A stretch of DNA of 64,000 nucleotides from Picochlorum sp. SENEW3 (lineage: Eukaryota). Both the position numbers and the translations under genes were made by a program. This document shows positions 1-64,000 of the stretch, in pieces. The stretch covers positions 372,001 to 436,000 of the forward strand of contig CP120457.1 in NCBI GenBank assembly GCA_034226945.1, written 5' to 3'. The notes beneath the pieces were generated by a model that saw only the letters and a program-made list of their open reading frames with translations, had not been told where the DNA came from and ran no database searches. The first letter of the stretch is position 1, and every line of letters starts with the position of its first letter.

Positions 1-3000
1 GATGAAATACGTGGTGTTTTTTGTTGGACAATCACGAACAAAGTCAATGGCAGACGGAGCCTCAAGATTTATTGAACGCATTAGGCCCCACAGCAGTGGA
101 ACTGAGATCATTCTGTTTTGGCATATCTCAAATCCAGAACTGAGTGCGTTGCCTGTAGTCAAAGCTAAACTACATGATCCTATTTGCTGCAACACAGATA
201 TTGATGTTGAGCACAAATTTGCTGGGAGTCCGTCTTTCAATGTAACTTTCACATCATTGACTTGGTCAGTATGGGCTCCTGGCGATGGTTGGTCAACCAG
301 CCAATCTATTTGATACTTGAATGATACACTCTGAATGGCTGCCTTTGGAGAGCTTTTTGAAGGCGCAACAAGAGGCTTTGCCAACAGATCCTGAATTGAC
401 TGACAATTACCCTCTCCTGGGAAGATGTAATAGTCCAGATATGAATGCAGGCGTGACCTGGACTTCTCTAAGCAAGTTCCTGTTACCTGATTTGGGACAC
501 TTGATCTGCCGGTGAAGCAGCCAACTCCTGTAGGGACCTGCATTCCCATGCCCCGATCACTGCTTGGTATAGCACCCAATTGCAGACAGCAGTCTATCTG
601 CGCTGGAGACATGTTCACATCAGATGCTTCGTGGAACTTTCCATTTGAGATGTTTCCAATGCAGCTATGGAGTTCGCTATTGGTATCATTACGCATCAAT
701 ATGCGTGTTGAGGAGTCTTCCCGTTGGTGCATCTCATCAAGACATGGAGAAGTTACCAGGGGTCCAAGGACACCTTGTAAGCAAAGAGTGCCATTCTGAC
801 CCAGAGAAATCGCTCCATCAGTCCGTTTTAGATAAATGGACAACAAATCCGATCCAGGCTGCTGGGCATCCAGCTGGAATGGCGAAGGTATGATGGCACT
901 TTGGAGGAGAATGGCTGATGCTCTATCTCTACTTCCCATGTTTCCAACAGCAGCAGCAAGCTCCATGAATGCTGCACCTGGAACCAGAATTCTATTGATC
1001 ACCTTATGGTCCATGAGGTACGCTCCTCTTTTCCCCCGAAGCAAATGCGCTTCGAATCGCAAGGAATCGCTTTCAGAGGAGGCAGAAGAAAGTGACGAAT
1101 GCACAGGTCCTGCTATCCAGCAAATGGAGTGATGCCAAGGAACGTCCGGGTTGACAGGAGAGTCAATCGCACTCCCCTGCTTCACTAGACTGTGAGCGTT
1201 TGTTCCTTGGAATGCAAAAGCACTAATTCCAGCGACACTTGATGTACCTTCCTCAACACTTGGTGACTTCTGTCTTGCTGCTGACCAACACGATCCCGCA
1301 TTTGAAAGGTATTTGTTTAGGTTTCTCAGATGCAATACTTCGATCAGAAGTGATTCTGATACCATGTGAGAGGCATGTTGGAGTCCAACTACACCAGCTC
1401 CTGCTTCTGAATGACCAGCCCATGACTTCGATGCAGTCAGGTTGACTGGCATGGATCTTGCCTGCCCAATTACCCCAGATATAGCCCCAACTTCGATGGG
1501 GTCTCCCAAAGGAGTGCCAGTTCCATGCATTTGCATTATTCCAATATCATCAGGTGACAGAGCATCTTGCTTCAACGCAGCTCGGATAACACTCTGCTGA
1601 GCTGGGCCATTTGGAGCAGTCAAAGATGACGATCTACCATCTTGATTCACCGCAGTACCACAAATCGCCATCGAATATTGTTGTACATCCATTGAGGTAA
1701 TAAACATCATGCCGCAAGAATCTGCTCTGACATAACCATTGGCAGCAGAAGATAAGGTCTTGCATCTGCCATCAGGTGCGAGCATACCTGCCTTCTGGAA
1801 CATGGCAGTGGTACTTGGTGTGAGTAACATGTTCACACCACCACTCAATGCGTTTGTACACTGCCCAAGATTGATACTGTTCGCAGATGTATGCAGAGCG
1901 ACAAGTGAAGAAGAGCAAGCAGTTTCTACTGGCACTGCAGGACCTTGGAATCCAAATGTGAAGGACACTCTCCCAGCTGCAACACTTATTGATAGTGTTC
2001 CAGTTGCAGAAAGAGGAGAGTAACCATTGATGTGATCATGGACAACTTTTCGATACTCTGTCGATGCAATTCCGACAAACACTCCTGAAGACACCATGTC
2101 AGAAAGCGAGTCCATGTTAGCAAGAGATTCAAATGCACATTCCAGAAGGTTACGGTGTTGAGGATCAATAATCGAGGCTTCATTCTTCGAAAGGCTGAAC
2201 AGCTCAGTGTCGAATGCATCTATATTATCCAAAAACATAGAAAACCTGATTGGTGCAGTGCCCAGAACCAGTTCCTCATGAGAAAGATCCCATCTGCATA
2301 GGGGGACTATTCCAGCCGCATCCTCTGCTAGGTACAGTCCACGTGGATTCAGACCTGGTACTTTGGATGACATCGAAACGACTTTTAGATTCATTCCTCT
2401 CGAAAGATTACTACCACGAACCAAAGTATCTGAAAAGACTGGCTCTTCTTCTGAGGCTGCCTGAGTTGGCGCCACGTGCTTGGCAACATATGCAGACATT
2501 GCCTGGACTGTTGGATAATCAAAGACAAACGTGGAAGGAAGCTCAACATTCAGCATTCGCTGTAGGCTATTCTGTAACTCAACGGCCCCAAGAGAGTCCA
2601 ATCCTGCGGCCATCAATGGATCGCTAGGGTTGATATCAGCCCCTAGAATCTCCATAACACACTTCCCAATTTCCCCAACGAAGTAGTCCTCTGATAGAGC
2701 ATTTGGAGCGGCAGATTGCCGAGAAGATGAAGCAATGAATTTTGAGATGGATGAAATATTGGGGTAATCAAAGATCAAAGTTGATGGAAGCTGGACCGCA
2801 AGTTTCGCCTCTAATGCATTCTTGAACTCAACTGATGCCAAAGAGTCCAATCCTGAGGCCATCAGGGGATCGTCATCACCAACCTCTGCGCTGAGAACAT
2901 CTTGCAAAATCTCGCGTACAATTTGTTTCATGCTTTCCTGGCTTGATGCGATTTTAACTTGTTTAGTTGAATCCATTTTAATCCTGGACGACGCACTTGA

Positions 3001-6000
3001 TTTAATGGTGATGGGTCCTAGGAGTGCATTAAACACAGGAGGAACACTTCGCCCTTCTGTAGCCTGAATTTTCATTTTGTTCAAATCGAAAGGAACCAAT
3101 GCTTTGATAGGATCCTGTAAAGATGAAACAGCTTTTCTCAAGGCAACTATCCCAGCTCTTGGAGAGATCATCTTCATGTTCTGCCTCTCAACTGCTCGTT
3201 TAATAGCAGCATCACCTGCTGCCATTCCACTGCCAGACCAAGCCCCCCATTGTACGCTCACACAACTATGCCCCATCGCGGAAATCTCGCAAGACTTCGA
3301 GTCTAGCCAAGAGTTTGCAACAGAGTAATTAGCCTGACCTGGCGAGCCCAGCAGAGAGGCTACCGAAGAGAATAGCACACTTACTCCTTCTGGGTGTAAG
3401 CCAAGGTGTGACGCGAGGTGTTCCATGGCCACGACCTTGGGTGCAAACACCTTTCGGATGCCAGAAATACTCTGGTTCGCGAGTGTCGCGTCCACCAAAA
3501 CTCCACTCGCATGGAAAAGGCCGGACAGAGCACGCTCTGAACACAGGCTCGCTCCATCCTCCTGCATCGATGCATCTGCAGTCACAAGCGTCACTGGATG
3601 ATTGTTGCCTCCAGCAATGAGATCAGAAAGATCATTCCAAGATCTGAGGCGCCCGGTTCGCCCGGTTGCAACGACGCTTACTTGGCCTGATTTCAAGAGC
3701 CAGCAAGCAGTCAACGACCCCAGGGTGCCCAGGCCGCCAGTCACAAGCATGGCACAGCTCTTTTCAGGGCAGGGGGGTACCTGTGACTCGGGTCTATTCG
3801 TCACAATTTTGCCCACGTGGCGAGCCTGAGACATTTGACGCAGGGCAGCCTGCACGTCGTGCAGACGATGGGTGACTTGAGGCAGAGGATTCACAACGCC
3901 ATCCGACAGCAGTCCTCCGAGGCGTACGAGGGCTGCCTGCACAGCCATATCTGGGAGGAAATCTACCGCCACCAGGGTGTACCCAACGTCAGGACGCTCC
4001 TGGCACACACGGGAGCCACTCCAAATGTCACGCTTGCTGATCTCAATGAAGCGGCCTCCTGGACGAAGCACAGAAAGAGATCCAGAAACCATCCCGCTGG
4101 ACGTCAAGCTGTTCAGAACAATGTCAGCGCCCCCGAGCTCCGCCACCTCAGACACAAACTGGGTGTCGCGAGAGCCAAACGCGTGGCAAACCCCCATGCC
4201 GCGCACCAACGAGCGCTTGTTAGGACCACCAGCAGTCGCCACAACAACACCTCCAAGAGCAGCCACTTGCTGGATGGCAGCGAGGCCAACTCCTCCCGCA
4301 GCGCCGTGCACCAGAGCCCGTTCACCAGGCTGGCAGCCCGCAGCCTGGCGGAAGGCCGCGTCTACAGTGATGAACACAGTTGGGCAAGTCGCAGCTGCCT
4401 CAAATGAAAGGTTGGGAGGCATCGGGGCCATGCGCGGGGCGGACACGTGGACGTGCGAACCAAGGCTTCCACCAGCCAGCCCAAACACGGCATCTCCTGG
4501 CTGAAGCGAGTCAACGCCTTGGCCACAGGAAACCACCACACCCGAGCAATCACCTCCAGGGGGGCCAGGGTCTCCAGGATACATCCCCAGAACGTTCAAA
4601 ACATCACGGAAGTTGATGCCCACGGCGCGCACTTCAACCACCACAGTCCCCTTGGTAGCTGCAGTACTGACAGGCAGGGCTTTCAGGTTATTCAAAGCAC
4701 CACGGGGAACAGGCATCAGATGATGAGCATCTAGACTTTCCATTTCCTTCTCTGTTGAAATGACGTTCAACTGCGGCTTGAAAGCCACGCCAGCCTTTTT
4801 AATATGACCAAATGCTGACTCTCCCTTGGTTTTGGCACCGAAAACTATAGATGAGCGATCCACTGGGAGCATCTCTGTCGAAAACTTACGGGACTTGTCT
4901 TCCATGCTCATTGATTTGACAAGTCCATACAGCATACTGCTGGGTCCACTGGATCCTCCAATTTCCGCTCCATTTAGTGCATCTTGAGAAGTTGTGACAG
5001 AGCAGTCGCTACTGCTGGACTGCATGATCTCCACAGCCAAACTACACACTCGAGAAGGAGTTTGGCCTTTGAAACCAAACTTCGGAATTCCAGTGGCAGC
5101 AGCAGCACTATTTGAGCAAGCGCTTGCCTCCCATACTAAACCATACTCTGGGAATATCTCGGTTTGCTTCGTTGCATTGATCGTTTCTTTTCCTGCGAAA
5201 GCTTTGGCTACCATTTCGTATACATGACTGGAAACGTGCCCCCTTGCAATCATGCAGTAATTGTGTGTCTGATGCTTAGATGATTCGTCGAGCAAAAGGC
5301 TTGAGCCATGAATTTCCGAAGCAATTCCACAGTTCTTACTTCTGAAAGCTGATACAGATGATGGGACTTTGAGCTCAAATTTCGCTGATGTGTCTGGTTG
5401 GACAGCCCCAAGATGAAAAGATGAATCAATAATAGATGGATCGATACCTGAATACTTAAAGTCAGACTTGAGACGATCGCAAATATCTCCAATGACAGCT
5501 CCATTGCGGAAGAAAGAGCTACCGAAAAATACTGAGAAATGATCAGGACTCTTATTGTACTCAGATATGTCAGATAGATCCGCTATCCTATCAATGCTTC
5601 CATGCATGTGCATATTATCCTTTTGGGCCGAGTTTATGTGAATCTTCCCACTAAAGGTATCCAAGGAAAGTGTGAGAGAACCCCTATTGTCTTCATTAAG
5701 CGCACAAGGCCGCATGATTGCAATCTTGGTAATTACATACTCTCCACTTCCCACTGCAGCCATGGCTCCTGAAGAGAACTCAAGGAATCCCGCTCCGGGA
5801 AATAGAATCTGATCCAAAACTTTATGATCGAAGAAGAATGAATTTCTGGCATAATCCAAGTCCATATGAAATGCGACCTGGTTAGAAGATGCTGGTACAG
5901 TAGACATGACCAATGGATGGATTGGATTGCTGTACCAGATGCGGGAGCCAAAATGAGGACGTTCTCGGAAATAAGCAGAAGATCCTAGGCCTTCCACGCG

Positions 6001-9000
6001 AGAAAGCACTGCATGGGCATTTGTACCCTGAAATGCGAACGCACTAACTCCCCATTGCTGCTCACCCAGCAATCCAGTCCCTTCTTCCCTGGGAACAGCA
6101 ATCCCCCCTTGAAATACATTGTCCAAGTAGCGATTGAGTGACGTCAAATGCAGTATTGGCTCTTTAAAGCCGTTTTCAATAGCTTGGTAAAGGAAAGAAA
6201 GTCCTACTAGACCTGATGCTGGCTCTGAATGTCCAACAGATGTTTTGCTGGCAAAAAAGGTGAAAGAAGATCTGCCTTTCTTCCCAATATTGAAGCAAGC
6301 ACTTGCTGCACCAATCTCAATTGGATCTCCCAATCCAGTCCCTGTGCCGTGCGTCTGCAAACCATCGACTTGACTATAGGACAAATCGGACATAGAAAGG
6401 GCGTCTTTAACAACTGCTTGTTGACTTGGCCCATTCGGAGCTGTCAGTGAACTAGACCTGCCGTCTTGATTGACAGCCGCCCCTCGGAGGAGCACAGCCG
6501 ATTTTGGATCATCCGAGTTATTGCATGACAACAAGAGAGATACACATGCTTCAGAACGAACATATCCGTCTGCCTTGTCATCAAATGCTTTGCATCTGCC
6601 ATCAGCAGAAAGCATGCCAGCTTTTTTAAACATCTGAGTTGTCTCCGGCCTCAGCATCATGTTGATCCCTGACACAAGGGACCCTGACAAACTCTTGTTC
6701 ACATATTCATGAGCAGCAGATGTGGCTACCAAACTCGAAGAGCAAGCAGTATCCATAGCTACAGAAGGACCTTTCAAACCGAAATGGTATGAAACTCGTC
6801 CTGGACAGACACTCAGTACTGCACCCTGCGCTGTGTAGGCTGATGTTGATAGAAAAGTGCGGCACAATAAAGAGTATTCAGTCCAAGAAATACCCACAAA
6901 GACACCGGTTGAGGAGGCACTAATGTCTTCTGCGCAAGTATATAAGATCTGACCAGACATTTCAAGTATTATCCTGTGCTGGGGATCCATTGCAACCGCC
7001 TCTGGATGACTTATTGAATATCCAGCCGCATCAAATTGCTCAATTCCGTGCATAAATGCTCCGAATTGGGCGGAAAGGTTAGTGCTATCCCCTAATGACC
7101 CATCAGCATATTCAATGTCCCATCTCCCCAAAGGAATAGGTTTGATGAAATCAACCAGTCCTCCAGTTTGTTTGATTGGCGTATTCTGCGGCCTCGCACT
7201 GGCTTTTTGATATGCTTGAACATTTACGGACCTGACAAAAATTGCTGGACGTGCGCTCTGCGTCGATAGTGCTGATACCTGGATGGGTGCACTTTGTTCC
7301 TCCACAAGGCCTTCTTCAGATGAATCATCTTCAGTGTTGGGCACTTGCTCCATCAAAAATTCCGCAATAGACCTGACAGATGGGTAGTCAAACACAAGAG
7401 TTGCTGGCATCTGCATGCTGAATTTTTGCGCCAACACATTCGCAAATTCAACAGAGCCAAGGGAATCCAGTCCGGCTGACATGAGGGGCTCATCGGTGTC
7501 CACATCCGACCCAACAACTTGTACTACTGCATCATGGACAGATGCAAGAACAACCTCAATAGACATTTTCTCCTTTTTCTTGGCTGATGACAGCCTTGCT
7601 CCGGAGGACTTTGAGCCTTTTACCTCTTGAGCGCCTACAAAATCGCAAACAAACAAATTCAGAATAGTGGTTGCAGCAAAATACCAGTCAACAATGACTC
7701 ACCCTTGTCATAAAACTCGGAGAAAATACCGGGATGCTCAAAATTCTTCAGATAGGTTTTCCAATCAAATCCATTGACTGTAAGCACTGGTCTTGGATGA
7801 TCCATTGACAATGACAGGATGGACCTCATTGCCGACAGCCCTTGCTCAGCAGTTATCAAGCCCTGGCCAATCCTGTTAAGGCGCTTCAGAACAGATTCAG
7901 ATGCCATTCCTGATGAAGCCCAGGCTCCCCATTGAATCGCTTTCACATTGAATCCCATATTTTGAGCAGCCAGCGCTGAACTATCGAGACAGGAATTCGC
8001 AGCTGCATAATTACCTTGTCCAGCGCCCCCCAGAAGGCTGGCAACAGAGGAGAAAAGTGTAAGATTCTCTATCGGCAATGCAGCAAAGTTTCCCTGAAGA
8101 ATGGCAGTCTTGGGTGCAAAGACCTGCTTAAATGATGTAAGATTCTGCTTTTCCAGCAATGAATCTCTTAATATACCGCTGGCATGCACAAAATTCACAG
8201 CGGGGGTGTTCTGAAGCAGGGCTTCAATATCCTCTGCACTGCTTGTGTCAACTAGGGCAACCATGATTTTCGCCCCAGAATCCATCAGCTGTTTCCATAT
8301 AGAAGATACCTGAACTTTACCAGATCTACCAAGGAGATTAATTGCACAATTGCTGTATCTTCTGCTGATCCAATCGGTCAACATGACTCCAAGACCACCA
8401 ACACCACCAGATATAGTGAGAGTTGGATTTTGACCAAATCCATCCCCCAAAGTATCCACTGTTGTCACAACTTTGCCAACATGAGTAGCTTGGGAAAGTT
8501 GACGCATTGCATTCGCAACGGATCCCATTGGATGGCTTATCTGCCGGAGTGGCTTGATCTGGCCAGTAGCCAATTCATTTGCAATCTTTTGTAGTGTGGA
8601 ATTAAGGACTGATGGTGGCAGGAAATCTACAGCGAGCAGTGCATAGTTTATATCTCCTCTTTCCTGCTGGAATCTCGAGGTACTCCAGATATCCCTTTTA
8701 CTGATTTCGACGAACCTTCCTCCACGGTTCAGGGATGCGACAGATGCTCCTATCATTCCACTGGAAGTAAGACTATTCAGAACAACGTCAGCACCACCTA
8801 GCATGCAAATATCCTCTGCAAAGTTTGTATCTCGTGATCCAAGAACGTGTTTGACTCCCAGATTATGGAGAAGACTTCGCTTTCCTGGTCCACCGGCAGT
8901 ACTGATAACTTCAGCTCCCATTGAATTTGCAATCTGTACACCAGCAAGGCCAACACCACCAGCAGATGCGTGAATCAAAACTTTTTCACCTCTCTGCAGA

Positions 9001-12000
9001 TTTGCGCTAGCATCAAACGCGATGTGAACTGTTGTGAAAACAGTTGGTATAGTGGCTGCCTCGACAAAAGAAAGATTCGAGGGCATTTGGACAACCATTG
9101 CAGCTGGCCCTGAGACAGCTGTTCCCAGACAACCATGCGCCAAACCAAACACCGCATCCCCTCTCTTGAGATGAGCAACATTATCTCCAGTTTCCAAAAC
9201 AACACCAGCACAGTCGCTTCCAGGAGGTCCTGGGTCCCCTGGATACATACCTAGCACGTTCAAGACATCTCTGAAATTGATTCCAACAGCTTTCACTGAA
9301 ATGGATACGTCGTTTGGACGGATCTTTGTTTGTTCAAAAGCTTGGCAGGCGAGGTTATTGAGAGATCCTCGTGGATTTGAGCGAAGCTGCACCAAATCTT
9401 GTGATGGCATGAGGGCTCTGCTTCTCAAAAGCATTGGTTGGCTTCGTGAGTTTTGCCAGAGCTTAAGGGACGCCTGCTTCCCACTCTGCAGCATGGGCAT
9501 GTGAGCATCATTTTCATGTGTACTCGTCAGACTTTGTTTCGATCCTCTCCTTTCTGAGGCAAACACTCGCAAGAGTCCCTCAATAGCTGCTTCAGGATTC
9601 TTATATCCCTGGCCAGGAGAAACAGATGATACATTAACACTGTCCATCATGCATGCATGCATGCTTTTCACCCCGTTTTGATCAATACCCTGAATCACTG
9701 AAAGCATGGAAGCACAACCCAAATACGGGATTTCCTCACCAGCACAGATAGAGAATTTGGATTGGCTACCATCTTCATCCCCCAAGACAACCACAGGGTT
9801 GCTGGGCACTGAGGACTGAAATTTCTGCTGTGCTGGTTCACAGATTTGGTGATATTCGAGTTCATAAAGGTAGTCCGCTAAAGGCTCAGGCTTGACCTTT
9901 GTACCTGCTTTACCCATGAGCTTTGTTTCAATGTTCTGGATATAGGTAGAGGGCCCAAGTTGCTCATTTCCTGAGATTGAAAATGAAGATGTGTCAAAGT
10001 CTGATGTTGGAACTATGTATTTTGAGGTCGTGGATGCAAAACAATACGTAGAATTGTTTATTTTAGCTCCTAATCCAAAACGCTCAACCTTGACAGGGAC
10101 TTTAGCTGGACAATTGGGGACTGATACTCCCAAATGCAGGCAGGCATCAGCTACAGAGGGTGGAACTCTATATGAATCAACTTCAACGCCACTGGGCATA
10201 CGTAAGCACCCGACTGGACCTGATTCCGCAATTGCGTTCATACTGAATGCATTAAAACTCCTCAATAACGCCGACTTGGGAGAATGTACGGAGCTCGTCG
10301 CCATCTCTTTGATGTAATTGCCAGCTGCATGTGAAGTTAAGGCAGATCCTGATCTGCTCTCAAGGGTGCAGTTCCCATTCAATACATCCACTTGCATAAT
10401 GAGGTCCGGAATCTTTTGTGATTCGATCAACGTGATGACTAACGGTGCACTGATCGTCACATCTTGGACATGCAGGTTTCCTTCCCCATCGACCATGCTG
10501 AAGCCAGTAGCAAGCAAAATCTCCAGCATTGCAGTTGCAGGCAACAGAACTCGTCCTAAAACAACGTGATCATTTAAGTGATTTAATCTTTGCGCTGCTA
10601 GTGTGCCTTCAAGTCTAGCAGATCCAGATTTTCTCGTGAGCCCTGCAAAATTATGCAAGAAGGGACTTGGAGAGGGGAGAACCCAGTACCTGGAGAATTC
10701 AAGATCCACGATATCTTCCAAGCATTTGAGCCCAGTGCAAACTTGGTTTTGTATCATCGCGTGGGCATTGGTGCCTTGAAACGCAAAAGCACTGACTCCC
10801 CCGAAAGCAGAGGCGCGATTTGAACCGGTTGGCATGACCTGGCGAGGGCCAAATGCAGGTGTTTGCCCTCGTGACTCAAGCGTTGCGCTGACATGAGGGT
10901 TCATATTTCTCAACGACACGAATGGATCGATAGATACATCGCACATCATCAAAGTAAGTTTACTGAGTCCGACGATACCTGCAGCCGGTTCTGCATGCCC
11001 CATGAATGATTTAGCAGAAGTCAATTCCAATGGCGAAACCCGATCAGATGCCTTATTCAGCAGCACAGCCGTGGCAGCACCCAGTTCAATAGGATCGCCA
11101 AGAGGCGTTCCAGTGCCATGCATTTGCAAATGCTTGATGTCCCCAGCCGCCAATCCACCAGAAAGGAGGGAACTCCTGATGACATCTTGCTGGCTTGGGC
11201 CATTAGGTGCAGTAAGGGCACTTGACCGACCATCCTGGTTGACTGCTGTACCCACCAAAAATGCTTTCACCGTCTGCGCATTATCTTTTCCATGATTAGA
11301 TTCAAGTATCATGGACATGGCGGCCTCTGCCCGCACATAGCCATCTGCAAACAAAGCATTGAAGCATGTTGGTGACACGACCTAATTTGCATAGACAATT
11401 GCAATTCCCTTCGCACCTGCTGAAGCATCCAAAGTTTTGCATCGACCGTCGTCTGCGAGCATTCCAGCCCTAAGACAAGCCCTCGTCCAGGAGTGTACTA
11501 ATGCTAAGTTCGTTCCCATAGTGGCAGAAACTGTGCACAGTCCTTCCTGCATAGAGTTTGCTGCCAAATGTGTGCTGACAAGAGAGGAAGAGCAAGCTGT
11601 GTCCACAGTCATAGCAGGCCCTTTAAGCCCAAACGAGTACGAAATCCTTCCAGAAGTCACACTGAGATGTGCCCCTGTTGCATAGTATGTGTTGAGGGCA
11701 CTTCCTGTCTCGTAGGCAATTCTGGCGTAATCCAATTGAGAAACACCAACAAAAATCCCAGTGTGACGTGTGAACTCCCTCTCAATCAAAAACTCGTTCC
11801 ACGAATGCAGAAAATATGTCAAAAGCAGTCTTTGCTGCGGGTCCATGAGGACTGCCTCAGCAGGGGAAATGTTGAATACCTTTGCATCCAAGAGATCTGC
11901 CCCTTCGATGAATGATCCGAATTGTAAATTCAATTCCTTGAAATTATCAGTCGGCGGTTGATCAATATCCCATCTCTCAAGAGGAACCTGTGTGATCCTG

Positions 12001-14840
12001 TCGTTACCTTTGTACGAGGTATGACTCAAATCACCCCCAGGAACAACACCTGCAATGGAAACAATCGAACAAATACCTGCAGTTACGGTAGAGGGCACCA
12101 AGGCACTGGGTTCGGGCGCATTATACTCCAATGTCTGACCAGAGACACTGCAGATATACTCCGATATTTCCCTAATAGTGGGATAGTCAAAAAGCAATGT
12201 TCCTGGAAGATCCTCACCAACAATGGCTTCGAGACTGGAGACCAACTGCACAGCCATTGTTGAATTCACTCCCATGCTCATCAGAGGTGCATCCACGTCG
12301 GGATTATCTTCGGATATTGCCTCTGAGATGATATTTTTGACGGATTCAATCACTTGACCTTGCATCTGCACATTGGAAATCCTTCCTTTGTTAGATGAAT
12401 CTTTAGCAAATACACGTACCTTTGAAACACCTCTTGCAGTTGGCATCGACTCTGGCATCTGATCGAGAGATAACTCCTTTTCAAAATACTCAACAAGTTC
12501 GTTGAGAGTTGGATAATCAAATATGACTGTCCCTGGGACACTGATGCCCAGGTTCTCCTCAAGAGCTCCTACAACTTGGACTGCCATTGTTGAGTTAACA
12601 CCAGCTGACATAAATGGCTCTCCAGACGAGAGCTGCTCTACCACATCTTCTTGGAGCATCTTTGCCAAAGCTCCCAGGACAAGCCCGCGAATGTCTCGCT
12701 GAGGATGCTCAGCAGCTCCCACTTCTTCTGTGGATGAGTACAGTATGGCAGCAAATGGTGGCACCTTTGTCCTGGCAGCCGACAATGCTGTCCTCACAAG
12801 CCTGTCATTCTCACACTCAAACAAAGACGTTGGCAAGCACAGAAGAACCACATTCGCACTTGGCAGCAATGCCTTAAGCCTTAGCGATGCTTCATGGTCT
12901 GGTTTACTCAGGCAAAGTACAACCACGTCCTGAATTCCAAGGTGACCAAGATTTTCCAGTACGCACCAAGATGCTGCCAAGGATTGTACCACCAAGACAT
13001 AAGATGCGCCTTGAATGACACGTGGGCCAAAAGTGGACATGTCAGACTGCAGGTCAATTTGTTCCAAGCTGCCTCCAGCCATCTTTGCGATATATTTCAC
13101 CATGTCTGAGAGTCCCTTGGGAGCAACGAAGCTGGTTTTAGATGAGGAAACCTCCACCGGCTTGTCAGCTGAAAACATTTTTCTCAACTCGGTTTTCAAA
13201 ATTTTCCCAGACCCTGTCGTCGGAAGAGCGTCCACAACATGCACGGTAACTGGCACCTTGTACTCTGCTAGGCGCTCTCTGCACCACACGACCAAATCTT
13301 TCCCAAGAGTGGAGCTAGTCACTTCCGGCTTGACTGTAATAGCAGCGGTAACGAGCTCCCCCATAACCTTGTTCTCAACCCCAAAAACAGCAGCCTGGTG
13401 CACAGCTGGATGACTGTGGAGAACATCCTCAACCTCTGTCGTGTAGACATTTTCACCCCCAACAAGAAGCATGTCTTTCTTCCTGTCAACCACACTGAGG
13501 TAGCCATTGGGGTGATGAAGAGCCAGATCTCCAGTATGGAACCATTCGCCATCGAAAGCGTCGTCATTTGCTTCCTTCAAACCTCTGTATCCTGCGAAAA
13601 CAGTTGGTCCAGAGATAATCACCTCACCAATACTCTTGCCATCCTGAGGAACATCCTGCAGTTTTTCGTCCACAATGCGAACATTGATCAGCTCGAAAGG
13701 CCTTCCACTGGTGCATACAAGATCCAATTGCTGCTCTGGTGTCAGAGAATCCTTATCCTCGGGCAGAATACTCATAGAAATCTTTCCACAGCACTCTGTC
13801 ATTCCATACGAGACAAAAAACTCACACCCAAACAAAGCAATGGCTCGCATGACAATCGACTTTGACTGGGGAGAACCTCCACATGACAGCAGCCTGAGAG
13901 CAGAAAAGTCCACAACATCAGCAAGGGGGTTGTTCACCATCATCGCAACCATCGTTGAAGCAACGTTTGCAACTGAAACGCATTCTGATTCCATCATAAT
14001 CAATGCATCAGATGCAGAGAATACAGGCATGGTGACATGCCTGCCTCCAACCAAGGTGATTGCATATATAGCAAACACATCAACCAAATGAAACATTGGA
14101 GCCATGTGGCCCCACACATCCAATGAATTCAACTTCATTTCCTTCACAGTACCAATCGCATGATACACAACTATACGATGGCTCAACTCAACAGGCTTTG
14201 GTTTTCCAGTTGTCCCAGATGTATAATACAAATGAAACGTGTCATCCAAAGAGCTTTCAGGCATATCAGCAAGTCCAATAGCTGATCCTTTGGATGCAAT
14301 GCACTTGTCAAACTCATAGCCCATATCTGATTCCTCCTGTGGCTGCTTGACCTCAGAGTCAACATGAACCCACACCATGTCCAAACTGGATCCAGTTTGT
14401 CCAATGACAGCAGCGCGTGCTTCAATCAAAGCAGACGCGACTCCAGTATCAACGAAACACATTGTAGCTCTAGAATCCAAGAGAATGTATTCCAATTCTC
14501 TTGCAGCCAGGTTGATATTGAGATTGACAATGACAAGATGCAATGCTGCAGCTGCAAAGTGAATTTTCATCACAGCACTGCTATTACGGCAATGAACGGC
14601 AATCGCATCTCCTCTTCTCAATCCTTTCTCATGCAACCACGAGGCTAATGCAGTTGCCTCCTGAAAAAGCTCTGCGTACGTCAGGATTGAGTCATTTCCC
14701 CTATCAACAACAGCAATAGAGTCAGGGAAATGAATCGCAGCCAATTCCAAAATATGCCATGTATCATAATTACATGGAACATCCGATTCCGTAGCAGATA
14801 CACTCTGGGAGGGCTTGAGTTGCCCTGCCCCTGCCATCAT
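1..14840 (-). CDS. Giant modular type I polyketide synthase, trans-AT type, with N-terminal adenylation (acyl-CoA ligase-like) loading domain; truncated at its 3' end by the window edge
   Basis: ORFs 11382..14840 and 7659..11378 join through GT-AG introns 11345..11416 and 7635..7702. The third exon (7634 down to 1) stays in one frame wherever I translated it; it is presumably missing from the ORF track because it has no stop in the window. Motifs: A domain YTSGTTGKPK/SYGMTE/WFHTGD; two ACPs GVNSTMAVQ; KS1 DTACSSS/HGTGTPLGD/GHAEPAAG; DH1 HVVLGRVLLP; ER1 GINFRDVL/HASAGGVG; KR1 GGVGGLG/YAAAN; ACP GLDSLG (~7470); KS2 DTACSSS (~6740), HGTGTGLGD; DH2 DHKVLDQILFPG; ER2 (~3800-4740); KR2 TGGLGTLG/YSVAN; two ACPs GLDSL (~2845, ~2595); KS3 ETACSSS; DH3 DHKVINRILVPG; start of KR3 (LWGLMRSINLE). 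About 4900 codons lie in the window. A short extra first exon at ~14945..14998 is possible. Confidence 0.95.
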
Positions 14841-15730
14841 GCACTAGACCGACAAAGACCTTTCTGTGCAACAAGACAAGAACACGAACGGTTCGATTAC
14901 TATACACTTCTACTTTTTAATTTTTTTTCCCTATTTTTCTATACGTGTGGTATCTGATGTCTGATCGCGTGTCTCACCACTGCAAACACCATGGACATGT
15001 TTAGGACCCTCCACACACACTGTGACTGATAACAACAGCGCCGCTGCAGTCAACGCAGACGTCCAACGCTACCCACTCATTCCCAACCCACAACGGATAC
15101 CATTAATTAAACATTTCTATCTATTTTAAATTCAATTCACACCGCCACGGTCCCCATCATTCGCTTTCTGACGAGTGATCTCCCCGGACATGGACCGCAT
15201 TCGAAGACCAAGTCAACTCCTAAACCTCAAATCCTCCCCATACCAAAATTTTCACCACAGTCCCAGAAATAAACACAGAATAGGTATAAAACAGATAATA
15301 CATGATTCTGATTGCAACATGAATCACAATAAAAACCGGCCCCAGAGTCTCGTCTGACGACGCAGTGGAATGAAACATACACCGACGTCAATCACTCACG
15401 CACCTAGACAATTGTATATCGGATGATACTAATCACCAATTTGAGTATCAGAATCAGTAGTGGCTCGGTCCACGGTGAGAGCCGGAATTTCAAACATACG
15501 TCAATCAATATCCTTTGGGCGCCTTCGAGAATGTTGAGGCCACCATTGACTCGGCATTTGACAGGACTACCCAGGCACGCAACCCTAGGCAGGATCGGGC
15601 CCCATCAACCACATCACCAATGGGATGATACGAGCGTCCAGGCTATATGCCTTGCTGATGCCCCCATCCATCAGCATCCTCAATTATTTCTATTATTTAT
15701 TCCCCATACTGAGAAATAGATATCTAACTC

Positions 15731-16075
15731 ATGGCGAGTAGGAGAGGAGGAGGGCTGTGTCGTCGATTGCATTCCCTCTTGTCTCAGCAGCAGCAGCAGA
15801 ATGGAGTCGTGAGTCAGGTTCGATCGACAGCAATAAAGCGAGGAGGAGGATCAAAAGAAAGCTTTTTCTCAGAGGGAAAGAACGACCCTGGGGGTTTACT
15901 GTTCAACGAATCTCCACCGGCGGATGGAGTCAGACAATGGGAGTCGTGGGAAGCTCCGTGGTACTTTGCCATTGGAGCTGCAACTGCAATACTAACGATT
16001 GGATTATCAGCCAAACCAGATACCAGTCTCGTAGCATGGGCTGAGAGGGAAGCTCTGGCGCGAAGGGAATCATAA
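15731..16075 (+). CDS. NDUFB11: Mitochondrial complex I subunit NDUFB11/ESSS-like
   Basis: Arg/Ser-rich presequence, GLLFNE-x-PP, WESWEAPWY, one TM helix, then KPDTSLVAWAEREAL; this matches the plant/algal ESSS pattern. Confidence 0.8.
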   Translation: MASRRGGGLCRRLHSLLSQQQQQNGVVSQVRSTAIKRGGGSKESFFSEGKNDPGGLLFNESPPADGVRQWESWEAPWYFAIGAATAILTIGLSAKPDTSLVAWAEREALARRES

Positions 16076-16156
16076 AAGTGACAAACACCTGACTGATTTG
16101 TTCATGTACACAACAATAGAATAGAATGTTACCAACAAAAGTAATAATACGCATCA

Positions 16157-17041
16157 TCATGCAGTCGTAGCTATATCGCCCTCCCCTTTGGCTGCTACAA
16201 GCTGTTTAATCTTACTGATGGCGACGGATGGCTGCAGATGCTTTGGACACACGGCAGTGCAGTTGTTGATTGTGTGACATCTGTACAACTTGTACTGGTC
16301 ATCCAAATCTGCGAGCCGCTGCTCGGTGAAATCATCTCTACTATCAATGATCCATCTATACGCGTTCAGTAGAACGGCTGGGCCAAGATATTTATCCGAC
16401 GCCCACCAATAGGATGGGCATGATGTGGAACAGCAGGCACACAGGATGCATTCATACAGTCCATCCAGCTTTGCCCTGTCTTCTTTGCTCTGCAGATTCT
16501 CCTTACCAGGCTCTGGCGGAGTCGTTTTCTGTAGATATGGCTTGATACTTTTATACTGTGCGTAAAAGTTGGACATATCCACCACCAAATCCTTGACCAC
16601 AAACATGTGTGGGAGGGGGGCCACCCTTGACACTTTGGAGACGTCCTTCTCCACCCGAGTGAGGCATGCCAAGCCATTCGTTCCGTCAATGTTCATGGCA
16701 CATGACCCACAAATACCCTCTCTACAAGATCGACGCAGGGCCAGCGTGGAATCCTGTTCATCTTTAATCTTGAGCAACACGTCCAACATCATCGGGCCAC
16801 ACGAGTTCAGGTCAACCTTGTAACTCTCATATTTGGGTTTGTCCTCATTTTCTGGATCCCATCTGTATATTAAAAATTCTTTTTCTACCACGGGTTTCTT
16901 TTCCGTTCCAACGGAATACTGCTGCATGGATGAGTGCGTTACGCCTCTGAGTGACCAGAGACGTGAGTCGGACAAAAGCCCTCGTCGCTTGGAGACTGTT
17001 TGCAGTAATGATTGCATCCTTTCTAACAAAACATTCTTCAA
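16157..17041 (-). CDS. SDHB: Succinate dehydrogenase iron-sulfur subunit
   Basis: [36 protein letters not shown] and [15 protein letters not shown]e-S motifs; intronless. Confidence 0.98.
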
Positions 17042-17232
17042 TAGAAATGGACAAGGGTCTGCTGAGTGCCACGCTCGTATGTGTGATGCCTTGGCCCTAG
17101 GGTCTACCTATTGAAGAAGATGCTTGATGGGAGATGATTGTTCTTGGACAATTCATCGACATGGCGCCCCATCATGGATGCATGTTTCCTATTTCTTATT
17201 ACATACACTAAAAGGTTTATTATTAAAAGGCC

Positions 17233-18229
17233 AATGCTGCGACCATGGTGCATGCGTGGTGTGAGACTGGGTACACCATGCAGCAGGCATGGCTGGTCGA
17301 GCCAGTTGTTCTTCGATTCAGTACATTGCAGTGTGATGAGAGTATCCCACACGCAAACTAGAGTGAATTACAGTGGCTCTGTGGAAGGGCTGGTGTGTTG
17401 CTGCACGCATGGCGGTGAAGGTCCCATGACTGCAGTGGACACTTTGGTGGAACGTCTTGTTGAAGATCGGGAGCGAGGATATCGTGCCATCGATGCGTGG
17501 TTAGAAGATAATGATGTAACATTACGGGTTTTGCAGTATATAGAGGATTGTGTTGTGGCATGTGAGGATGAAGGGAGGAGGTATGCATTGGATATAGTTG
17601 GGGAGCGGTTGGCTGCCAGTCTTCTAGGGCTGTCTACATGTCTTGATGTGGGAGAGATACAGCGAGGTGAGGAGGAGATGGGTGAACGAGCCTCACTCGA
17701 TGGGCAGAGTGAGGAAGGAGTAGATGAAGGTTCCAGTGTGGCCAAAGGAGGAGTTGCTTCTGAACTGCAGTTGAGCACGCAAGGTATGCAATTGCTTCAG
17801 CAGCAAGCCGTGGCGTTGGAGGCGACCATAGGTATTCGAAAAGCGGAATCAATTGTACAAATTTTAGGCAGAAAGCGTGTGACTGATGATGACATGAAGA
17901 CAGTTGCGATTCCAGAGAAGGGTGATGCATGGAGAATACTGGAAGTTTTGGTGCAGGTGCAAGACAGGGTGGAGCGTCGAGATATGTTACATGAAGCATT
18001 TGTACCTATTGATGAGACTGAGGATGAAGAGTATGGGGAGGAGGAAGCATTGTCCACGACGCCTTTTGCATTGCTTCAGATTGTTCAGACATGTTTGGCA
18101 TCACAGAACGAGCTAGACAATATGTGTCGTGGTATTTCTGCCACATACTCGCATGATGATGTTGTACATGTGTTGGAAGAATTGAGGGAAGACATTATCG
18201 AATCAATCGATGGCAATGTATCATGTTGA
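17233..18229 (+). CDS. Uncharacterized, probably plastid-targeted protein (resembles the At4g37920-like family)
   Basis: Long ORF (17138..18229) with a transit-like N-terminus. RILEVLVQVQDRVERRDMLHEAFVP...LSTTP recalls the conserved C-terminal block of that family as I remember it. Start codon uncertain. Confidence 0.55.
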
Positions 18230-18278
18230 ACCCCACACATGATGTTTCAACGTGGTCCCAGATGCATGTATTACGTGT

Positions 18279-18717
18279 TCATGATTGCCTGTTTCCCTCA
18301 TCTGTATTATTATTATGTATACTATTTCTTTTCTGAAGGAACTTCTCTGCAACCTGATGTACAGCATCTCTACCGACAACAAGCAATCTGTTTATAACCT
18401 CTGGATCCTGTTCATATCTGGCCTCCTCAAACTCTTGTCGAGCACTCGCGCGAAGCACATCTCTCCTACAATATAGCCATTCCGCATGATGATGATGATG
18501 ATCGGTGTGCAAGATTGCTATAGCATTGATGCATGCAGACATACCATAAAACCCCCTGTTCATTTGGCCAGTCAAACAAGGCAGTGATTCTCATAATTTC
18601 TCGGTACAGTGATAATGCCTCTCGTCTCGTGGTTAGAACTTGTCTTCCTTCATCATCTTTTCGTCGAAAGCTTGTTTTATCCTGTAGATCACGGGTGGCG
18701 CTCAGGAGCCGAACCAA
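18279..18717 (-). CDS. LYR-motif (Complex1_LYR-like) mitochondrial protein
   Basis: ALSLYREIMR...W|RDVLRASARQEFEEAR...LLVVGR; intron 18466..18544 (GTATGT..TGTAG) restores the frame. The 5' end is uncertain and may have an upstream exon. Confidence 0.8.
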
Positions 18718-19224
18718 GTCTCACAGAGAATTTCTTTTTTCAAACACGTACCAAATTTGCTTCGATGATGTAGTCTATATTTGAATCGTTTGATGAATAT
18801 TGACGATATTCTTGAATTTCAGTATCTATTCCAGCGCTCCAAGGAGTGACAGGGAGCGTGTTCTCTAAGGAGCACCCAGGCTGCTGTCGTGCCCAAGGCC
18901 CTCCTCGTTGCCTGCATACCCTTACTACAACGGACGATAGCATGAATATTGATACTCTATGCCATACTAGTTGATGAAAAGAATTCAGATTAAGCAGCAG
19001 ACTTTTACAAAAATGAAAATGTACTTGTTGAAATGACCAATGCCATCTTTGTGGCAGAGGCGGATGCATAAAAATAAAGGCTTGATATTATTTTGTGAAA
19101 AATCTACTGCTGCACTCAACCAACTCTCTTTTGCTCTTTCTTGACGCTTGATCCAATCAGCGCTTTTATCGAGAAGAAAAATACAGAAACAAACTAAAGG
19201 GAAAAAGTGTAGAGAAAATAAACG

Positions 19225-20639
19225 CTAATTTTCCTTGATCATCTTGGCAGCGGGCATGTTTGTGGCATCTTCTGAATATTCGCCTTCCAACCGGTGCTTC
19301 CCCTGCTGGTTGTTCGCTATTACTGTCGCGATTTGATACACATCTGGATAGAAGGGATATGATTGAACAATGGCCCTGGCTTTTTGAAGAGGACTCAGGA
19401 TTGTCTTGAAAACAGTCCCAATAAACTCCACAGAGCACAAATGTTCCTCCTGCAGATTCGCTTTCAGCAATTGCGTCCCTTCATTCACCTTGAGTGTTTC
19501 ACAAATCACACTTTGGAGTGCAATGAGGCGTTCTGGGACAGCGACAGATCGAAGCTGGCTCAAAATCCTATGTCGTGACTCCATGATGTGTTTGATTCTT
19601 GTAGTAAATATGTCTTTGAGGGCCAGGATATGGGCTTCTTGGTCTTCTTGAAGCATCAGGCTCTCAGTCACTGACGTCCAAAATGATTTGTCATCGGCAG
19701 AAATGCCACTTCGACCTCCATCGAGAGTTGATGCGACCAAGTACTGCATATTGGTTGGATGGAGGATTGCACTCTGCATACACAACTGGCCTCCTTTATC
19801 CAGTGCAGCACAGATCTTTTTCACCACGTCCTCTCTGTCACCAGGTTTCGACGATGGAATACTGTCATAATGCACCAGCAAATTGCCGAGCTCCCTGACC
19901 AACTTTTTCCAGTATGATAAAAGTTCAGACCCAGACATTGTCTTGACTAACGAGGGATTGATAAGCTCCAAGGGCTTTGCATCCTGCTTGTCTTCCTCCA
20001 TCGCATCACCCTTCCTCTCATCAGATGTGTCCTGGAGCAACGCTGCAGCACTGTGATACTGCTTTCCAAGGTCAAACAATTGCTGCTCATCCTGCAACAT
20101 ACGGATGTGATCGTCTCGAAGAGACAACACCTTTTCAAGTATCTCATTCCTGTTCAGTAGAGTCGTATTCTCTTCTTTCAAACGACTCAATTCCTCATTG
20201 ATTTCTTCCAATTGACTGGTCATATCCTTCATTTTCGCCTTCTGCCGCTCTCTGAACCTCTTCTGTGCCCTCCTGTTCTTCTCTTGGATTGAAGAGTTGC
20301 GCTTTCCTGACCCATCCGCATCAGACATTCCGAAATCCGTCGGGATATCTATAGAACTGAATAAGTTAGCTGCCTCAGCAGGGCGTTGAGATCCTGCCTC
20401 TCTATTGGAAGAATCATGGAAGGTTGTATACAGCGAGGCTGCCGTGTCCATGGCATTGTTGGAGTTTGTCAAATAATCTGCGCAGAACCAGTGCCGAGGG
20501 TCAGTGTACCAACAATAATAATTATAATTGCACATTATAGCAGAAACATAACACGTCACGCACTCAGTAGCCGTTCAACGTCGATAGAGTCCATCTCGGG
20601 GGTAAAGCCAGGTCTCCCGTTTGAGATTCTGTTATCCAT
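19225..20639 (-). CDS. bZIP transcription factor (chlorophyte type)
   Basis: Basic region IQEKNRRAQKRFRERQK followed by heptad leucines. Predicted exon 1 begins at ATG 20639 and is joined by a GTGCGT..CGCAG intron (~20478..20563). Confidence 0.85.
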
Positions 20640-20923
20640 TGTGAACGTGTTTTTCTTTACAGATATCTACAATGATTCAAGAGAAATGGAGGATTTGAAC
20701 AATCCGGTCCCCAGTGGAGCACGCTCTACTTGGGAGAATCCTCGTGCAGAAAGGCGCGATTTCTGAGCATCGCGTATACGCTACGTAGCGTCATCAGTTC
20801 GTAATATACTGTAGGTATGATCCAGCGTATGGCATTGCCAGATTTCCCCTCGTGTCATGTCCCGTTCTCAGAGAACACTTCTTTATGATGCATGATGAAT
20901 CTCCATGTGTGTGTGTTACAGGA

Positions 20924-22431
20924 TTAGCACACGTGAGGAGGGGGCGCAGAGAGGGGAATTCCTTTCCTTTCAAATGTGTCTGTCATCCACAAGGCCTTTT
21001 CTTCATCAGTCAGAGGTTTGGTTTCTGTTGGTGCCTGTATGGTCCCGGGCGTGGCATTGCTATTATTCATCTGCAAACTTGGATTTATTTGACCAAATGG
21101 AGAGGCAGAACTAAATTGTCCAAAGCCTGATGAAGGCTGCGAGTTTGTTTGACCAAATGTTCCTCCAAATCCACTACCAGTACCTGCTGCTGCTGCTGCT
21201 GCTCCTGCCGCAGCGCCGAAAGGAGTCTGTGATCCTTGATTTATTTGACCAAATGGAGACACGCTGCTAGATTGGGCAGGCTGTTGCCCAAACGTTCCTC
21301 CAAAGCCACCGCCGCTACCTTGTGCTGACGCAGCTCCGAAAGGAGCCTGTGATCCTTGAGTCGCTTGACCAAATGGAGATGCAGTGCTAGATTGACCAAA
21401 GCCTGATGAAACTTGAGCAGGCTGTTGCCCAAATGTTCCTCCAAATCCAGTACTACTACTACTACCTGCTGTTGATGTTGTTGTTGCTGCTGCTGCTGCT
21501 CCAAAAGCATTTTGTCCAGCTTGACCAAAGGGAGATGCAGTGCTAGCTTGGCCAAAACTAGATGAAGCTTGAGCAGGCTGCTGCCCAAACGTTCCTCCAA
21601 ACCCACTGCCGCTACCTGGTGCTGATGCAGCTCCGAAAGGAGCCTGTGATCCCTGAGCCGCTTGACCAAAGGGAGATGCAGTGCTAGCTTGGCCAAAGCC
21701 TGATGAAGCTTGAGCAGGTTGTTGCCCAAATGTTCCTCCAAAACCACTACCACCTGCTGCTGTTGCTGTTGTTGCTGCTCCTCCTCCTCCTCCTCCAAAA
21801 GCATTTTGTCCTGCCAGACTTGCTTGACCAAAGGGAGATGCGGTGCTAGGTTGGCCAAAACCAGAAGAAGGCTGAATTCCTGTTTGGCCAAAAGATGCAC
21901 CCATGCCCTGTGCAGAATGCCCTTGGATCACCCAGGACATATTTTTAATCCCATCCATTCGCGCCATCATGGGCCGACCTTCTATACTAGGCGCCTGACG
22001 CCGGCGAGTCAAGCCCTGGAAGACATCTACCCGCTCCCTTGTAGCCTTCCTAAACTCGTCCTTGAGGGTGCTCACATGAACACCTTGCTGCAACGACAAC
22101 ATATTCGCATATCGAACTTCTTCCGGAGATATATCTCCAACGACATCATTGTCCTTTTCCCTTTGGTGCGCATACGACGTCAAATTCCATTTCGGTCGTT
22201 CATTAACAGACCTGTCGAATTTCACAGTCTCATACCAAGGCTCTTTCCTCGAGCCCCCCTGTCCCCTTCCAAACTGCTGTTGCTGTCTATGTGAGCTTCC
22301 CCATCCTCCCTATGGTATAATAAAAAGACGTGCGTAAGCAGTCAAGAAAAGTAGACACATGTGGAACGGAAGCACTTGTAAGCGTCCCAATCCAAGCATG
22401 CAGCACAGGTACGTACCTGATACGGAGCCAT
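20924..22431 (-). CDS. FG-repeat nucleoporin, Nup42/CG1(NUPL2)-like
   Basis: PKWNLTSY and DISPEEVR motifs, long SPFGQ/GFGGTFGQ repeats, and a C-terminal FERKGIPLSAPPP resembling the Gle1-binding tail. Exon 1 MAPYQ (22431..22417), intron 22310..22416. Confidence 0.85.
21080..21870. repeat. Coding minisatellite encoding FG repeats
   Basis: The motif ccaaa(t/c)gttcctccaaa recurs five times (~21153, 21287, 21429, 21585, 21726). gaccaaa.ggagatgc units and GCT/CCT trinucleotide runs lie between the copies. Confidence 0.85.
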
Positions 22432-22806
22432 CACATTATATCTAGTCAAGTATTATTTTTGATATGACTTGTATATCCTGCACACAATACATCCACGGCA
22501 AAATACATGTGTCTCCTTCATTAAAACATTTGGTACAATTTCCGTATATAAATATTAAAGTGAGGGGAAAAGTGGCGCCACCCGATGCCAACAAACACGC
22601 TCTTAGAAGCAATGGACATGACGGATCCCCCAATTGATTAAAACTTATAGAGATAAGAAGCATCTGTATAAGGAGGAAACCCCCGTGGGGATTGACGTGT
22701 GGCAGTCGAGTGCCTTGACGGTTGGAGAACGACCACCCTTGGTCACTCAAGCATATTCGCCAATTTGATTGTTTATCTAGATGTATATGCTATATATTAA
22801 AATATA

Positions 22807-24457
22807 ATGCCACCAAAGCTGACTTTACAAGTAGATACGGCCTCAATTAGGGCTGATCCTGCGGTCAAGGGAGGAGAGCAGGTGCGTTCGGTTGCGTCGT
22901 CGTGTTTCTGTTTTCTGTCTCATAGCCTTCTATATCATGTAGAATGAAGTTCCATCGATTGAAATAGGTTCCAATGGGACTCTGAAACTGATCAAATCGT
23001 ATCAGGCCTTTGAGTTCAATAATACTGGTATGAAGAGAAATGCAATAACGTCTCCTCTGGCGACTGGAGCGGCTACAATGCATCAGTCGTACCAGATATC
23101 TGAAAAGGATGTAATTTTCATGGAGACCTTGGGGCAAGGTGCCAGTGGTATTGTTCATAAAGCATTTTGGCCAGCTAAAGCAGAGTTTGTTGCAGTCAAA
23201 AAGATTAGTATTCTGGAAAGAGAGAAGAGGCACCAGCTGATGAATGATATAAAAGCGCTGTGCAATATACCCGATGTGAAAGGTTTGATTCGCTTTTGTG
23301 GAGCATATCATTGCGCCGATAAGGGCCAGGTTGCCGTTGCATTGGAGTACATGGATGCTGGTTCATTGGCAGATTTGTGTCAAGCAAAGGGCTGTGTGGA
23401 TCAGAATGTTCTCGCGGGTATTACCGAGCGGGTTTTGCAAGGACTTTCATACTTGCATAGCAACCATACGGTGCATCGGGATATTAAACCTGCGAACATT
23501 CTGCTGTCAACACAAGGAGAGGCCAAAGTATCAGATTTTGGAATCTCTGCATTTGTCGATAATACTTTAGCCCAATGCCATACATTCTTGGGTACAGTTA
23601 CATATATGTCTCCAGAAAGGATTGATGGCCAACCGTATTCATTTCCTGCCGATATTTGGGCCCTTGGTCTGACATTGCTCGAGTGTTGCACTGGTTCATA
23701 CCCATATGATGCCAGTCAAGGCACCATGCAGCTGATGATCCAATTGATGGAAGATGATTGCCCCTTACCAGATGTCGGATACAATGTCTCTCCGGCCTTG
23801 AGAGACTTTATCCAACGGTGTATGCATAAGAGTCCTATGAAACGAGCAACTGCAGTGGAACTATTACGGCATCCATTCCTCAAGCAAGCTGAAGGCGCTG
23901 ATTTGAAGGCATACATGGGGTGCATGTTTGTAGAAAATAGCCAGATTCACGATGCGGCTCTGATAATAACAACCAAATTCTACAATAACTTGAGCTACAA
24001 CTGGTCAGACAGTGATGTCACTGCATCCTTCTTTGATGCTGATGTCAGGTTAAGTAGCAGGGCAGCAGATGGATCATCGCAACCAGTCATGTTTAAAGGA
24101 CAATATACAGTCGCAGCGCATTTCCATGACCTTGTCAGGCAGATTGGACCAAAGGCGTCCTTCCGTGCATCCATGAAGAAGATGAGGTACAAGGAAAAGC
24201 AAGGGTCATACCTTGTCAACATTGTCCAGAGAGTAAGCATTTTTAATTCCCACACCAGTCCAGTCAATGAGCAATCTGCTATAGGTACCTATGAAGAAAA
24301 TCTAGTCATGGAGATCACGTCGATCAGCAGACTGAGTCCAGGGAAGAGCTTCCGATTCGTCTCCCAGGACATCTCGTGGTCAAAACCATTTGCTCAATCC
24401 ATGGGGGGAGGAGGACAAGTCACCTCACCATCCCCTGGGAAATGTAGACAGCAATAA
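22807..24457 (+). CDS. MKK3: MAP kinase kinase, MKK3 type (kinase plus C-terminal NTF2-like domain)
   Basis: GQGASG, HRDIKPAN, DFGIS, TFLGTVTYMSPER, and a C-terminal extension (FYNNL...FFDADVRLS) like NTF2. Exon 1 is 22807..22881 (MPPKLTLQV); intron 22882..22942 keeps the frame. Confidence 0.9.
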
Positions 24458-24514
24458 AATAAATTCTATAGAAATAGATTGTAAATCCGAGTGCGTTCCC
24501 CTGCTCGAACAACC

Positions 24515-25826
24515 ATGAGCGGAGGTGAGCCTCCTAAGGAGATTAAAGACGCCCTGAGCGCTCTTTTCCTCGACGATTCCCGACCAAAGGATAAATATCA
24601 GTTTTGGGAGACGCAACCCGTGTCTCAATTTCACGAGGACGATGGAGAGGTGCGTGAAGCATATTCAATTCCAGTCACCTCTCTGTGTGTGATCTGTACC
24701 TGACATTGACTGGAATGCCTTTCAGATTGTCGAAGGACCTATAGATGATCCAAAAACAGTCTCTGATGTACGCCAAGACCCGTATTCTCTGCCCAGCTCG
24801 TTCGAGTGGTGTGACTGCGATGTCCAAGACGAGGGCGTTCTGAAAGAAATCTACGAACTTCTCAGCGCACATTACGTCGAAGATGATGACAACATGTTCC
24901 GATTTGCCTACTCAAGGAACTTTCTGCGGTGGTCTCTGCTGGCACCTGGCTATCGTCAGAGTTGGATGGCAGGAGTCAGGGTGTCTGGTTCTGGCAAGTT
25001 GGTGGCGTTCATCTCAGCCATTCCAGTGGAAATGAGAGTGCATGAAAAGCATGTACAGATGGTTGAAATCAACTTTTTATGTGTGCACAAAAAGTTGCGT
25101 CAGAAGAGGCTCGCGCCAGTGTTGATCAAGGAGATTACCAGACGAGTCAACCTGTGCAATATTTGGCAGGCAGTGTACACAGCAGGAATACTTTTACCAA
25201 AGCCATTAGCGCAGTGCCAGTATTGGCATCGCCCTCTCAATCCGAAAAAGTTGATATCGGTCGGATTCAGTAGTCTTGGTCCCAGGATGACAATGGCACG
25301 GACAATCAAGCTGTACAAAGTGCCCCAGGATCCAACAATCCCAGGTGTTCGACCAATGGAGGATAAAGACGTGTCGGCCGTGTGGAGATTATTATCAGAG
25401 TATCTGAAGAAATTCAAATTAGCTCCAGTGTTGTCAGAGGAGGAGATTCGACACTGGCTGGTCATGCAAAAGGATGTCATATATAGTTATGTTGTAGAGA
25501 GTGATGCAGGCGAGGTGACTGACTTTTTATCATTTTATACCCTGCCCTCTACAATTATAGGAAACGATCAATATAAAGAGCTCAAGGCAGCGTACATGTT
25601 TTACACAGTTCCGAATAGCGTGGACATTGCAGAGCTTATGCAAAATGCATTGATCTTGGCAAATTCAACAGGTCATGATGTGTATAATGCACTTGATATC
25701 CTTGATAATGCTGATGTGTTAAAGGACCTGAAGTTTGGGATTGGCGATGGTAAATTGCGATATTACTTGTTCAATTGGAGGTGCCAGGAGATTGAAGCCA
25801 AGGATGTGGGACTCGTGATGCTGTAA
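24515..25826 (+). CDS. NMT1: Glycylpeptide N-myristoyltransferase
   Basis: FWETQPV, HYVEDDDNMFRF, EINFLCVHKKLR, KFGIGDG, C-terminal GLVML; intron 24650..24725. Confidence 0.97.
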
Positions 25827-26007
25827 GGTGCCCTATGTTGACCAAGATGACAATGGCATCATCACATCACCACTTGAAATGATATTCTGCCAATCGACCA
25901 TGACGTGTAAATAAAAAGATGTGCTTGATTCTTATTCAGCAGTGATCTAGCCGCTAGCATATCATCTCTCGCTTCCTCTTGGGATGGCCATTCTAGGCCG
26001 CGACACT

Positions 26008-26021
26008 GTGCCACGTGGCAC
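26008..26021. promoter_or_regulatory. Perfect palindromic G-box (GTGCCACGTGGCAC)
   Basis: 14-bp palindrome with a CACGTG core, ~90 nt upstream of the decarboxylase ATG. Confidence 0.5.
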
Positions 26022-26112
26022 TTGCAGGATTGTTCCAGAAATCAAATCAAATCATAGATGCTGTGGCTAAAATTATGCATTGTGATATTTTTGGAGTAAT
26101 AAAAGCAACAAT

Positions 26113-27618
26113 ATGGTAACGAGATCAGAAGAAACAATAGAGTCCAAGGCTCGTGGGCAGAATGGGTACTCCAACGACGACGAACAGGTCCTTCAGCGTG
26201 TCTCGGAACAGTTTCATCAGACGAATGGAGGCACTCGCCCGATAAATACATTGCATTCAAAAGATACAATTGTCAAACATGGAGTTGTGGAGGAAAAAGT
26301 TGTTCCTACCCCCGTCATTGATCGTGACGTGGGATGTTTTACTGAGACTGAGATTGATGACAAGATCAAGAGCATTTTTGAAGACTATCAGCAGTATTTG
26401 GAGACTGCACAAGTGCATCAATTAGGGTATCCAATCAATCATACAGCCAATAAATATATCGATTTGTCTCCCCTAGTTCCTTTTCAGAAGTACTACCTGA
26501 ATAATGTGGGAAGTCCAGAAGACTCGGTTCCTTTTGCATCGCATTCTCATGCCTTTGAGTTGGGGGTATTGCACTGGTTTGCTGATCTCTGGAATCTTGA
26601 CAAAGATGATTTGTGGGGTTATATAACAACAGGAGGTACCGAAAGTAATTTGCAAGCTTTGTATACGGCCCGAGAGAACTTTCCTCAAGGGGTATTGTAT
26701 CTGAGCAAGGAGGCTCATTTTTCCTTGTTCAAGGCAAGTCATCTTCTTCGGATGGATACGGTAATTATAGATACTTCTGAGAGAGGAGAGCTCAAGTACG
26801 AAGATTTGCAGAGGGAGCTGGTGAGGAATAAAGGCAGGCCTGCAATTCTAGCACTTACGTATGGTACAACAATGAAAGGGGCCATTGATGACCCAACGAA
26901 AGCTTTAGCATGCCTGAAAGCCGCTGGGTATGCATCAAACTTTTACATTCATGTGGATGCTGCTCTATCAGGTATTTTTGTGCCTCTGCTCGGTGAGGGC
27001 TCTGGTGCTCCTCGGCTTTCATTTGCAGAACAAGCCATCTCATCCGTCTCGGTATCAGGTCACAAGTTCCTGGGCAGCCCTATACCGTGTGGTGTCATCC
27101 TGATCCGAAAACAATTTATTGAGAATATAGGTAGGAATGTTGAGTATATTTTTTCAAAGGATATAACGTTGACATGTTCCCGGAGTGGGCATTCTTCGCT
27201 GATGCTTTGGTTCATGATTTCAAAGTTGGGGAGAAAACACATTCGAGATGATGGTCTGCGATGCATTCGATATGCACAGGAGCTCCAAAAGAAGCTTTCA
27301 AGCAGTGGAATATATTCATATGTCAATCCTTGGAGCATCACTGTTGTGTTTGAGAAACCAAATGATATGTCATTCCTAAGAGAGTGGCAATTGGCTGCTC
27401 AACAAGATATCTGCCACGTCGTTGTCATGCCTCATTTGCAGAAAGAGACGCTTGATATTTTTGCGGATGAACTCATTGCATGCATTAAAAAATCTGATTC
27501 TGGCATGAAAGCCAGACTAAAGGCTGATGATGAGGTGTCAAAGTTTGAGGAAGCACAACAGCAACTTCATGACATGAGTTTTTCAAATCAGCACTGCATT
27601 CCCAGGCATATCAGCTAA
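26113..27618 (+). CDS. Group II PLP-dependent decarboxylase, serine/histidine decarboxylase family
   Basis: LGYPIN, WGYITTGGTESN, HFSLFKA, GTTMKGAIDD, YIHVDAAL and SVSGHKFLG (PLP lysine). Confidence 0.9.
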   Translation: MVTRSEETIESKARGQNGYSNDDEQVLQRVSEQFHQTNGGTRPINTLHSKDTIVKHGVVEEKVVPTPVIDRDVGCFTETEIDDKIKSIFEDYQQYLETAQVHQLGYPINHTANKYIDLSPLVPFQKYYLNNVGSPEDSVPFASHSHAFELGVLHWFADLWNLDKDDLWGYITTGGTESNLQALYTARENFPQGVLYLSKEAHFSLFKASHLLRMDTVIIDTSERGELKYEDLQRELVRNKGRPAILALTYGTTMKGAIDDPTKALACLKAAGYASNFYIHVDAALSGIFVPLLGEGSGAPRLSFAEQAISSVSVSGHKFLGSPIPCGVILIRKQFIENIGRNVEYIFSKDITLTCSRSGHSSLMLWFMISKLGRKHIRDDGLRCIRYAQELQKKLSSSGIYSYVNPWSITVVFEKPNDMSFLREWQLAAQQDICHVVVMPHLQKETLDIFADELIACIKKSDSGMKARLKADDEVSKFEEAQQQLHDMSFSNQHCIPRHIS

Positions 27619-29158
27619 TATAGATTGGAACAATCAAGACCTTTTGGTTTGATTTTTTCAACAATCCAATGTATCTGGCTATGGAGCGATCTGGAATGGA
27701 TTTTTGCATTTTGAATGGATCCCTGAAAGAGACAATATCCGTTGCTTTGAATGCTTCCGAGATGATATTTGAGAACAGCATAGCATCAAATTGATATTTT
27801 ATATCTCTTGTAGGCACAAAAAAGAGATACAGTACCTCATTATTGCAAGCATGCAGAGCAGCATCGACACTGAGGCCATTTGAAAGTTGCGCTTGCCATG
27901 TAATGTCATGCAAGTCCTCCACATTGGATTGCAATGCGCTGAGTACATCACGCGCATCTTTTTCAACGAGATTCCAATGCATAGAAATCATGGGATGAGC
28001 ACGTCTCTCTCGATACGGCCTATTCTGCTGGCCAGCCTTCATCCATCTCACATGATTGAAATCCACCGCATCACTGATGCTCTGGAATGTGCCCCCAAAT
28101 ACACGCATATTTCTTTTCAATTTCTCTACAAGCCTGTTATTTTTTCCACTAAAAAGCTCTTGAACTCTACTGTCCCAACTCTTCAACCGACCAGATGCAC
28201 CTGCTGCCAACATATCCTCTATACTACCAAATGCACGAACCAATTTTGCTGCCGTCGTATCACTCATACCCAATCCACCAATGCCCGACTCTGATTTTCC
28301 AACAAGAGTTAAGAAGGTCCTATACTGCCTTGGATGAAAATAGTCCTTCCATTCAAATGAATCCAACGTGACACATGCCAACCCTTGCGGGCTTGTCAAC
28401 GTTGGGAATGGAAGAATGTTCAACAAAGACACATGTTCATCTATACATTCCTGCAAATCCGTATCCCCACTAGCGACATATACATGGTATGAAGGCTTAT
28501 TCCAATCCAATTCTTCAGTGCACGCATGAACGATATGGCGGATGGCAGCATCTGCTTCATGTCCTTGAGGGGAAATGACCATGTCTGCCGACTCATCTCC
28601 TTGTCTCTTGAAATATTCCCTGTATTCCCACAAATGGCTCCCACCCCGCGTATCACGGGGAGGATTATTACTATCCACTTGTTCTGTACTCTGCTTTTTC
28701 CGTCGTCTCACTTTGTAGCCCTGCTCCTCCTTGTACCTCATCTCATTGTCATGTCCTGCCACGCCAGGTCTGCTATTTGCTGGATGATCAAAAACACACA
28801 GAATCGCATTCGCGCCCACATATGACGCAAGAAACTCTACCCATACGATAAAAACATCCCTCGGTTTATACCGGGTAATCTTTCTTTCATCCGTACCATG
28901 AGCAAGCTGCTTGCCGTCCTGCAGGACATTCACCTTTGCCCCATACACCTTGCTCAAGATATTCGTCCCATCAACAACTAAATACGTGCTTCCAACAGAA
29001 CGCGCGTCTCCACTCAATACCGACACACATCTTTTCCTTGTGGTACCCCGACAGTATGCTCTATGGGATGAGTACCACACATCTGCCCTTTGTTGCACTC
29101 GACTCTCACACAGCTTGTGAGTGGATACCCACCCGTGTCGTCCCACCACCATGAGCAT
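27611..29158 (-). CDS. Organelle-targeted 5'-3' exonuclease (PIN/FEN-like, Pol I 5'-nuclease type) with a C-terminal extension
   Basis: LVVDGTN, CVFD, YK..R, GHEADA, SGDTDLQ and helix-hairpin-helix-like GIGGLGMSDTTAAKLVRAFGSIE; transit-like N-terminus. Confidence 0.8.
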   Translation of the reverse strand: MLMVVGRHGWVSTHKLCESRVQQRADVWYSSHRAYCRGTTRKRCVSVLSGDARSVGSTYLVVDGTNILSKVYGAKVNVLQDGKQLAHGTDERKITRYKPRDVFIVWVEFLASYVGANAILCVFDHPANSRPGVAGHDNEMRYKEEQGYKVRRRKKQSTEQVDSNNPPRDTRGGSHLWEYREYFKRQGDESADMVISPQGHEADAAIRHIVHACTEELDWNKPSYHVYVASGDTDLQECIDEHVSLLNILPFPTLTSPQGLACVTLDSFEWKDYFHPRQYRTFLTLVGKSESGIGGLGMSDTTAAKLVRAFGSIEDMLAAGASGRLKSWDSRVQELFSGKNNRLVEKLKRNMRVFGGTFQSISDAVDFNHVRWMKAGQQNRPYRERRAHPMISMHWNLVEKDARDVLSALQSNVEDLHDITWQAQLSNGLSVDAALHACNNEVLYLFFVPTRDIKYQFDAMLFSNIISEAFKATDIVSFRDPFKMQKSIPDRSIARYIGLLKKSNQKVLIVPIYIS

Positions 29159-29447
29159 CCATCTATCACAATTCCATCGTATATCACTATTAAGGTATAC
29201 AATGATCTTTAATCAACCATTCAAGTCACCAAAATTGCTCCAATTCCTTGGTGCGATGCAGATGGTTTTCAAAACACCCTTCCCTTCATCTGGGGCCACC
29301 GCGCGGTGGGATCCGGATGGATGAAAAGCAGACCCTTTGAAATGGACAATCTTTCATGTGAATCCAATGAATCACGCACCAGGACCATTACAATTTTACT
29401 ATGAATGCGAATTCCATACTTGAATATGAAAGCGTGATACCGCTGAT

Positions 29448-30227
29448 ATGAGTAGTTTTTTCTCACTGCCACACAGGCTTGCACGCTGTACTACTCTCTC
29501 GAGATCATCGTGCCAGTTTTTTCAATTTAGAAAACAATCAACTCAGATTGATCGATTTAAAAGGAAAGCACCCTTGGTAAAGAGAGCGGTCGGATTTAAA
29601 GCCGATTTTCCTCTCCAACAAGCACTGAGGCGTTATTGTCGTATGTGCGCAGCGACAGAAGATTTTGGGGATGAGGACAGTTTATCTCAATGGTTGAGTG
29701 AGAGGGGAATAGATACGTTACAGTATGGTTCTGCAGAGGGATCAAAGACCATTGGAAACCTGCTCCAGGAAGTCAGGCAAGGTGAGAGCTGCCTTGTGAC
29801 AACAGAGGAAGGCACACCCTTGCGGCGTGTAGCCATCGTGAGTGTCAATATTACAAATGATAATGGAGAATCTCTGGTCGAAGCGAAGCAAATATTGCCG
29901 GGAGGGCGAGTGCGGGAGAGGAATCTATTATTGAGTGAGAAGATGTTGCCTGATGAGGACCCGTTTGATGCTGCCATTCGTGGGATTCGAGAGGAATTGG
30001 GATCAATTCTTCCAGAAAATCCCGAGATTACGATACTGAAAAATACGTATAGTACTAGTATGGAGCAGCATGCGAGTACTTCGTATCCAGGACTGTGTAC
30101 AGAGTATATTTGTCACAAGGTTGACGCACATGTAGATGATCTGCCGCAACATGAAAATTTCATGACAGAAGAAATGCGTCCAGATGGTGTCTTGTTATCG
30201 TCATGGGAATGGAGAGTGTATTTTTAA
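29448..30227 (+). CDS. Nudix-fold hydrolase-like protein, probably organellar
   Basis: Partial Nudix box (E)DPFDAAIRGIREELG; STSYPGL motif; transit-like N-terminus. Confidence 0.7.
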   Translation: MSSFFSLPHRLARCTTLSRSSCQFFQFRKQSTQIDRFKRKAPLVKRAVGFKADFPLQQALRRYCRMCAATEDFGDEDSLSQWLSERGIDTLQYGSAEGSKTIGNLLQEVRQGESCLVTTEEGTPLRRVAIVSVNITNDNGESLVEAKQILPGGRVRERNLLLSEKMLPDEDPFDAAIRGIREELGSILPENPEITILKNTYSTSMEQHASTSYPGLCTEYICHKVDAHVDDLPQHENFMTEEMRPDGVLLSSWEWRVYF

Positions 30228-30814
30228 AATTGCAGTATATTTTCTGGATTGTTGGACATGCATGTCAGGCATATGTCTAGGGGCTTGAAAAAAATCTTGC
30301 CTGGTATGGTATGCATGTTTCGACCTGGTCCCCAAATTGAACCTTCTTTGTATGAATGAATCACAAACAAAATGATGAATGGATATGTAATGCGTTCAAA
30401 TCTTTCGTATCAATGGAATGGTAATTTCTGGTCATACCATGACAGCCATAGGGCTCTGCACTCCCCCAATGGCTCTCCTTTTATGCAAGAAGGAATAGCA
30501 AGAAAATGAGCTGCTGCTGTTCTTGGCACTGGGTCTCATGAAATCTGTACGTTGCTTTCAATTCCTTCCTCACAGGAGCCCTTTCGATTTCAGAATCTAT
30601 ACTATTGAAGTCGTCTTGTTTTAACCCCTACAGGGGGGCGCATTGTGCATGCCCACATCAGCCTCCCGTGAAACGGTCCTCTGGAAGGCCTTCCGTCCTA
30701 GGACCAATCTCGCGAGAGATTGGTCTGAGATGATCTCGAGCGCGTTCGTGGAACTTTGATTCTCACCCCAAGAGCGGCAGTACACTTTCTTTGATTCGTT
30801 TTTTGTCCATAGAT

Positions 30815-31450
30815 ATGAAACGTGACCTTGCTAATGTAGAATCTGGTAGTGGCAAAACCTCACGAGGTACGAAGAGACGGCAGATACCGCCCAAGGTGAC
30901 GTCAGCACCTACGACGGTGGTGGATGGTACTTCAGGGTGCAGGCTTGAAGAGGGATTCGCAGAGAGGGACACTGCCATGAGGGACCACCGTAACCTAGAC
31001 ACGGATTTTGAGTTGGATAGAATGAGTTTGGCTGATTTTTTTCGTGAAGCCGAGGGTGAACAAGAAGAGGACAGTCATGCCATGGGGCTCCATCCAGGAG
31101 GACCTCCTCCTCCTCAACGGGAAGTTGTGCTCTGGAGTGTGGATTCATCCGGCGACAATTATCCAGTCAAAACCATGCAGATTCTCGCATCTATACGGGC
31201 AAATTATGCTGATATTGATGATATTGTTTCCCCGTTCGAGGATCCTGAGATATTGGCCCTCCTTCCAGACACTTCGGGAAGTACCGTCTGTGATGATTCC
31301 AGTATGGATGAAGGGGACATCCTTTCCAGGGACGAGCATCGTCAAATATGCCCAGTACCTGTTCGACTCTCACATGAGGATGAGTATGACAGTCTTGACG
31401 TGATGAAGATACTGAGGAATCAGGATGCAAACAACCAGGAATTTGAATAA
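30815..31450 (+). CDS. Hypothetical acidic protein
   Basis: ~210-codon ORF with coding-like composition; no domain recognised. Confidence 0.55.
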   Translation: MKRDLANVESGSGKTSRGTKRRQIPPKVTSAPTTVVDGTSGCRLEEGFAERDTAMRDHRNLDTDFELDRMSLADFFREAEGEQEEDSHAMGLHPGGPPPPQREVVLWSVDSSGDNYPVKTMQILASIRANYADIDDIVSPFEDPEILALLPDTSGSTVCDDSSMDEGDILSRDEHRQICPVPVRLSHEDEYDSLDVMKILRNQDANNQEFE

Positions 31451-31785
31451 TGATGATGATAATAATAATGCTCTTGGCCATTCAGATGTGTGTCTGAATT
31501 CTTGTGATCCATGCCGCTCTTTCTGTTTATCGGAGATTTCTGGCTGGTAGTTTTTGTCGGTTCTGCGATGCATGCCAGCTGTGCATTCTTTTGAGTGTTT
31601 TGTAGCATACAGCGTTCTGTGCTGTTCTTTACAAAGAGTGAAAACAAATAAGGTTTGAAACAAATATGTGATGATGTTGATATCCGCAATAATTCGTATG
31701 TATCATATATATTCAAGACTAATACAGTAAAAATGTTCATCCATCTGAAGTATGCTCAATTCTTTACTTTACTCTCTGAGAGGTA

Positions 31786-31970
31786 TCATGTTGGTGTTAG
31801 TTGGGCAGGAGCAGAGCATGCTGTACCAACGTCATTGTGAGCTACCACCCAACAGGTGTACGACGATCCTGAGGTTATTGCATCTACTATAGTCTTTCTG
31901 CTACCCTTCTTTGGTCTTTGAATCTCAAAAGGTTCCCCAGTGGGACAACCTGAACTCAATCCTTTGCCAC
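31786..31970 (-). pseudogene. Fibronectin type III-like coding fragment
   Basis: A minus frame reads GLSSGCPTGEPFEIQRPKKGSRKTIVDAITSGSSYTCWVVAHNDVGTACSAPAQLTPT*. This resembles the FN3 C-terminal Y-x-C-x-V-x-A-x-N-x-x-G pattern, but an in-frame TAG precedes it. Confidence 0.35.
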
Positions 31971-32360
31971 CTCTCTATTCTGAGAGAGAGCCCGACCCAC
32001 AAAAATATTGCCAGGCTGCTTGAAAATCTTTTTCCGAGTCACCAAGACTTTTAAGGAGTTCGCCTTCAACCCTCTGAATCTAGTTAAAAAGTTTAGATCT
32101 GAGCACATGTATGGGCTCGTATCGACCAGTTGGTGGGTCGGATTCAAGGCAATGCAACCATGTACAACCATGTTTGAACTGTAATGGCTTTGCAATCTGA
32201 TATTCAAACAGCGTCGCCATCCATGGGTGGCATATCGATTCAAATACCGGATAAAATTTAAAACATCATGCACAGAATGATTTTCTATCCGTAATATATC
32301 CATTGAATACACTTTCGTGGTAGTAGTTGTAGTAGAATTGCATACATTTCTCTCTGCAGT

Positions 32361-33356
32361 ATGCGGCATACTTGTTCATCAATCTGTGTCAGGCATGTTC
32401 ATCTACTATATTCAGAATATATTTCTACCGGTGAAACTGCCATTGGTCCGCCTCGTTTGACTCGATGGTGGGATTCCTGCACCCTGAGGAATAGGAGGGT
32501 TTTCAGCACCTCTGGTGCCAATACAAAAGAGTCTCTGCAGATGAAGAAGGCAAGGATGTACTCACCTTTTGTAGGAGCGGTTGCTGGGTTATTTGGATCA
32601 ATGGTAGGAGTGGGTGGGGGGATTATCATGAACCCAATGCTTCTGAACATTTGCAGAACAATTCCTCAACGGGTCCTGACAGGGACATCATTAGCTGCGG
32701 TGTTTTCCACCGCTTTGGCGGGTAGTTCGACATTCGCATCTAGTAGCTGCGTTGATATACCATCTACAGTGTTGATTTCGTCATCGGCGATGCTATTTTC
32801 TCCCATTGGGGCTCGCCTGACAGCGATTTTAGACTGCAATACTCTGAGAGCGTGTCTAGGGTACTTTCTGTTTGCTGCAGCGCCCCTAGTTCCTCTCAAA
32901 GCCATGCTTATATCTTCACCAGATGATGACACGGTAGATAAACAAGATTCTTCGTCATCATGGATAGAGTCGATTCAGGAGATGCCGTTGGGCAGTGTTT
33001 TAAAAATGCTTGGAATTGGTGCGGTTGCTGGAACAGCGTCAGGGCTTCTTGGGATTGGCGGAGGTACCATTGTGACGCCCATGCTGGCATTAACTACAAC
33101 ACTGGACCATTCTGTGGTTTTAGGAACGTCTCTTACTAGTATGATACCGCCTGCCATGACTGGGATAGTGAGCCACTACTATCTTGGCAATGTTGACATG
33201 CGCTTGGCTGCTGGACTCATACTAGGAACCAGTATAGGGGGCTTTGTGGGGAGCACGTGTGCCTTGAAGGCACCGCAAGGGGTTTTAGAAGGTATCTTTT
33301 CGCTCGGAATGATATTCCTAGGTAGAAAGACACTGGCATCAGTTGCCACCAAATAA
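32361..33356 (+). CDS. TauE/SafE (TSUP) family membrane transporter
   Basis: Duplicated motif GSMVGVGGGIIMNP / SGLLGIGGGTIVTP, GTSL motifs and multiple TM helices. Confidence 0.9.
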   Translation: MRHTCSSICVRHVHLLYSEYISTGETAIGPPRLTRWWDSCTLRNRRVFSTSGANTKESLQMKKARMYSPFVGAVAGLFGSMVGVGGGIIMNPMLLNICRTIPQRVLTGTSLAAVFSTALAGSSTFASSSCVDIPSTVLISSSAMLFSPIGARLTAILDCNTLRACLGYFLFAAAPLVPLKAMLISSPDDDTVDKQDSSSSWIESIQEMPLGSVLKMLGIGAVAGTASGLLGIGGGTIVTPMLALTTTLDHSVVLGTSLTSMIPPAMTGIVSHYYLGNVDMRLAAGLILGTSIGGFVGSTCALKAPQGVLEGIFSLGMIFLGRKTLASVATK

Positions 33357-33388
33357 TATTGATTTGTTCATTGTAATACTGGAAAATC

Positions 33389-34948
33389 TTATGGAGTGAA
33401 AATTTCTGCCAATGTGCATCGAACACCTCCGCCTCCAATGTGTTCTAAAGTATCTATATTCGCATGATGAATGCCCGCGACATGACGCTGGAGGGTATTC
33501 TTTTGGTCAAGCGTAAAGGCATTGTATGCCCTTGTTGACATGGCCATGACTGGCAGGCCTCTATCATCTTCCAATTCCAACACATTGCCGCACAAGGCAG
33601 CCATCTGCTGCTGAGAAATATCTACAATTTCATGCGTCTTTGACAGCTTTGTCACAAAGCGTTTTCTCTCCGCATCATCAGTAATACTTTCCAGGCATGC
33701 AACAGCCACACTCGTTCCCACAGCCATCATGACATTTGTGTGATAGACAGGGGACCCTTTTGAGTCAGAACTATGAAACGTCACCAAATCATTATATCCT
33801 AATTCTGCCACCCACTTTTCTGCGAGCTCCAAATCCGCCCGCTCTGACAAGGCTACAAACGCTGTTCCCCTGACCCTGTCCAACACAAGCACACCAGTCC
33901 CCTCAAAATACCGTCCTTTCTTCTCCTCCCCAGATAAATCAACAATCTTACCATACCCCATACCCTCTAATATCTCTTTAATATCATCTCGCCGTTCCGC
34001 CTGCCTGTTTGGACACTTCATTGGATAATACACCAATGTGGATGTCCCAACGCCCCCTTGGGCCTCTGATGCTGCGTGCGTTGAAAACCAATTGTTCGGG
34101 AAAACTGCATCAGGTGTTCCGTGATGCAAACAATGTTGAAACAAATTCACCTTGACCCGCGCATTCTCTGTCAACACGGTATACAAGTCTGAAAACTCTT
34201 TCAACACCTGCTGTGTCACAGACCCCTGTATCACCTCCCCAGTCTCCGTATTCATAAACGAATTATCCTGTGCAGCCTGATCATTAAACACAAATGCAGT
34301 CGGAGCCACCATCAAAACTTCATTCGACGACTGCCTCGCCGTACTCATACTCTCAGACAGCGCAGCAGCCTCCTTCAGGTTTGAAACCTGCTTCACTGAC
34401 AACCCATGCATCTTCAAATACCGCACCAAATCAGTCCCAATATCCTTCAATGTATACGTATCATGTCCATCATAATCATACTGATCAACCACAAGCCTTT
34501 CCTGCGCCTGCAACACATCTGCAGCAACAGCAACAGTCTTTGGCCCAACCATGACAAGAGAGTCCTTCAGCAACCTCGGATTCTCATCATGCGCTGCAAA
34601 CGCATCCCTCACCACAGCAATGTGATTCGGATCTTTTCCTTGAACCATCATCCCAGAATCATACAACACGTGCTTTGGAAGCCTCGCCATGGCTCCCCAC
34701 CCTCTCTGAGCAAGCCTCACCAGCACACTCGACGAATGACCGTCATTGTGCGCATTCCCCGGCAAGACCACACATTCTCCATTTTTAGACGATCCACCAC
34801 CACCATCATCATCATGCGTGGCAAGAGAAAAAGCTGACGAATGAATCCCCTGCGTCTGAGCCACCACCACACCAAAGCTGGAAGAAGACAGCCCAGAAAC
34901 ACGCTCTCTCGCCCTTCTCAACACCGCAGGAAACATTATCACGGACAA
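33389..34948 (-). CDS. Amidinotransferase/pentein superfamily hydrolase (CtlX/arginine deiminase-related)
   Basis: EVLMVAPTAF, PDAVFPNNWFSTH, YPM..R..ERR, EGTG..VLDR, YHTNVMM and the catalytic GGGGVRCTLAEIF; mitochondrial-type presequence. Confidence 0.88.
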   Translation of the reverse strand: MSVIMFPAVLRRARERVSGLSSSSFGVVVAQTQGIHSSAFSLATHDDDGGGGSSKNGECVVLPGNAHNDGHSSSVLVRLAQRGWGAMARLPKHVLYDSGMMVQGKDPNHIAVVRDAFAAHDENPRLLKDSLVMVGPKTVAVAADVLQAQERLVVDQYDYDGHDTYTLKDIGTDLVRYLKMHGLSVKQVSNLKEAAALSESMSTARQSSNEVLMVAPTAFVFNDQAAQDNSFMNTETGEVIQGSVTQQVLKEFSDLYTVLTENARVKVNLFQHCLHHGTPDAVFPNNWFSTHAASEAQGGVGTSTLVYYPMKCPNRQAERRDDIKEILEGMGYGKIVDLSGEEKKGRYFEGTGVLVLDRVRGTAFVALSERADLELAEKWVAELGYNDLVTFHSSDSKGSPVYHTNVMMAVGTSVAVACLESITDDAERKRFVTKLSKTHEIVDISQQQMAALCGNVLELEDDRGLPVMAMSTRAYNAFTLDQKNTLQRHVAGIHHANIDTLEHIGGGGVRCTLAEIFTP

Positions 34949-35031
34949 TATCGATTTATCTCCTTCCTTTAGTTGTTATGAATGGCACATTGCTGGCGCC
35001 GCAAGGCAAATACCCTACTCCCATTCATCAC

Positions 35032-35049
35032 AGGGTTGCGAAACCCTAG
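35032..35049. promoter_or_regulatory. Telo-box-like element (AAACCCTAG) in an inverted pair
   Basis: AGGGTT-GCGA-AACCCT in a divergent promoter; a related GCAACCCTAGG lies near 15579. Confidence 0.4.
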
Positions 35050-35581
35050 GACGCGGTGTCATGTCATGTATAAAACATTTAAAAAGTGTCTACATTAGAA
35101 CATTACATACATGTCCGAAACCGTTCCATGCAATACAAGACCCTGCCACCACCTCCGACTCCGTAACGCATGAAATACATCAGAATATATTATTGTATCA
35201 AAGAATAACAACGGAAGAATATGTCCAATGTCGTATGGCGGATGCCGACGATGCATCGCCCGTGACGCACGAATTGATATCAGTCTGTGCGTTTTAACCA
35301 AGGGTGTTGTATCTCATTTGACATTATGAAGTAAAATATACAAGGTAGGTGGCATTGGGGTTGCTAGCAGTGTTTGGCTGTCTTGTCTACGTGAGCGTGT
35401 GAGAATTGAGCAGTCGACACTTTTTTAATGCAGACGCAACTAGTGTGTGACAATTTTTTAACGAACGCTTGTATTAATATTACATTCTGAGACTGAGAGG
35501 ATTATTAGTAGCAGTAAACTCGTACAATATATTCCACCTTGTACATTTGTGACGGACATCTTGAGGGAAACACTTTTTTTG

Positions 35582-37171
35582 ATGGAACCGAAGAGGAGAA
35601 AGGATGATTGTGCGGGTATTGAGGGTCCAGATACTCTTCTGGGTGATTTGAGTAAGGATGCACACGGGGGAGTGAAGAGGCAAAGGTGTGGTGGCGATGT
35701 GATCCCCTACCCATTCATGGTGGGTGAGAAGGAGGCTCTGAGGTTGAAGGAGCAGCCGAGCTCGAGTCTGAGGGATACCATGGTGACGCCGCCTAGTGGG
35801 CTGTATAAGAGTAGTGGAGCACGATCACAATCGAAAGAGAGTGATAAGAATGGGGATCGAATAGATTCGTATCTGTTGAAGTTGTTGAGTCCAGCAGAGA
35901 TGACAAAGGTTATTAGTGCTGGACAGGCTGGTTCCACAGGGTTCAAAATGCCAGAGCCCAAGGTTGCACGGCACGATTCACAAGGGAAGAGTGGTGCAGC
36001 TGGTATTCAGGCATCCAATTCTTTGGGGAAGGAGAAGGTGAAACGTGGTCAGTGGGAGTATGTGGATACGCAGAATGTTCTGGGAGAGGACTTGACAGGT
36101 GCTCTGAGGAACTCTGTTGTGCAACACCAAAGGGAGTACCTGGAGCAGCTGTACGATCTTCATCGAGCTATAGCGGTGCAGTCGTTACTTGTGAGACATA
36201 GTAATGATCAGCAAATGGTTGTTGATTCGTATCAGAAGGAAAAGGAACGGGAAAAGAGGGCACGGGAGAAGGCTGGTTTAGGATTTGAGACGTCCACATC
36301 CTTGCATAAAGGTCTTCACCCAGATTCCCAGTTTGCAGCGGTTCCTCCTTCGCAGGATACAAATGCTGATGGTAGTGGAGATGATTTGACTGGCAGCGGT
36401 GATGATGTTGCTGGAAGTGGAAGTGGGGGAAATGGAAAGTCAGGAAATGGAAGTGGAGGAGGCTCGACAAGTCATCTCAATCCTCCTGGTGGTGGTCCTG
36501 TGATTCAGGGTCAGGTAAATGCGACAGGCATGCATCGCGCTCCATCAGGAGCGAGCAATGCCCCGATGTTTTCTTGGCCAACAGGCCATATGCTTCAGAT
36601 GCCTTTGCCTACAGGCGGGCCTGCTCCATGGAGTCAGGGATTGGATGGAGGGAATGATGCGGCCACTGGGATATATGGACAGGCTGGGTACCCAAGTCAA
36701 GATCCAATGATGTGGTGGTATCAGGATTATTTCAATCGATATGGAAATTCTCTCCAGCAACAGCAGGAGAAGGGACAAGAACATTCAAAGACTGTGCCAT
36801 CCGTATTTAAATGGTGGCAAGATCCTAAACTGGCATTCGGTGCCCCTGCTGATGCGAAAGAAGTGATTGCAAAGACCAAGGCGCCAGTTCGGCGTGAAGG
36901 TGGTGAGGTTGAATCCGCACCTGCCAAATCTCGTGGAAAGACTGAGAGAATTGTTGCTCCTCCTCCCAAGCCCATGAAGCGGCGAAGGAGGCGCAAACCT
37001 GAGGATCCGGTTGGAGAAGCAAGCAGTGGTACAAGTGGACCTGCGTATCATCACCAGAATTCTTCTGATGATGTGTGCAATGCACGGTCTCCAAAATCAC
37101 GGGATGCCAATGTGGCAAAACTTTTGCTTTCAATTAGTGGAAAATGCATGGATGGTACTACTAGCGCTTGA
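35582..37171 (+). CDS. Low-complexity nuclear protein with an ELF3-like conserved block
   Basis: VLGEDLTGALRNSVVQHQREYLEQLYDLHRAIAVQSLL resembles ELF3 block II; NLS KPMKRRRRRK; C-terminal NVAKLLLSIS. Confidence 0.6.
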   Translation: MEPKRRKDDCAGIEGPDTLLGDLSKDAHGGVKRQRCGGDVIPYPFMVGEKEALRLKEQPSSSLRDTMVTPPSGLYKSSGARSQSKESDKNGDRIDSYLLKLLSPAEMTKVISAGQAGSTGFKMPEPKVARHDSQGKSGAAGIQASNSLGKEKVKRGQWEYVDTQNVLGEDLTGALRNSVVQHQREYLEQLYDLHRAIAVQSLLVRHSNDQQMVVDSYQKEKEREKRAREKAGLGFETSTSLHKGLHPDSQFAAVPPSQDTNADGSGDDLTGSGDDVAGSGSGGNGKSGNGSGGGSTSHLNPPGGGPVIQGQVNATGMHRAPSGASNAPMFSWPTGHMLQMPLPTGGPAPWSQGLDGGNDAATGIYGQAGYPSQDPMMWWYQDYFNRYGNSLQQQQEKGQEHSKTVPSVFKWWQDPKLAFGAPADAKEVIAKTKAPVRREGGEVESAPAKSRGKTERIVAPPPKPMKRRRRRKPEDPVGEASSGTSGPAYHHQNSSDDVCNARSPKSRDANVAKLLLSISGKCMDGTTSA

Positions 37172-37297
37172 TTTTTATTATCATCATCTTATTTTTTTTG
37201 CAACTGATACAGTATTGAATCGCAATCAATCAATATATATATATACAACTAGATTTCTTCTTGCCAATTGTGCGTGGCCTTGTATCGGGTAGGATGA

Positions 37298-38746
37298 TTA
37301 ATTATACGAGCTCCTCTCTCGTAATTCTGTTGATGAGATGTCAAGACGGAATTCATCTGCAGACAAGGCAGAGAAGAGCGATCCTCTCCTCAAGACCTCT
37401 GGTACCTCGATATCCTCGAGCGTATGGAACCTTCCCGTCTCTTTATCAACCCTACCGGCAACAATGAAATCGCATTTTTGGTGGGCGAGCTTGGCAAACT
37501 GAAGCATCATGGCTGTCTCAGACCCATAGTACCTTTCCTGTACTAGTCGTACTGCTGTATCATATCCCACCACGAACGTACTCGATGGGAACAGTTCTGC
37601 CTTCATCGTGAATAAAGGTGCTTGAGTAAGAATCACAGGAGCACCAGTAGCCACAAATTGCTTTACTCGGCGCTCTATTTCAGACTGGTCGAGCAACCCC
37701 TTGTCTGCATTTCCAATAGAAAGCTCAAAGGCTCCCTCTTTTCCTGGGCGTCTATTCTCGGCTGCCATTAAAAGCTCTCTGTGCCCATCATGAAGTGGAT
37801 TGAATGACCCAGGTAGGTATATTCTGTTTGGTCGAGGAGCGTCCAAATAGATACACCCTCCTGAAAACTCCACAGTCTTGGCCTCACCAGTCAAAATCTT
37901 TTTCACTGCTGCTGACACACACGCGTTAGATGAATCATTCATCCCTGGTATTAAATCGTGTCTTTCGTACTGTAATGTATCAACGTTTGTATCGATACAT
38001 TCCTGAGTAAAGTGCTCCATACCCTTCTCCGTCACACCCATGGCACTAGCAATGGCTTCCAAGGCAAGCTCGCTTGCAATCACATCCTCCTCCAATCTGC
38101 TCCGAGCTCCCTTTTCCAGTATCAAGGAGTACCATGTGTATGCCCTTGGTCCATACACGGAAATAAAAATCTTATCATCACCTCGACGGTGTCTGTCAGT
38201 AGCCAGTCCACATGTCACCCCCACCCCCATCACGGGCGTTCCAAAGGCACTCCAACCAACTGCTTTACGGTACGCTGCCTTTGCCAATGCAATAGCTGTT
38301 GGAACACTCGCTGATCCAGTATTCGTATCATGAATCTCAGGAGGAAGAACCTCCTCCATACTATCCTGGCTGTATGGAATACGAACATCCAATACAGTTC
38401 TCGATGCTCCCGGTACACTCAACAGCCACGTACTCGTATGCATCCCTCCTCCAGTCACAAAAAGGACAAGCTTTGTCTGAGTGCTATGAATTCTTTCGAC
38501 AACACTCGTACGCCGATCATCATCAGCCGAGACAACGGCATGGCTTCCTCCCTCTTCCATAGTATTCACTACTGTACGTACACCTCTCTCACGTGGAACC
38601 TTTTGTCTATTGGGTGTACTATTTTGTTTTATAGTACTTTGAAATCCAAATAACAGCCTCGTTTGCGAAGGGTTTGCAATCACACGCCCAACACGACGAG
38701 TGTTTTCACCCTGCAGCTGACACAGACTCTTGGTCGTGCTCCACAT
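37298..38746 (-). CDS. CinA-like N-terminal domain plus nucleotidylyltransferase (NMNAT/NadD-like HxGH fold)
   Basis: LFVTGGG..WLLSVPGASRTVLD, LATDR; PGSFNPLHDGH, FVVGYDT, DISSTELR. Confidence 0.88.
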   Translation of the reverse strand: MWSTTKSLCQLQGENTRRVGRVIANPSQTRLLFGFQSTIKQNSTPNRQKVPRERGVRTVVNTMEEGGSHAVVSADDDRRTSVVERIHSTQTKLVLFVTGGGMHTSTWLLSVPGASRTVLDVRIPYSQDSMEEVLPPEIHDTNTGSASVPTAIALAKAAYRKAVGWSAFGTPVMGVGVTCGLATDRHRRGDDKIFISVYGPRAYTWYSLILEKGARSRLEEDVIASELALEAIASAMGVTEKGMEHFTQECIDTNVDTLQYERHDLIPGMNDSSNACVSAAVKKILTGEAKTVEFSGGCIYLDAPRPNRIYLPGSFNPLHDGHRELLMAAENRRPGKEGAFELSIGNADKGLLDQSEIERRVKQFVATGAPVILTQAPLFTMKAELFPSSTFVVGYDTAVRLVQERYYGSETAMMLQFAKLAHQKCDFIVAGRVDKETGRFHTLEDIEVPEVLRRGSLFSALSADEFRLDISSTELRERSSYN

Positions 38747-38862
38747 ACAGTCAACAGCACCTGTAATAGGCTATCATTAATATGTAATATACTTTGGTTT
38801 GAGATGAGCCTGTATCCATCGGTAGGCTGTGATGTGGCTGATGATGTGCTTAAAGTGCTTTA

Positions 38863-41800
38863 CTAGTCCCGAGGTCTCCTTATATTTCCCTTTCAAGGCG
38901 GGCGCTCGACCGGACCGGTCGATCTAGGACTGATTGATTGATCAGTGATATACAGACTTAGAGTGGTGTAAGATGGTTACATTTACAATCGACACAGGTT
39001 GCCTTCCGTCAGGCATGGTGTGGAACCCTGATCAGGGTCTTTCGTGACGGAGGGAGTCATGCTGGACCGTGTCGGTCAGAGAGGAGGTGTTTCACAATGG
39101 TGAGCTGCCGCGGAGTCGGGAGAGCAGTGAGCTTGAGGCCTTCCCGGGATGTTTTCCTGGACAGCATCACGTACCCCATGCCCGGAGCGAACAGGTCTCT
39201 GAAGTCCATCAAGGTGGTCCCCGTAATGGAGGCACCTTGACACCTGTGAATGGTCATTGCCTTGGCAAGCATCAATGGAAAGGTCTTTCGGACAAATTGG
39301 TGCCCATCGAATTTGATCTCCTCCTGCTTCCTGGTGATCCCCACCGGAACATCATGGCCGTGAAACAGCACATGTATGGTCTGAATGGATGGAGAATCGC
39401 GCTTTCTGGTGATGGACGTGACGATGCCACGATCGCCATTGAAGACGGGATTGGCAAGACTGCCAAAATTCTGGGTGCACACCACCGAGCAGCCTATTGC
39501 AATTTTCTGGAGGGAATGAAACTTTTCCGAGAAGCACCATTCCTTCTTCTGTCTCGCCGCTTTATCATCCACTCGTGCAATGTCCTCATAGTTGGATACC
39601 ATGTCCACCGGAATAATGTCGTACCGTGGGAACTGTGCGTGCAGCGCAGCGGTGTTGAAATAGGCAACCTTTTTCAAATGAGCATGCAGCGAGATGGCCC
39701 CAGGCTGGGACATGAATTGGATCCACGTTTCGTTGCATGCCGTGTCATACTCGTCCTGACCGAGGGTGCCGTCTCGATCGGGGCGTAAGACGCAGTGTCC
39801 CAGGACCCGTTCTATGTCTGCCTGTGTGGGCGGCGCATGGAGCATGTTCTGCAGGAATTCAGCAAACTCCGGATCCTGTCGCTGCCGCTCCGATATGTGC
39901 ATCGTATGCTGTGTGGCGTACTGAAAGTAATGACACCTTTCCGTCAAGCAACTCGTGCAAACACTTGCAGCCAGATCCTGGATGCTGGACTGGTTGTCTG
40001 ACTTGTGGTGGTCGCCATCCTCTGCACTTGACGATCGAACAGACTTGCAATGACAGATGGGAGGCAGCTGATTGGGGTCTCCCACCAAAATGACTGCCTT
40101 GGTCGTAAAGACATCTTCGACACGGCTCGCATGGGGATCCACAGAGGCATATTTGGCCAGCGCAGTTTGCAAAAAGTTGCCTGTGAGCATAAAAGCCTCA
40201 TCAATAATGAGGACTTTGGAGCTTTGACAAATGGCATACTGTTTACTCTCCGTCCTGATAGTGCTGTGCAGAATACTCCTTTTGTATCCAGGTCCAATGG
40301 ACAAGGCGCTGTGCAGGGTGGATCCATCTGGCAGGTTGCGCGCTGCCGCGCCAGTAGATGCGGTGACAAGGACACGTTGCTTCAATTCCTGGGTGCAGTA
40401 TTGGATGATCTTGTTGATCAGGAAGGTCTTTCCTGTTCCAGGGCCACCATTGATGACGTGCAATCCCGTAAAGTTCGATCGACACAGAGCATCGAAGACG
40501 TTTTGCTGATCCTCGTTCAGTGGGACCGGGCACTGAAGGGCGAGGTGGCTCTCAGGGAATTGATCGGTCTGAAAGGCAGTGGTCCGGTCGTCCCTGTCTT
40601 TGACGTTCGCACCAGTCTTGTAATACTCTCTCAATTTAGCCACATCCGTGAGGATACAGTACTTGGTAATGTTGTAGTCCCGGTAGTACTGCTGCAAATG
40701 TTGAGTCAACTTGAGCGACACATCACGCTCCAGATCTTCATCTGAATCTACCATGCCCAGGGCTTGGCACTTTTTGAAATACGAGCCTTCCGTCAGCAGC
40801 GTGCCCTCCATCCTAAAGGATACGGTCGATAACAGCAGATTGTAGAAAAACCCTTCTGGCAATGATGTGGGGGGATGGTTGGTGAAATGCACAATCTGGG
40901 GACATTTGTGTCTGTACACAAACCTATTCTTTTTGTCCTGGCCAACATACAGGTCTTCACCTTGCAATCGCTTTTTGAGCACCCTGTATGTCCTGAAGTA
41001 CTCGGGGTAGGTGATGTGCTCCATCTCTGGTAGGTCGGGCCTGTTTTCGTAGTAGTCCATGTGTGGCGTGATGACACCATTGCTGCAACTGAGCATCGTC
41101 CGGCGAATCTCTTGTGGTTCTGTCCGGATGTACAGGAAAGGGCATTTGATCCAGCGCCCATCGTGTTTCATCCGCATGTCGGCCACAGGGATTCCCAGAC
41201 ATTGGAGGGAGGCCTCCACGTGGCTGACCGGCTGGCTCTGTGTGGCAGCATTGACCACTTTGACGACTGCAGGGTCGATGCGCGCCATGTTCAGTTGCCT
41301 CTCAACTTCACCATTGACCTCCAGCTTCCCGGTGGGTTCCGATTTCATCGTGTATTTGCATACGTAGAAGGACAGTTGCGAATGGGTGACTCTCTTGAGG
41401 TTCATGTGGCCATTCCAGGACATCAGTAGCTGCAAGCATTAGAGTAATGAAAATCAGTCAGGGAGCAGTAGTCACATCACACAGAAAAGATCTCGAATTG
41501 AAACGTACGAGTGGGTCGTATTCGACGACATTTCTGCTTTCGTAGTTGGGGCAATAGTAATCGTACGAATTGTTGAGCTCGTCCAGTTCAATGTCGCCCA
41601 GATGGATGCCATGGGGAAAGTGGAGTTTACACCCTCCCCGACGAAGGCATTTACCGTTGCAGTTGTGTATTTGTTTTCGACAGATAATCTGATGCAGTTT
41701 ATACTTTCCAGGATTGGTCGCGGGATCAGGACGCTGCAAGGTTCCATCAGGCCCCTCGTCCAGCAGAATGTCTCTCTGAATCTGGTTGCTGTACCGGGCC

Positions 41801-44800
41801 ACGGATTCTGGTGTGGACCACAGAAGGATGTGCGCGTGCACCGCCTGCCTTCCTTGCATTTCGTATCGGCATGTATACTTGGTGATCTCCCCCAGTCGTT
41901 TCATTCCCCCTAGAATGAAATAATTCATGAAATTGGTGACTCGGTGATGGAAGAGGACAGCAGCCTCTGCTTGGCAGTTGTTCATTTTTAGTTTGTATGC
42001 CCCACGGTCTTCACGCAAGTTATTGAGCTCCGCCAGTATATCATCCATCTGTTTGTATTCGTCCCATTTCAGTTCGGTAATGTTGTCCACCGTCAGAGTC
42101 AGGAAATAATCTGGCATGCCAGATTCCTTGGTCAGAGCATTGATCTGATTGACCTTGATGCGCCACCACTGAGGAGAGAAATCAATCGTTCCTGGCACTT
42201 TGTATTTAATCAAGTGGCGGATACACTTTTCTTCACTCTCGTTGGGATGCGTAATCCTCCTCCTTTTGTATGCGTCTGTCAAGGTGAATTTTCTTTGTGA
42301 CGTTGTGTACTGCATCACAATCAATATTTGGTACATCATCAGAATGTACTCTTGTACCAGCGTAAATGGAGAGAATAAGCACGACAGCCTATTCTTTAGA
42401 TACTGACCGAATTCTCCCACAAACGACTGCCTGCCTGGTGGAGGAATGAAGTGGCCTGTGCCATGGGGAAACAGATATGGAAAAATTGTGTTCTCGGCCG
42501 TCATGGGAACATCGCTGTTCGGCAGATGCAGCAGCTCCAACTCTTCTGGAACGTCCTCGGCAGTATCCGTGGAATCATCCGAAGATGGACCAGGCTCGTC
42601 GAGAGTATGAGCTGTAGGATACTCCCCGCTCTCGCTCGTAGTGTGCTGCCTTCGGATACTGGCAACGCCACTGGGATAGCAGGCAAGCTGTTCGGGTTCG
42701 CACAGACTGGAATTCCTATTTACGTGTCTTGGGTACACTTTTCCGACATTCATCGCCGTTGACCCATACAATGCATTCCTGTACACAGGGTCATTAGCTA
42801 TGATGACCATATCCTGTTCGTGGGCCTGCATATCACAACAAATATGGTTTGGTGACTTGCGAGTACGGCTGACGGCATGCATCAGTAAAACATACCTGAT
42901 CTGTACTATTGGAGGGATCTGTACCGGCACCAGCCGTGGTTTGCGTGCCAGAAGGACCTGGATCATCATGTGACGGAGAGTCACCATCCTGCATGAAGAA
43001 ACAGTGTGTCAGTTCACTATTGTGAAGCACACATGTACAAAACTGTACATACCACTTGATCGCTACGTTCCGTGTCTTCTACAGGCCTTTGGTATATCGC
43101 AGGGTTACGATTACGAGCAACTTCCAGGATCGACTCCACTATTCCAGGTGCCAGATATCTATTCAGCAGGAGATCGGGCACTTCGGCCATAGGTCTCAGC
43201 TTGCGATACACAGGATTGGTCACAAGATTTGTAAACAGGACTGATTGAGCTCCAGGATGTATCAAAAGTCTGCCATGCTCCCCAACAATCAGGTTATCAA
43301 CGCCAACCTCAGCAAAATCTTCATCCTCATACCGCGTGCCAGCCTCTCTGACAAGGGGTGCCAGGAACATGTTGAACGCCTTGGCCATCCCAGTACTCCC
43401 GGAGCTGTACTCGGTGAATTCGTAGCCAACGTCCACGCACTGCAACAGCTGCCGTTCTCGAGGGTGGCACCCAAGCAGGACACCTGCATACTGTTTATTC
43501 TCCATGACGTCAAAGTTCACCTCCCAGTCCGTCGTCCTTTTGTTATGAGTCCGATTCTTTGTCACATTATGGCATGTCTTGCATTGTTTCCAACATATTT
43601 GGCCCCGTCCATTTCGAAATGTGTACTTTCCTGGCAGAGTGGGGTTGTTCCGTTGAGCACGGCACTTTCCACCCTCGACATCGGCCCGGTGTTCCTGGAC
43701 ATTTACAAATGTAGGGTTCAGCGATCCACCCAGCTCGCACGCCCCGCACAGGCAGCACCGTGCCATTTCCGTAAAGGTTTTGGAGCACAGGTCATCCCAT
43801 TCTTTTGTCGCCTCCAACAGCAAATCATAGTACTCTCTGCCTCTTTCTCGCCCACGTGCTTCTATTTCAAATATTTGATTGCTCAATCGTGCTATTTCTG
43901 GATTACAATAGTCCACGGCAGGCGATCCAGAGTCATCGTCGTTGTCTGACAAATTGTCCACCTCCTCCTCTTCAAGATTGTAGTCTGCATCGTCCGCATC
44001 TCTTGGGCGACGACGTGGTCTTCTCCTCGGCCGAGAAGAAGAAGAACGTATATTAGCGTGTCCATGACTGTCATCTGACATTTGCATGGCCTCGTGCTCT
44101 TCGAAGCTCGAGTCAAAAGGGTCATCCACACCAGTGTCGTCATCGAAGAGCAAGAAGTCTCCATTCTGCAGGTGTGTCTTCCTGGTGGCACGCCTTCTGG
44201 GTCTTTCAGAACGAACAGGTGTACTTTGGTCGTGATTTACTGTCTCCCTCGATTCTGCACCTCTTCGTATGCGTCGGTCGGTCCTGTAGTTCACAGTAAA
44301 GTCTGCGTCCTCTACATGTTTAGAGTTACACATGACCAGTGTTGCAATGTGAAAAGGTTCAATCTTTTTACATGATTATTCCAAGTAATACATATTGATA
44401 GCAGTCAACATGGTCTTTATGGATGAAATGCCTGGTCAACTCACCACATCATAATAGTAGCACGTTGACTCTCCTGTCACCAGGTGGTGCCCAGTCAACC
44501 CTTCAGTCCAAGTCCGACTATCGCGAACATTAGTCGCAATATCTTCCTCATCTTTGAATCGATCAGTAGGTCTTTAGAAAGAAACATTTTGTTTTTTCAT
44601 CTTCTTTTCATTTCGTCCGCCAGAAGAAGCCACAGTTCAACTTGGTACAATCAGAAATTCGTCCGAATCACCGCATTTCCACCTTCCGCTCGTCCCCCCG
44701 AGACGAATTCTGGACTATTCGACGCAGAACAGGCTTCTTAGTCGAGTTAGGCCATCGACGGGATTAATTAGGCAGGCACAGGCCCGGCAGGCGGCGAATT

Positions 44801-44836
44801 AGGCCACAGTTCTTATTCGGGATATAAGGAGCCCCA
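38863..44836 (-). mobile_element. Autonomous Helitron-like rolling-circle transposon (Helitron2/Helentron-type); boundaries approximate
   Basis: Encodes HUH Rep plus PIF1 helicase. Inverted repeat CTCCTTATAT (38876..38885) pairs with ATATAAGGAG (44822..44831). There is a hairpin at 38906..38922 and a CTAG|T at 38866..38862 on the minus strand. It lies between divergent host genes. Confidence 0.8.
39057..44333 (-). CDS. RepHel transposase (HUH/Y2 endonuclease plus SF1B PIF1-like helicase), 4 exons, ~1687 aa
   Basis: Exons 44333..43053, 42988..42896, 42825..41509 and 41429..39057 are joined by phase-0 GT-AG introns. Motifs: FPYLFPHGTG, YFLTLT, RYEMQGRQAVHAHILLW, YDPL|LLMSWNGHMN, FYVCKYTMKSE, GGPGTGKT, ASTGAAA, STLHS, LIIDEA, VGDPNQLPP, SERQ, NGDRG, FPLMLAKAMTIHRCQG, GMGYVMLSR. 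Confidence 0.93.
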
Positions 44837-44929
44837 TTACAGAATTTTTGCATTCCTACTGGATACTGAAAAGAAAAATTGCATGCATTTCTTTTACGAA
44901 TCTGTTATTCCCATTATTGTTTTTGCTGC

Positions 44930-45364
44930 ATGAACGTTGCGATGGGGCATCTTTGCATTGTGGGTCCAAAGGGAGTCCCACGTGCTAGCAGCAGCACAAC
45001 CACTGGTGTGCTTGTCTCTGCACGTTCATTCATGACCTGGAGGAGGCGGTCAGGCTCTATGTTTGTTAGATCGAGTGATCCGGATCAACAGATGGATCGG
45101 TATGAACCCAAGCGTTTTGATGATGTGGACAAGCTGCTCTTGTCTGTGAAACACTATGTGCAGCATCCAGACAAGGCTGTCAGGGATTTTTGGACATTTG
45201 TGGTCGAGTCGATTGGTTTGATGCGGCATGTATACAAGCCTAAATTGATTAGGGAAAGTGTGTGGAGGTCTATTGTGGTTTTGATTGTTGTTGCAGTATT
45301 CTGCAGTGTGGTTGTTGGAATGGATGCCTGTCTGCAGCTGCTTCCAGCAGCGATACAGTCATAG
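44930..45364 (+). CDS. SecE-like plastid preprotein translocase subunit
   Basis: Transit-like N-terminus, an amphipathic segment FVVESIGLMRHVYKP, then one TM helix ending in GMD, as in SecE proteins. Start uncertain. Confidence 0.5.
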   Translation: MNVAMGHLCIVGPKGVPRASSSTTTGVLVSARSFMTWRRRSGSMFVRSSDPDQQMDRYEPKRFDDVDKLLLSVKHYVQHPDKAVRDFWTFVVESIGLMRHVYKPKLIRESVWRSIVVLIVVAVFCSVVVGMDACLQLLPAAIQS

Positions 45365-45456
45365 TATGATGATTGTGTCACAATACAAATACAAATCGAA
45401 TCCTTATGTATAGAAAATCACGCATATAGAGAGAGATTGAGAGGTACAGAGTGTCA

Positions 45457-48400
45457 TTATTCTCCAAGTTGCTGCTTGTCTTCAATGTCGATGAGATCAA
45501 CATAGTCCCTCTTGTGGGCTGGCAAACCTGCTTGATCCTTCCAGTAGTCAATCTTCTTCTTGAGGTTCATGACTTCCTTGCTGTTGTCGTCTTGCTTGAC
45601 ATTGTTCTTGATCGTCGATACTCGTGTGGCGTATTGCAGACTGTTTTGGGTTTCGTCCAAGTTGCCATCCACAGGAGACACATTGACAAACATGAGGGTC
45701 TTTGCAGTTCCACCAATGGAATCGGACATCAACATTGTGAGCTTGTGGTCGCGATATGGGACATGTCCTTGCTCTGTAGCGAGAGCAGAAATGACGTTGC
45801 CGAGGGCAGACAAGGATTTGTTGATGGCTTGGGCCTCCTTGAGCTGGTCTCCTGCAGATCCACTCTTCTTGACTCTCTCACTTCCAGCCAAATCGACAAA
45901 GGAAAGTTTTCCTCTTGACATGCCCTGTGTCTGAAGATTGGTGGTCTCAATCATCACAGAGATGATCAAATGTGAACGAGAAGATTCTCTGTTCATCTGG
46001 GTGGAGGAGACATGTCGTCGCTTTTGTCCAGCTTCAATGGTGTCCATCAATTCGCGAACAGAATGCACCTCCACAATGGTGGATCCGGGCACAGTGACGA
46101 CTCCCTTTGGATCCTTCTTGATTTCCAATTTCGTCTTCTTGCCATCAGCTTTCTTGTCGCTGAGCAAGTCTTGGAGGTCATCAATATACAACTCCAACAT
46201 GCTGACTTGCACCTTTGAGGAAGTTTTACCAGACTGTCTCTCCAGAATGTCAAACAACTCAGTCACTCCTCTTGGAGTCAAACCAGGGAGTTCATCGTTT
46301 CCATAGATGGTGAATGTTTTTCCAGAGCCGGTCTGACCATATGCAAAGATGCAGACATTGTAACCATCAACAGCACTTTGAATCAGATGCTTTGTGTCAG
46401 CAAACACCTTCTCCTGTGTCGTATCGCCGGTGAAAACAGCATCGAAGTTGAATTCCCTCTTCTTGTCCTTCCAGTTCAGGTTGATGGTCAGTTCATCTGG
46501 AATGTTGACTGCCATTTCCTGCCCACGTTCTCTTTCGAATGTAAGAAGGGGACGAACGCGGCAGTAGACTCTAATCTTACCCTTCATATCCTCCATTTGA
46601 TTGTACAGCTTTTTCCTTGTAATCGACTCATCTTTGTACAATTTCTCAAGCTCCTCTAATCTCTTTGCCTGATTGGCGATGAGCTCAGCTTGTGCCTTTT
46701 CTTTGCGTTCCACATCTTCTTTCAGTTCCCTGAGTTCCTCCAATTCCTTCTCAGCGCCCTCAAACGACTTCAACTTGGTAGTAGCCTCGTTGAGAAGCAT
46801 CTCTTTGTTTCCCAAGTCTTCCATGAGATCATTGATTTTGTTATCCTTCTCTTTGATCGCACCGACAGCACCTGCTGTTCCGGACGCTGCTGTTGCAGCT
46901 GCAAGTTCAGCAGCATGATTCTCCTCCAACCTGGCAACCTTTTGCTCGAGAGCAGTTTTCTCTGACTGAACTGCACGGATACGAGCTTCGATCGCTTTAA
47001 TTGCCTCAGGATCGCCTCCATCCAGGCTCAAGTTTGACAAATCCATCGCAGCACCATCAGCACCTCCACCCTTCAGGGCATTCACTTCATCAGAAAGCTG
47101 TGCGTGTTGCTCTTTCAAATCAGCAATGATGGCATCTTTCTCTCTGATTGTTTCATTAGCTTCATCCAGCTGACGCTGAAGCTCTCCAATATGTGCCTGA
47201 TATTTGGGTCCAAAGTTGGCTTCAGTTGGTCCCTCTGCACTTTCAGCCTCATTTCCTGAGGCAGCCTGTGCCTTCGAGTAACGCTTCATCATAATATCAT
47301 TAATATGCGTTTGCAACGCCATGCAAATATCTTCTCCTTGCTTAGTCTCAAACTGGAAAATGTGCAAGACTCCAGCCACTCTCATCTTGAAAAAGACTGC
47401 ATTTGATGAGGATCCAAACTGCATAATGTCCCTCAATTCAGCAGATTGCAGATACTCCTTTGGCACCGGCCTGAAAAAGTGTACTCCCCGCTTATTGATA
47501 CCAATAATGAGTTTTGCTGGCAACAGACCAATGGGGTCCTCAATCCTCTTCACCGCGAAAAAGATGGAGTTTCCATACTTCATAGATCTGATAATCCTCA
47601 AGAACTGAAGACGGGAATCATCTTTGGAGAACTGAGCAAGGGCTTTATACCTTGACAGAATATCAGCTGTCCATTCGTTTCGAGGCCTGCTCGAAAGAAT
47701 GGATTTGACCATGTATTGATCAATGACGGCATCAAATTCCTTTGCATCGCTGTCAAATCCTGGACCATGCTCTGCCTGGATCTGAAGGGCACACATTTGC
47801 GCTGCATCATCCCGAATCACGGGGTATTGCCCATGGATGTAATCATGCTGCGCTTGGATGTATGAAAGAGCGACAAACCTTGGTTCAGAGATCGTTTCAT
47901 CCGTCTCTCTAAACATCTTCTTCTTGAACAAAAGCTTGACAGATTTACCATCCTTTGCCTTTGCCTGCTTGATATCAAACATGGCATCCGCAATGTACTT
48001 GTTCTCGTCCAAAGGAACATGCTCATCGAGTCCTGGAGATCCCAGCTCAGCCATAGCCTTGGATCCTTTGTGCACAGTGAACAGCGAGAATGTCTGATAA
48101 TTCTGCAACTTGATTTGAGAAGCAATAGACTCGGTTGCTTCCAGCACCGATGTGCTTGAATCGAAACTCAATTCTTCGAATGTTTCATCAAGGAAAAACA
48201 CAATGCACGTCTGCTTCTGTCCCTTCACCAATGCATCCAACTCTTGCAGTTCTGGCAGCGTTCTCCTTTGCCCAGCCTTTGCTGTCCTCTTCACAGCATT
48301 CCAAGTCGCTGTGGCCAAAGAGCGCACTTCTTCCTCTTCATCATCATCATGGGCACATTGATGAATGTATTCCGAAATCATGCTCAAAAAGTCCTTGGTT

Positions 48401-48930
48401 GGAGGCATACAGGATGCAGTAATGTAAAACAGCTGCCATGCTTTGGCACGAGACGCAGGACTGGGGCACCCACGCGTTTGCTTCACCAACTGAAGGAACA
48501 GCTCATCCCGAAGTTCAGTTCTCTTCAGCCCTTGGTGCAACAATTTCTGCGCCAACTCAAGACTCTGAACCTGAGAGAGCATTTCCCCAGACGCTCCCAT
48601 ATACTGCAACACAGAAGCAAACATCTTCACCGCTCTACTGGCATTCTCAGAAGAATGTTTCAACAAAGAAACTGGAATTGGATCACTTGAATACACAAGC
48701 ATATCATCACTCGTGAGCTGCAAACTCTGTCCATCTGCAGGAGAGTCGGATGCCTTGCCAAATCCGAGGATTTTTCCAATACCTTTTCCACCACTTCGTG
48801 AGGCTTTATTGAATGCATCCACCTGCATTTTATCATTGTGACTGTCCAAGCCTTCAAGCACAGGTGTCTTTACCCCACCGGTACTCATCCGAGTGCTTGC
48901 TGGCGTGATGGGATCATCCTCAGTGGTCAT
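45457..48930 (-). CDS. KCBP: Kinesin-like calmodulin-binding protein (MyTH4-FERM-coiled coil-kinesin-14 motor)
   Basis: MyTH4 (LRDELFLQLVKQT), FERM (LFKKKMFRE, GINKRGVHFFRP), motor motifs GKIRVYCRVRP, YGQTGSGKT, SSRSH and VDLAGSER. A small upstream exon is possible. Confidence 0.96.
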   Translation of the reverse strand: MTTEDDPITPASTRMSTGGVKTPVLEGLDSHNDKMQVDAFNKASRSGGKGIGKILGFGKASDSPADGQSLQLTSDDMLVYSSDPIPVSLLKHSSENASRAVKMFASVLQYMGASGEMLSQVQSLELAQKLLHQGLKRTELRDELFLQLVKQTRGCPSPASRAKAWQLFYITASCMPPTKDFLSMISEYIHQCAHDDDEEEEVRSLATATWNAVKRTAKAGQRRTLPELQELDALVKGQKQTCIVFFLDETFEELSFDSSTSVLEATESIASQIKLQNYQTFSLFTVHKGSKAMAELGSPGLDEHVPLDENKYIADAMFDIKQAKAKDGKSVKLLFKKKMFRETDETISEPRFVALSYIQAQHDYIHGQYPVIRDDAAQMCALQIQAEHGPGFDSDAKEFDAVIDQYMVKSILSSRPRNEWTADILSRYKALAQFSKDDSRLQFLRIIRSMKYGNSIFFAVKRIEDPIGLLPAKLIIGINKRGVHFFRPVPKEYLQSAELRDIMQFGSSSNAVFFKMRVAGVLHIFQFETKQGEDICMALQTHINDIMMKRYSKAQAASGNEAESAEGPTEANFGPKYQAHIGELQRQLDEANETIREKDAIIADLKEQHAQLSDEVNALKGGGADGAAMDLSNLSLDGGDPEAIKAIEARIRAVQSEKTALEQKVARLEENHAAELAAATAASGTAGAVGAIKEKDNKINDLMEDLGNKEMLLNEATTKLKSFEGAEKELEELRELKEDVERKEKAQAELIANQAKRLEELEKLYKDESITRKKLYNQMEDMKGKIRVYCRVRPLLTFERERGQEMAVNIPDELTINLNWKDKKREFNFDAVFTGDTTQEKVFADTKHLIQSAVDGYNVCIFAYGQTGSGKTFTIYGNDELPGLTPRGVTELFDILERQSGKTSSKVQVSMLELYIDDLQDLLSDKKADGKKTKLEIKKDPKGVVTVPGSTIVEVHSVRELMDTIEAGQKRRHVSSTQMNRESSRSHLIISVMIETTNLQTQGMSRGKLSFVDLAGSERVKKSGSAGDQLKEAQAINKSLSALGNVISALATEQGHVPYRDHKLTMLMSDSIGGTAKTLMFVNVSPVDGNLDETQNSLQYATRVSTIKNNVKQDDNSKEVMNLKKKIDYWKDQAGLPAHKRDYVDLIDIEDKQQLGE

Positions 48931-49921
48931 GGCTGCTAGGGACACACACACAACACGAGAGGTTCACTTCACCGTTACCGCTGCAGCGGGACAATGTCGA
49001 TATAGATCTGCATGAGTATTGATATCAAGTCAAATTCCGAGCCCACACATGCTGTTTCCGTGGGTCGTTGTGCAGCGTTGGGAGCAACGCGTCGAGTCAA
49101 CGAATCAAGGCACGCAGATGCCCATACACTCGGGATGGGCGTGACCTAATACACAATTGGATCGAATTCAAACCCATGAGCCCATGAAAATACACAATGA
49201 TGCCAATAGGACGGTGCGTTTGCAATCCATGACCGGGGTGAGAGAAATTCGATCCACCCCCCAAACTCCACCAATGGATGCATTTGATCCACATTTCAGG
49301 AACTGAAATTTGTAAATATTAGGAAAAGGACAATCATGAGGCCTACCTGTGCGACAAGTACCTCCCGCTCGAAGGTGATCTCTGCACACGCAACGTCGTC
49401 TCTGCGGAAGATTCTGTTCCACGAACAAATCGGGAGTTGTATCAATTTCTTACTGCGCAAGTCGAAAATATATTGAGAAAAATTGGCAGTTGTGGATGCA
49501 TGAATGGCATTTCAAGCGCAATGCGGATGCTGGCACATCATCGTCTGTTGGGCAGGGTCTTTGATGGGCATATCGATATCCATGATCATGGGCATCTGGT
49601 GGCCACCAGTCAGTATACCTACTCGAATAACAACAATTCCTAGAGGTATGTTTTTGATCCACTTGAAAGATGTCACGTTGTGGCGAGTGAAACAAATGCT
49701 GGAGCTTGGGTCAATACCAGTGTCCGGTATTGACTGTGAGTAACCGACAGATGATTATGGTGTTTGACCTGCAGGTCAATCAGCTGATGGAGTACCCAAC
49801 AACACAAGGCACTGCTGTATATATTGTGTAGGTGCCTCAGAGTCTATATATATACTCGTTCATGGTATAGGTATTCGTTATACGTATCATTCCATTACGG
49901 TAATATATATAGAGTCTGGTG

Positions 49922-51397
49922 ATGATGGTGGCACCAGACAAGCGGTATGTACCAAAGGGTGGGTATCTGGTGGATTTTGAGAAGAGGGTCACCCCAAAGT
50001 TGAAGAGGATTATGGCAAAGGAGTCTGGTGATGTAGCGGCAAAGGAAGAGTGTACAATGAGTGGGGACACGCCGTCATCTGAATGTATGGCACTGGTGTT
50101 GTGGAATGGTGGTCAACCACCAGCAGAGAGCAGTGCTGTCGTGGAGCACGTGACACAAACAACGCATACAAAGAATACGAGTCAGCATAAAACGCAATGG
50201 AAGCCTCCAGGATGTTTGAAGAGACAGTTATGGAAGAGGCCGGCGAGTTGGGCAAGGTCAGCTAAGAAGAAGAACCAGCACATGGATGACAAGGCACCAC
50301 CAGTATCTGTTGACGACGAAGCCCAAAAGCAAGCTGAAGAATACCTGAAGGAAGAACGGTGTATCTTGGAGAAGGAAAGAGAAAAGTTGGCGGAACAGCA
50401 GGACATGGCACAAAGGAAGATGATCCAGGCAGAGTCCTTGATGTCAAAGTGCTCACGAGAGATGAAGGAGTTTCAGGCGTACAAGGTAGGTGATGTGTTG
50501 ACAAGAGACACCTTTACATATTTTTTGAGTATCGTATGCGTGCCATATTGCACAGGAGGAAGAGATGGAGAATATTCGGCAGATGAAAGTGTCTGTGAAG
50601 CAACGCAGGATTCGAGATAAGCTGGCTGGTGCATCTGAGGCGAGAGGATCCTTACACCATGCAGAAATTGCAAAGTTGCGCGTTCAGATTGAGGAATTTG
50701 AGGTATGTTGGTTATCAAAAAGGAATGAGATTACCAATCATGAACACACAAGACTGAAACAATGGTGCAGGCAGCATTGAAGGATACCAATGCCAAAGGG
50801 AAGGCTCAGGCTCAAAAACACCATGTTGAAATCGCCAAATACAGAGAACGGGAGAAGATAATGGAGGAAGAAATCATGCATCTTCAGGAAACATTGGCAA
50901 AGTATCGCCTCACATCAGATGATGTAAAACGACAATCTGTGAGGTTGCCATCAACGCCAGATGAACAGCCATGCCCAGCATCCACAGAAGTGATGAAGCA
51001 CGGGATCGTTGAGGAAATCAAACATGAAAACAACACGGTTGAAAGACGGTGGGCAAATGGTAGCAAGCAGTTTGTGTATGAAAATGGAGACGTGAGGCAA
51101 ACATTTGATTCGCAGGTTGTTCAGTACTATTACTCCAGCATTGATTGTTGGAATACCTCGTATCCCAACGGCGATCACGTGTACTATTTCAAAGATGGTA
51201 GAAGAGAGTGCCACTGCTCCGATGGCACGATTCAAATACTATTACAGAATCATCAGGTTGCATATTCTACACAGGGACCGTTGCATGCATTACAAAGCAT
51301 CCCCATCCACAGCATAAATACAAATCTTCTGCAGCCATGTCCAACAATTTTGGGCTCCGACTATACCCCTTCATCATCTAACATCGTGATCAGATGA
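49922..51397 (+). CDS. Coiled-coil protein with C-terminal TCP10/G-box domain (SAS-4/CPAP/CENPJ-like)
   Basis: Three exons joined by introns 50486..50555 and 50703..50770. C-terminal beta-meander repeats ERRWANG..YENGDV..YYYS..TSYPNG..YFKDG..HCSDGT are typical of the Tcp10_C domain. Confidence 0.75.
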
Positions 51398-52451
51398 TGA
51401 CGAACTATGACCACTACTGCTACTTGACGCCAGGGATGGAGACGAGACTCTGGTGATATCTACCAGAGGCTGTTGCTTCTCACCACCATCCTCTTTGCAC
51501 ACAGGAAACACGAGCTCCGACCCGCTGGACTCAAAATACCCATTCATGTGAGCAAATTCAAATATTTGGACAAGCTTTGCCTTGTATGATCTGCATGAGA
51601 TATATACATATCAAAAAATTTCAAAAGTAAAATCCAAACACACACACAAGACGACAACAAATGCATCTCATACTATGCATATATACCCACCTAATATCCT
51701 TCTCAAGCAACCGTTCTAACAGTGTCGGACGATGCACCACAGGCTGTACCCTACACACCTCAGTCTTCTTCATTCTCTTTGCATCACGCCTCTGCTCTGC
51801 CAACGGTCTGCTCTTTGCCTTTGCAAGATTATCAATCAACTCTTTCGTACCAGCCTTCTTGATCAACCCCAACCTCTTCTGAGTATCCAACACATCCATC
51901 AATTTAATACTACGATCATCCGATTCCTCCTTTTTCCGCCGAATATTCTCCTCTGTAGGCCAATGTTTCCTCCTCTCAGCCTTCCACGCCTCAATCTCCT
52001 TCCTCTCAGCCTCACTCACCGGTTCCCGCACACGAGCATCTTCCACCATGCGTTCAACCGGAGGAACAATATCCTTTTTCCGTTTTCTCTTCTGCCCAAC
52101 AGGCTTTGACGTAAGATATGGTCGTGGAGGCATCTGATGATGATAGGGCCTTGGGCTCATCCCACCCCCATGGTACACAGGCCCTGGCTGCCGATGATAA
52201 TTCACATACGGACGAGGCGGCTGTCCATATGGCTGATAGTGCACCGGTGGACCATAATGATGGCTATAATGCTGCGCTTGAAGAGACACTGGCCTGGGCT
52301 GCCACCCAGCATTCCCTCCTGCGTGCTGCCATGCCCCCCCATACTGCTGCTGCTGCTGTTGTTGTTGTTGCTGATAACTAGTAGTATATGGATAATACCC
52401 TGAACCCTGAGAATAGGGCCCCTGCGGGTGTCCACCCCTGTTACCACTCAT
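51374..52451 (-). CDS. NUFIP1/Rsa1-domain protein (box C/D snoRNP assembly)
   Basis: EIEAWKAERRKHWPTEENI is the NUFIP1 signature. PTLLERLLEKDIR|SYKAKLVQIF spans an intron at ~51591..51690. The N-terminus is Q/P/Y-rich. Confidence 0.8.
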
Positions 52452-52871
52452 GCACCATGCTTTCTCTCTCCAATCCAAGCAACAATGGCACCAAGAGCAC
52501 AAGAGTATATGTATCTTATTATTAGTATGGATTAAAACAGAAGAAAAATTGTGCTTCTGTTCAGGTGACACACAAAAACATCATGACTCGCTCTTCGTAC
52601 TGAAGACCACCGATGGATATATACCGATATCGGTCAACCATGGTCTTTGATAGGAACCAAATGTATTCTCGCATGGTGAATTATTTTTTTCATACCATTC
52701 GCTTGAATCAAGGCTGACACATATAAATATAGCAATAGTACTACTGTTAACAAGAATAATACTACGGTAGTTGCATATAGTGATTTATAGGAAAACCTTG
52801 GCTGTGATTTCCCGAGTGATCATTGTCCTCGACATCCATCCAGTAGAATACCGACTCATTTTTGATTTACG

Positions 52872-53864
52872 ATGAATAGTAGTAGTAGTTCATATAAGTT
52901 GGCTTCAACGCCATCAGCTGGTATGCAGACGAAGCAGCATGCGACCTGGTCACCGTACGTGTTTTCTTTTCACCCCTTTTTTCCTCTCTCTCTCTCTCTC
53001 TCTCCCTTTTTTTTTCTCGCTCTCTTGTATGATGATGATAATAACGATGATGATGATGTTCAGATACGATGATAATGGTGGTACTGTCGTGGCTGTGGCT
53101 GGAGATGACTATTGTATTGTGGCAGGAAGCACACGCTTGTCTACAGGGTATTCCATCCTGACGAGACAGCAGAGCAAGATTCTGCGATTGTACGTTGTTG
53201 TTGCTGCAAGAGTTTGTTTTTCTTTCTTCTACTCACAGATTGATTGCCATTGATATGAACATCCTCATACCATGGTATATGCATCATACCAAGGACGAGT
53301 AAAAAATGAAAAATCTCACTTGTATGTATGTATGTATGTTGATGCAGATCGGATGTATGCGTTATTGCAAGCGCTGGAATGCAAGCAGATAGACAGGCAT
53401 TGCACAAACTCCTTCAAAGTAGACATGTGATGTATCAATTTAATCACAGAAAGCCAATGTCATCAAACGCCGTGGCCCAACTGCTATCAACAACGCTGTA
53501 CTATAAACGATTCTTCCCATACTACACATTTAATCTGTGCTGCGGATTAGATGAGGAAGGAAAGGGCGCTATTTATAGTTATGATGCCATTGGGTCGTTT
53601 GAACGGGTAGGATTTGGATGCCAGGGATCAGGCAAAGATTTGATACAGCCAGTGCTGGATGAACAGCTCAAGGCTGGACATCCTCTGGCCTTGCCTCCAC
53701 AGCAGTGGCTTAGTTCTTTACCCATGGAACAGGCGATAGATTTGGTAAAAGATGCATTCGTATCAGCGGGAGAGCGTGATATTTATACTGGTGATGATGT
53801 GGAAATCCTCATCATCACCAAAGATGGCATCCGCACTGATTCCTTGGCACTCAAGAAGGATTGA
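52872..53864 (+). CDS. PSMB1: 20S proteasome subunit beta type-1 (beta6)
   Basis: WSP|YDDNGGT, RLSTGYSILTR, LSTTLYYKRFFPYY, ERDIYTGD, C-terminal LKKD; two introns. Start at 52872 or 52923. Confidence 0.95.
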
Positions 53865-53977
53865 TCTATTGATCTATTGAATATATATATAGATGTTCAT
53901 TACATTCATGTGAAGAACGAAAAAAACAACAGCAGAATACCTAGATCGCATGATTGATTGACACTGTGATGAATTAA

Positions 53978-54169
53978 TTAATGTTTGGAAGAATCTCCTG
54001 AAGAACCAGCATGGCCTCCTCCTCCTGTTCCTGCTGCTGTTTGGTCATACGCTACATATCCAAGAAATGCTATCAATCCTAGTCCAAATCCTGGCACAGA
54101 ATACCGCATGTTGTTTATCAGGAGAGGATGTGCTCTCCACGCATCAAATTTCTGCCAGTTAAAGGACAT
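53978..54169 (-). CDS. NDUFB3: Complex I subunit NDUFB3 (B12)-like
   Basis: DAWRAHPLL...RYSVPGFGLGLIAFLGYVAYD with a His-containing tail, matching the plant/algal B12 pattern. Confidence 0.7.
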   Translation of the reverse strand: MSFNWQKFDAWRAHPLLINNMRYSVPGFGLGLIAFLGYVAYDQTAAGTGGGGHAGSSGDSSKH

Positions 54170-54468
54170 GTTTGCTTGGATATCTACCAACTACCACCCA
54201 CTCACATGTGCATAATAATAGTAGATTTTGCTAAAAAATAGATCCACACCAGTGCACCGACTGCTGGAATACACAGTCACGCATGCTCAATCAAGAACAT
54301 TGGGGTTTACGACATCTCCCATCATCAGTGCCTTTCAATGGGATGCCATCTCGACACTCGTAGACTTGCTTCCAGTGGGTCTTTGACATTGCCATGCACT
54401 GCCACTAGATCCTTTCTCTATATAAAATAACGTTCTATTACATAGAATACATACATCAGATAGAAACT

Positions 54469-55597
54469 ATGGCTGAGACATTGACTCTTCGCGGAGAATT
54501 GAAAGCACACAGGGGATGGGTGACGGCCATTGCGCCACCTCTCGATCCAAACTCTGATGTGCTCCTCACATCATCCAGGTATGTTTTCTTTGAATGCAAT
54601 TTTAGTATTGTAATATGAGATGGGAGGATGTGTGATCTCATCCTTTTCCAAAGTCGTCAGGCAGGCAGCTGTCTGACTGAGACGGCGGCCCAACACCATC
54701 CCGGAGGCGGAGAGGCTCAGAGTATCTTATGATTGATCTTTTATATGCAGAGATAAGACTGTGATTGTCTGGAACTTGACCCGTGAGGAAGGAGAGTATG
54801 GATATGCCCGTAGAGCTCTTCGTGGTCACTCTCACTTTGTCCAGGACGTTGTCATTTCCTCTGATGGACAGTTCTGCTTGTCTGGATCATGGGATGGAAC
54901 TCTTCGTCTTTGGGATGTGAACACTGGAGCTACAACTCGTCGCTTCTTGGGACACTCCAAGGATGTCTTGTCTGTTGCCTTCTCTGTGGACAACCGTCAG
55001 ATTGTGTCTGGATCCCGTGATAAGACCATCAAGCTCTGGAACACCATCGGAGAGTGCAAGTACACTGTTGATGAGCCAGAAGGTCACACGGAGTGGGTGT
55101 CTTGCGTGCGCTTCTCACCAAACGCCAAGCACCAGATCATCATCTCTGCTGGGTGGGACAAGCTCATCAAGGTGTGGAACTTGAACACATTGAAGCTCAT
55201 CAACAACTTGAGCGGACACACCGGATACATCAACACAGTGACCGTATCCCCAGATGGTTCTCTTTGCGCCTCTGGTGGTAAGGATGGAGTTGCCATGCTC
55301 TGGGATCTCTCCGAGGGCAAGCGCCTCTACTCTTTGGAGAGTGGATCCATCATCCACTCCCTCTGCTTCTCTCCAAACCGTTACTGGTTGTGCGCTGCCA
55401 CCCAGTCATGCATTAAGATTTGGGATTTGGAATCCAAGGGACTCGTTGAGGAGCTCAGACCAGAGTTTGAGAATGTTGGAAAGAAGAGCCAGCCACCATA
55501 TGCCATCTGCTTGGCATGGTCTGCTGATGGTTCTACTCTCTACTCTGGATACACTGACGGAGTTGTTCGTGTGTGGCAGGTTGGACGTGCTATTTAA
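54469..55597 (+). CDS. RACK1: Receptor for activated C kinase 1 (40S-associated WD40 protein)
   Basis: [57 protein letters not shown]; intron 54579..54750. Confidence 0.98.
54615..54730 (+). ncRNA. Candidate structured intronic RNA (snoRNA-like) in the RACK1 intron
   Basis: The intron is 172 nt, about twice the typical size here, with a GC-rich core. Stems: GGAGGATG/CATCCTTT, GTCAGGCAG/CTGTCTGAC, and CTGAG/CTCAG followed by AGAGTA (ANANNA). Confidence 0.4.
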
Positions 55598-56066
55598 GCG
55601 GTGTATAGTGTGATGTGAGAAGAGACTTGTGATCACGGAGCAGGTTTCATAATCTTTCTTTTTTGATGAAGGCTGGATCCAATATTGCTGAGACGCTCTT
55701 CTTGTACATCAATCATGATCAATGAAGTATTATATATAGCTTCTTCTTCTTCTTCTCATATGTAATATGACAGTATTAGTACTATTCTTGAAGAAGAAGA
55801 AGAAGAAATGATCATCAGTATGCAATAGTGCATGCATAGTACCATGTGGCATCAGTAGAACATGAGAAAGATCATTATGTGCTGCTTCTGCAGTAATTTA
55901 TGTGAAAATATATAATTGTATGCAAACAAACCATGGAATAATAAAAGTGGACATTGATATTGGATGAATACAAATATTGGCTGCTACAACAACAACAAAA
56001 GAAGAATTGGAATTTCTCTGACGACGACGTGTACATGACGAATATCAAAGAGAGACAGATAGTACC

Positions 56067-57205
56067 ATGAGTGGTTTTGACTGGAAAGAAACAATTGATG
56101 ATGCGAGTTTGACTGGAAATGAAGGGACAGAGGCTGACATGAGTCGAGCAATCGCAGTGGACGAAGAAACATTGCTCGATGCACGAAACGAACCAGAATA
56201 TTCGGGTAGGGAAGAATTAGAGGAAACTATGAAATTATTATTTGCTGGGGGTTTGGCTGGGGCTGTGTCAAAATCAGCAACGGCGCCTTTGGCTCGACTG
56301 ACGATTCTGTACCAGGTGAGTAATAATACCTGAGACACACATGGGCATGGCATGTTCTCTTGATCCTGATTCTGATGTAGGTGCGTGGGATAACAGCGAG
56401 TCCGCAAAAGGGTTTCTTGCCCTCTGCCCAGGGGTTTCATGTGATGGAGGCCATCAAATATATTGCTCGGACAGAGGGTTTGAAATCTCTATGGAGGGGG
56501 AATGGAGTGACGATTGTGCACCGAATACCGTATTCTGCTGCAAATTTTTGGACGTATGAAAAGGTGAATGAACTGTGGAAGGAGTATGCTCCGGCTCGGG
56601 GTCCGTTGTCGTCTGGGGATGTGTCTCGGAGGTTGGTTGCAGGGGGGACTGCTGGGCTTGTGGCATGCACCATTGCCTATCCATTGGACTTGATACGAAC
56701 ACGACTTGCTGCACAGTCGGAATATATGTATTATGATGGTATTACGGATGCGTTCAAAAAAATTGCGAGGGATGAGGGGTATGGTGGGTTGTACAAGGGT
56801 CTTGGTGCAACATTGGCACAGGTGGCTCCATCGTTGGCAATCAACTATGCAGCATATGAGACGGCTCGGTCCGCATGGCTGTCGTATACAGATCAGGAAA
56901 TACCAAGTGTTGCAACGAGCTTGACGTGCGGGAGTATCGCAGGGTTGATTTCATCCACAGCAACATTCCCCCTGGATCTGGTGAGGAGACGGTTGCAATT
57001 GCAGGGGCATTCGAGGAGTTCCAAAGTATACGGGTCGTATATGGGAGCATTTAGAGATATAATAAAAACCGAGGGATGGAGAGGTTTATACGCTGGAATA
57101 TTACCAGAGTATTACAAGGTCATCCCAGGCGTTGCTATTGCTTTTTGTACCTATGAATTCATGAAGCTTTCATTGCGTGTTCAAACAAATGCCACCTCAC
57201 GGTAA
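56067..57205 (+). CDS. Mitochondrial carrier family (SLC25) protein
   Basis: Three carrier signatures (APLARLTI, YPLDLIRTR, FPLDLVRRR); intron 56316..56380. Confidence 0.93.
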
Positions 57206-57289
57206 TCATTATTACTATTCTTTTCTTTATATATAAACAATACATTGATGGTCTTTGATATATACACACGGACGCTATGAAACAGTCTA

Positions 57290-58454
57290 CTACTTTTGAT
57301 TGTCCACCAGAGGAGCTTTTTCTGCCTCCCCTGCCTCTGCATCTGGAACAGTCTTTGCTGAACTCTCGGCAGATGGCGCCTCAACCTTTTTTGACAATGT
57401 CTTATAATACAGTGCTCCAAACACCGTGACTGTTCCAACCCACTGTCCCATCGACAATGGATGGGCAAAGAGGATGCAGGATAAGAGAATAGAGATGAAC
57501 TGACGTGTTGTCATCACTGTCGCAAACAAAAGAGCACCATACGTCTTGATTGTATGAGAAATAAACAGCTGTCCAATCGTAGCTGCTGCAGACAGGGTTA
57601 AAATAGATCCAAGTGCACTAGGATGTCTCATCACAAAAGAAATAGCATCACCAAACTGTCCAGCAGAAATCAACCCTAATGTGGAGAATCCAGCAGAGAA
57701 TGCTTGAACATACATGATCTGATTGAAAATGGTCATCTGATATCCTTTGAATAATTTATCCTGGAAAGTAGACGTAAATCCATCGAATGCTAAATATCCC
57801 ACCATGAGCATGACTCCAAACATTGACGAGTTGCTGCCAGCATGCTTGGACGTTACATCTCCAGTCATAATAAAGACAGAACATCCCAGTGTCACGAGTG
57901 CTGCCACTCCATAATCCTTTGTATTGTATCTCTTCCTCATAATAACAGTACCCCAAATCATCACAGGAATCATCTTGGCACACTTACCCAGTGTCTGCAC
58001 GGGGAATGACACATGCTTCAAAGCCTCATACTGACAAAACGTCGCCACAACATTCGATACAGACACAGCCGCATATGCTTGCGGAGGAGCTACAGGAGCA
58101 AGATCCTGCCCGCCCGCAACAAGCAAGCCACCAGCAACCAGAACAGTCACCAATCTGTTGCACAACACCAGGAGCAGAGAGTATTTGAACTGTTCGCCCT
58201 CAAAAGGCTCTTGCATAATACGCTCCTACAATAGTTGAAAATTAGTATTACTTTAACGATGGTTTGAGAACAAATGCAGCAGAATACAAATAAAAAGCAC
58301 ACATGAATCTTGTTGCACAACCAACCAACCAACTCACCTGCAGAATTCCATAGACAACCAAGCATCCAATGATTCCACTGACACAGAAGGACACATGGAC
58401 TTTGTCATTGGCTTTGATGCGTTGCATCAATTGATCAAAGAGATCCAGCAACAT
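57290..58454 (-). CDS. Nucleotide-sugar/PAPS transporter, UAA (SLC35B) family
   Basis: YGILQ|ERIM, CQYEALKHVSFPVQTLGKCAKMIPVM, DGFTSTFQDKLF, MTTRQ; intron 58226..58337. Confidence 0.93.
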
Positions 58455-58788
58455 GGTCGTGATGAGTCAGAGAAGCCACAACGCAATTCCGTCTGTCGGT
58501 TCTCCAGACAACAACAGTATTTTGTAACTACTGATGACCAACTGTTTCGAAATGTCTGGAGGGTTGGTGGATACAGGACTTGTATTCTGCGCCATGTCAC
58601 ATGGGCGACAAATCCGATAGAGAAACTTGGGATGTCCCGGTAGAAGACATCCTTGACCGGATCGGTCCGTTCAAGAAACAATGCCACGAGCGACAGATCC
58701 TACTGATTTCATCGTGGTGTATTTGGTCTCACATAGTATCCAAATTGGATTGTATTGGAGTGTGAATGCGCTGTGGCATGAGCATAGC

Positions 58789-59082
58789 ATGTCTTTACGA
58801 CTGTTGAAAAAGCAACTCTTGAAGCAGGTGAATGTGGGAGTAGAGGCAAACAACAACAACGAGGGCGAATCAAAGACAGACAAAGATCCTGTGTATGCGT
58901 ATGTATCACAATCTGCTGTAGAAGAAGAGCGGAGGAAGAAGAAATTAGTTGGAAAGGCACAGGCAAGTGCCAAGGCGACAAAGAAGAAGAAGAAGAGGAC
59001 TAGTGCTGCGAACAGACAAGGCCGGGTGTCTAGGAAGACAACCATCGCGTCGAATCTGTCATATTTGAAACGGATGGGATGA
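58789..59082 (+). CDS. Small basic protein (possibly AROS/RPS19BP1-like)
   Basis: 97-aa Lys-rich ORF beginning MSLRLLKKQL and ending SNLSYLKRMG; the family resemblance is weak. Confidence 0.5.
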   Translation: MSLRLLKKQLLKQVNVGVEANNNNEGESKTDKDPVYAYVSQSAVEEERRKKKLVGKAQASAKATKKKKKRTSAANRQGRVSRKTTIASNLSYLKRMG

Positions 59083-59957
59083 TGAAAATAGCAGCGCATA
59101 GATGGTGTACAGGACATGCATGCATGCAGCCAGGGCATGGCCTTGCCATGCATGGGTATAGGCGTGATGTACATGTGTGTTTAGCATCTCATCAGAACGA
59201 TGAGACGTTTGCCGATGTGATGGGGAATATATTTTCTTCCTTGGGGATGTTGCAGACTCAGCAACAGCAGCGGATGCGTGGAGCCTATATTAGCATGCGC
59301 AATGTCTCATATCATCCATCGGCGTCAGAGACACCGTTGCTGAATAATGTATCCATGGAAATTGAGCCAAACACGCTGGGGCTTGTGTATGGGTGCAGCG
59401 GTGGGGGCAAGTCTACCTTGTTGCACATCCTGGCTGGTCTTGCTCAGGAAACATCAGGGGATATTTCATTTACAGGTCCACAGGGCATCCCTATAGATTC
59501 AAAGGACAGAATGAAAGAGGCCGGTCTGGTGTTTCAGTTCCCTGAGAGACATTTTTTAGGGGAAACACTGCAAGAAGAGTTGACCTTCTCGTGGCCGACA
59601 ACAGGGCCATCTGCCATGGCTGTGCAACACATGTTGACCACCAGGACATACCAGGTTTTAGATGCAGTAGGATTGAGGCACATTCCGCTCGATACCCCGT
59701 TAGATCAGCTTAGTGGTGGGTACAAGCGCCGCGTTGCCTTGGCTGTGCAACTTGTCAGGCAGCCCAGGCTGCTGCTTTTGGATGAACCATTGGCAGGATT
59801 GGATTGGAGGGCACGGCATGATCTTGTGGCAGTGTTGAAATCATTGTGTGATGAATGCACAGTTCTTGTCGTATCACATGATTTGGGAGAGCTTGCGTCC
59901 CTGGTTCAGTCGTCTCATAGAATGCTCAAAGGAGGATCTCTCATGAAGGATGCGTGA
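59079..59957 (+). CDS. Soluble ABC ATPase, plastid ABCI/ECF (CbiO)-like
   Basis: Walker A GCSGGGKST, Q-loop GLVFQFPER, signature LSGGYKRR, Walker B LLLLDEP, H-loop VSHD; no TM domain. Confidence 0.92.
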   Translation: MMKIAAHRWCTGHACMQPGHGLAMHGYRRDVHVCLASHQNDETFADVMGNIFSSLGMLQTQQQQRMRGAYISMRNVSYHPSASETPLLNNVSMEIEPNTLGLVYGCSGGGKSTLLHILAGLAQETSGDISFTGPQGIPIDSKDRMKEAGLVFQFPERHFLGETLQEELTFSWPTTGPSAMAVQHMLTTRTYQVLDAVGLRHIPLDTPLDQLSGGYKRRVALAVQLVRQPRLLLLDEPLAGLDWRARHDLVAVLKSLCDECTVLVVSHDLGELASLVQSSHRMLKGGSLMKDA

Positions 59958-60173
59958 CAGACAATGGCAATTGTGGAAACAAAACATTGTGCCTCGGCCG
60001 AGACACACACTCTCTAGTAGTAGTAGTAGTCCACGGGAACATCTTGATGACCGTCTTCTCTTTAAGAGTTAATGTAATACAATTATTTATTGTATGTATT
60101 TACGACAACATATGGTATCCCTGTTTGATCGCCGAAAACGTACAAGGCACTTGATGCAACTCTGACACTACTA

Positions 60174-60842
60174 TTATTCTCCCGTGGCGGTGTCATCCAC
60201 TTTTTGTCTCTTTGGCTCTTTCTCTCCCTTATTTATCATGAGATCTTTCTTGTATGCTTCCAGCCATTGAATACCACGACCACCATCCCACATGGAAGGA
60301 GACAGTTCAACCTCAAGGGGTGGTTCCGTGGTGCTACCAACACGTTCCTCTTTGGCTGCTTGAGCAGAGGCAGAAGCTTGCTTGGCTACATTGCTCAGCT
60401 GACGAATAACATTTGCCCATTGAATATATGCCCTCAATATCTCCATCTCGTATTTATTATAGTCCCTGTTAAACTTGTCCCACATCTCAGGATAAACTTT
60501 GAAAAATGGAAAGAACAACCTGTCAATGCTCTGTTTTTCATTCACCCGCACTACACGCGGTAGCATGACATGCCTTGTGGGGAGTGGGGGAATCGTTTTG
60601 TTTTGAACATTGTCCAGCGATCGGCCTGCATCACAGTCCTCTCGAAGATGTGGATCCACAGACGAGGGAACTACAGCACCCCTTTTTGAAAGATTGCTCT
60701 GCGGAGAGTTCCTCCGCCTCTCAACCTCTTGAGATGACACCACTTCTCTCCAATGCCCTTCTTTTATGTCATGTTTTTCTGTGTTACGTTCAGTTGACCC
60801 GTCGTCTTTCTCAGAAAGCGGAGACAGTGTAGGTCGTAGCAT
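60174..60842 (-). CDS. Hypothetical protein
   Basis: 222-codon ATG-initiated ORF; no domain recognised. Confidence 0.55.
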   Translation of the reverse strand: MLRPTLSPLSEKDDGSTERNTEKHDIKEGHWREVVSSQEVERRRNSPQSNLSKRGAVVPSSVDPHLREDCDAGRSLDNVQNKTIPPLPTRHVMLPRVVRVNEKQSIDRLFFPFFKVYPEMWDKFNRDYNKYEMEILRAYIQWANVIRQLSNVAKQASASAQAAKEERVGSTTEPPLEVELSPSMWDGGRGIQWLEAYKKDLMINKGEKEPKRQKVDDTATGE

Positions 60843-62943
60843 TTTGGCTGGAGAGGATCCAAAGTCGACTAGACTGTCAAATGGTCAACCATGACGCATT
60901 AGTATACAAATATTCAACCCCTAAAAATAAATAAAGTAACAGGGAAGACAATGCGGCTGGTACTATTCATGTTGTGATCTCACAACAACTGATCTACAAG
61001 AAAAGACCCAACATCTATTGATCTTTTAAGACCAATAATAATACATTTGTTTATGTACATGGCATCTCCTTTGAGTCGGGTATCTCTTGTTAGCATGCAA
61101 TGAATTTGGGACTACACAGAACAGATCAATGTATTGCAGAGCCATAAGGCTCTCACGTCATACTTGCAGCCTTGACACTCCAGCTGGTACGAGCCAACAC
61201 GCATGGGAGAGTATATGTTGGCACTTTCCTTGGTCGTAGTAAAGCAAATGCAAAGCAAACGGCCATGTTGGATTCATCGACAAACAGTTTTTTTTTGGGC
61301 AGATCTCTGCCCTCTTGTGGGTCACCACACCTCCCAGGGGCCATAAATCGTGCGGCGCAGAAGGGCCCTCTTGAGAATCATACGGACCGGAGAGCCGTGT
61401 GTGTCCTCAACAGCGCCTTATCCACCGTCAAGTGCTCCGTGTCTCCACCAAGGAAAGGTATTCGTATTGTTCAAACCTATTTATTTCATGTATAGAATTT
61501 ACTTGTCACATTCTAGCCTACGTGCGCGAGTATGTCGACCATAGAAAGGGCGACGTGCAAGCCGAGTGGGATCCCTTGCCCAGCGGCAGAGCAAAGACCC
61601 ACGCAATTGTCATCACGCGATAGTTGGGGTGGATTGGATTTCGGTTCAGATGTGTTTGGAGATACTTGCACACAAAAACCTATGAGAATAATCGGATTTG
61701 ACGTTCCTGCTCGGCCCGGTCATGAATCACCGACTTCTGTACTACTTCAGGGTGGAGACCAAAAGCAGCAAGTACCTACTAATGATAAAATAGGTTTAGA
61801 TCGACAGGCATTAACGACGCCGAGGTCTTGGCTTGCAGAGGAATTGAAACGAAACCCATCTGGGAGTCAGGTGGATGTGACCGGGGGACAGTGTGAGTTG
61901 CAAAAGAGGCTTCCAAAACTCAAGCTTCAGAAGAGTAGAAGGTGATGAAGCGCAGATTGATATTATTTGACAGACAGTCGGATTGCGTCGGCATGTCGAT
62001 ATGTGAGCCACATGCACAGTGAGGGGAGGAGAGATGGGTGACCTTGGGATCTCAATACATCCACCATGGCCGAGAGTTTCACTCAAATCGTATACGTACT
62101 TTATTCATTTCATCATATTCTATGCATCGTTGTATCGTTGGTGGTTCAGGCGTGTGCGGCGAGACAGGCACTCACAAATGATGCCGGTCTGTCTGCCCCC
62201 ACATGCTCCACTGCAGCATGATGTGCATTGTGTGTGTTGCGCGGAGAGTTTCCTTTTTAATTGTATTCTCAGATTTACTACTATACCATGACATGATATG
62301 TAACGTCAGTATCCATATAGAATTGCCAAGGAGTACGAGTACAAGGAGGCCCTTTGTCGTAGAGATGCATGATGGTAATCTTGTGGCCACGGCAAGCACG
62401 TGATGTTAATTCAGGAGGGCGTGGCCTGTTCCGTCCGGTCAACGTGCCGTCTTGAAAGGTTCAAGAAATTCCGGCGCTACCCTATCGCTCGATCCTCCTA
62501 CAACATGAACTCTGTTCGCAACGGGATGGCATTCGTTAAAAAAGGTCCAAATATCAAGTTAATAGGAACTGTGGCTCGCAAGCAAGCTACCGTTGCAGAC
62601 AAGAGTTGCTGACGGGTTGTACGACACAGATTGTGAGTCCCGAGTCTCGCGAGTTGTGCGTACTGAATACAGCGGGGTTTAGTTTTTTCGAGTGTAATAA
62701 GCAGAGTAAGTATAGTTATGTGTGTGACGCGTGCGTTTTGTTGTGGGCCAGGCGTTACCTGGCCTTCCCCCTCTCGCCCGGATATGGACGAGGTTAAAGG
62801 TCCTCCTGACACGGCAACTGGATTCATTTTGGTACCAGAGTTGTCGTAGGGCGCGTATTGTATGTATGCATCCTCTGACCAATATTGTATGTTTACATGC
62901 AGAAGAGAACGTACAAAGTTGAAACGTGATACAGAGAAGAAGA

Positions 62944-64000
62944 ATGACCTCTCCAGACATGATGCACATGAAGCACGAGGAGGCATACCTCGTTGATCCT
63001 ACTCCTCCTTCCTCTGATGCTGCGGTTGTACGCGCTGATGATCGCAGAGAGGATGAAAACGTGGACAGCGAAGATGACACTACAGAAAGGGATAGCGAGG
63101 ATAACAATATGCAAAAGGATAGTAAGGATCCTGCACCTGTTGATGGTGTATCAGGCACCATTATACTACCAATGCAGGGGTCTGAGTTTCGTAGGAATGA
63201 CAAAGGAGACGTGCTATGCCATGTAGAGGGTTGTGAAACAGTCATGTCTGACGAGACGGCGTATTTCAGACGGTACAAAATCTGCCGAAAGCATCTCAAG
63301 TCAAACTATTTGATTGTGGCTGGAATACAGCAGCGCTTTTGCCAGCAATGTGGCAAATTTCATGAAGTGGAAAAGTTTGATGGGACAAAGAGAAACTGCA
63401 GAGCGACGTTGGTGAGGCATAACAGACGGAGAAAAAAGACGAGCAGAGCAAAGAGGAAGAAATCTGCGAGTGAGGATGAGGACTCTGGCACGAAACAGCC
63501 AAACGTAACATGGGAGCATCCTGGTATGGGTGCCATGCTCAATTCCTCTCCTGTGAATGTGGATATCCTGAAAGCCTATTATGGTGTGCCCAATCCGAAC
63601 GATGCCTTCCCACCAGAACTCGTGAACACGATTGCTGAATTGGAGCGATTGATTGGGCGAGAGGTGATTCATCACTGTTTGCAGTCATCACAGCCACCTC
63701 AAATGTGGCAACAGAATGGATATGCCACCAATAATATTTTCCAAGGGAACGGTATGCATAGGTATTCACCTGCGCCAGTGCATCAGTCTCCGCCCATGAT
63801 GAATGTCTTCCAACAGTATGGAATACCAAGGTCAGCCCCTCAGCACCCATATACATCTGGAGGAATGCCCATGCCCCCACCATCCGCGAGAAAACAAGTG
63901 CCCAAGGGAGCTTCTGATTCGATGATGGACCAAACCGCGAGTGATATTCTGATGCGGATGAAGAATTCTATGCCCCCAAAGTCTCAGTACATGAGAATGC
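62944..64000 (+). CDS. SBP-box (SQUAMOSA promoter-binding) transcription factor, truncated at its 3' end by the window edge
   Basis: Manually translated open frame reaching the window end: CHVEGC...YFRRYKICRKH...QRFCQQCGKFHEVEKFDGTKRNCRATLVRHNRRRKK (63217..63440). Confidence 0.95.
   Translation, partial: MTSPDMMHMKHEEAYLVDPTPPSSDAAVVRADDRREDENVDSEDDTTERDSEDNNMQKDSKDPAPVDGVSGTIILPMQGSEFRRNDKGDVLCHVEGCETVMSDETAYFRRYKICRKHLKSNYLIVAGIQQRFCQQCGKFHEVEKFDGTKRNCRATLVRHNRRRKKTSRAKRKKSASEDEDSGTKQPNVTWEHPGMGAMLNSSPVNVDILKAYYGVPNPNDAFPPELVNTIAELERLIGREVIHHCLQSSQPPQMWQQNGYATNNIFQGNGMHRYSPAPVHQSPPMMNVFQQYGIPRSAPQHPYTSGGMPMPPPSARKQVPKGASDSMMDQTASDILMRMKNSMPPKSQYMRM

Follow-up and report, generated by a model that had tools for sequence, protein, structure and literature searches.

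A probable full-length Helitron-like element with a four-exon RepHel gene in the green alga Picochlorum sp. SENEW3

What occupies the ∼6 kb between two divergent host open reading frames (ORFs) in Picochlorum sp. SENEW3, where the other long ORFs of the window abut one another within a few to ∼130 nt? The window is the whole 64-kb stretch of DNA that was analyzed. The original prediction placed an intact, intron-containing Helitron-like element between divergent host genes of a compact genome, and the contrast between this gap and the close-packed ORFs around it bears out the description of the setting. The identities given to the two neighbors, NMNAT-like and SecE-like, have sub-threshold support only. 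At the locus itself lie three long minus-strand ORFs (43017-44375, 41458-43008, and 39057-41438). We conclude, with a probability of roughly 0.7, that a full-length, apparently autonomous copy of a Helitron-like rolling-circle transposon, carrying a four-exon RepHel gene, occupies the locus. The element is new for Picochlorum, and the kind of mobile element is one already known. Coordinates are collected in Table 1.

Table 1. Features of the element, with coordinates in the window
Feature	Coordinates	Strand	Description
5' non-coding region	44334..44836	-	Up to the originally predicted boundary; presumably promoter/5' UTR and true 5' end
Inverted repeat left arm, candidate	44822..44831	-	CTCCTTATAT on gene strand; perfect 10-nt complement of right arm
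Exon 1	43053..44333	-	427 codons, frame open from first ATG; acidic/basic N-terminus, Cys-rich N-terminal domain
Intron 1	42989..43052	-	64 nt, GTATGT...TGCAG, phase 0
Exon 2	42896..42988	-	Predicted; 93 nt, 31 codons, low-complexity linker; open frame, both splice sites good
Intron 2	42826..42895	-	70 nt, GTATGT...TGCAG, phase 0
Exon 3	41509..42825	-	439 codons; Rep (HUH-Y2 nuclease) domain as far as YDPL; contains FPYLFPHG, FLTLT, HAH
Intron 3	41430..41508	-	79 nt, GTACGT...TGCAG, phase 0; within conserved YxPL/LLxxWxxHMN block
Exon 4	39057..41429	-	790 codons (41429-39060) and TGA (39059-39057); YVCKY, linker, Pif1-like SF1B helicase
Two adjacent palindromes 3' of stop	38906..38946	-	ACTGAT-6-ATCAGT (38946-38929), TCGACCG-3-CGGTCGA (38922-38906)
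Inverted repeat right arm, candidate	38876..38885	-	ATATAAGGAG on gene strand

The gene can be read as four minus-strand exons separated by three phase-0 GT-AG introns (64, 70, and 79 nt), all of which start with GTAYGT and end with TGCAG. As originally proposed, the three ORFs and a 93-nt exon combine into one protein of ∼1687 aa: the joined coding sequence of 5064 nt encodes 1687 aa and a stop, with no internal stop codon, and the exon 3/4 junction (residues 897/898) falls inside YDPL/LLMSWNGHMN, where an intron had been placed. Left unspliced, intron 1 would run the frame into a stop after 15 codons. A public protein of SENEW3 (P0001; 1229 aa, named “PIF6, partial”) matches the translation of exons 3 and 4 without a difference (identity and coverage both 100%). 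Its first residue is that of the codon immediately past the intron 2 acceptor, and it lacks intron 3. Its cluster is given as 20 member sequences. Exon 2 is predicted solely from its open 31-codon frame, its good splice signals, and the weak likeness of its linker to that of a relative (P0002); the frame would also be kept if exon 1 were spliced straight to exon 3. Translation could start at M1 (44333) or at M83 (44087), the position at which a paralogue (P0003) begins, and the latter start would give a protein of 1605 aa. Across the window, the pattern GTAYGT-N35-110-YGCAG occurs at nine sites, three of them the element introns; 50 shuffles gave an expectation of 7.9. The pattern is not enriched and is uninformative on host introns. 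Three introns, all with good signals, are also what a host gene might have.

All of the motifs that had been described as intact were located in the spliced protein. On the nuclease side, FPYLFP lies at 573, HAH at 788, and YVCKY at 919, with CCLCG at 193 in the N-terminal part; HAH and YVCKY identify an HUH-class Rep with two catalytic tyrosines (Y2). The helicase motifs follow at 1228 (GTGKT), 1307 (DEAFM), 1347 (GDPNQLPP), and 1625 (HRCQG), with a Cys-rich insert behind motif III. Exon 3 gave a partial Pfam match to Helitron_like_N (E 2.1e-15, 58 bits) and exon 4 a match to PIF1 (E 1.3e-23, 84 bits); Pif1_2B had no Pfam match in the window protein. The expectation that no C-terminal AP endonuclease is present also stood, as Pfam found no endonuclease domain and the protein stops ∼60 aa past HRCQG. 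Against PDB, exon 4 matched Pif1 helicases with E values down to 9.9e-19 and Helraiser at 8.6e-9. The Rep exon alone had no phmmer match among PDB sequences at E<=1, so a profile was required; built from exon 3 and 22 relatives, it matched residues 436-747 of Helraiser (7lcc) at E 1.8e-27, spanning motif I, HUH, and Y2. An AlphaFold2 model of the Rep exon from 23 aligned sequences reached a mean pLDDT of 67.6 and a pTM of 0.48, and its Foldseek search of PDB, with no match at E<=0.001, was uninformative. Fusion of Rep and helicase in one protein, across intron 3, is seen both in P0001 and in intron-free relatives. Exon 1 matched no Pfam family even at E<=10, and its Cys-rich domain (approximately residues 175-420) can be aligned to five relatives (P0002, P0003, P0005, P0006, and P0008).

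Among 1.84 billion proteins, the family comprises 601 representatives at E<=1e-3. Its named members are green algae (Picochlorum and Tetradesmus), and the rest are mostly unnamed metagenome proteins. The intron 3 site is common to relatives at 86% (P0012), 55% (P0032), 49% (P0180), 47% (P0002), 44% (P0181), and 41% (P0034) identity: three of them (P0002, P0032, and P0034) run into the site and terminate there, and the other three (P0012, P0180, and P0181) begin just past it. In intron-free relatives, the alignment is continuous across the same position. These alignments show the predicted intron 3 to be conserved among relatives. The SENEW3 genome also encodes, on a different contig, the paralogue P0003, which is 39-42% identical to the window protein. 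On trees, P0003 is nearly identical to P0013 of strain BPE23 (end branches of 0.0065 and 0.016), and P0013, compared with P0003, is missing much of both Rep and helicase. This lineage (P0003, P0013, and P0182) shares family, genus, and N-terminal domain with the window protein, including a 50-aa N-terminal stretch that is ∼76% identical to window residues 83-132 by manual count; it differs in having, at its C-terminus, an extension that weakly matches Ulp1/Peptidase_C48 (E 0.03) and that the window protein does not have. Given divergent lineages with a common intron site, a paralogue in the same genome, and 601 representatives, the family has the look of several transposon lineages, not of a single host gene.

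The family was placed against an anchor set of our own, with fish Helentrons P0015 (Carassius gibelio) and P0016 among the HLE2 anchors and plant-type RepHels P0017-P0031 as Helitron1. On Rep trees, a single branch with support of 96 (42 rows) or 99 (25 rows) separates the family from the rest. The Helitron1-type anchors group together with support 100, and the family falls outside their clade. On the trees, the four DUF6570-bearing anchors do not make up a monophyletic group. In AU tests, neither a grouping with HLE2 nor one with HLE1 was rejected, for the helicase (p 0.345 and 0.603, respectively) or for Rep (p 0.512 and 0.538). When three bacterial Pif1-like sequences served as the root of a helicase tree, the family fell outside HLE1 and HLE2 together; we discarded this placement, in which the outgroup was not monophyletic and branches were long, and which the AU tests overturn. 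On present sequences, the Rep clade is distinct and lies outside the plant-type Helitron1 anchors, although the AU tests reject no deep grouping.

Beyond the family, the best matches to its profile were the fish Helentrons P0015 (292 bits, 89% coverage) and P0016 (259 bits, 63%); the best Helitron1-type anchors, P0017 (181 bits) and the plant protein P0018 (172 bits), each covered 38% of the query. The family and the two fish Helentrons have in common W-x3-M-[DN]-[IL]-Q, a motif not found in five of the six Helitron1-type rows shown (the sixth is unaligned there), as well as RxE before HUH and no insert after FPxLFPxG. The family thus resembles the Helitron2/Helentron side in its Rep motifs, and motif flavor alone would favor HLE2. 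FPxLFPxG itself, which had been offered as evidence for HLE2, does not discriminate, being exact in three and near in three of the six plant-type Helitron1 rows shown.

DUF6570 upstream of Rep has been proposed as an HLE2 marker by HELIANO (PMC11417382) and is present in all four HLE2 anchors. Pfam DUF6570 was matched neither by the window protein (exons 1 and 3, E<=10) nor by any of 31 relatives, of which five were scanned at E<=10, three at E<=1e-3, and 23 at E<=1e-5. In hhalign, the N-terminal domain was colinear with the anchors' DUF6570 regions at a weak E of 0.019 and a probability of 2.4%; the top Atlas cluster, DUF6570/Helitron_like_N with a score of 0.96, is a lead only. The original view that HLE2 fits better than canonical Helitrons therefore holds in part: the position of the Rep clade outside the Helitron1 anchors and W-x3-M-[DN]-[IL]-Q speak for it, the absence of DUF6570 and the order of hairpin and repeat (see below) speak against it, and the AU tests reject neither grouping. 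On the Rep tree that had been named as a check, the family falls outside the Helitron1-type clade; a sister grouping with the HLE1 anchors is not rejected by the AU tests.

Between the 5' boundary and the start codon, there was no ORF with homologues, no Rfam family, no tRNA, and no tandem repeat scoring at least 30. Of the short inverted repeats of the original prediction, one perfect 10-nt pair exists, close to the two outer edges; an inverted match of at least 10 nt between the flanks arose in 42 of 300 shuffles, which puts the pair at chance level. The 81 nt around the left arm form no stable fold (z +1.60). Downstream of the stop codon, the DNA fold of 38855-38960, which includes both palindromes, reaches -14.2 kcal/mol (z -1.87), and seven of 200 shuffles fold equally well or better; we infer that the palindromes serve as a termination signal. 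In gene orientation, both palindromes are upstream of the right arm, with no fold beyond it, and with the orientation reversed, a weak 4-bp AT-rich stem is all that lies past the arm (region z +1.60). Descriptions of Helitron2, Helentron, and HLE2 place a hairpin downstream of the 3' arm (PMC3627910, PMC4067079, and PMC11417382), and the order at this locus differs from those layouts. HLE2 elements are further described as having short terminal inverted repeats of 8-16 nt and inserting between T and T (PMC11417382); the bases at the originally predicted boundaries (38863 and 44836) are A/T...G/T.

In the 64-kb window, no further copy and no fragment or solo end was recovered by self-BLAST of 38700-45000 or by tblastn with the spliced protein, and the 20 direct and 25 inverted repeats listed are scattered short matches, none terminal. 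Rfam at its gathering threshold and ARAGORN returned no match and no tRNA, respectively. Tandem repeats amounted to two trivial rows. DNA transposons make up 0.35% of the SENEW3 genome (PMC11092101), so any family of this element must be low-copy. Picochlorum does not occur in the HELIANO supplementary tables, and one supplementary file of the SENEW3 genome paper (1,369 characters) has no Helitron or PIF entry.

Among known systems, Helitron2 (Bao & Jurka 2013; e.g., Helitron-1_CRe of Chlamydomonas; PMC3627910) likewise combines a single RepHel, no endonuclease, and a green-algal host, and the palindromes near one end are a further likeness. HELIANO classes Helitron-1_CRe as HLE2 (PMC11417382 supplement). 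Helitron2 is expected to have a short inverted repeat of 8-15 bp, for which the window offers its chance-level 10-nt pair. Its 5' ATIR lies 0-2 bp from the end and forms a 5' hairpin, and its 3' ATIR lies immediately upstream of a 3' hairpin, 20-30 bp from the end (PMC3627910); this layout, compared here by description, is not seen at the locus in gene orientation. The fish Helentrons are ∼21% identical to the window protein, form a separate clade on trees, and differ from it in carrying Exo_endo_phos, OTU, Herpes_teg_N, and Pfam DUF6570; the C-terminal AP endonuclease (Exo_endo_phos) that marks Helentrons sensu stricto and is found in these anchors is absent from the window protein. Helraiser and canonical Helitron1 (7lcc; P0017-P0031) share the overall plan of a Zn-finger-like N-terminus, HUH-Y2 Rep, and Pif1-like helicase. 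Helitron1-type proteins have IEFQKRG and [FY]xAH[IV]NVE where the family has RYEMQGR and WxxHMNLK/Q, and, unlike the window protein, they reach much higher Pfam scores and match Pif1_2B. Replitrons are also eukaryotic HUH-Rep transposons found in algae, with transposases that carry a single catalytic Tyr and lack a fused helicase (PMC10288648, which also summarizes the Helraiser model). The window protein has Y2 and an SF1B helicase and so is not a Replitron.

Several other accounts of the locus have to be weighed against a mobile Helitron-like element. It is unlikely that the gene is a domesticated, host-retained RepHel, single-copy and immobile, fixed between its neighbors and selected for a host function such as that of a helicase. 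Such a gene would suit the intact ORF, the three introns with uniform GTAYGT...TGCAG signals, the MAKER gene call (MAKER was used to annotate SENEW3 genes, P0001 among them; PMC11092101), the absence of a second copy from the 64-kb window, the repeat-poor genome with its 0.35% of DNA transposons (PMC11092101), the lack of convincing termini, and the near identity of P0003 and P0013 in a sister lineage. Against it, several divergent lineages at 41-86% identity share an intron site as a diversifying transposon family would, P0013 is missing large parts of both enzymatic regions, and every nuclease and helicase catalytic motif is retained. The locus also interrupts an otherwise tight divergent gene pair. 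GC3 is 0.65, 0.56, and 0.49 in the three element ORFs and 0.33-0.52 in the 11 host ORFs of at least 400 aa in the window, all of which the helicase exon (0.65) exceeds.

The gene could instead be a recent arrival that is already dead, its ORF undecayed and its ends lost or mutated, an account that we regard as distinctly improbable. Apart from the two palindromes, with their modest z of -1.87, no terminal structure rises above chance, and partner copies are absent from the 64-kb window; true ends, however, are not recognizable from a single copy, and 1687 stop-free codons with every motif intact argue for recent function or selection. A canonical Helitron1 with TC...CTRR ends, inserted at A/T, has very little in its favor. 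The originally predicted 3' boundary, CTAG/T, is compatible with CTRR/T, A/TC is present at 44823/44822, and the AU tests do not reject the family as sister of the Helitron1 anchors. Strings as short as TC and CTRR are, however, expected by chance, the distance from the end of the nearer palindrome to CTAG is 43 nt instead of the ∼11 nt described (PMC4067079), and the family falls outside the Helitron1-type clade (support 100). The window protein, moreover, has no Pif1_2B match and scores 58 bits for Helitron_like_N (partial) and 84 bits for PIF1 in Pfam, where four Helitron1-type proteins score 177-215 and 208-298.

Helraiser transposes by a single-strand nick, 5'->3' unwinding, a palindrome-marked second cut, and a circular intermediate. 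If the Picochlorum element is a mobile Helitron-like transposon that follows the Helraiser model, its HUH site and Tyr919/Tyr923 would nick one strand at the element 5' end, the helicase would unwind 5'->3', the 3' palindromes would mark the site of the second cut, and a circular intermediate would be pasted elsewhere without target duplication. The introns would move along with the element DNA and be removed by the host spliceosome. A bolder and rather doubtful proposal is that the family is a third deep Helitron-like lineage beside Helitron1 and the DUF6570-bearing Helitron2/Helentron, common in green algae and in unnamed marine/aquatic metagenome eukaryotes, with one sublineage keeping an intron in the Rep block down to ∼41% identity and with the Picochlorum copy still active in a 13-Mb genome. 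Such a lineage may be distinguished by its own Cys-rich N-terminal domain, the Cys-rich helicase insert, the lack of an endonuclease, and palindromes inside the inverted repeat.

The element leaves the understanding of how Helitrons work unchanged. The public annotation “PIF6” as a host helicase is a mislabel of a Helitron-like transposase, and an intact element carried under such a name is an annotation error to correct. Picochlorum species are streamlined algae under development as production strains, in which the element might give rise to structural change or gene capture and, if activity were shown, could become a native rolling-circle tool. The clade of 601 representatives is almost entirely unnamed and, in the 31 relatives scanned, without the HLE2 marker domain, and adding it to reference sets would improve the classification of Helitrons in algae and protists.

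The window holds an apparently complete RepHel gene, in which an HUH-Y2 Rep nuclease and a Pif1-like helicase, both intact, are fused behind a conserved Cys-rich N-terminal domain. Three minus-strand stop-to-stop open reading frames (ORFs) lying head to tail (43017-44375, 41458-43008, and 39057-41438) join through introns of 64, 70, and 79 nt, each GTAYGT...TGCAG and phase 0, into a coding sequence of 5064 nt including TGA, with 1687 codons and no internal stops. The original prediction had read this locus as one spliced protein of ~1687 aa with three phase-0 GT-AG introns, intact HUH (HAH), Y2 (YVCKY), and PIF1 helicase motifs, and an intron inside YDPL|LLMSWNGHMN. All of this was correct, the motif being cut by the junction of exons 3 and 4.

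Exons (window coordinates, minus strand), RepHel motifs (spliced residue numbers), and palindromes
Feature	Position	Details
Exon 1	44333-43053	spliced join computed from sequence
Exon 2	42988-42896	31 codons, open frame
Exon 3	42825-41509	439 aa; Rep exon
Exon 4	41429-39060	790 aa, then TGA; helicase exon
CCLCG	193	
FPYLFP	573	
HAH	788	
YVCKY	919	
GTGKT	1228	
DEAFM	1307	
GDPNQLPP	1347	
HRCQG	1625	
Palindrome 3' of stop	38946-38929	sequence and fold
Palindrome 3' of stop	38922-38906	sequence and fold

Exon 1 is part of the gene: over residues ~175-420, it can be aligned to the N-terminal parts of five relatives (P0002, P0003, P0005, P0006, and P0008), all of which run on into Rep. Exon 2 is the weakest piece of the model, with a faint likeness to P0002 only and a frame that would survive its skipping. 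The start codon may be M1 or M83; the N terminus of P0003, a SENEW3 paralogue on another contig, is equivalent to M83. Residues 83-132 (43938-44087; MQMSDDSHG...RPRRRPRRRPRD...NLSD) are ~76% identical, by hand count, to the first 50 residues of P0003, compared with 39 to 42% identity outside that stretch; an NLS-like module in common, interfamily recombination, and a common first exon are possible explanations.

The public SENEW3 protein P0001 (1229 aa; [quoted passage not shown]) matches the Rep exon at 100% identity and 100% coverage, and the helicase exon also at 100%. It begins at codon 1 of exon 3, continues through ...EYDPLLLMSWNGHMN..., and has the length of 439+790 aa; thus, the annotators' model has intron 3 spliced at this junction and includes the acceptor of intron 2, but it omits exons 1 and 2. 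Three ORF-called relatives, P0002 (47%), P0032 (55%), and P0034 (41% identity), terminate a few residues past YHPL, and the first codon past YHPL is Val, as expected for a frame entering GT.... Three others, P0012 (86%), P0180 (49%), and P0181 (44%), are ORFs of 777 to 781 aa that start at the first Met past the intron-3 point. Intron 3 is thus carried along by the lineage of the element rather than being peculiar to the window copy, and it is old inside that lineage. Most other relatives from the motif scan are uninterrupted across the site.

Pfam matched exon 3 to Helitron_like_N (2.1e-15) and, under its cutoff, to REP_ORF2-G2P (1e-5), and exon 4 to PIF1 (1.3e-23) and further P-loop helicase models; exons 1 and 2 had no Pfam match. 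Pfam also found no endonuclease domain in the protein, in agreement with the predicted lack of a C-terminal AP endonuclease. As a single sequence, exon 3 had no match in PDB; combined with 22 relatives into a profile, it matched residues 436-747 of the canonical Helitron Helraiser (7lcc) at E 1.8e-27, spanning motif I, HUH, and Y2. Among proteins of known structure, exon 4 matched Pif1 helicases (best, 9.9e-19) and also Helraiser (8.6e-9). AlphaFold2 modeled exon 3 with no more than moderate confidence (pLDDT 67.6), and a Foldseek search with the model returned nothing significant. Past GDPNQLPP, from helicase motif III to the next conserved block, lies a Cys-rich insert (39950-40090; PPIC-H-C...C-x2-C) whose C898, C930, and C933 (numbered as in P0001) do not vary across a 5-sequence alignment; the insert is possibly a clade-specific zinc ribbon.

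Searched against 1.84 billion representative proteins, the Rep exon found 601 matches at E<=1e-3; stricter thresholds left 194 (E<=1e-10) and 36 (E<=1e-30). Full-length proteins of this family have ~1250 to 1610 aa; the named members are P0001, P0003, and P0004 from SENEW3, P0013 from Picochlorum sp. BPE23, and P0010 from Tetradesmus obliquus. P0004 lies on a scaffold marked “n2”, an alternative one in the SENEW3 assembly (PMC11092101). In a sister Picochlorum lineage (P0003, P0013, and P0182), a C-terminal extension of ~350 aa, lacking in the window protein, follows the helicase and has a weak Ulp1/Peptidase_C48 match (E 0.03) with an H...D...C pattern; Peptidase_C48 is among the Helitron-like element domains named by HELIANO (PMC11417382). 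P0003 and P0013 are near identical in common regions (end branches of 0.0065 and 0.016 in the helicase tree). Large Rep and helicase parts are missing from P0013. Recent transfer, deletion within a copy, or an inadequate gene model could explain this.

The HELIANO scheme separates HLE1 (canonical Helitron1) from HLE2 (Helitron2 and Helentron) by phylogeny, ends, DUF6570 (a proposed HLE2 marker), and captured domains (PMC11417382). As anchors, we used four DUF6570-bearing HLE2 proteins (fish Helentrons P0015 and P0016, plus P0020 and P0027) and eight HLE1-type proteins (P0017-P0019, P0021, P0022, P0024, P0029, and P0031; five from plants), whose label is our assumption, the four scanned having very high Pfam scores. 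The original prediction favored HLE2. Outside the family, the highest-scoring matches to the family profile were the fish Helentrons (292 and 259 bits; coverage of 89% and 63%), compared with 181 bits for P0017 and 172 bits for plant P0018, the best HLE1-type anchors, each over 38% of the query. Fish Helentrons and the family have in common W-x3-M-[DN]-[IL]-Q, RxE ahead of HUH, and FPxLFPxG without a following insert, and the top Atlas cluster was DUF6570/Helitron_like_N (score, 0.96). FPxLFPxG itself, offered as an HLE2 sign, fails as an argument because all six HLE1-type rows shown carry an exact or near form. By Pfam, DUF6570 was found in all four HLE2 anchors and in neither the window protein nor any of 31 relatives; hhalign placed the family N-terminal domain against the anchors' DUF6570 regions in a colinear but weak alignment (E 0.019; probability, 2.4%).

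Two Rep trees (56 rows out of 87 past the coverage filter; 37 rows, with fish anchors extended and P0004, P0024, P0029, and many family rows left out) both set the family on one side of a branch (support of 96 and 99) and the HLE1-type anchors as a clade (100). Support was only 28 to 86 for relations among the family, HLE1, fish Helentrons, and the protein pairs P0020+P0027 and P0025+P0026. AU topology tests rejected none of four groupings: for Rep, family with HLE1 anchors (p-AU 0.538) or HLE2 anchors (0.512), and for the helicase (46 rows), with HLE1 (0.603) or HLE2 anchors (0.345). In the Rep trees, the family is not nested in Helitron1, the result that would have refuted the original prediction; HLE2 stays a candidate group for it. 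On the boldest reading that the data allow, which we consider improbable, the clade would form a third deep branch of Helitron-like elements. In the helicase tree, bacterial P0023 (Seonamhaeicola sp. ML3), Pif1-like with an HTH, groups with fish Helentron helicases (SH-aLRT 94), apart from the two remaining bacterial outgroup proteins; a prokaryotic origin has been proposed for Helitron helicases (PMC8788227), and the grouping is reminiscent of it, though branches are long.

Ends bear on the same question: HLE1 has TC...hairpin-CTRR at A|T, and HLE2 has 12- to 16-nt inverted repeats, a stem-loop past the right repeat, and T|T (PMC11417382). When the 617 nt preceding ATG were compared with the 337 nt following the stop, no inverted match exceeded a single perfect 10-mer (44831-44822 with 38885-38876). 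The predicted short inverted repeats thus exist as one 10-nt pair, but shuffled flanks gave a match of at least 10 nt in 42 of 300 trials. The palindrome region folds at z -1.87, equaled by 7 of 200 shuffles. In gene orientation, the palindromes stand 20 nt upstream of the candidate right arm, an order that differs from those of Helitron2, whose 3' repeat lies 20 to 30 bp from the end and directly upstream of the hairpin (PMC3627910), and of mite Helentrons, with repeats 38 to 60 bp and palindromes 8 to 35 bp from the end (PMC4067079). Bao and Jurka described RepHel in opposite orientation in some Helitron2 elements (PMC3627910); read so, T-CTCCTTATAT at 38875 would be a 5' end, and all that follows the other arm, 10 nt on, is a 4-bp stem (44842-44855) in a region that does not fold stably (z +1.60). 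Canonical-looking strings also occur, CTAG|T at the predicted 3' boundary, 43 nt beyond the end of the nearer palindrome, and A|TC at 44823|44822. No other copies or fragments of the element were found within the 64-kb window.

The lower neighbor (37298-38770, minus strand) carries a nucleotidyltransferase motif, with all matches under cutoff (CTP_transf_like, 4.8e-4; NMNAT equivalog, 1.3e-3), and the upper neighbor (44870-45364, plus strand) has a SecE match at E 0.059. These ORFs point apart, so the geometry of the proposed split divergent promoter is right, and the element probably inserted between them. Host ORFs elsewhere in the window closely abut. GC3 is 0.65, 0.56, and 0.49 in the element's ORFs, compared with 0.33 to 0.52 in 11 host ORFs of at least 400 aa, which lends mild support to a foreign or mobile origin. 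Farther out, an uninterrupted 1168-codon ORF with a long N-terminal region (45457-48963, minus strand) bears SSRSH and DLAGSE at its C-terminal end, which we take to be kinesin-motor-like strings, and a 569-codon ORF (35462-37171, plus strand) with a Gly/Ser/Asp-rich low-complexity middle (GSGDDLTGSGDDVAGSGSGGNGKSGNGSGGG) lies within ~130 nt of the NMNAT-like ORF. GC skew in 1-kb bins is strong at 17001-18000 (+0.31), 28001-29000 (-0.30), 34001-35000 (-0.30), and 50001-51000 (+0.23; AT skew, +0.29).

Replitron identity was ruled out because Replitrons rely on a single catalytic Tyr and lack a helicase (PMC10288648), whereas the window protein has Y2 and a helicase. By analogy with the Helraiser model, summarized in PMC10288648, one Tyr would nick the 5' end of the element, the helicase would unwind 5'->3', 3' palindromes would cue a second cleavage, and a circular intermediate would integrate without target duplication. 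Transposable elements make up 4.99% of the SENEW3 nuclear genome, and DNA transposons make up 0.35% (PMC11092101). In the literature found, Picochlorum and Helitron are joined by incidental mention only, and Picochlorum is absent from the HELIANO species tables. We take the window element to be new for Picochlorum, within a known Helitron-like kind.
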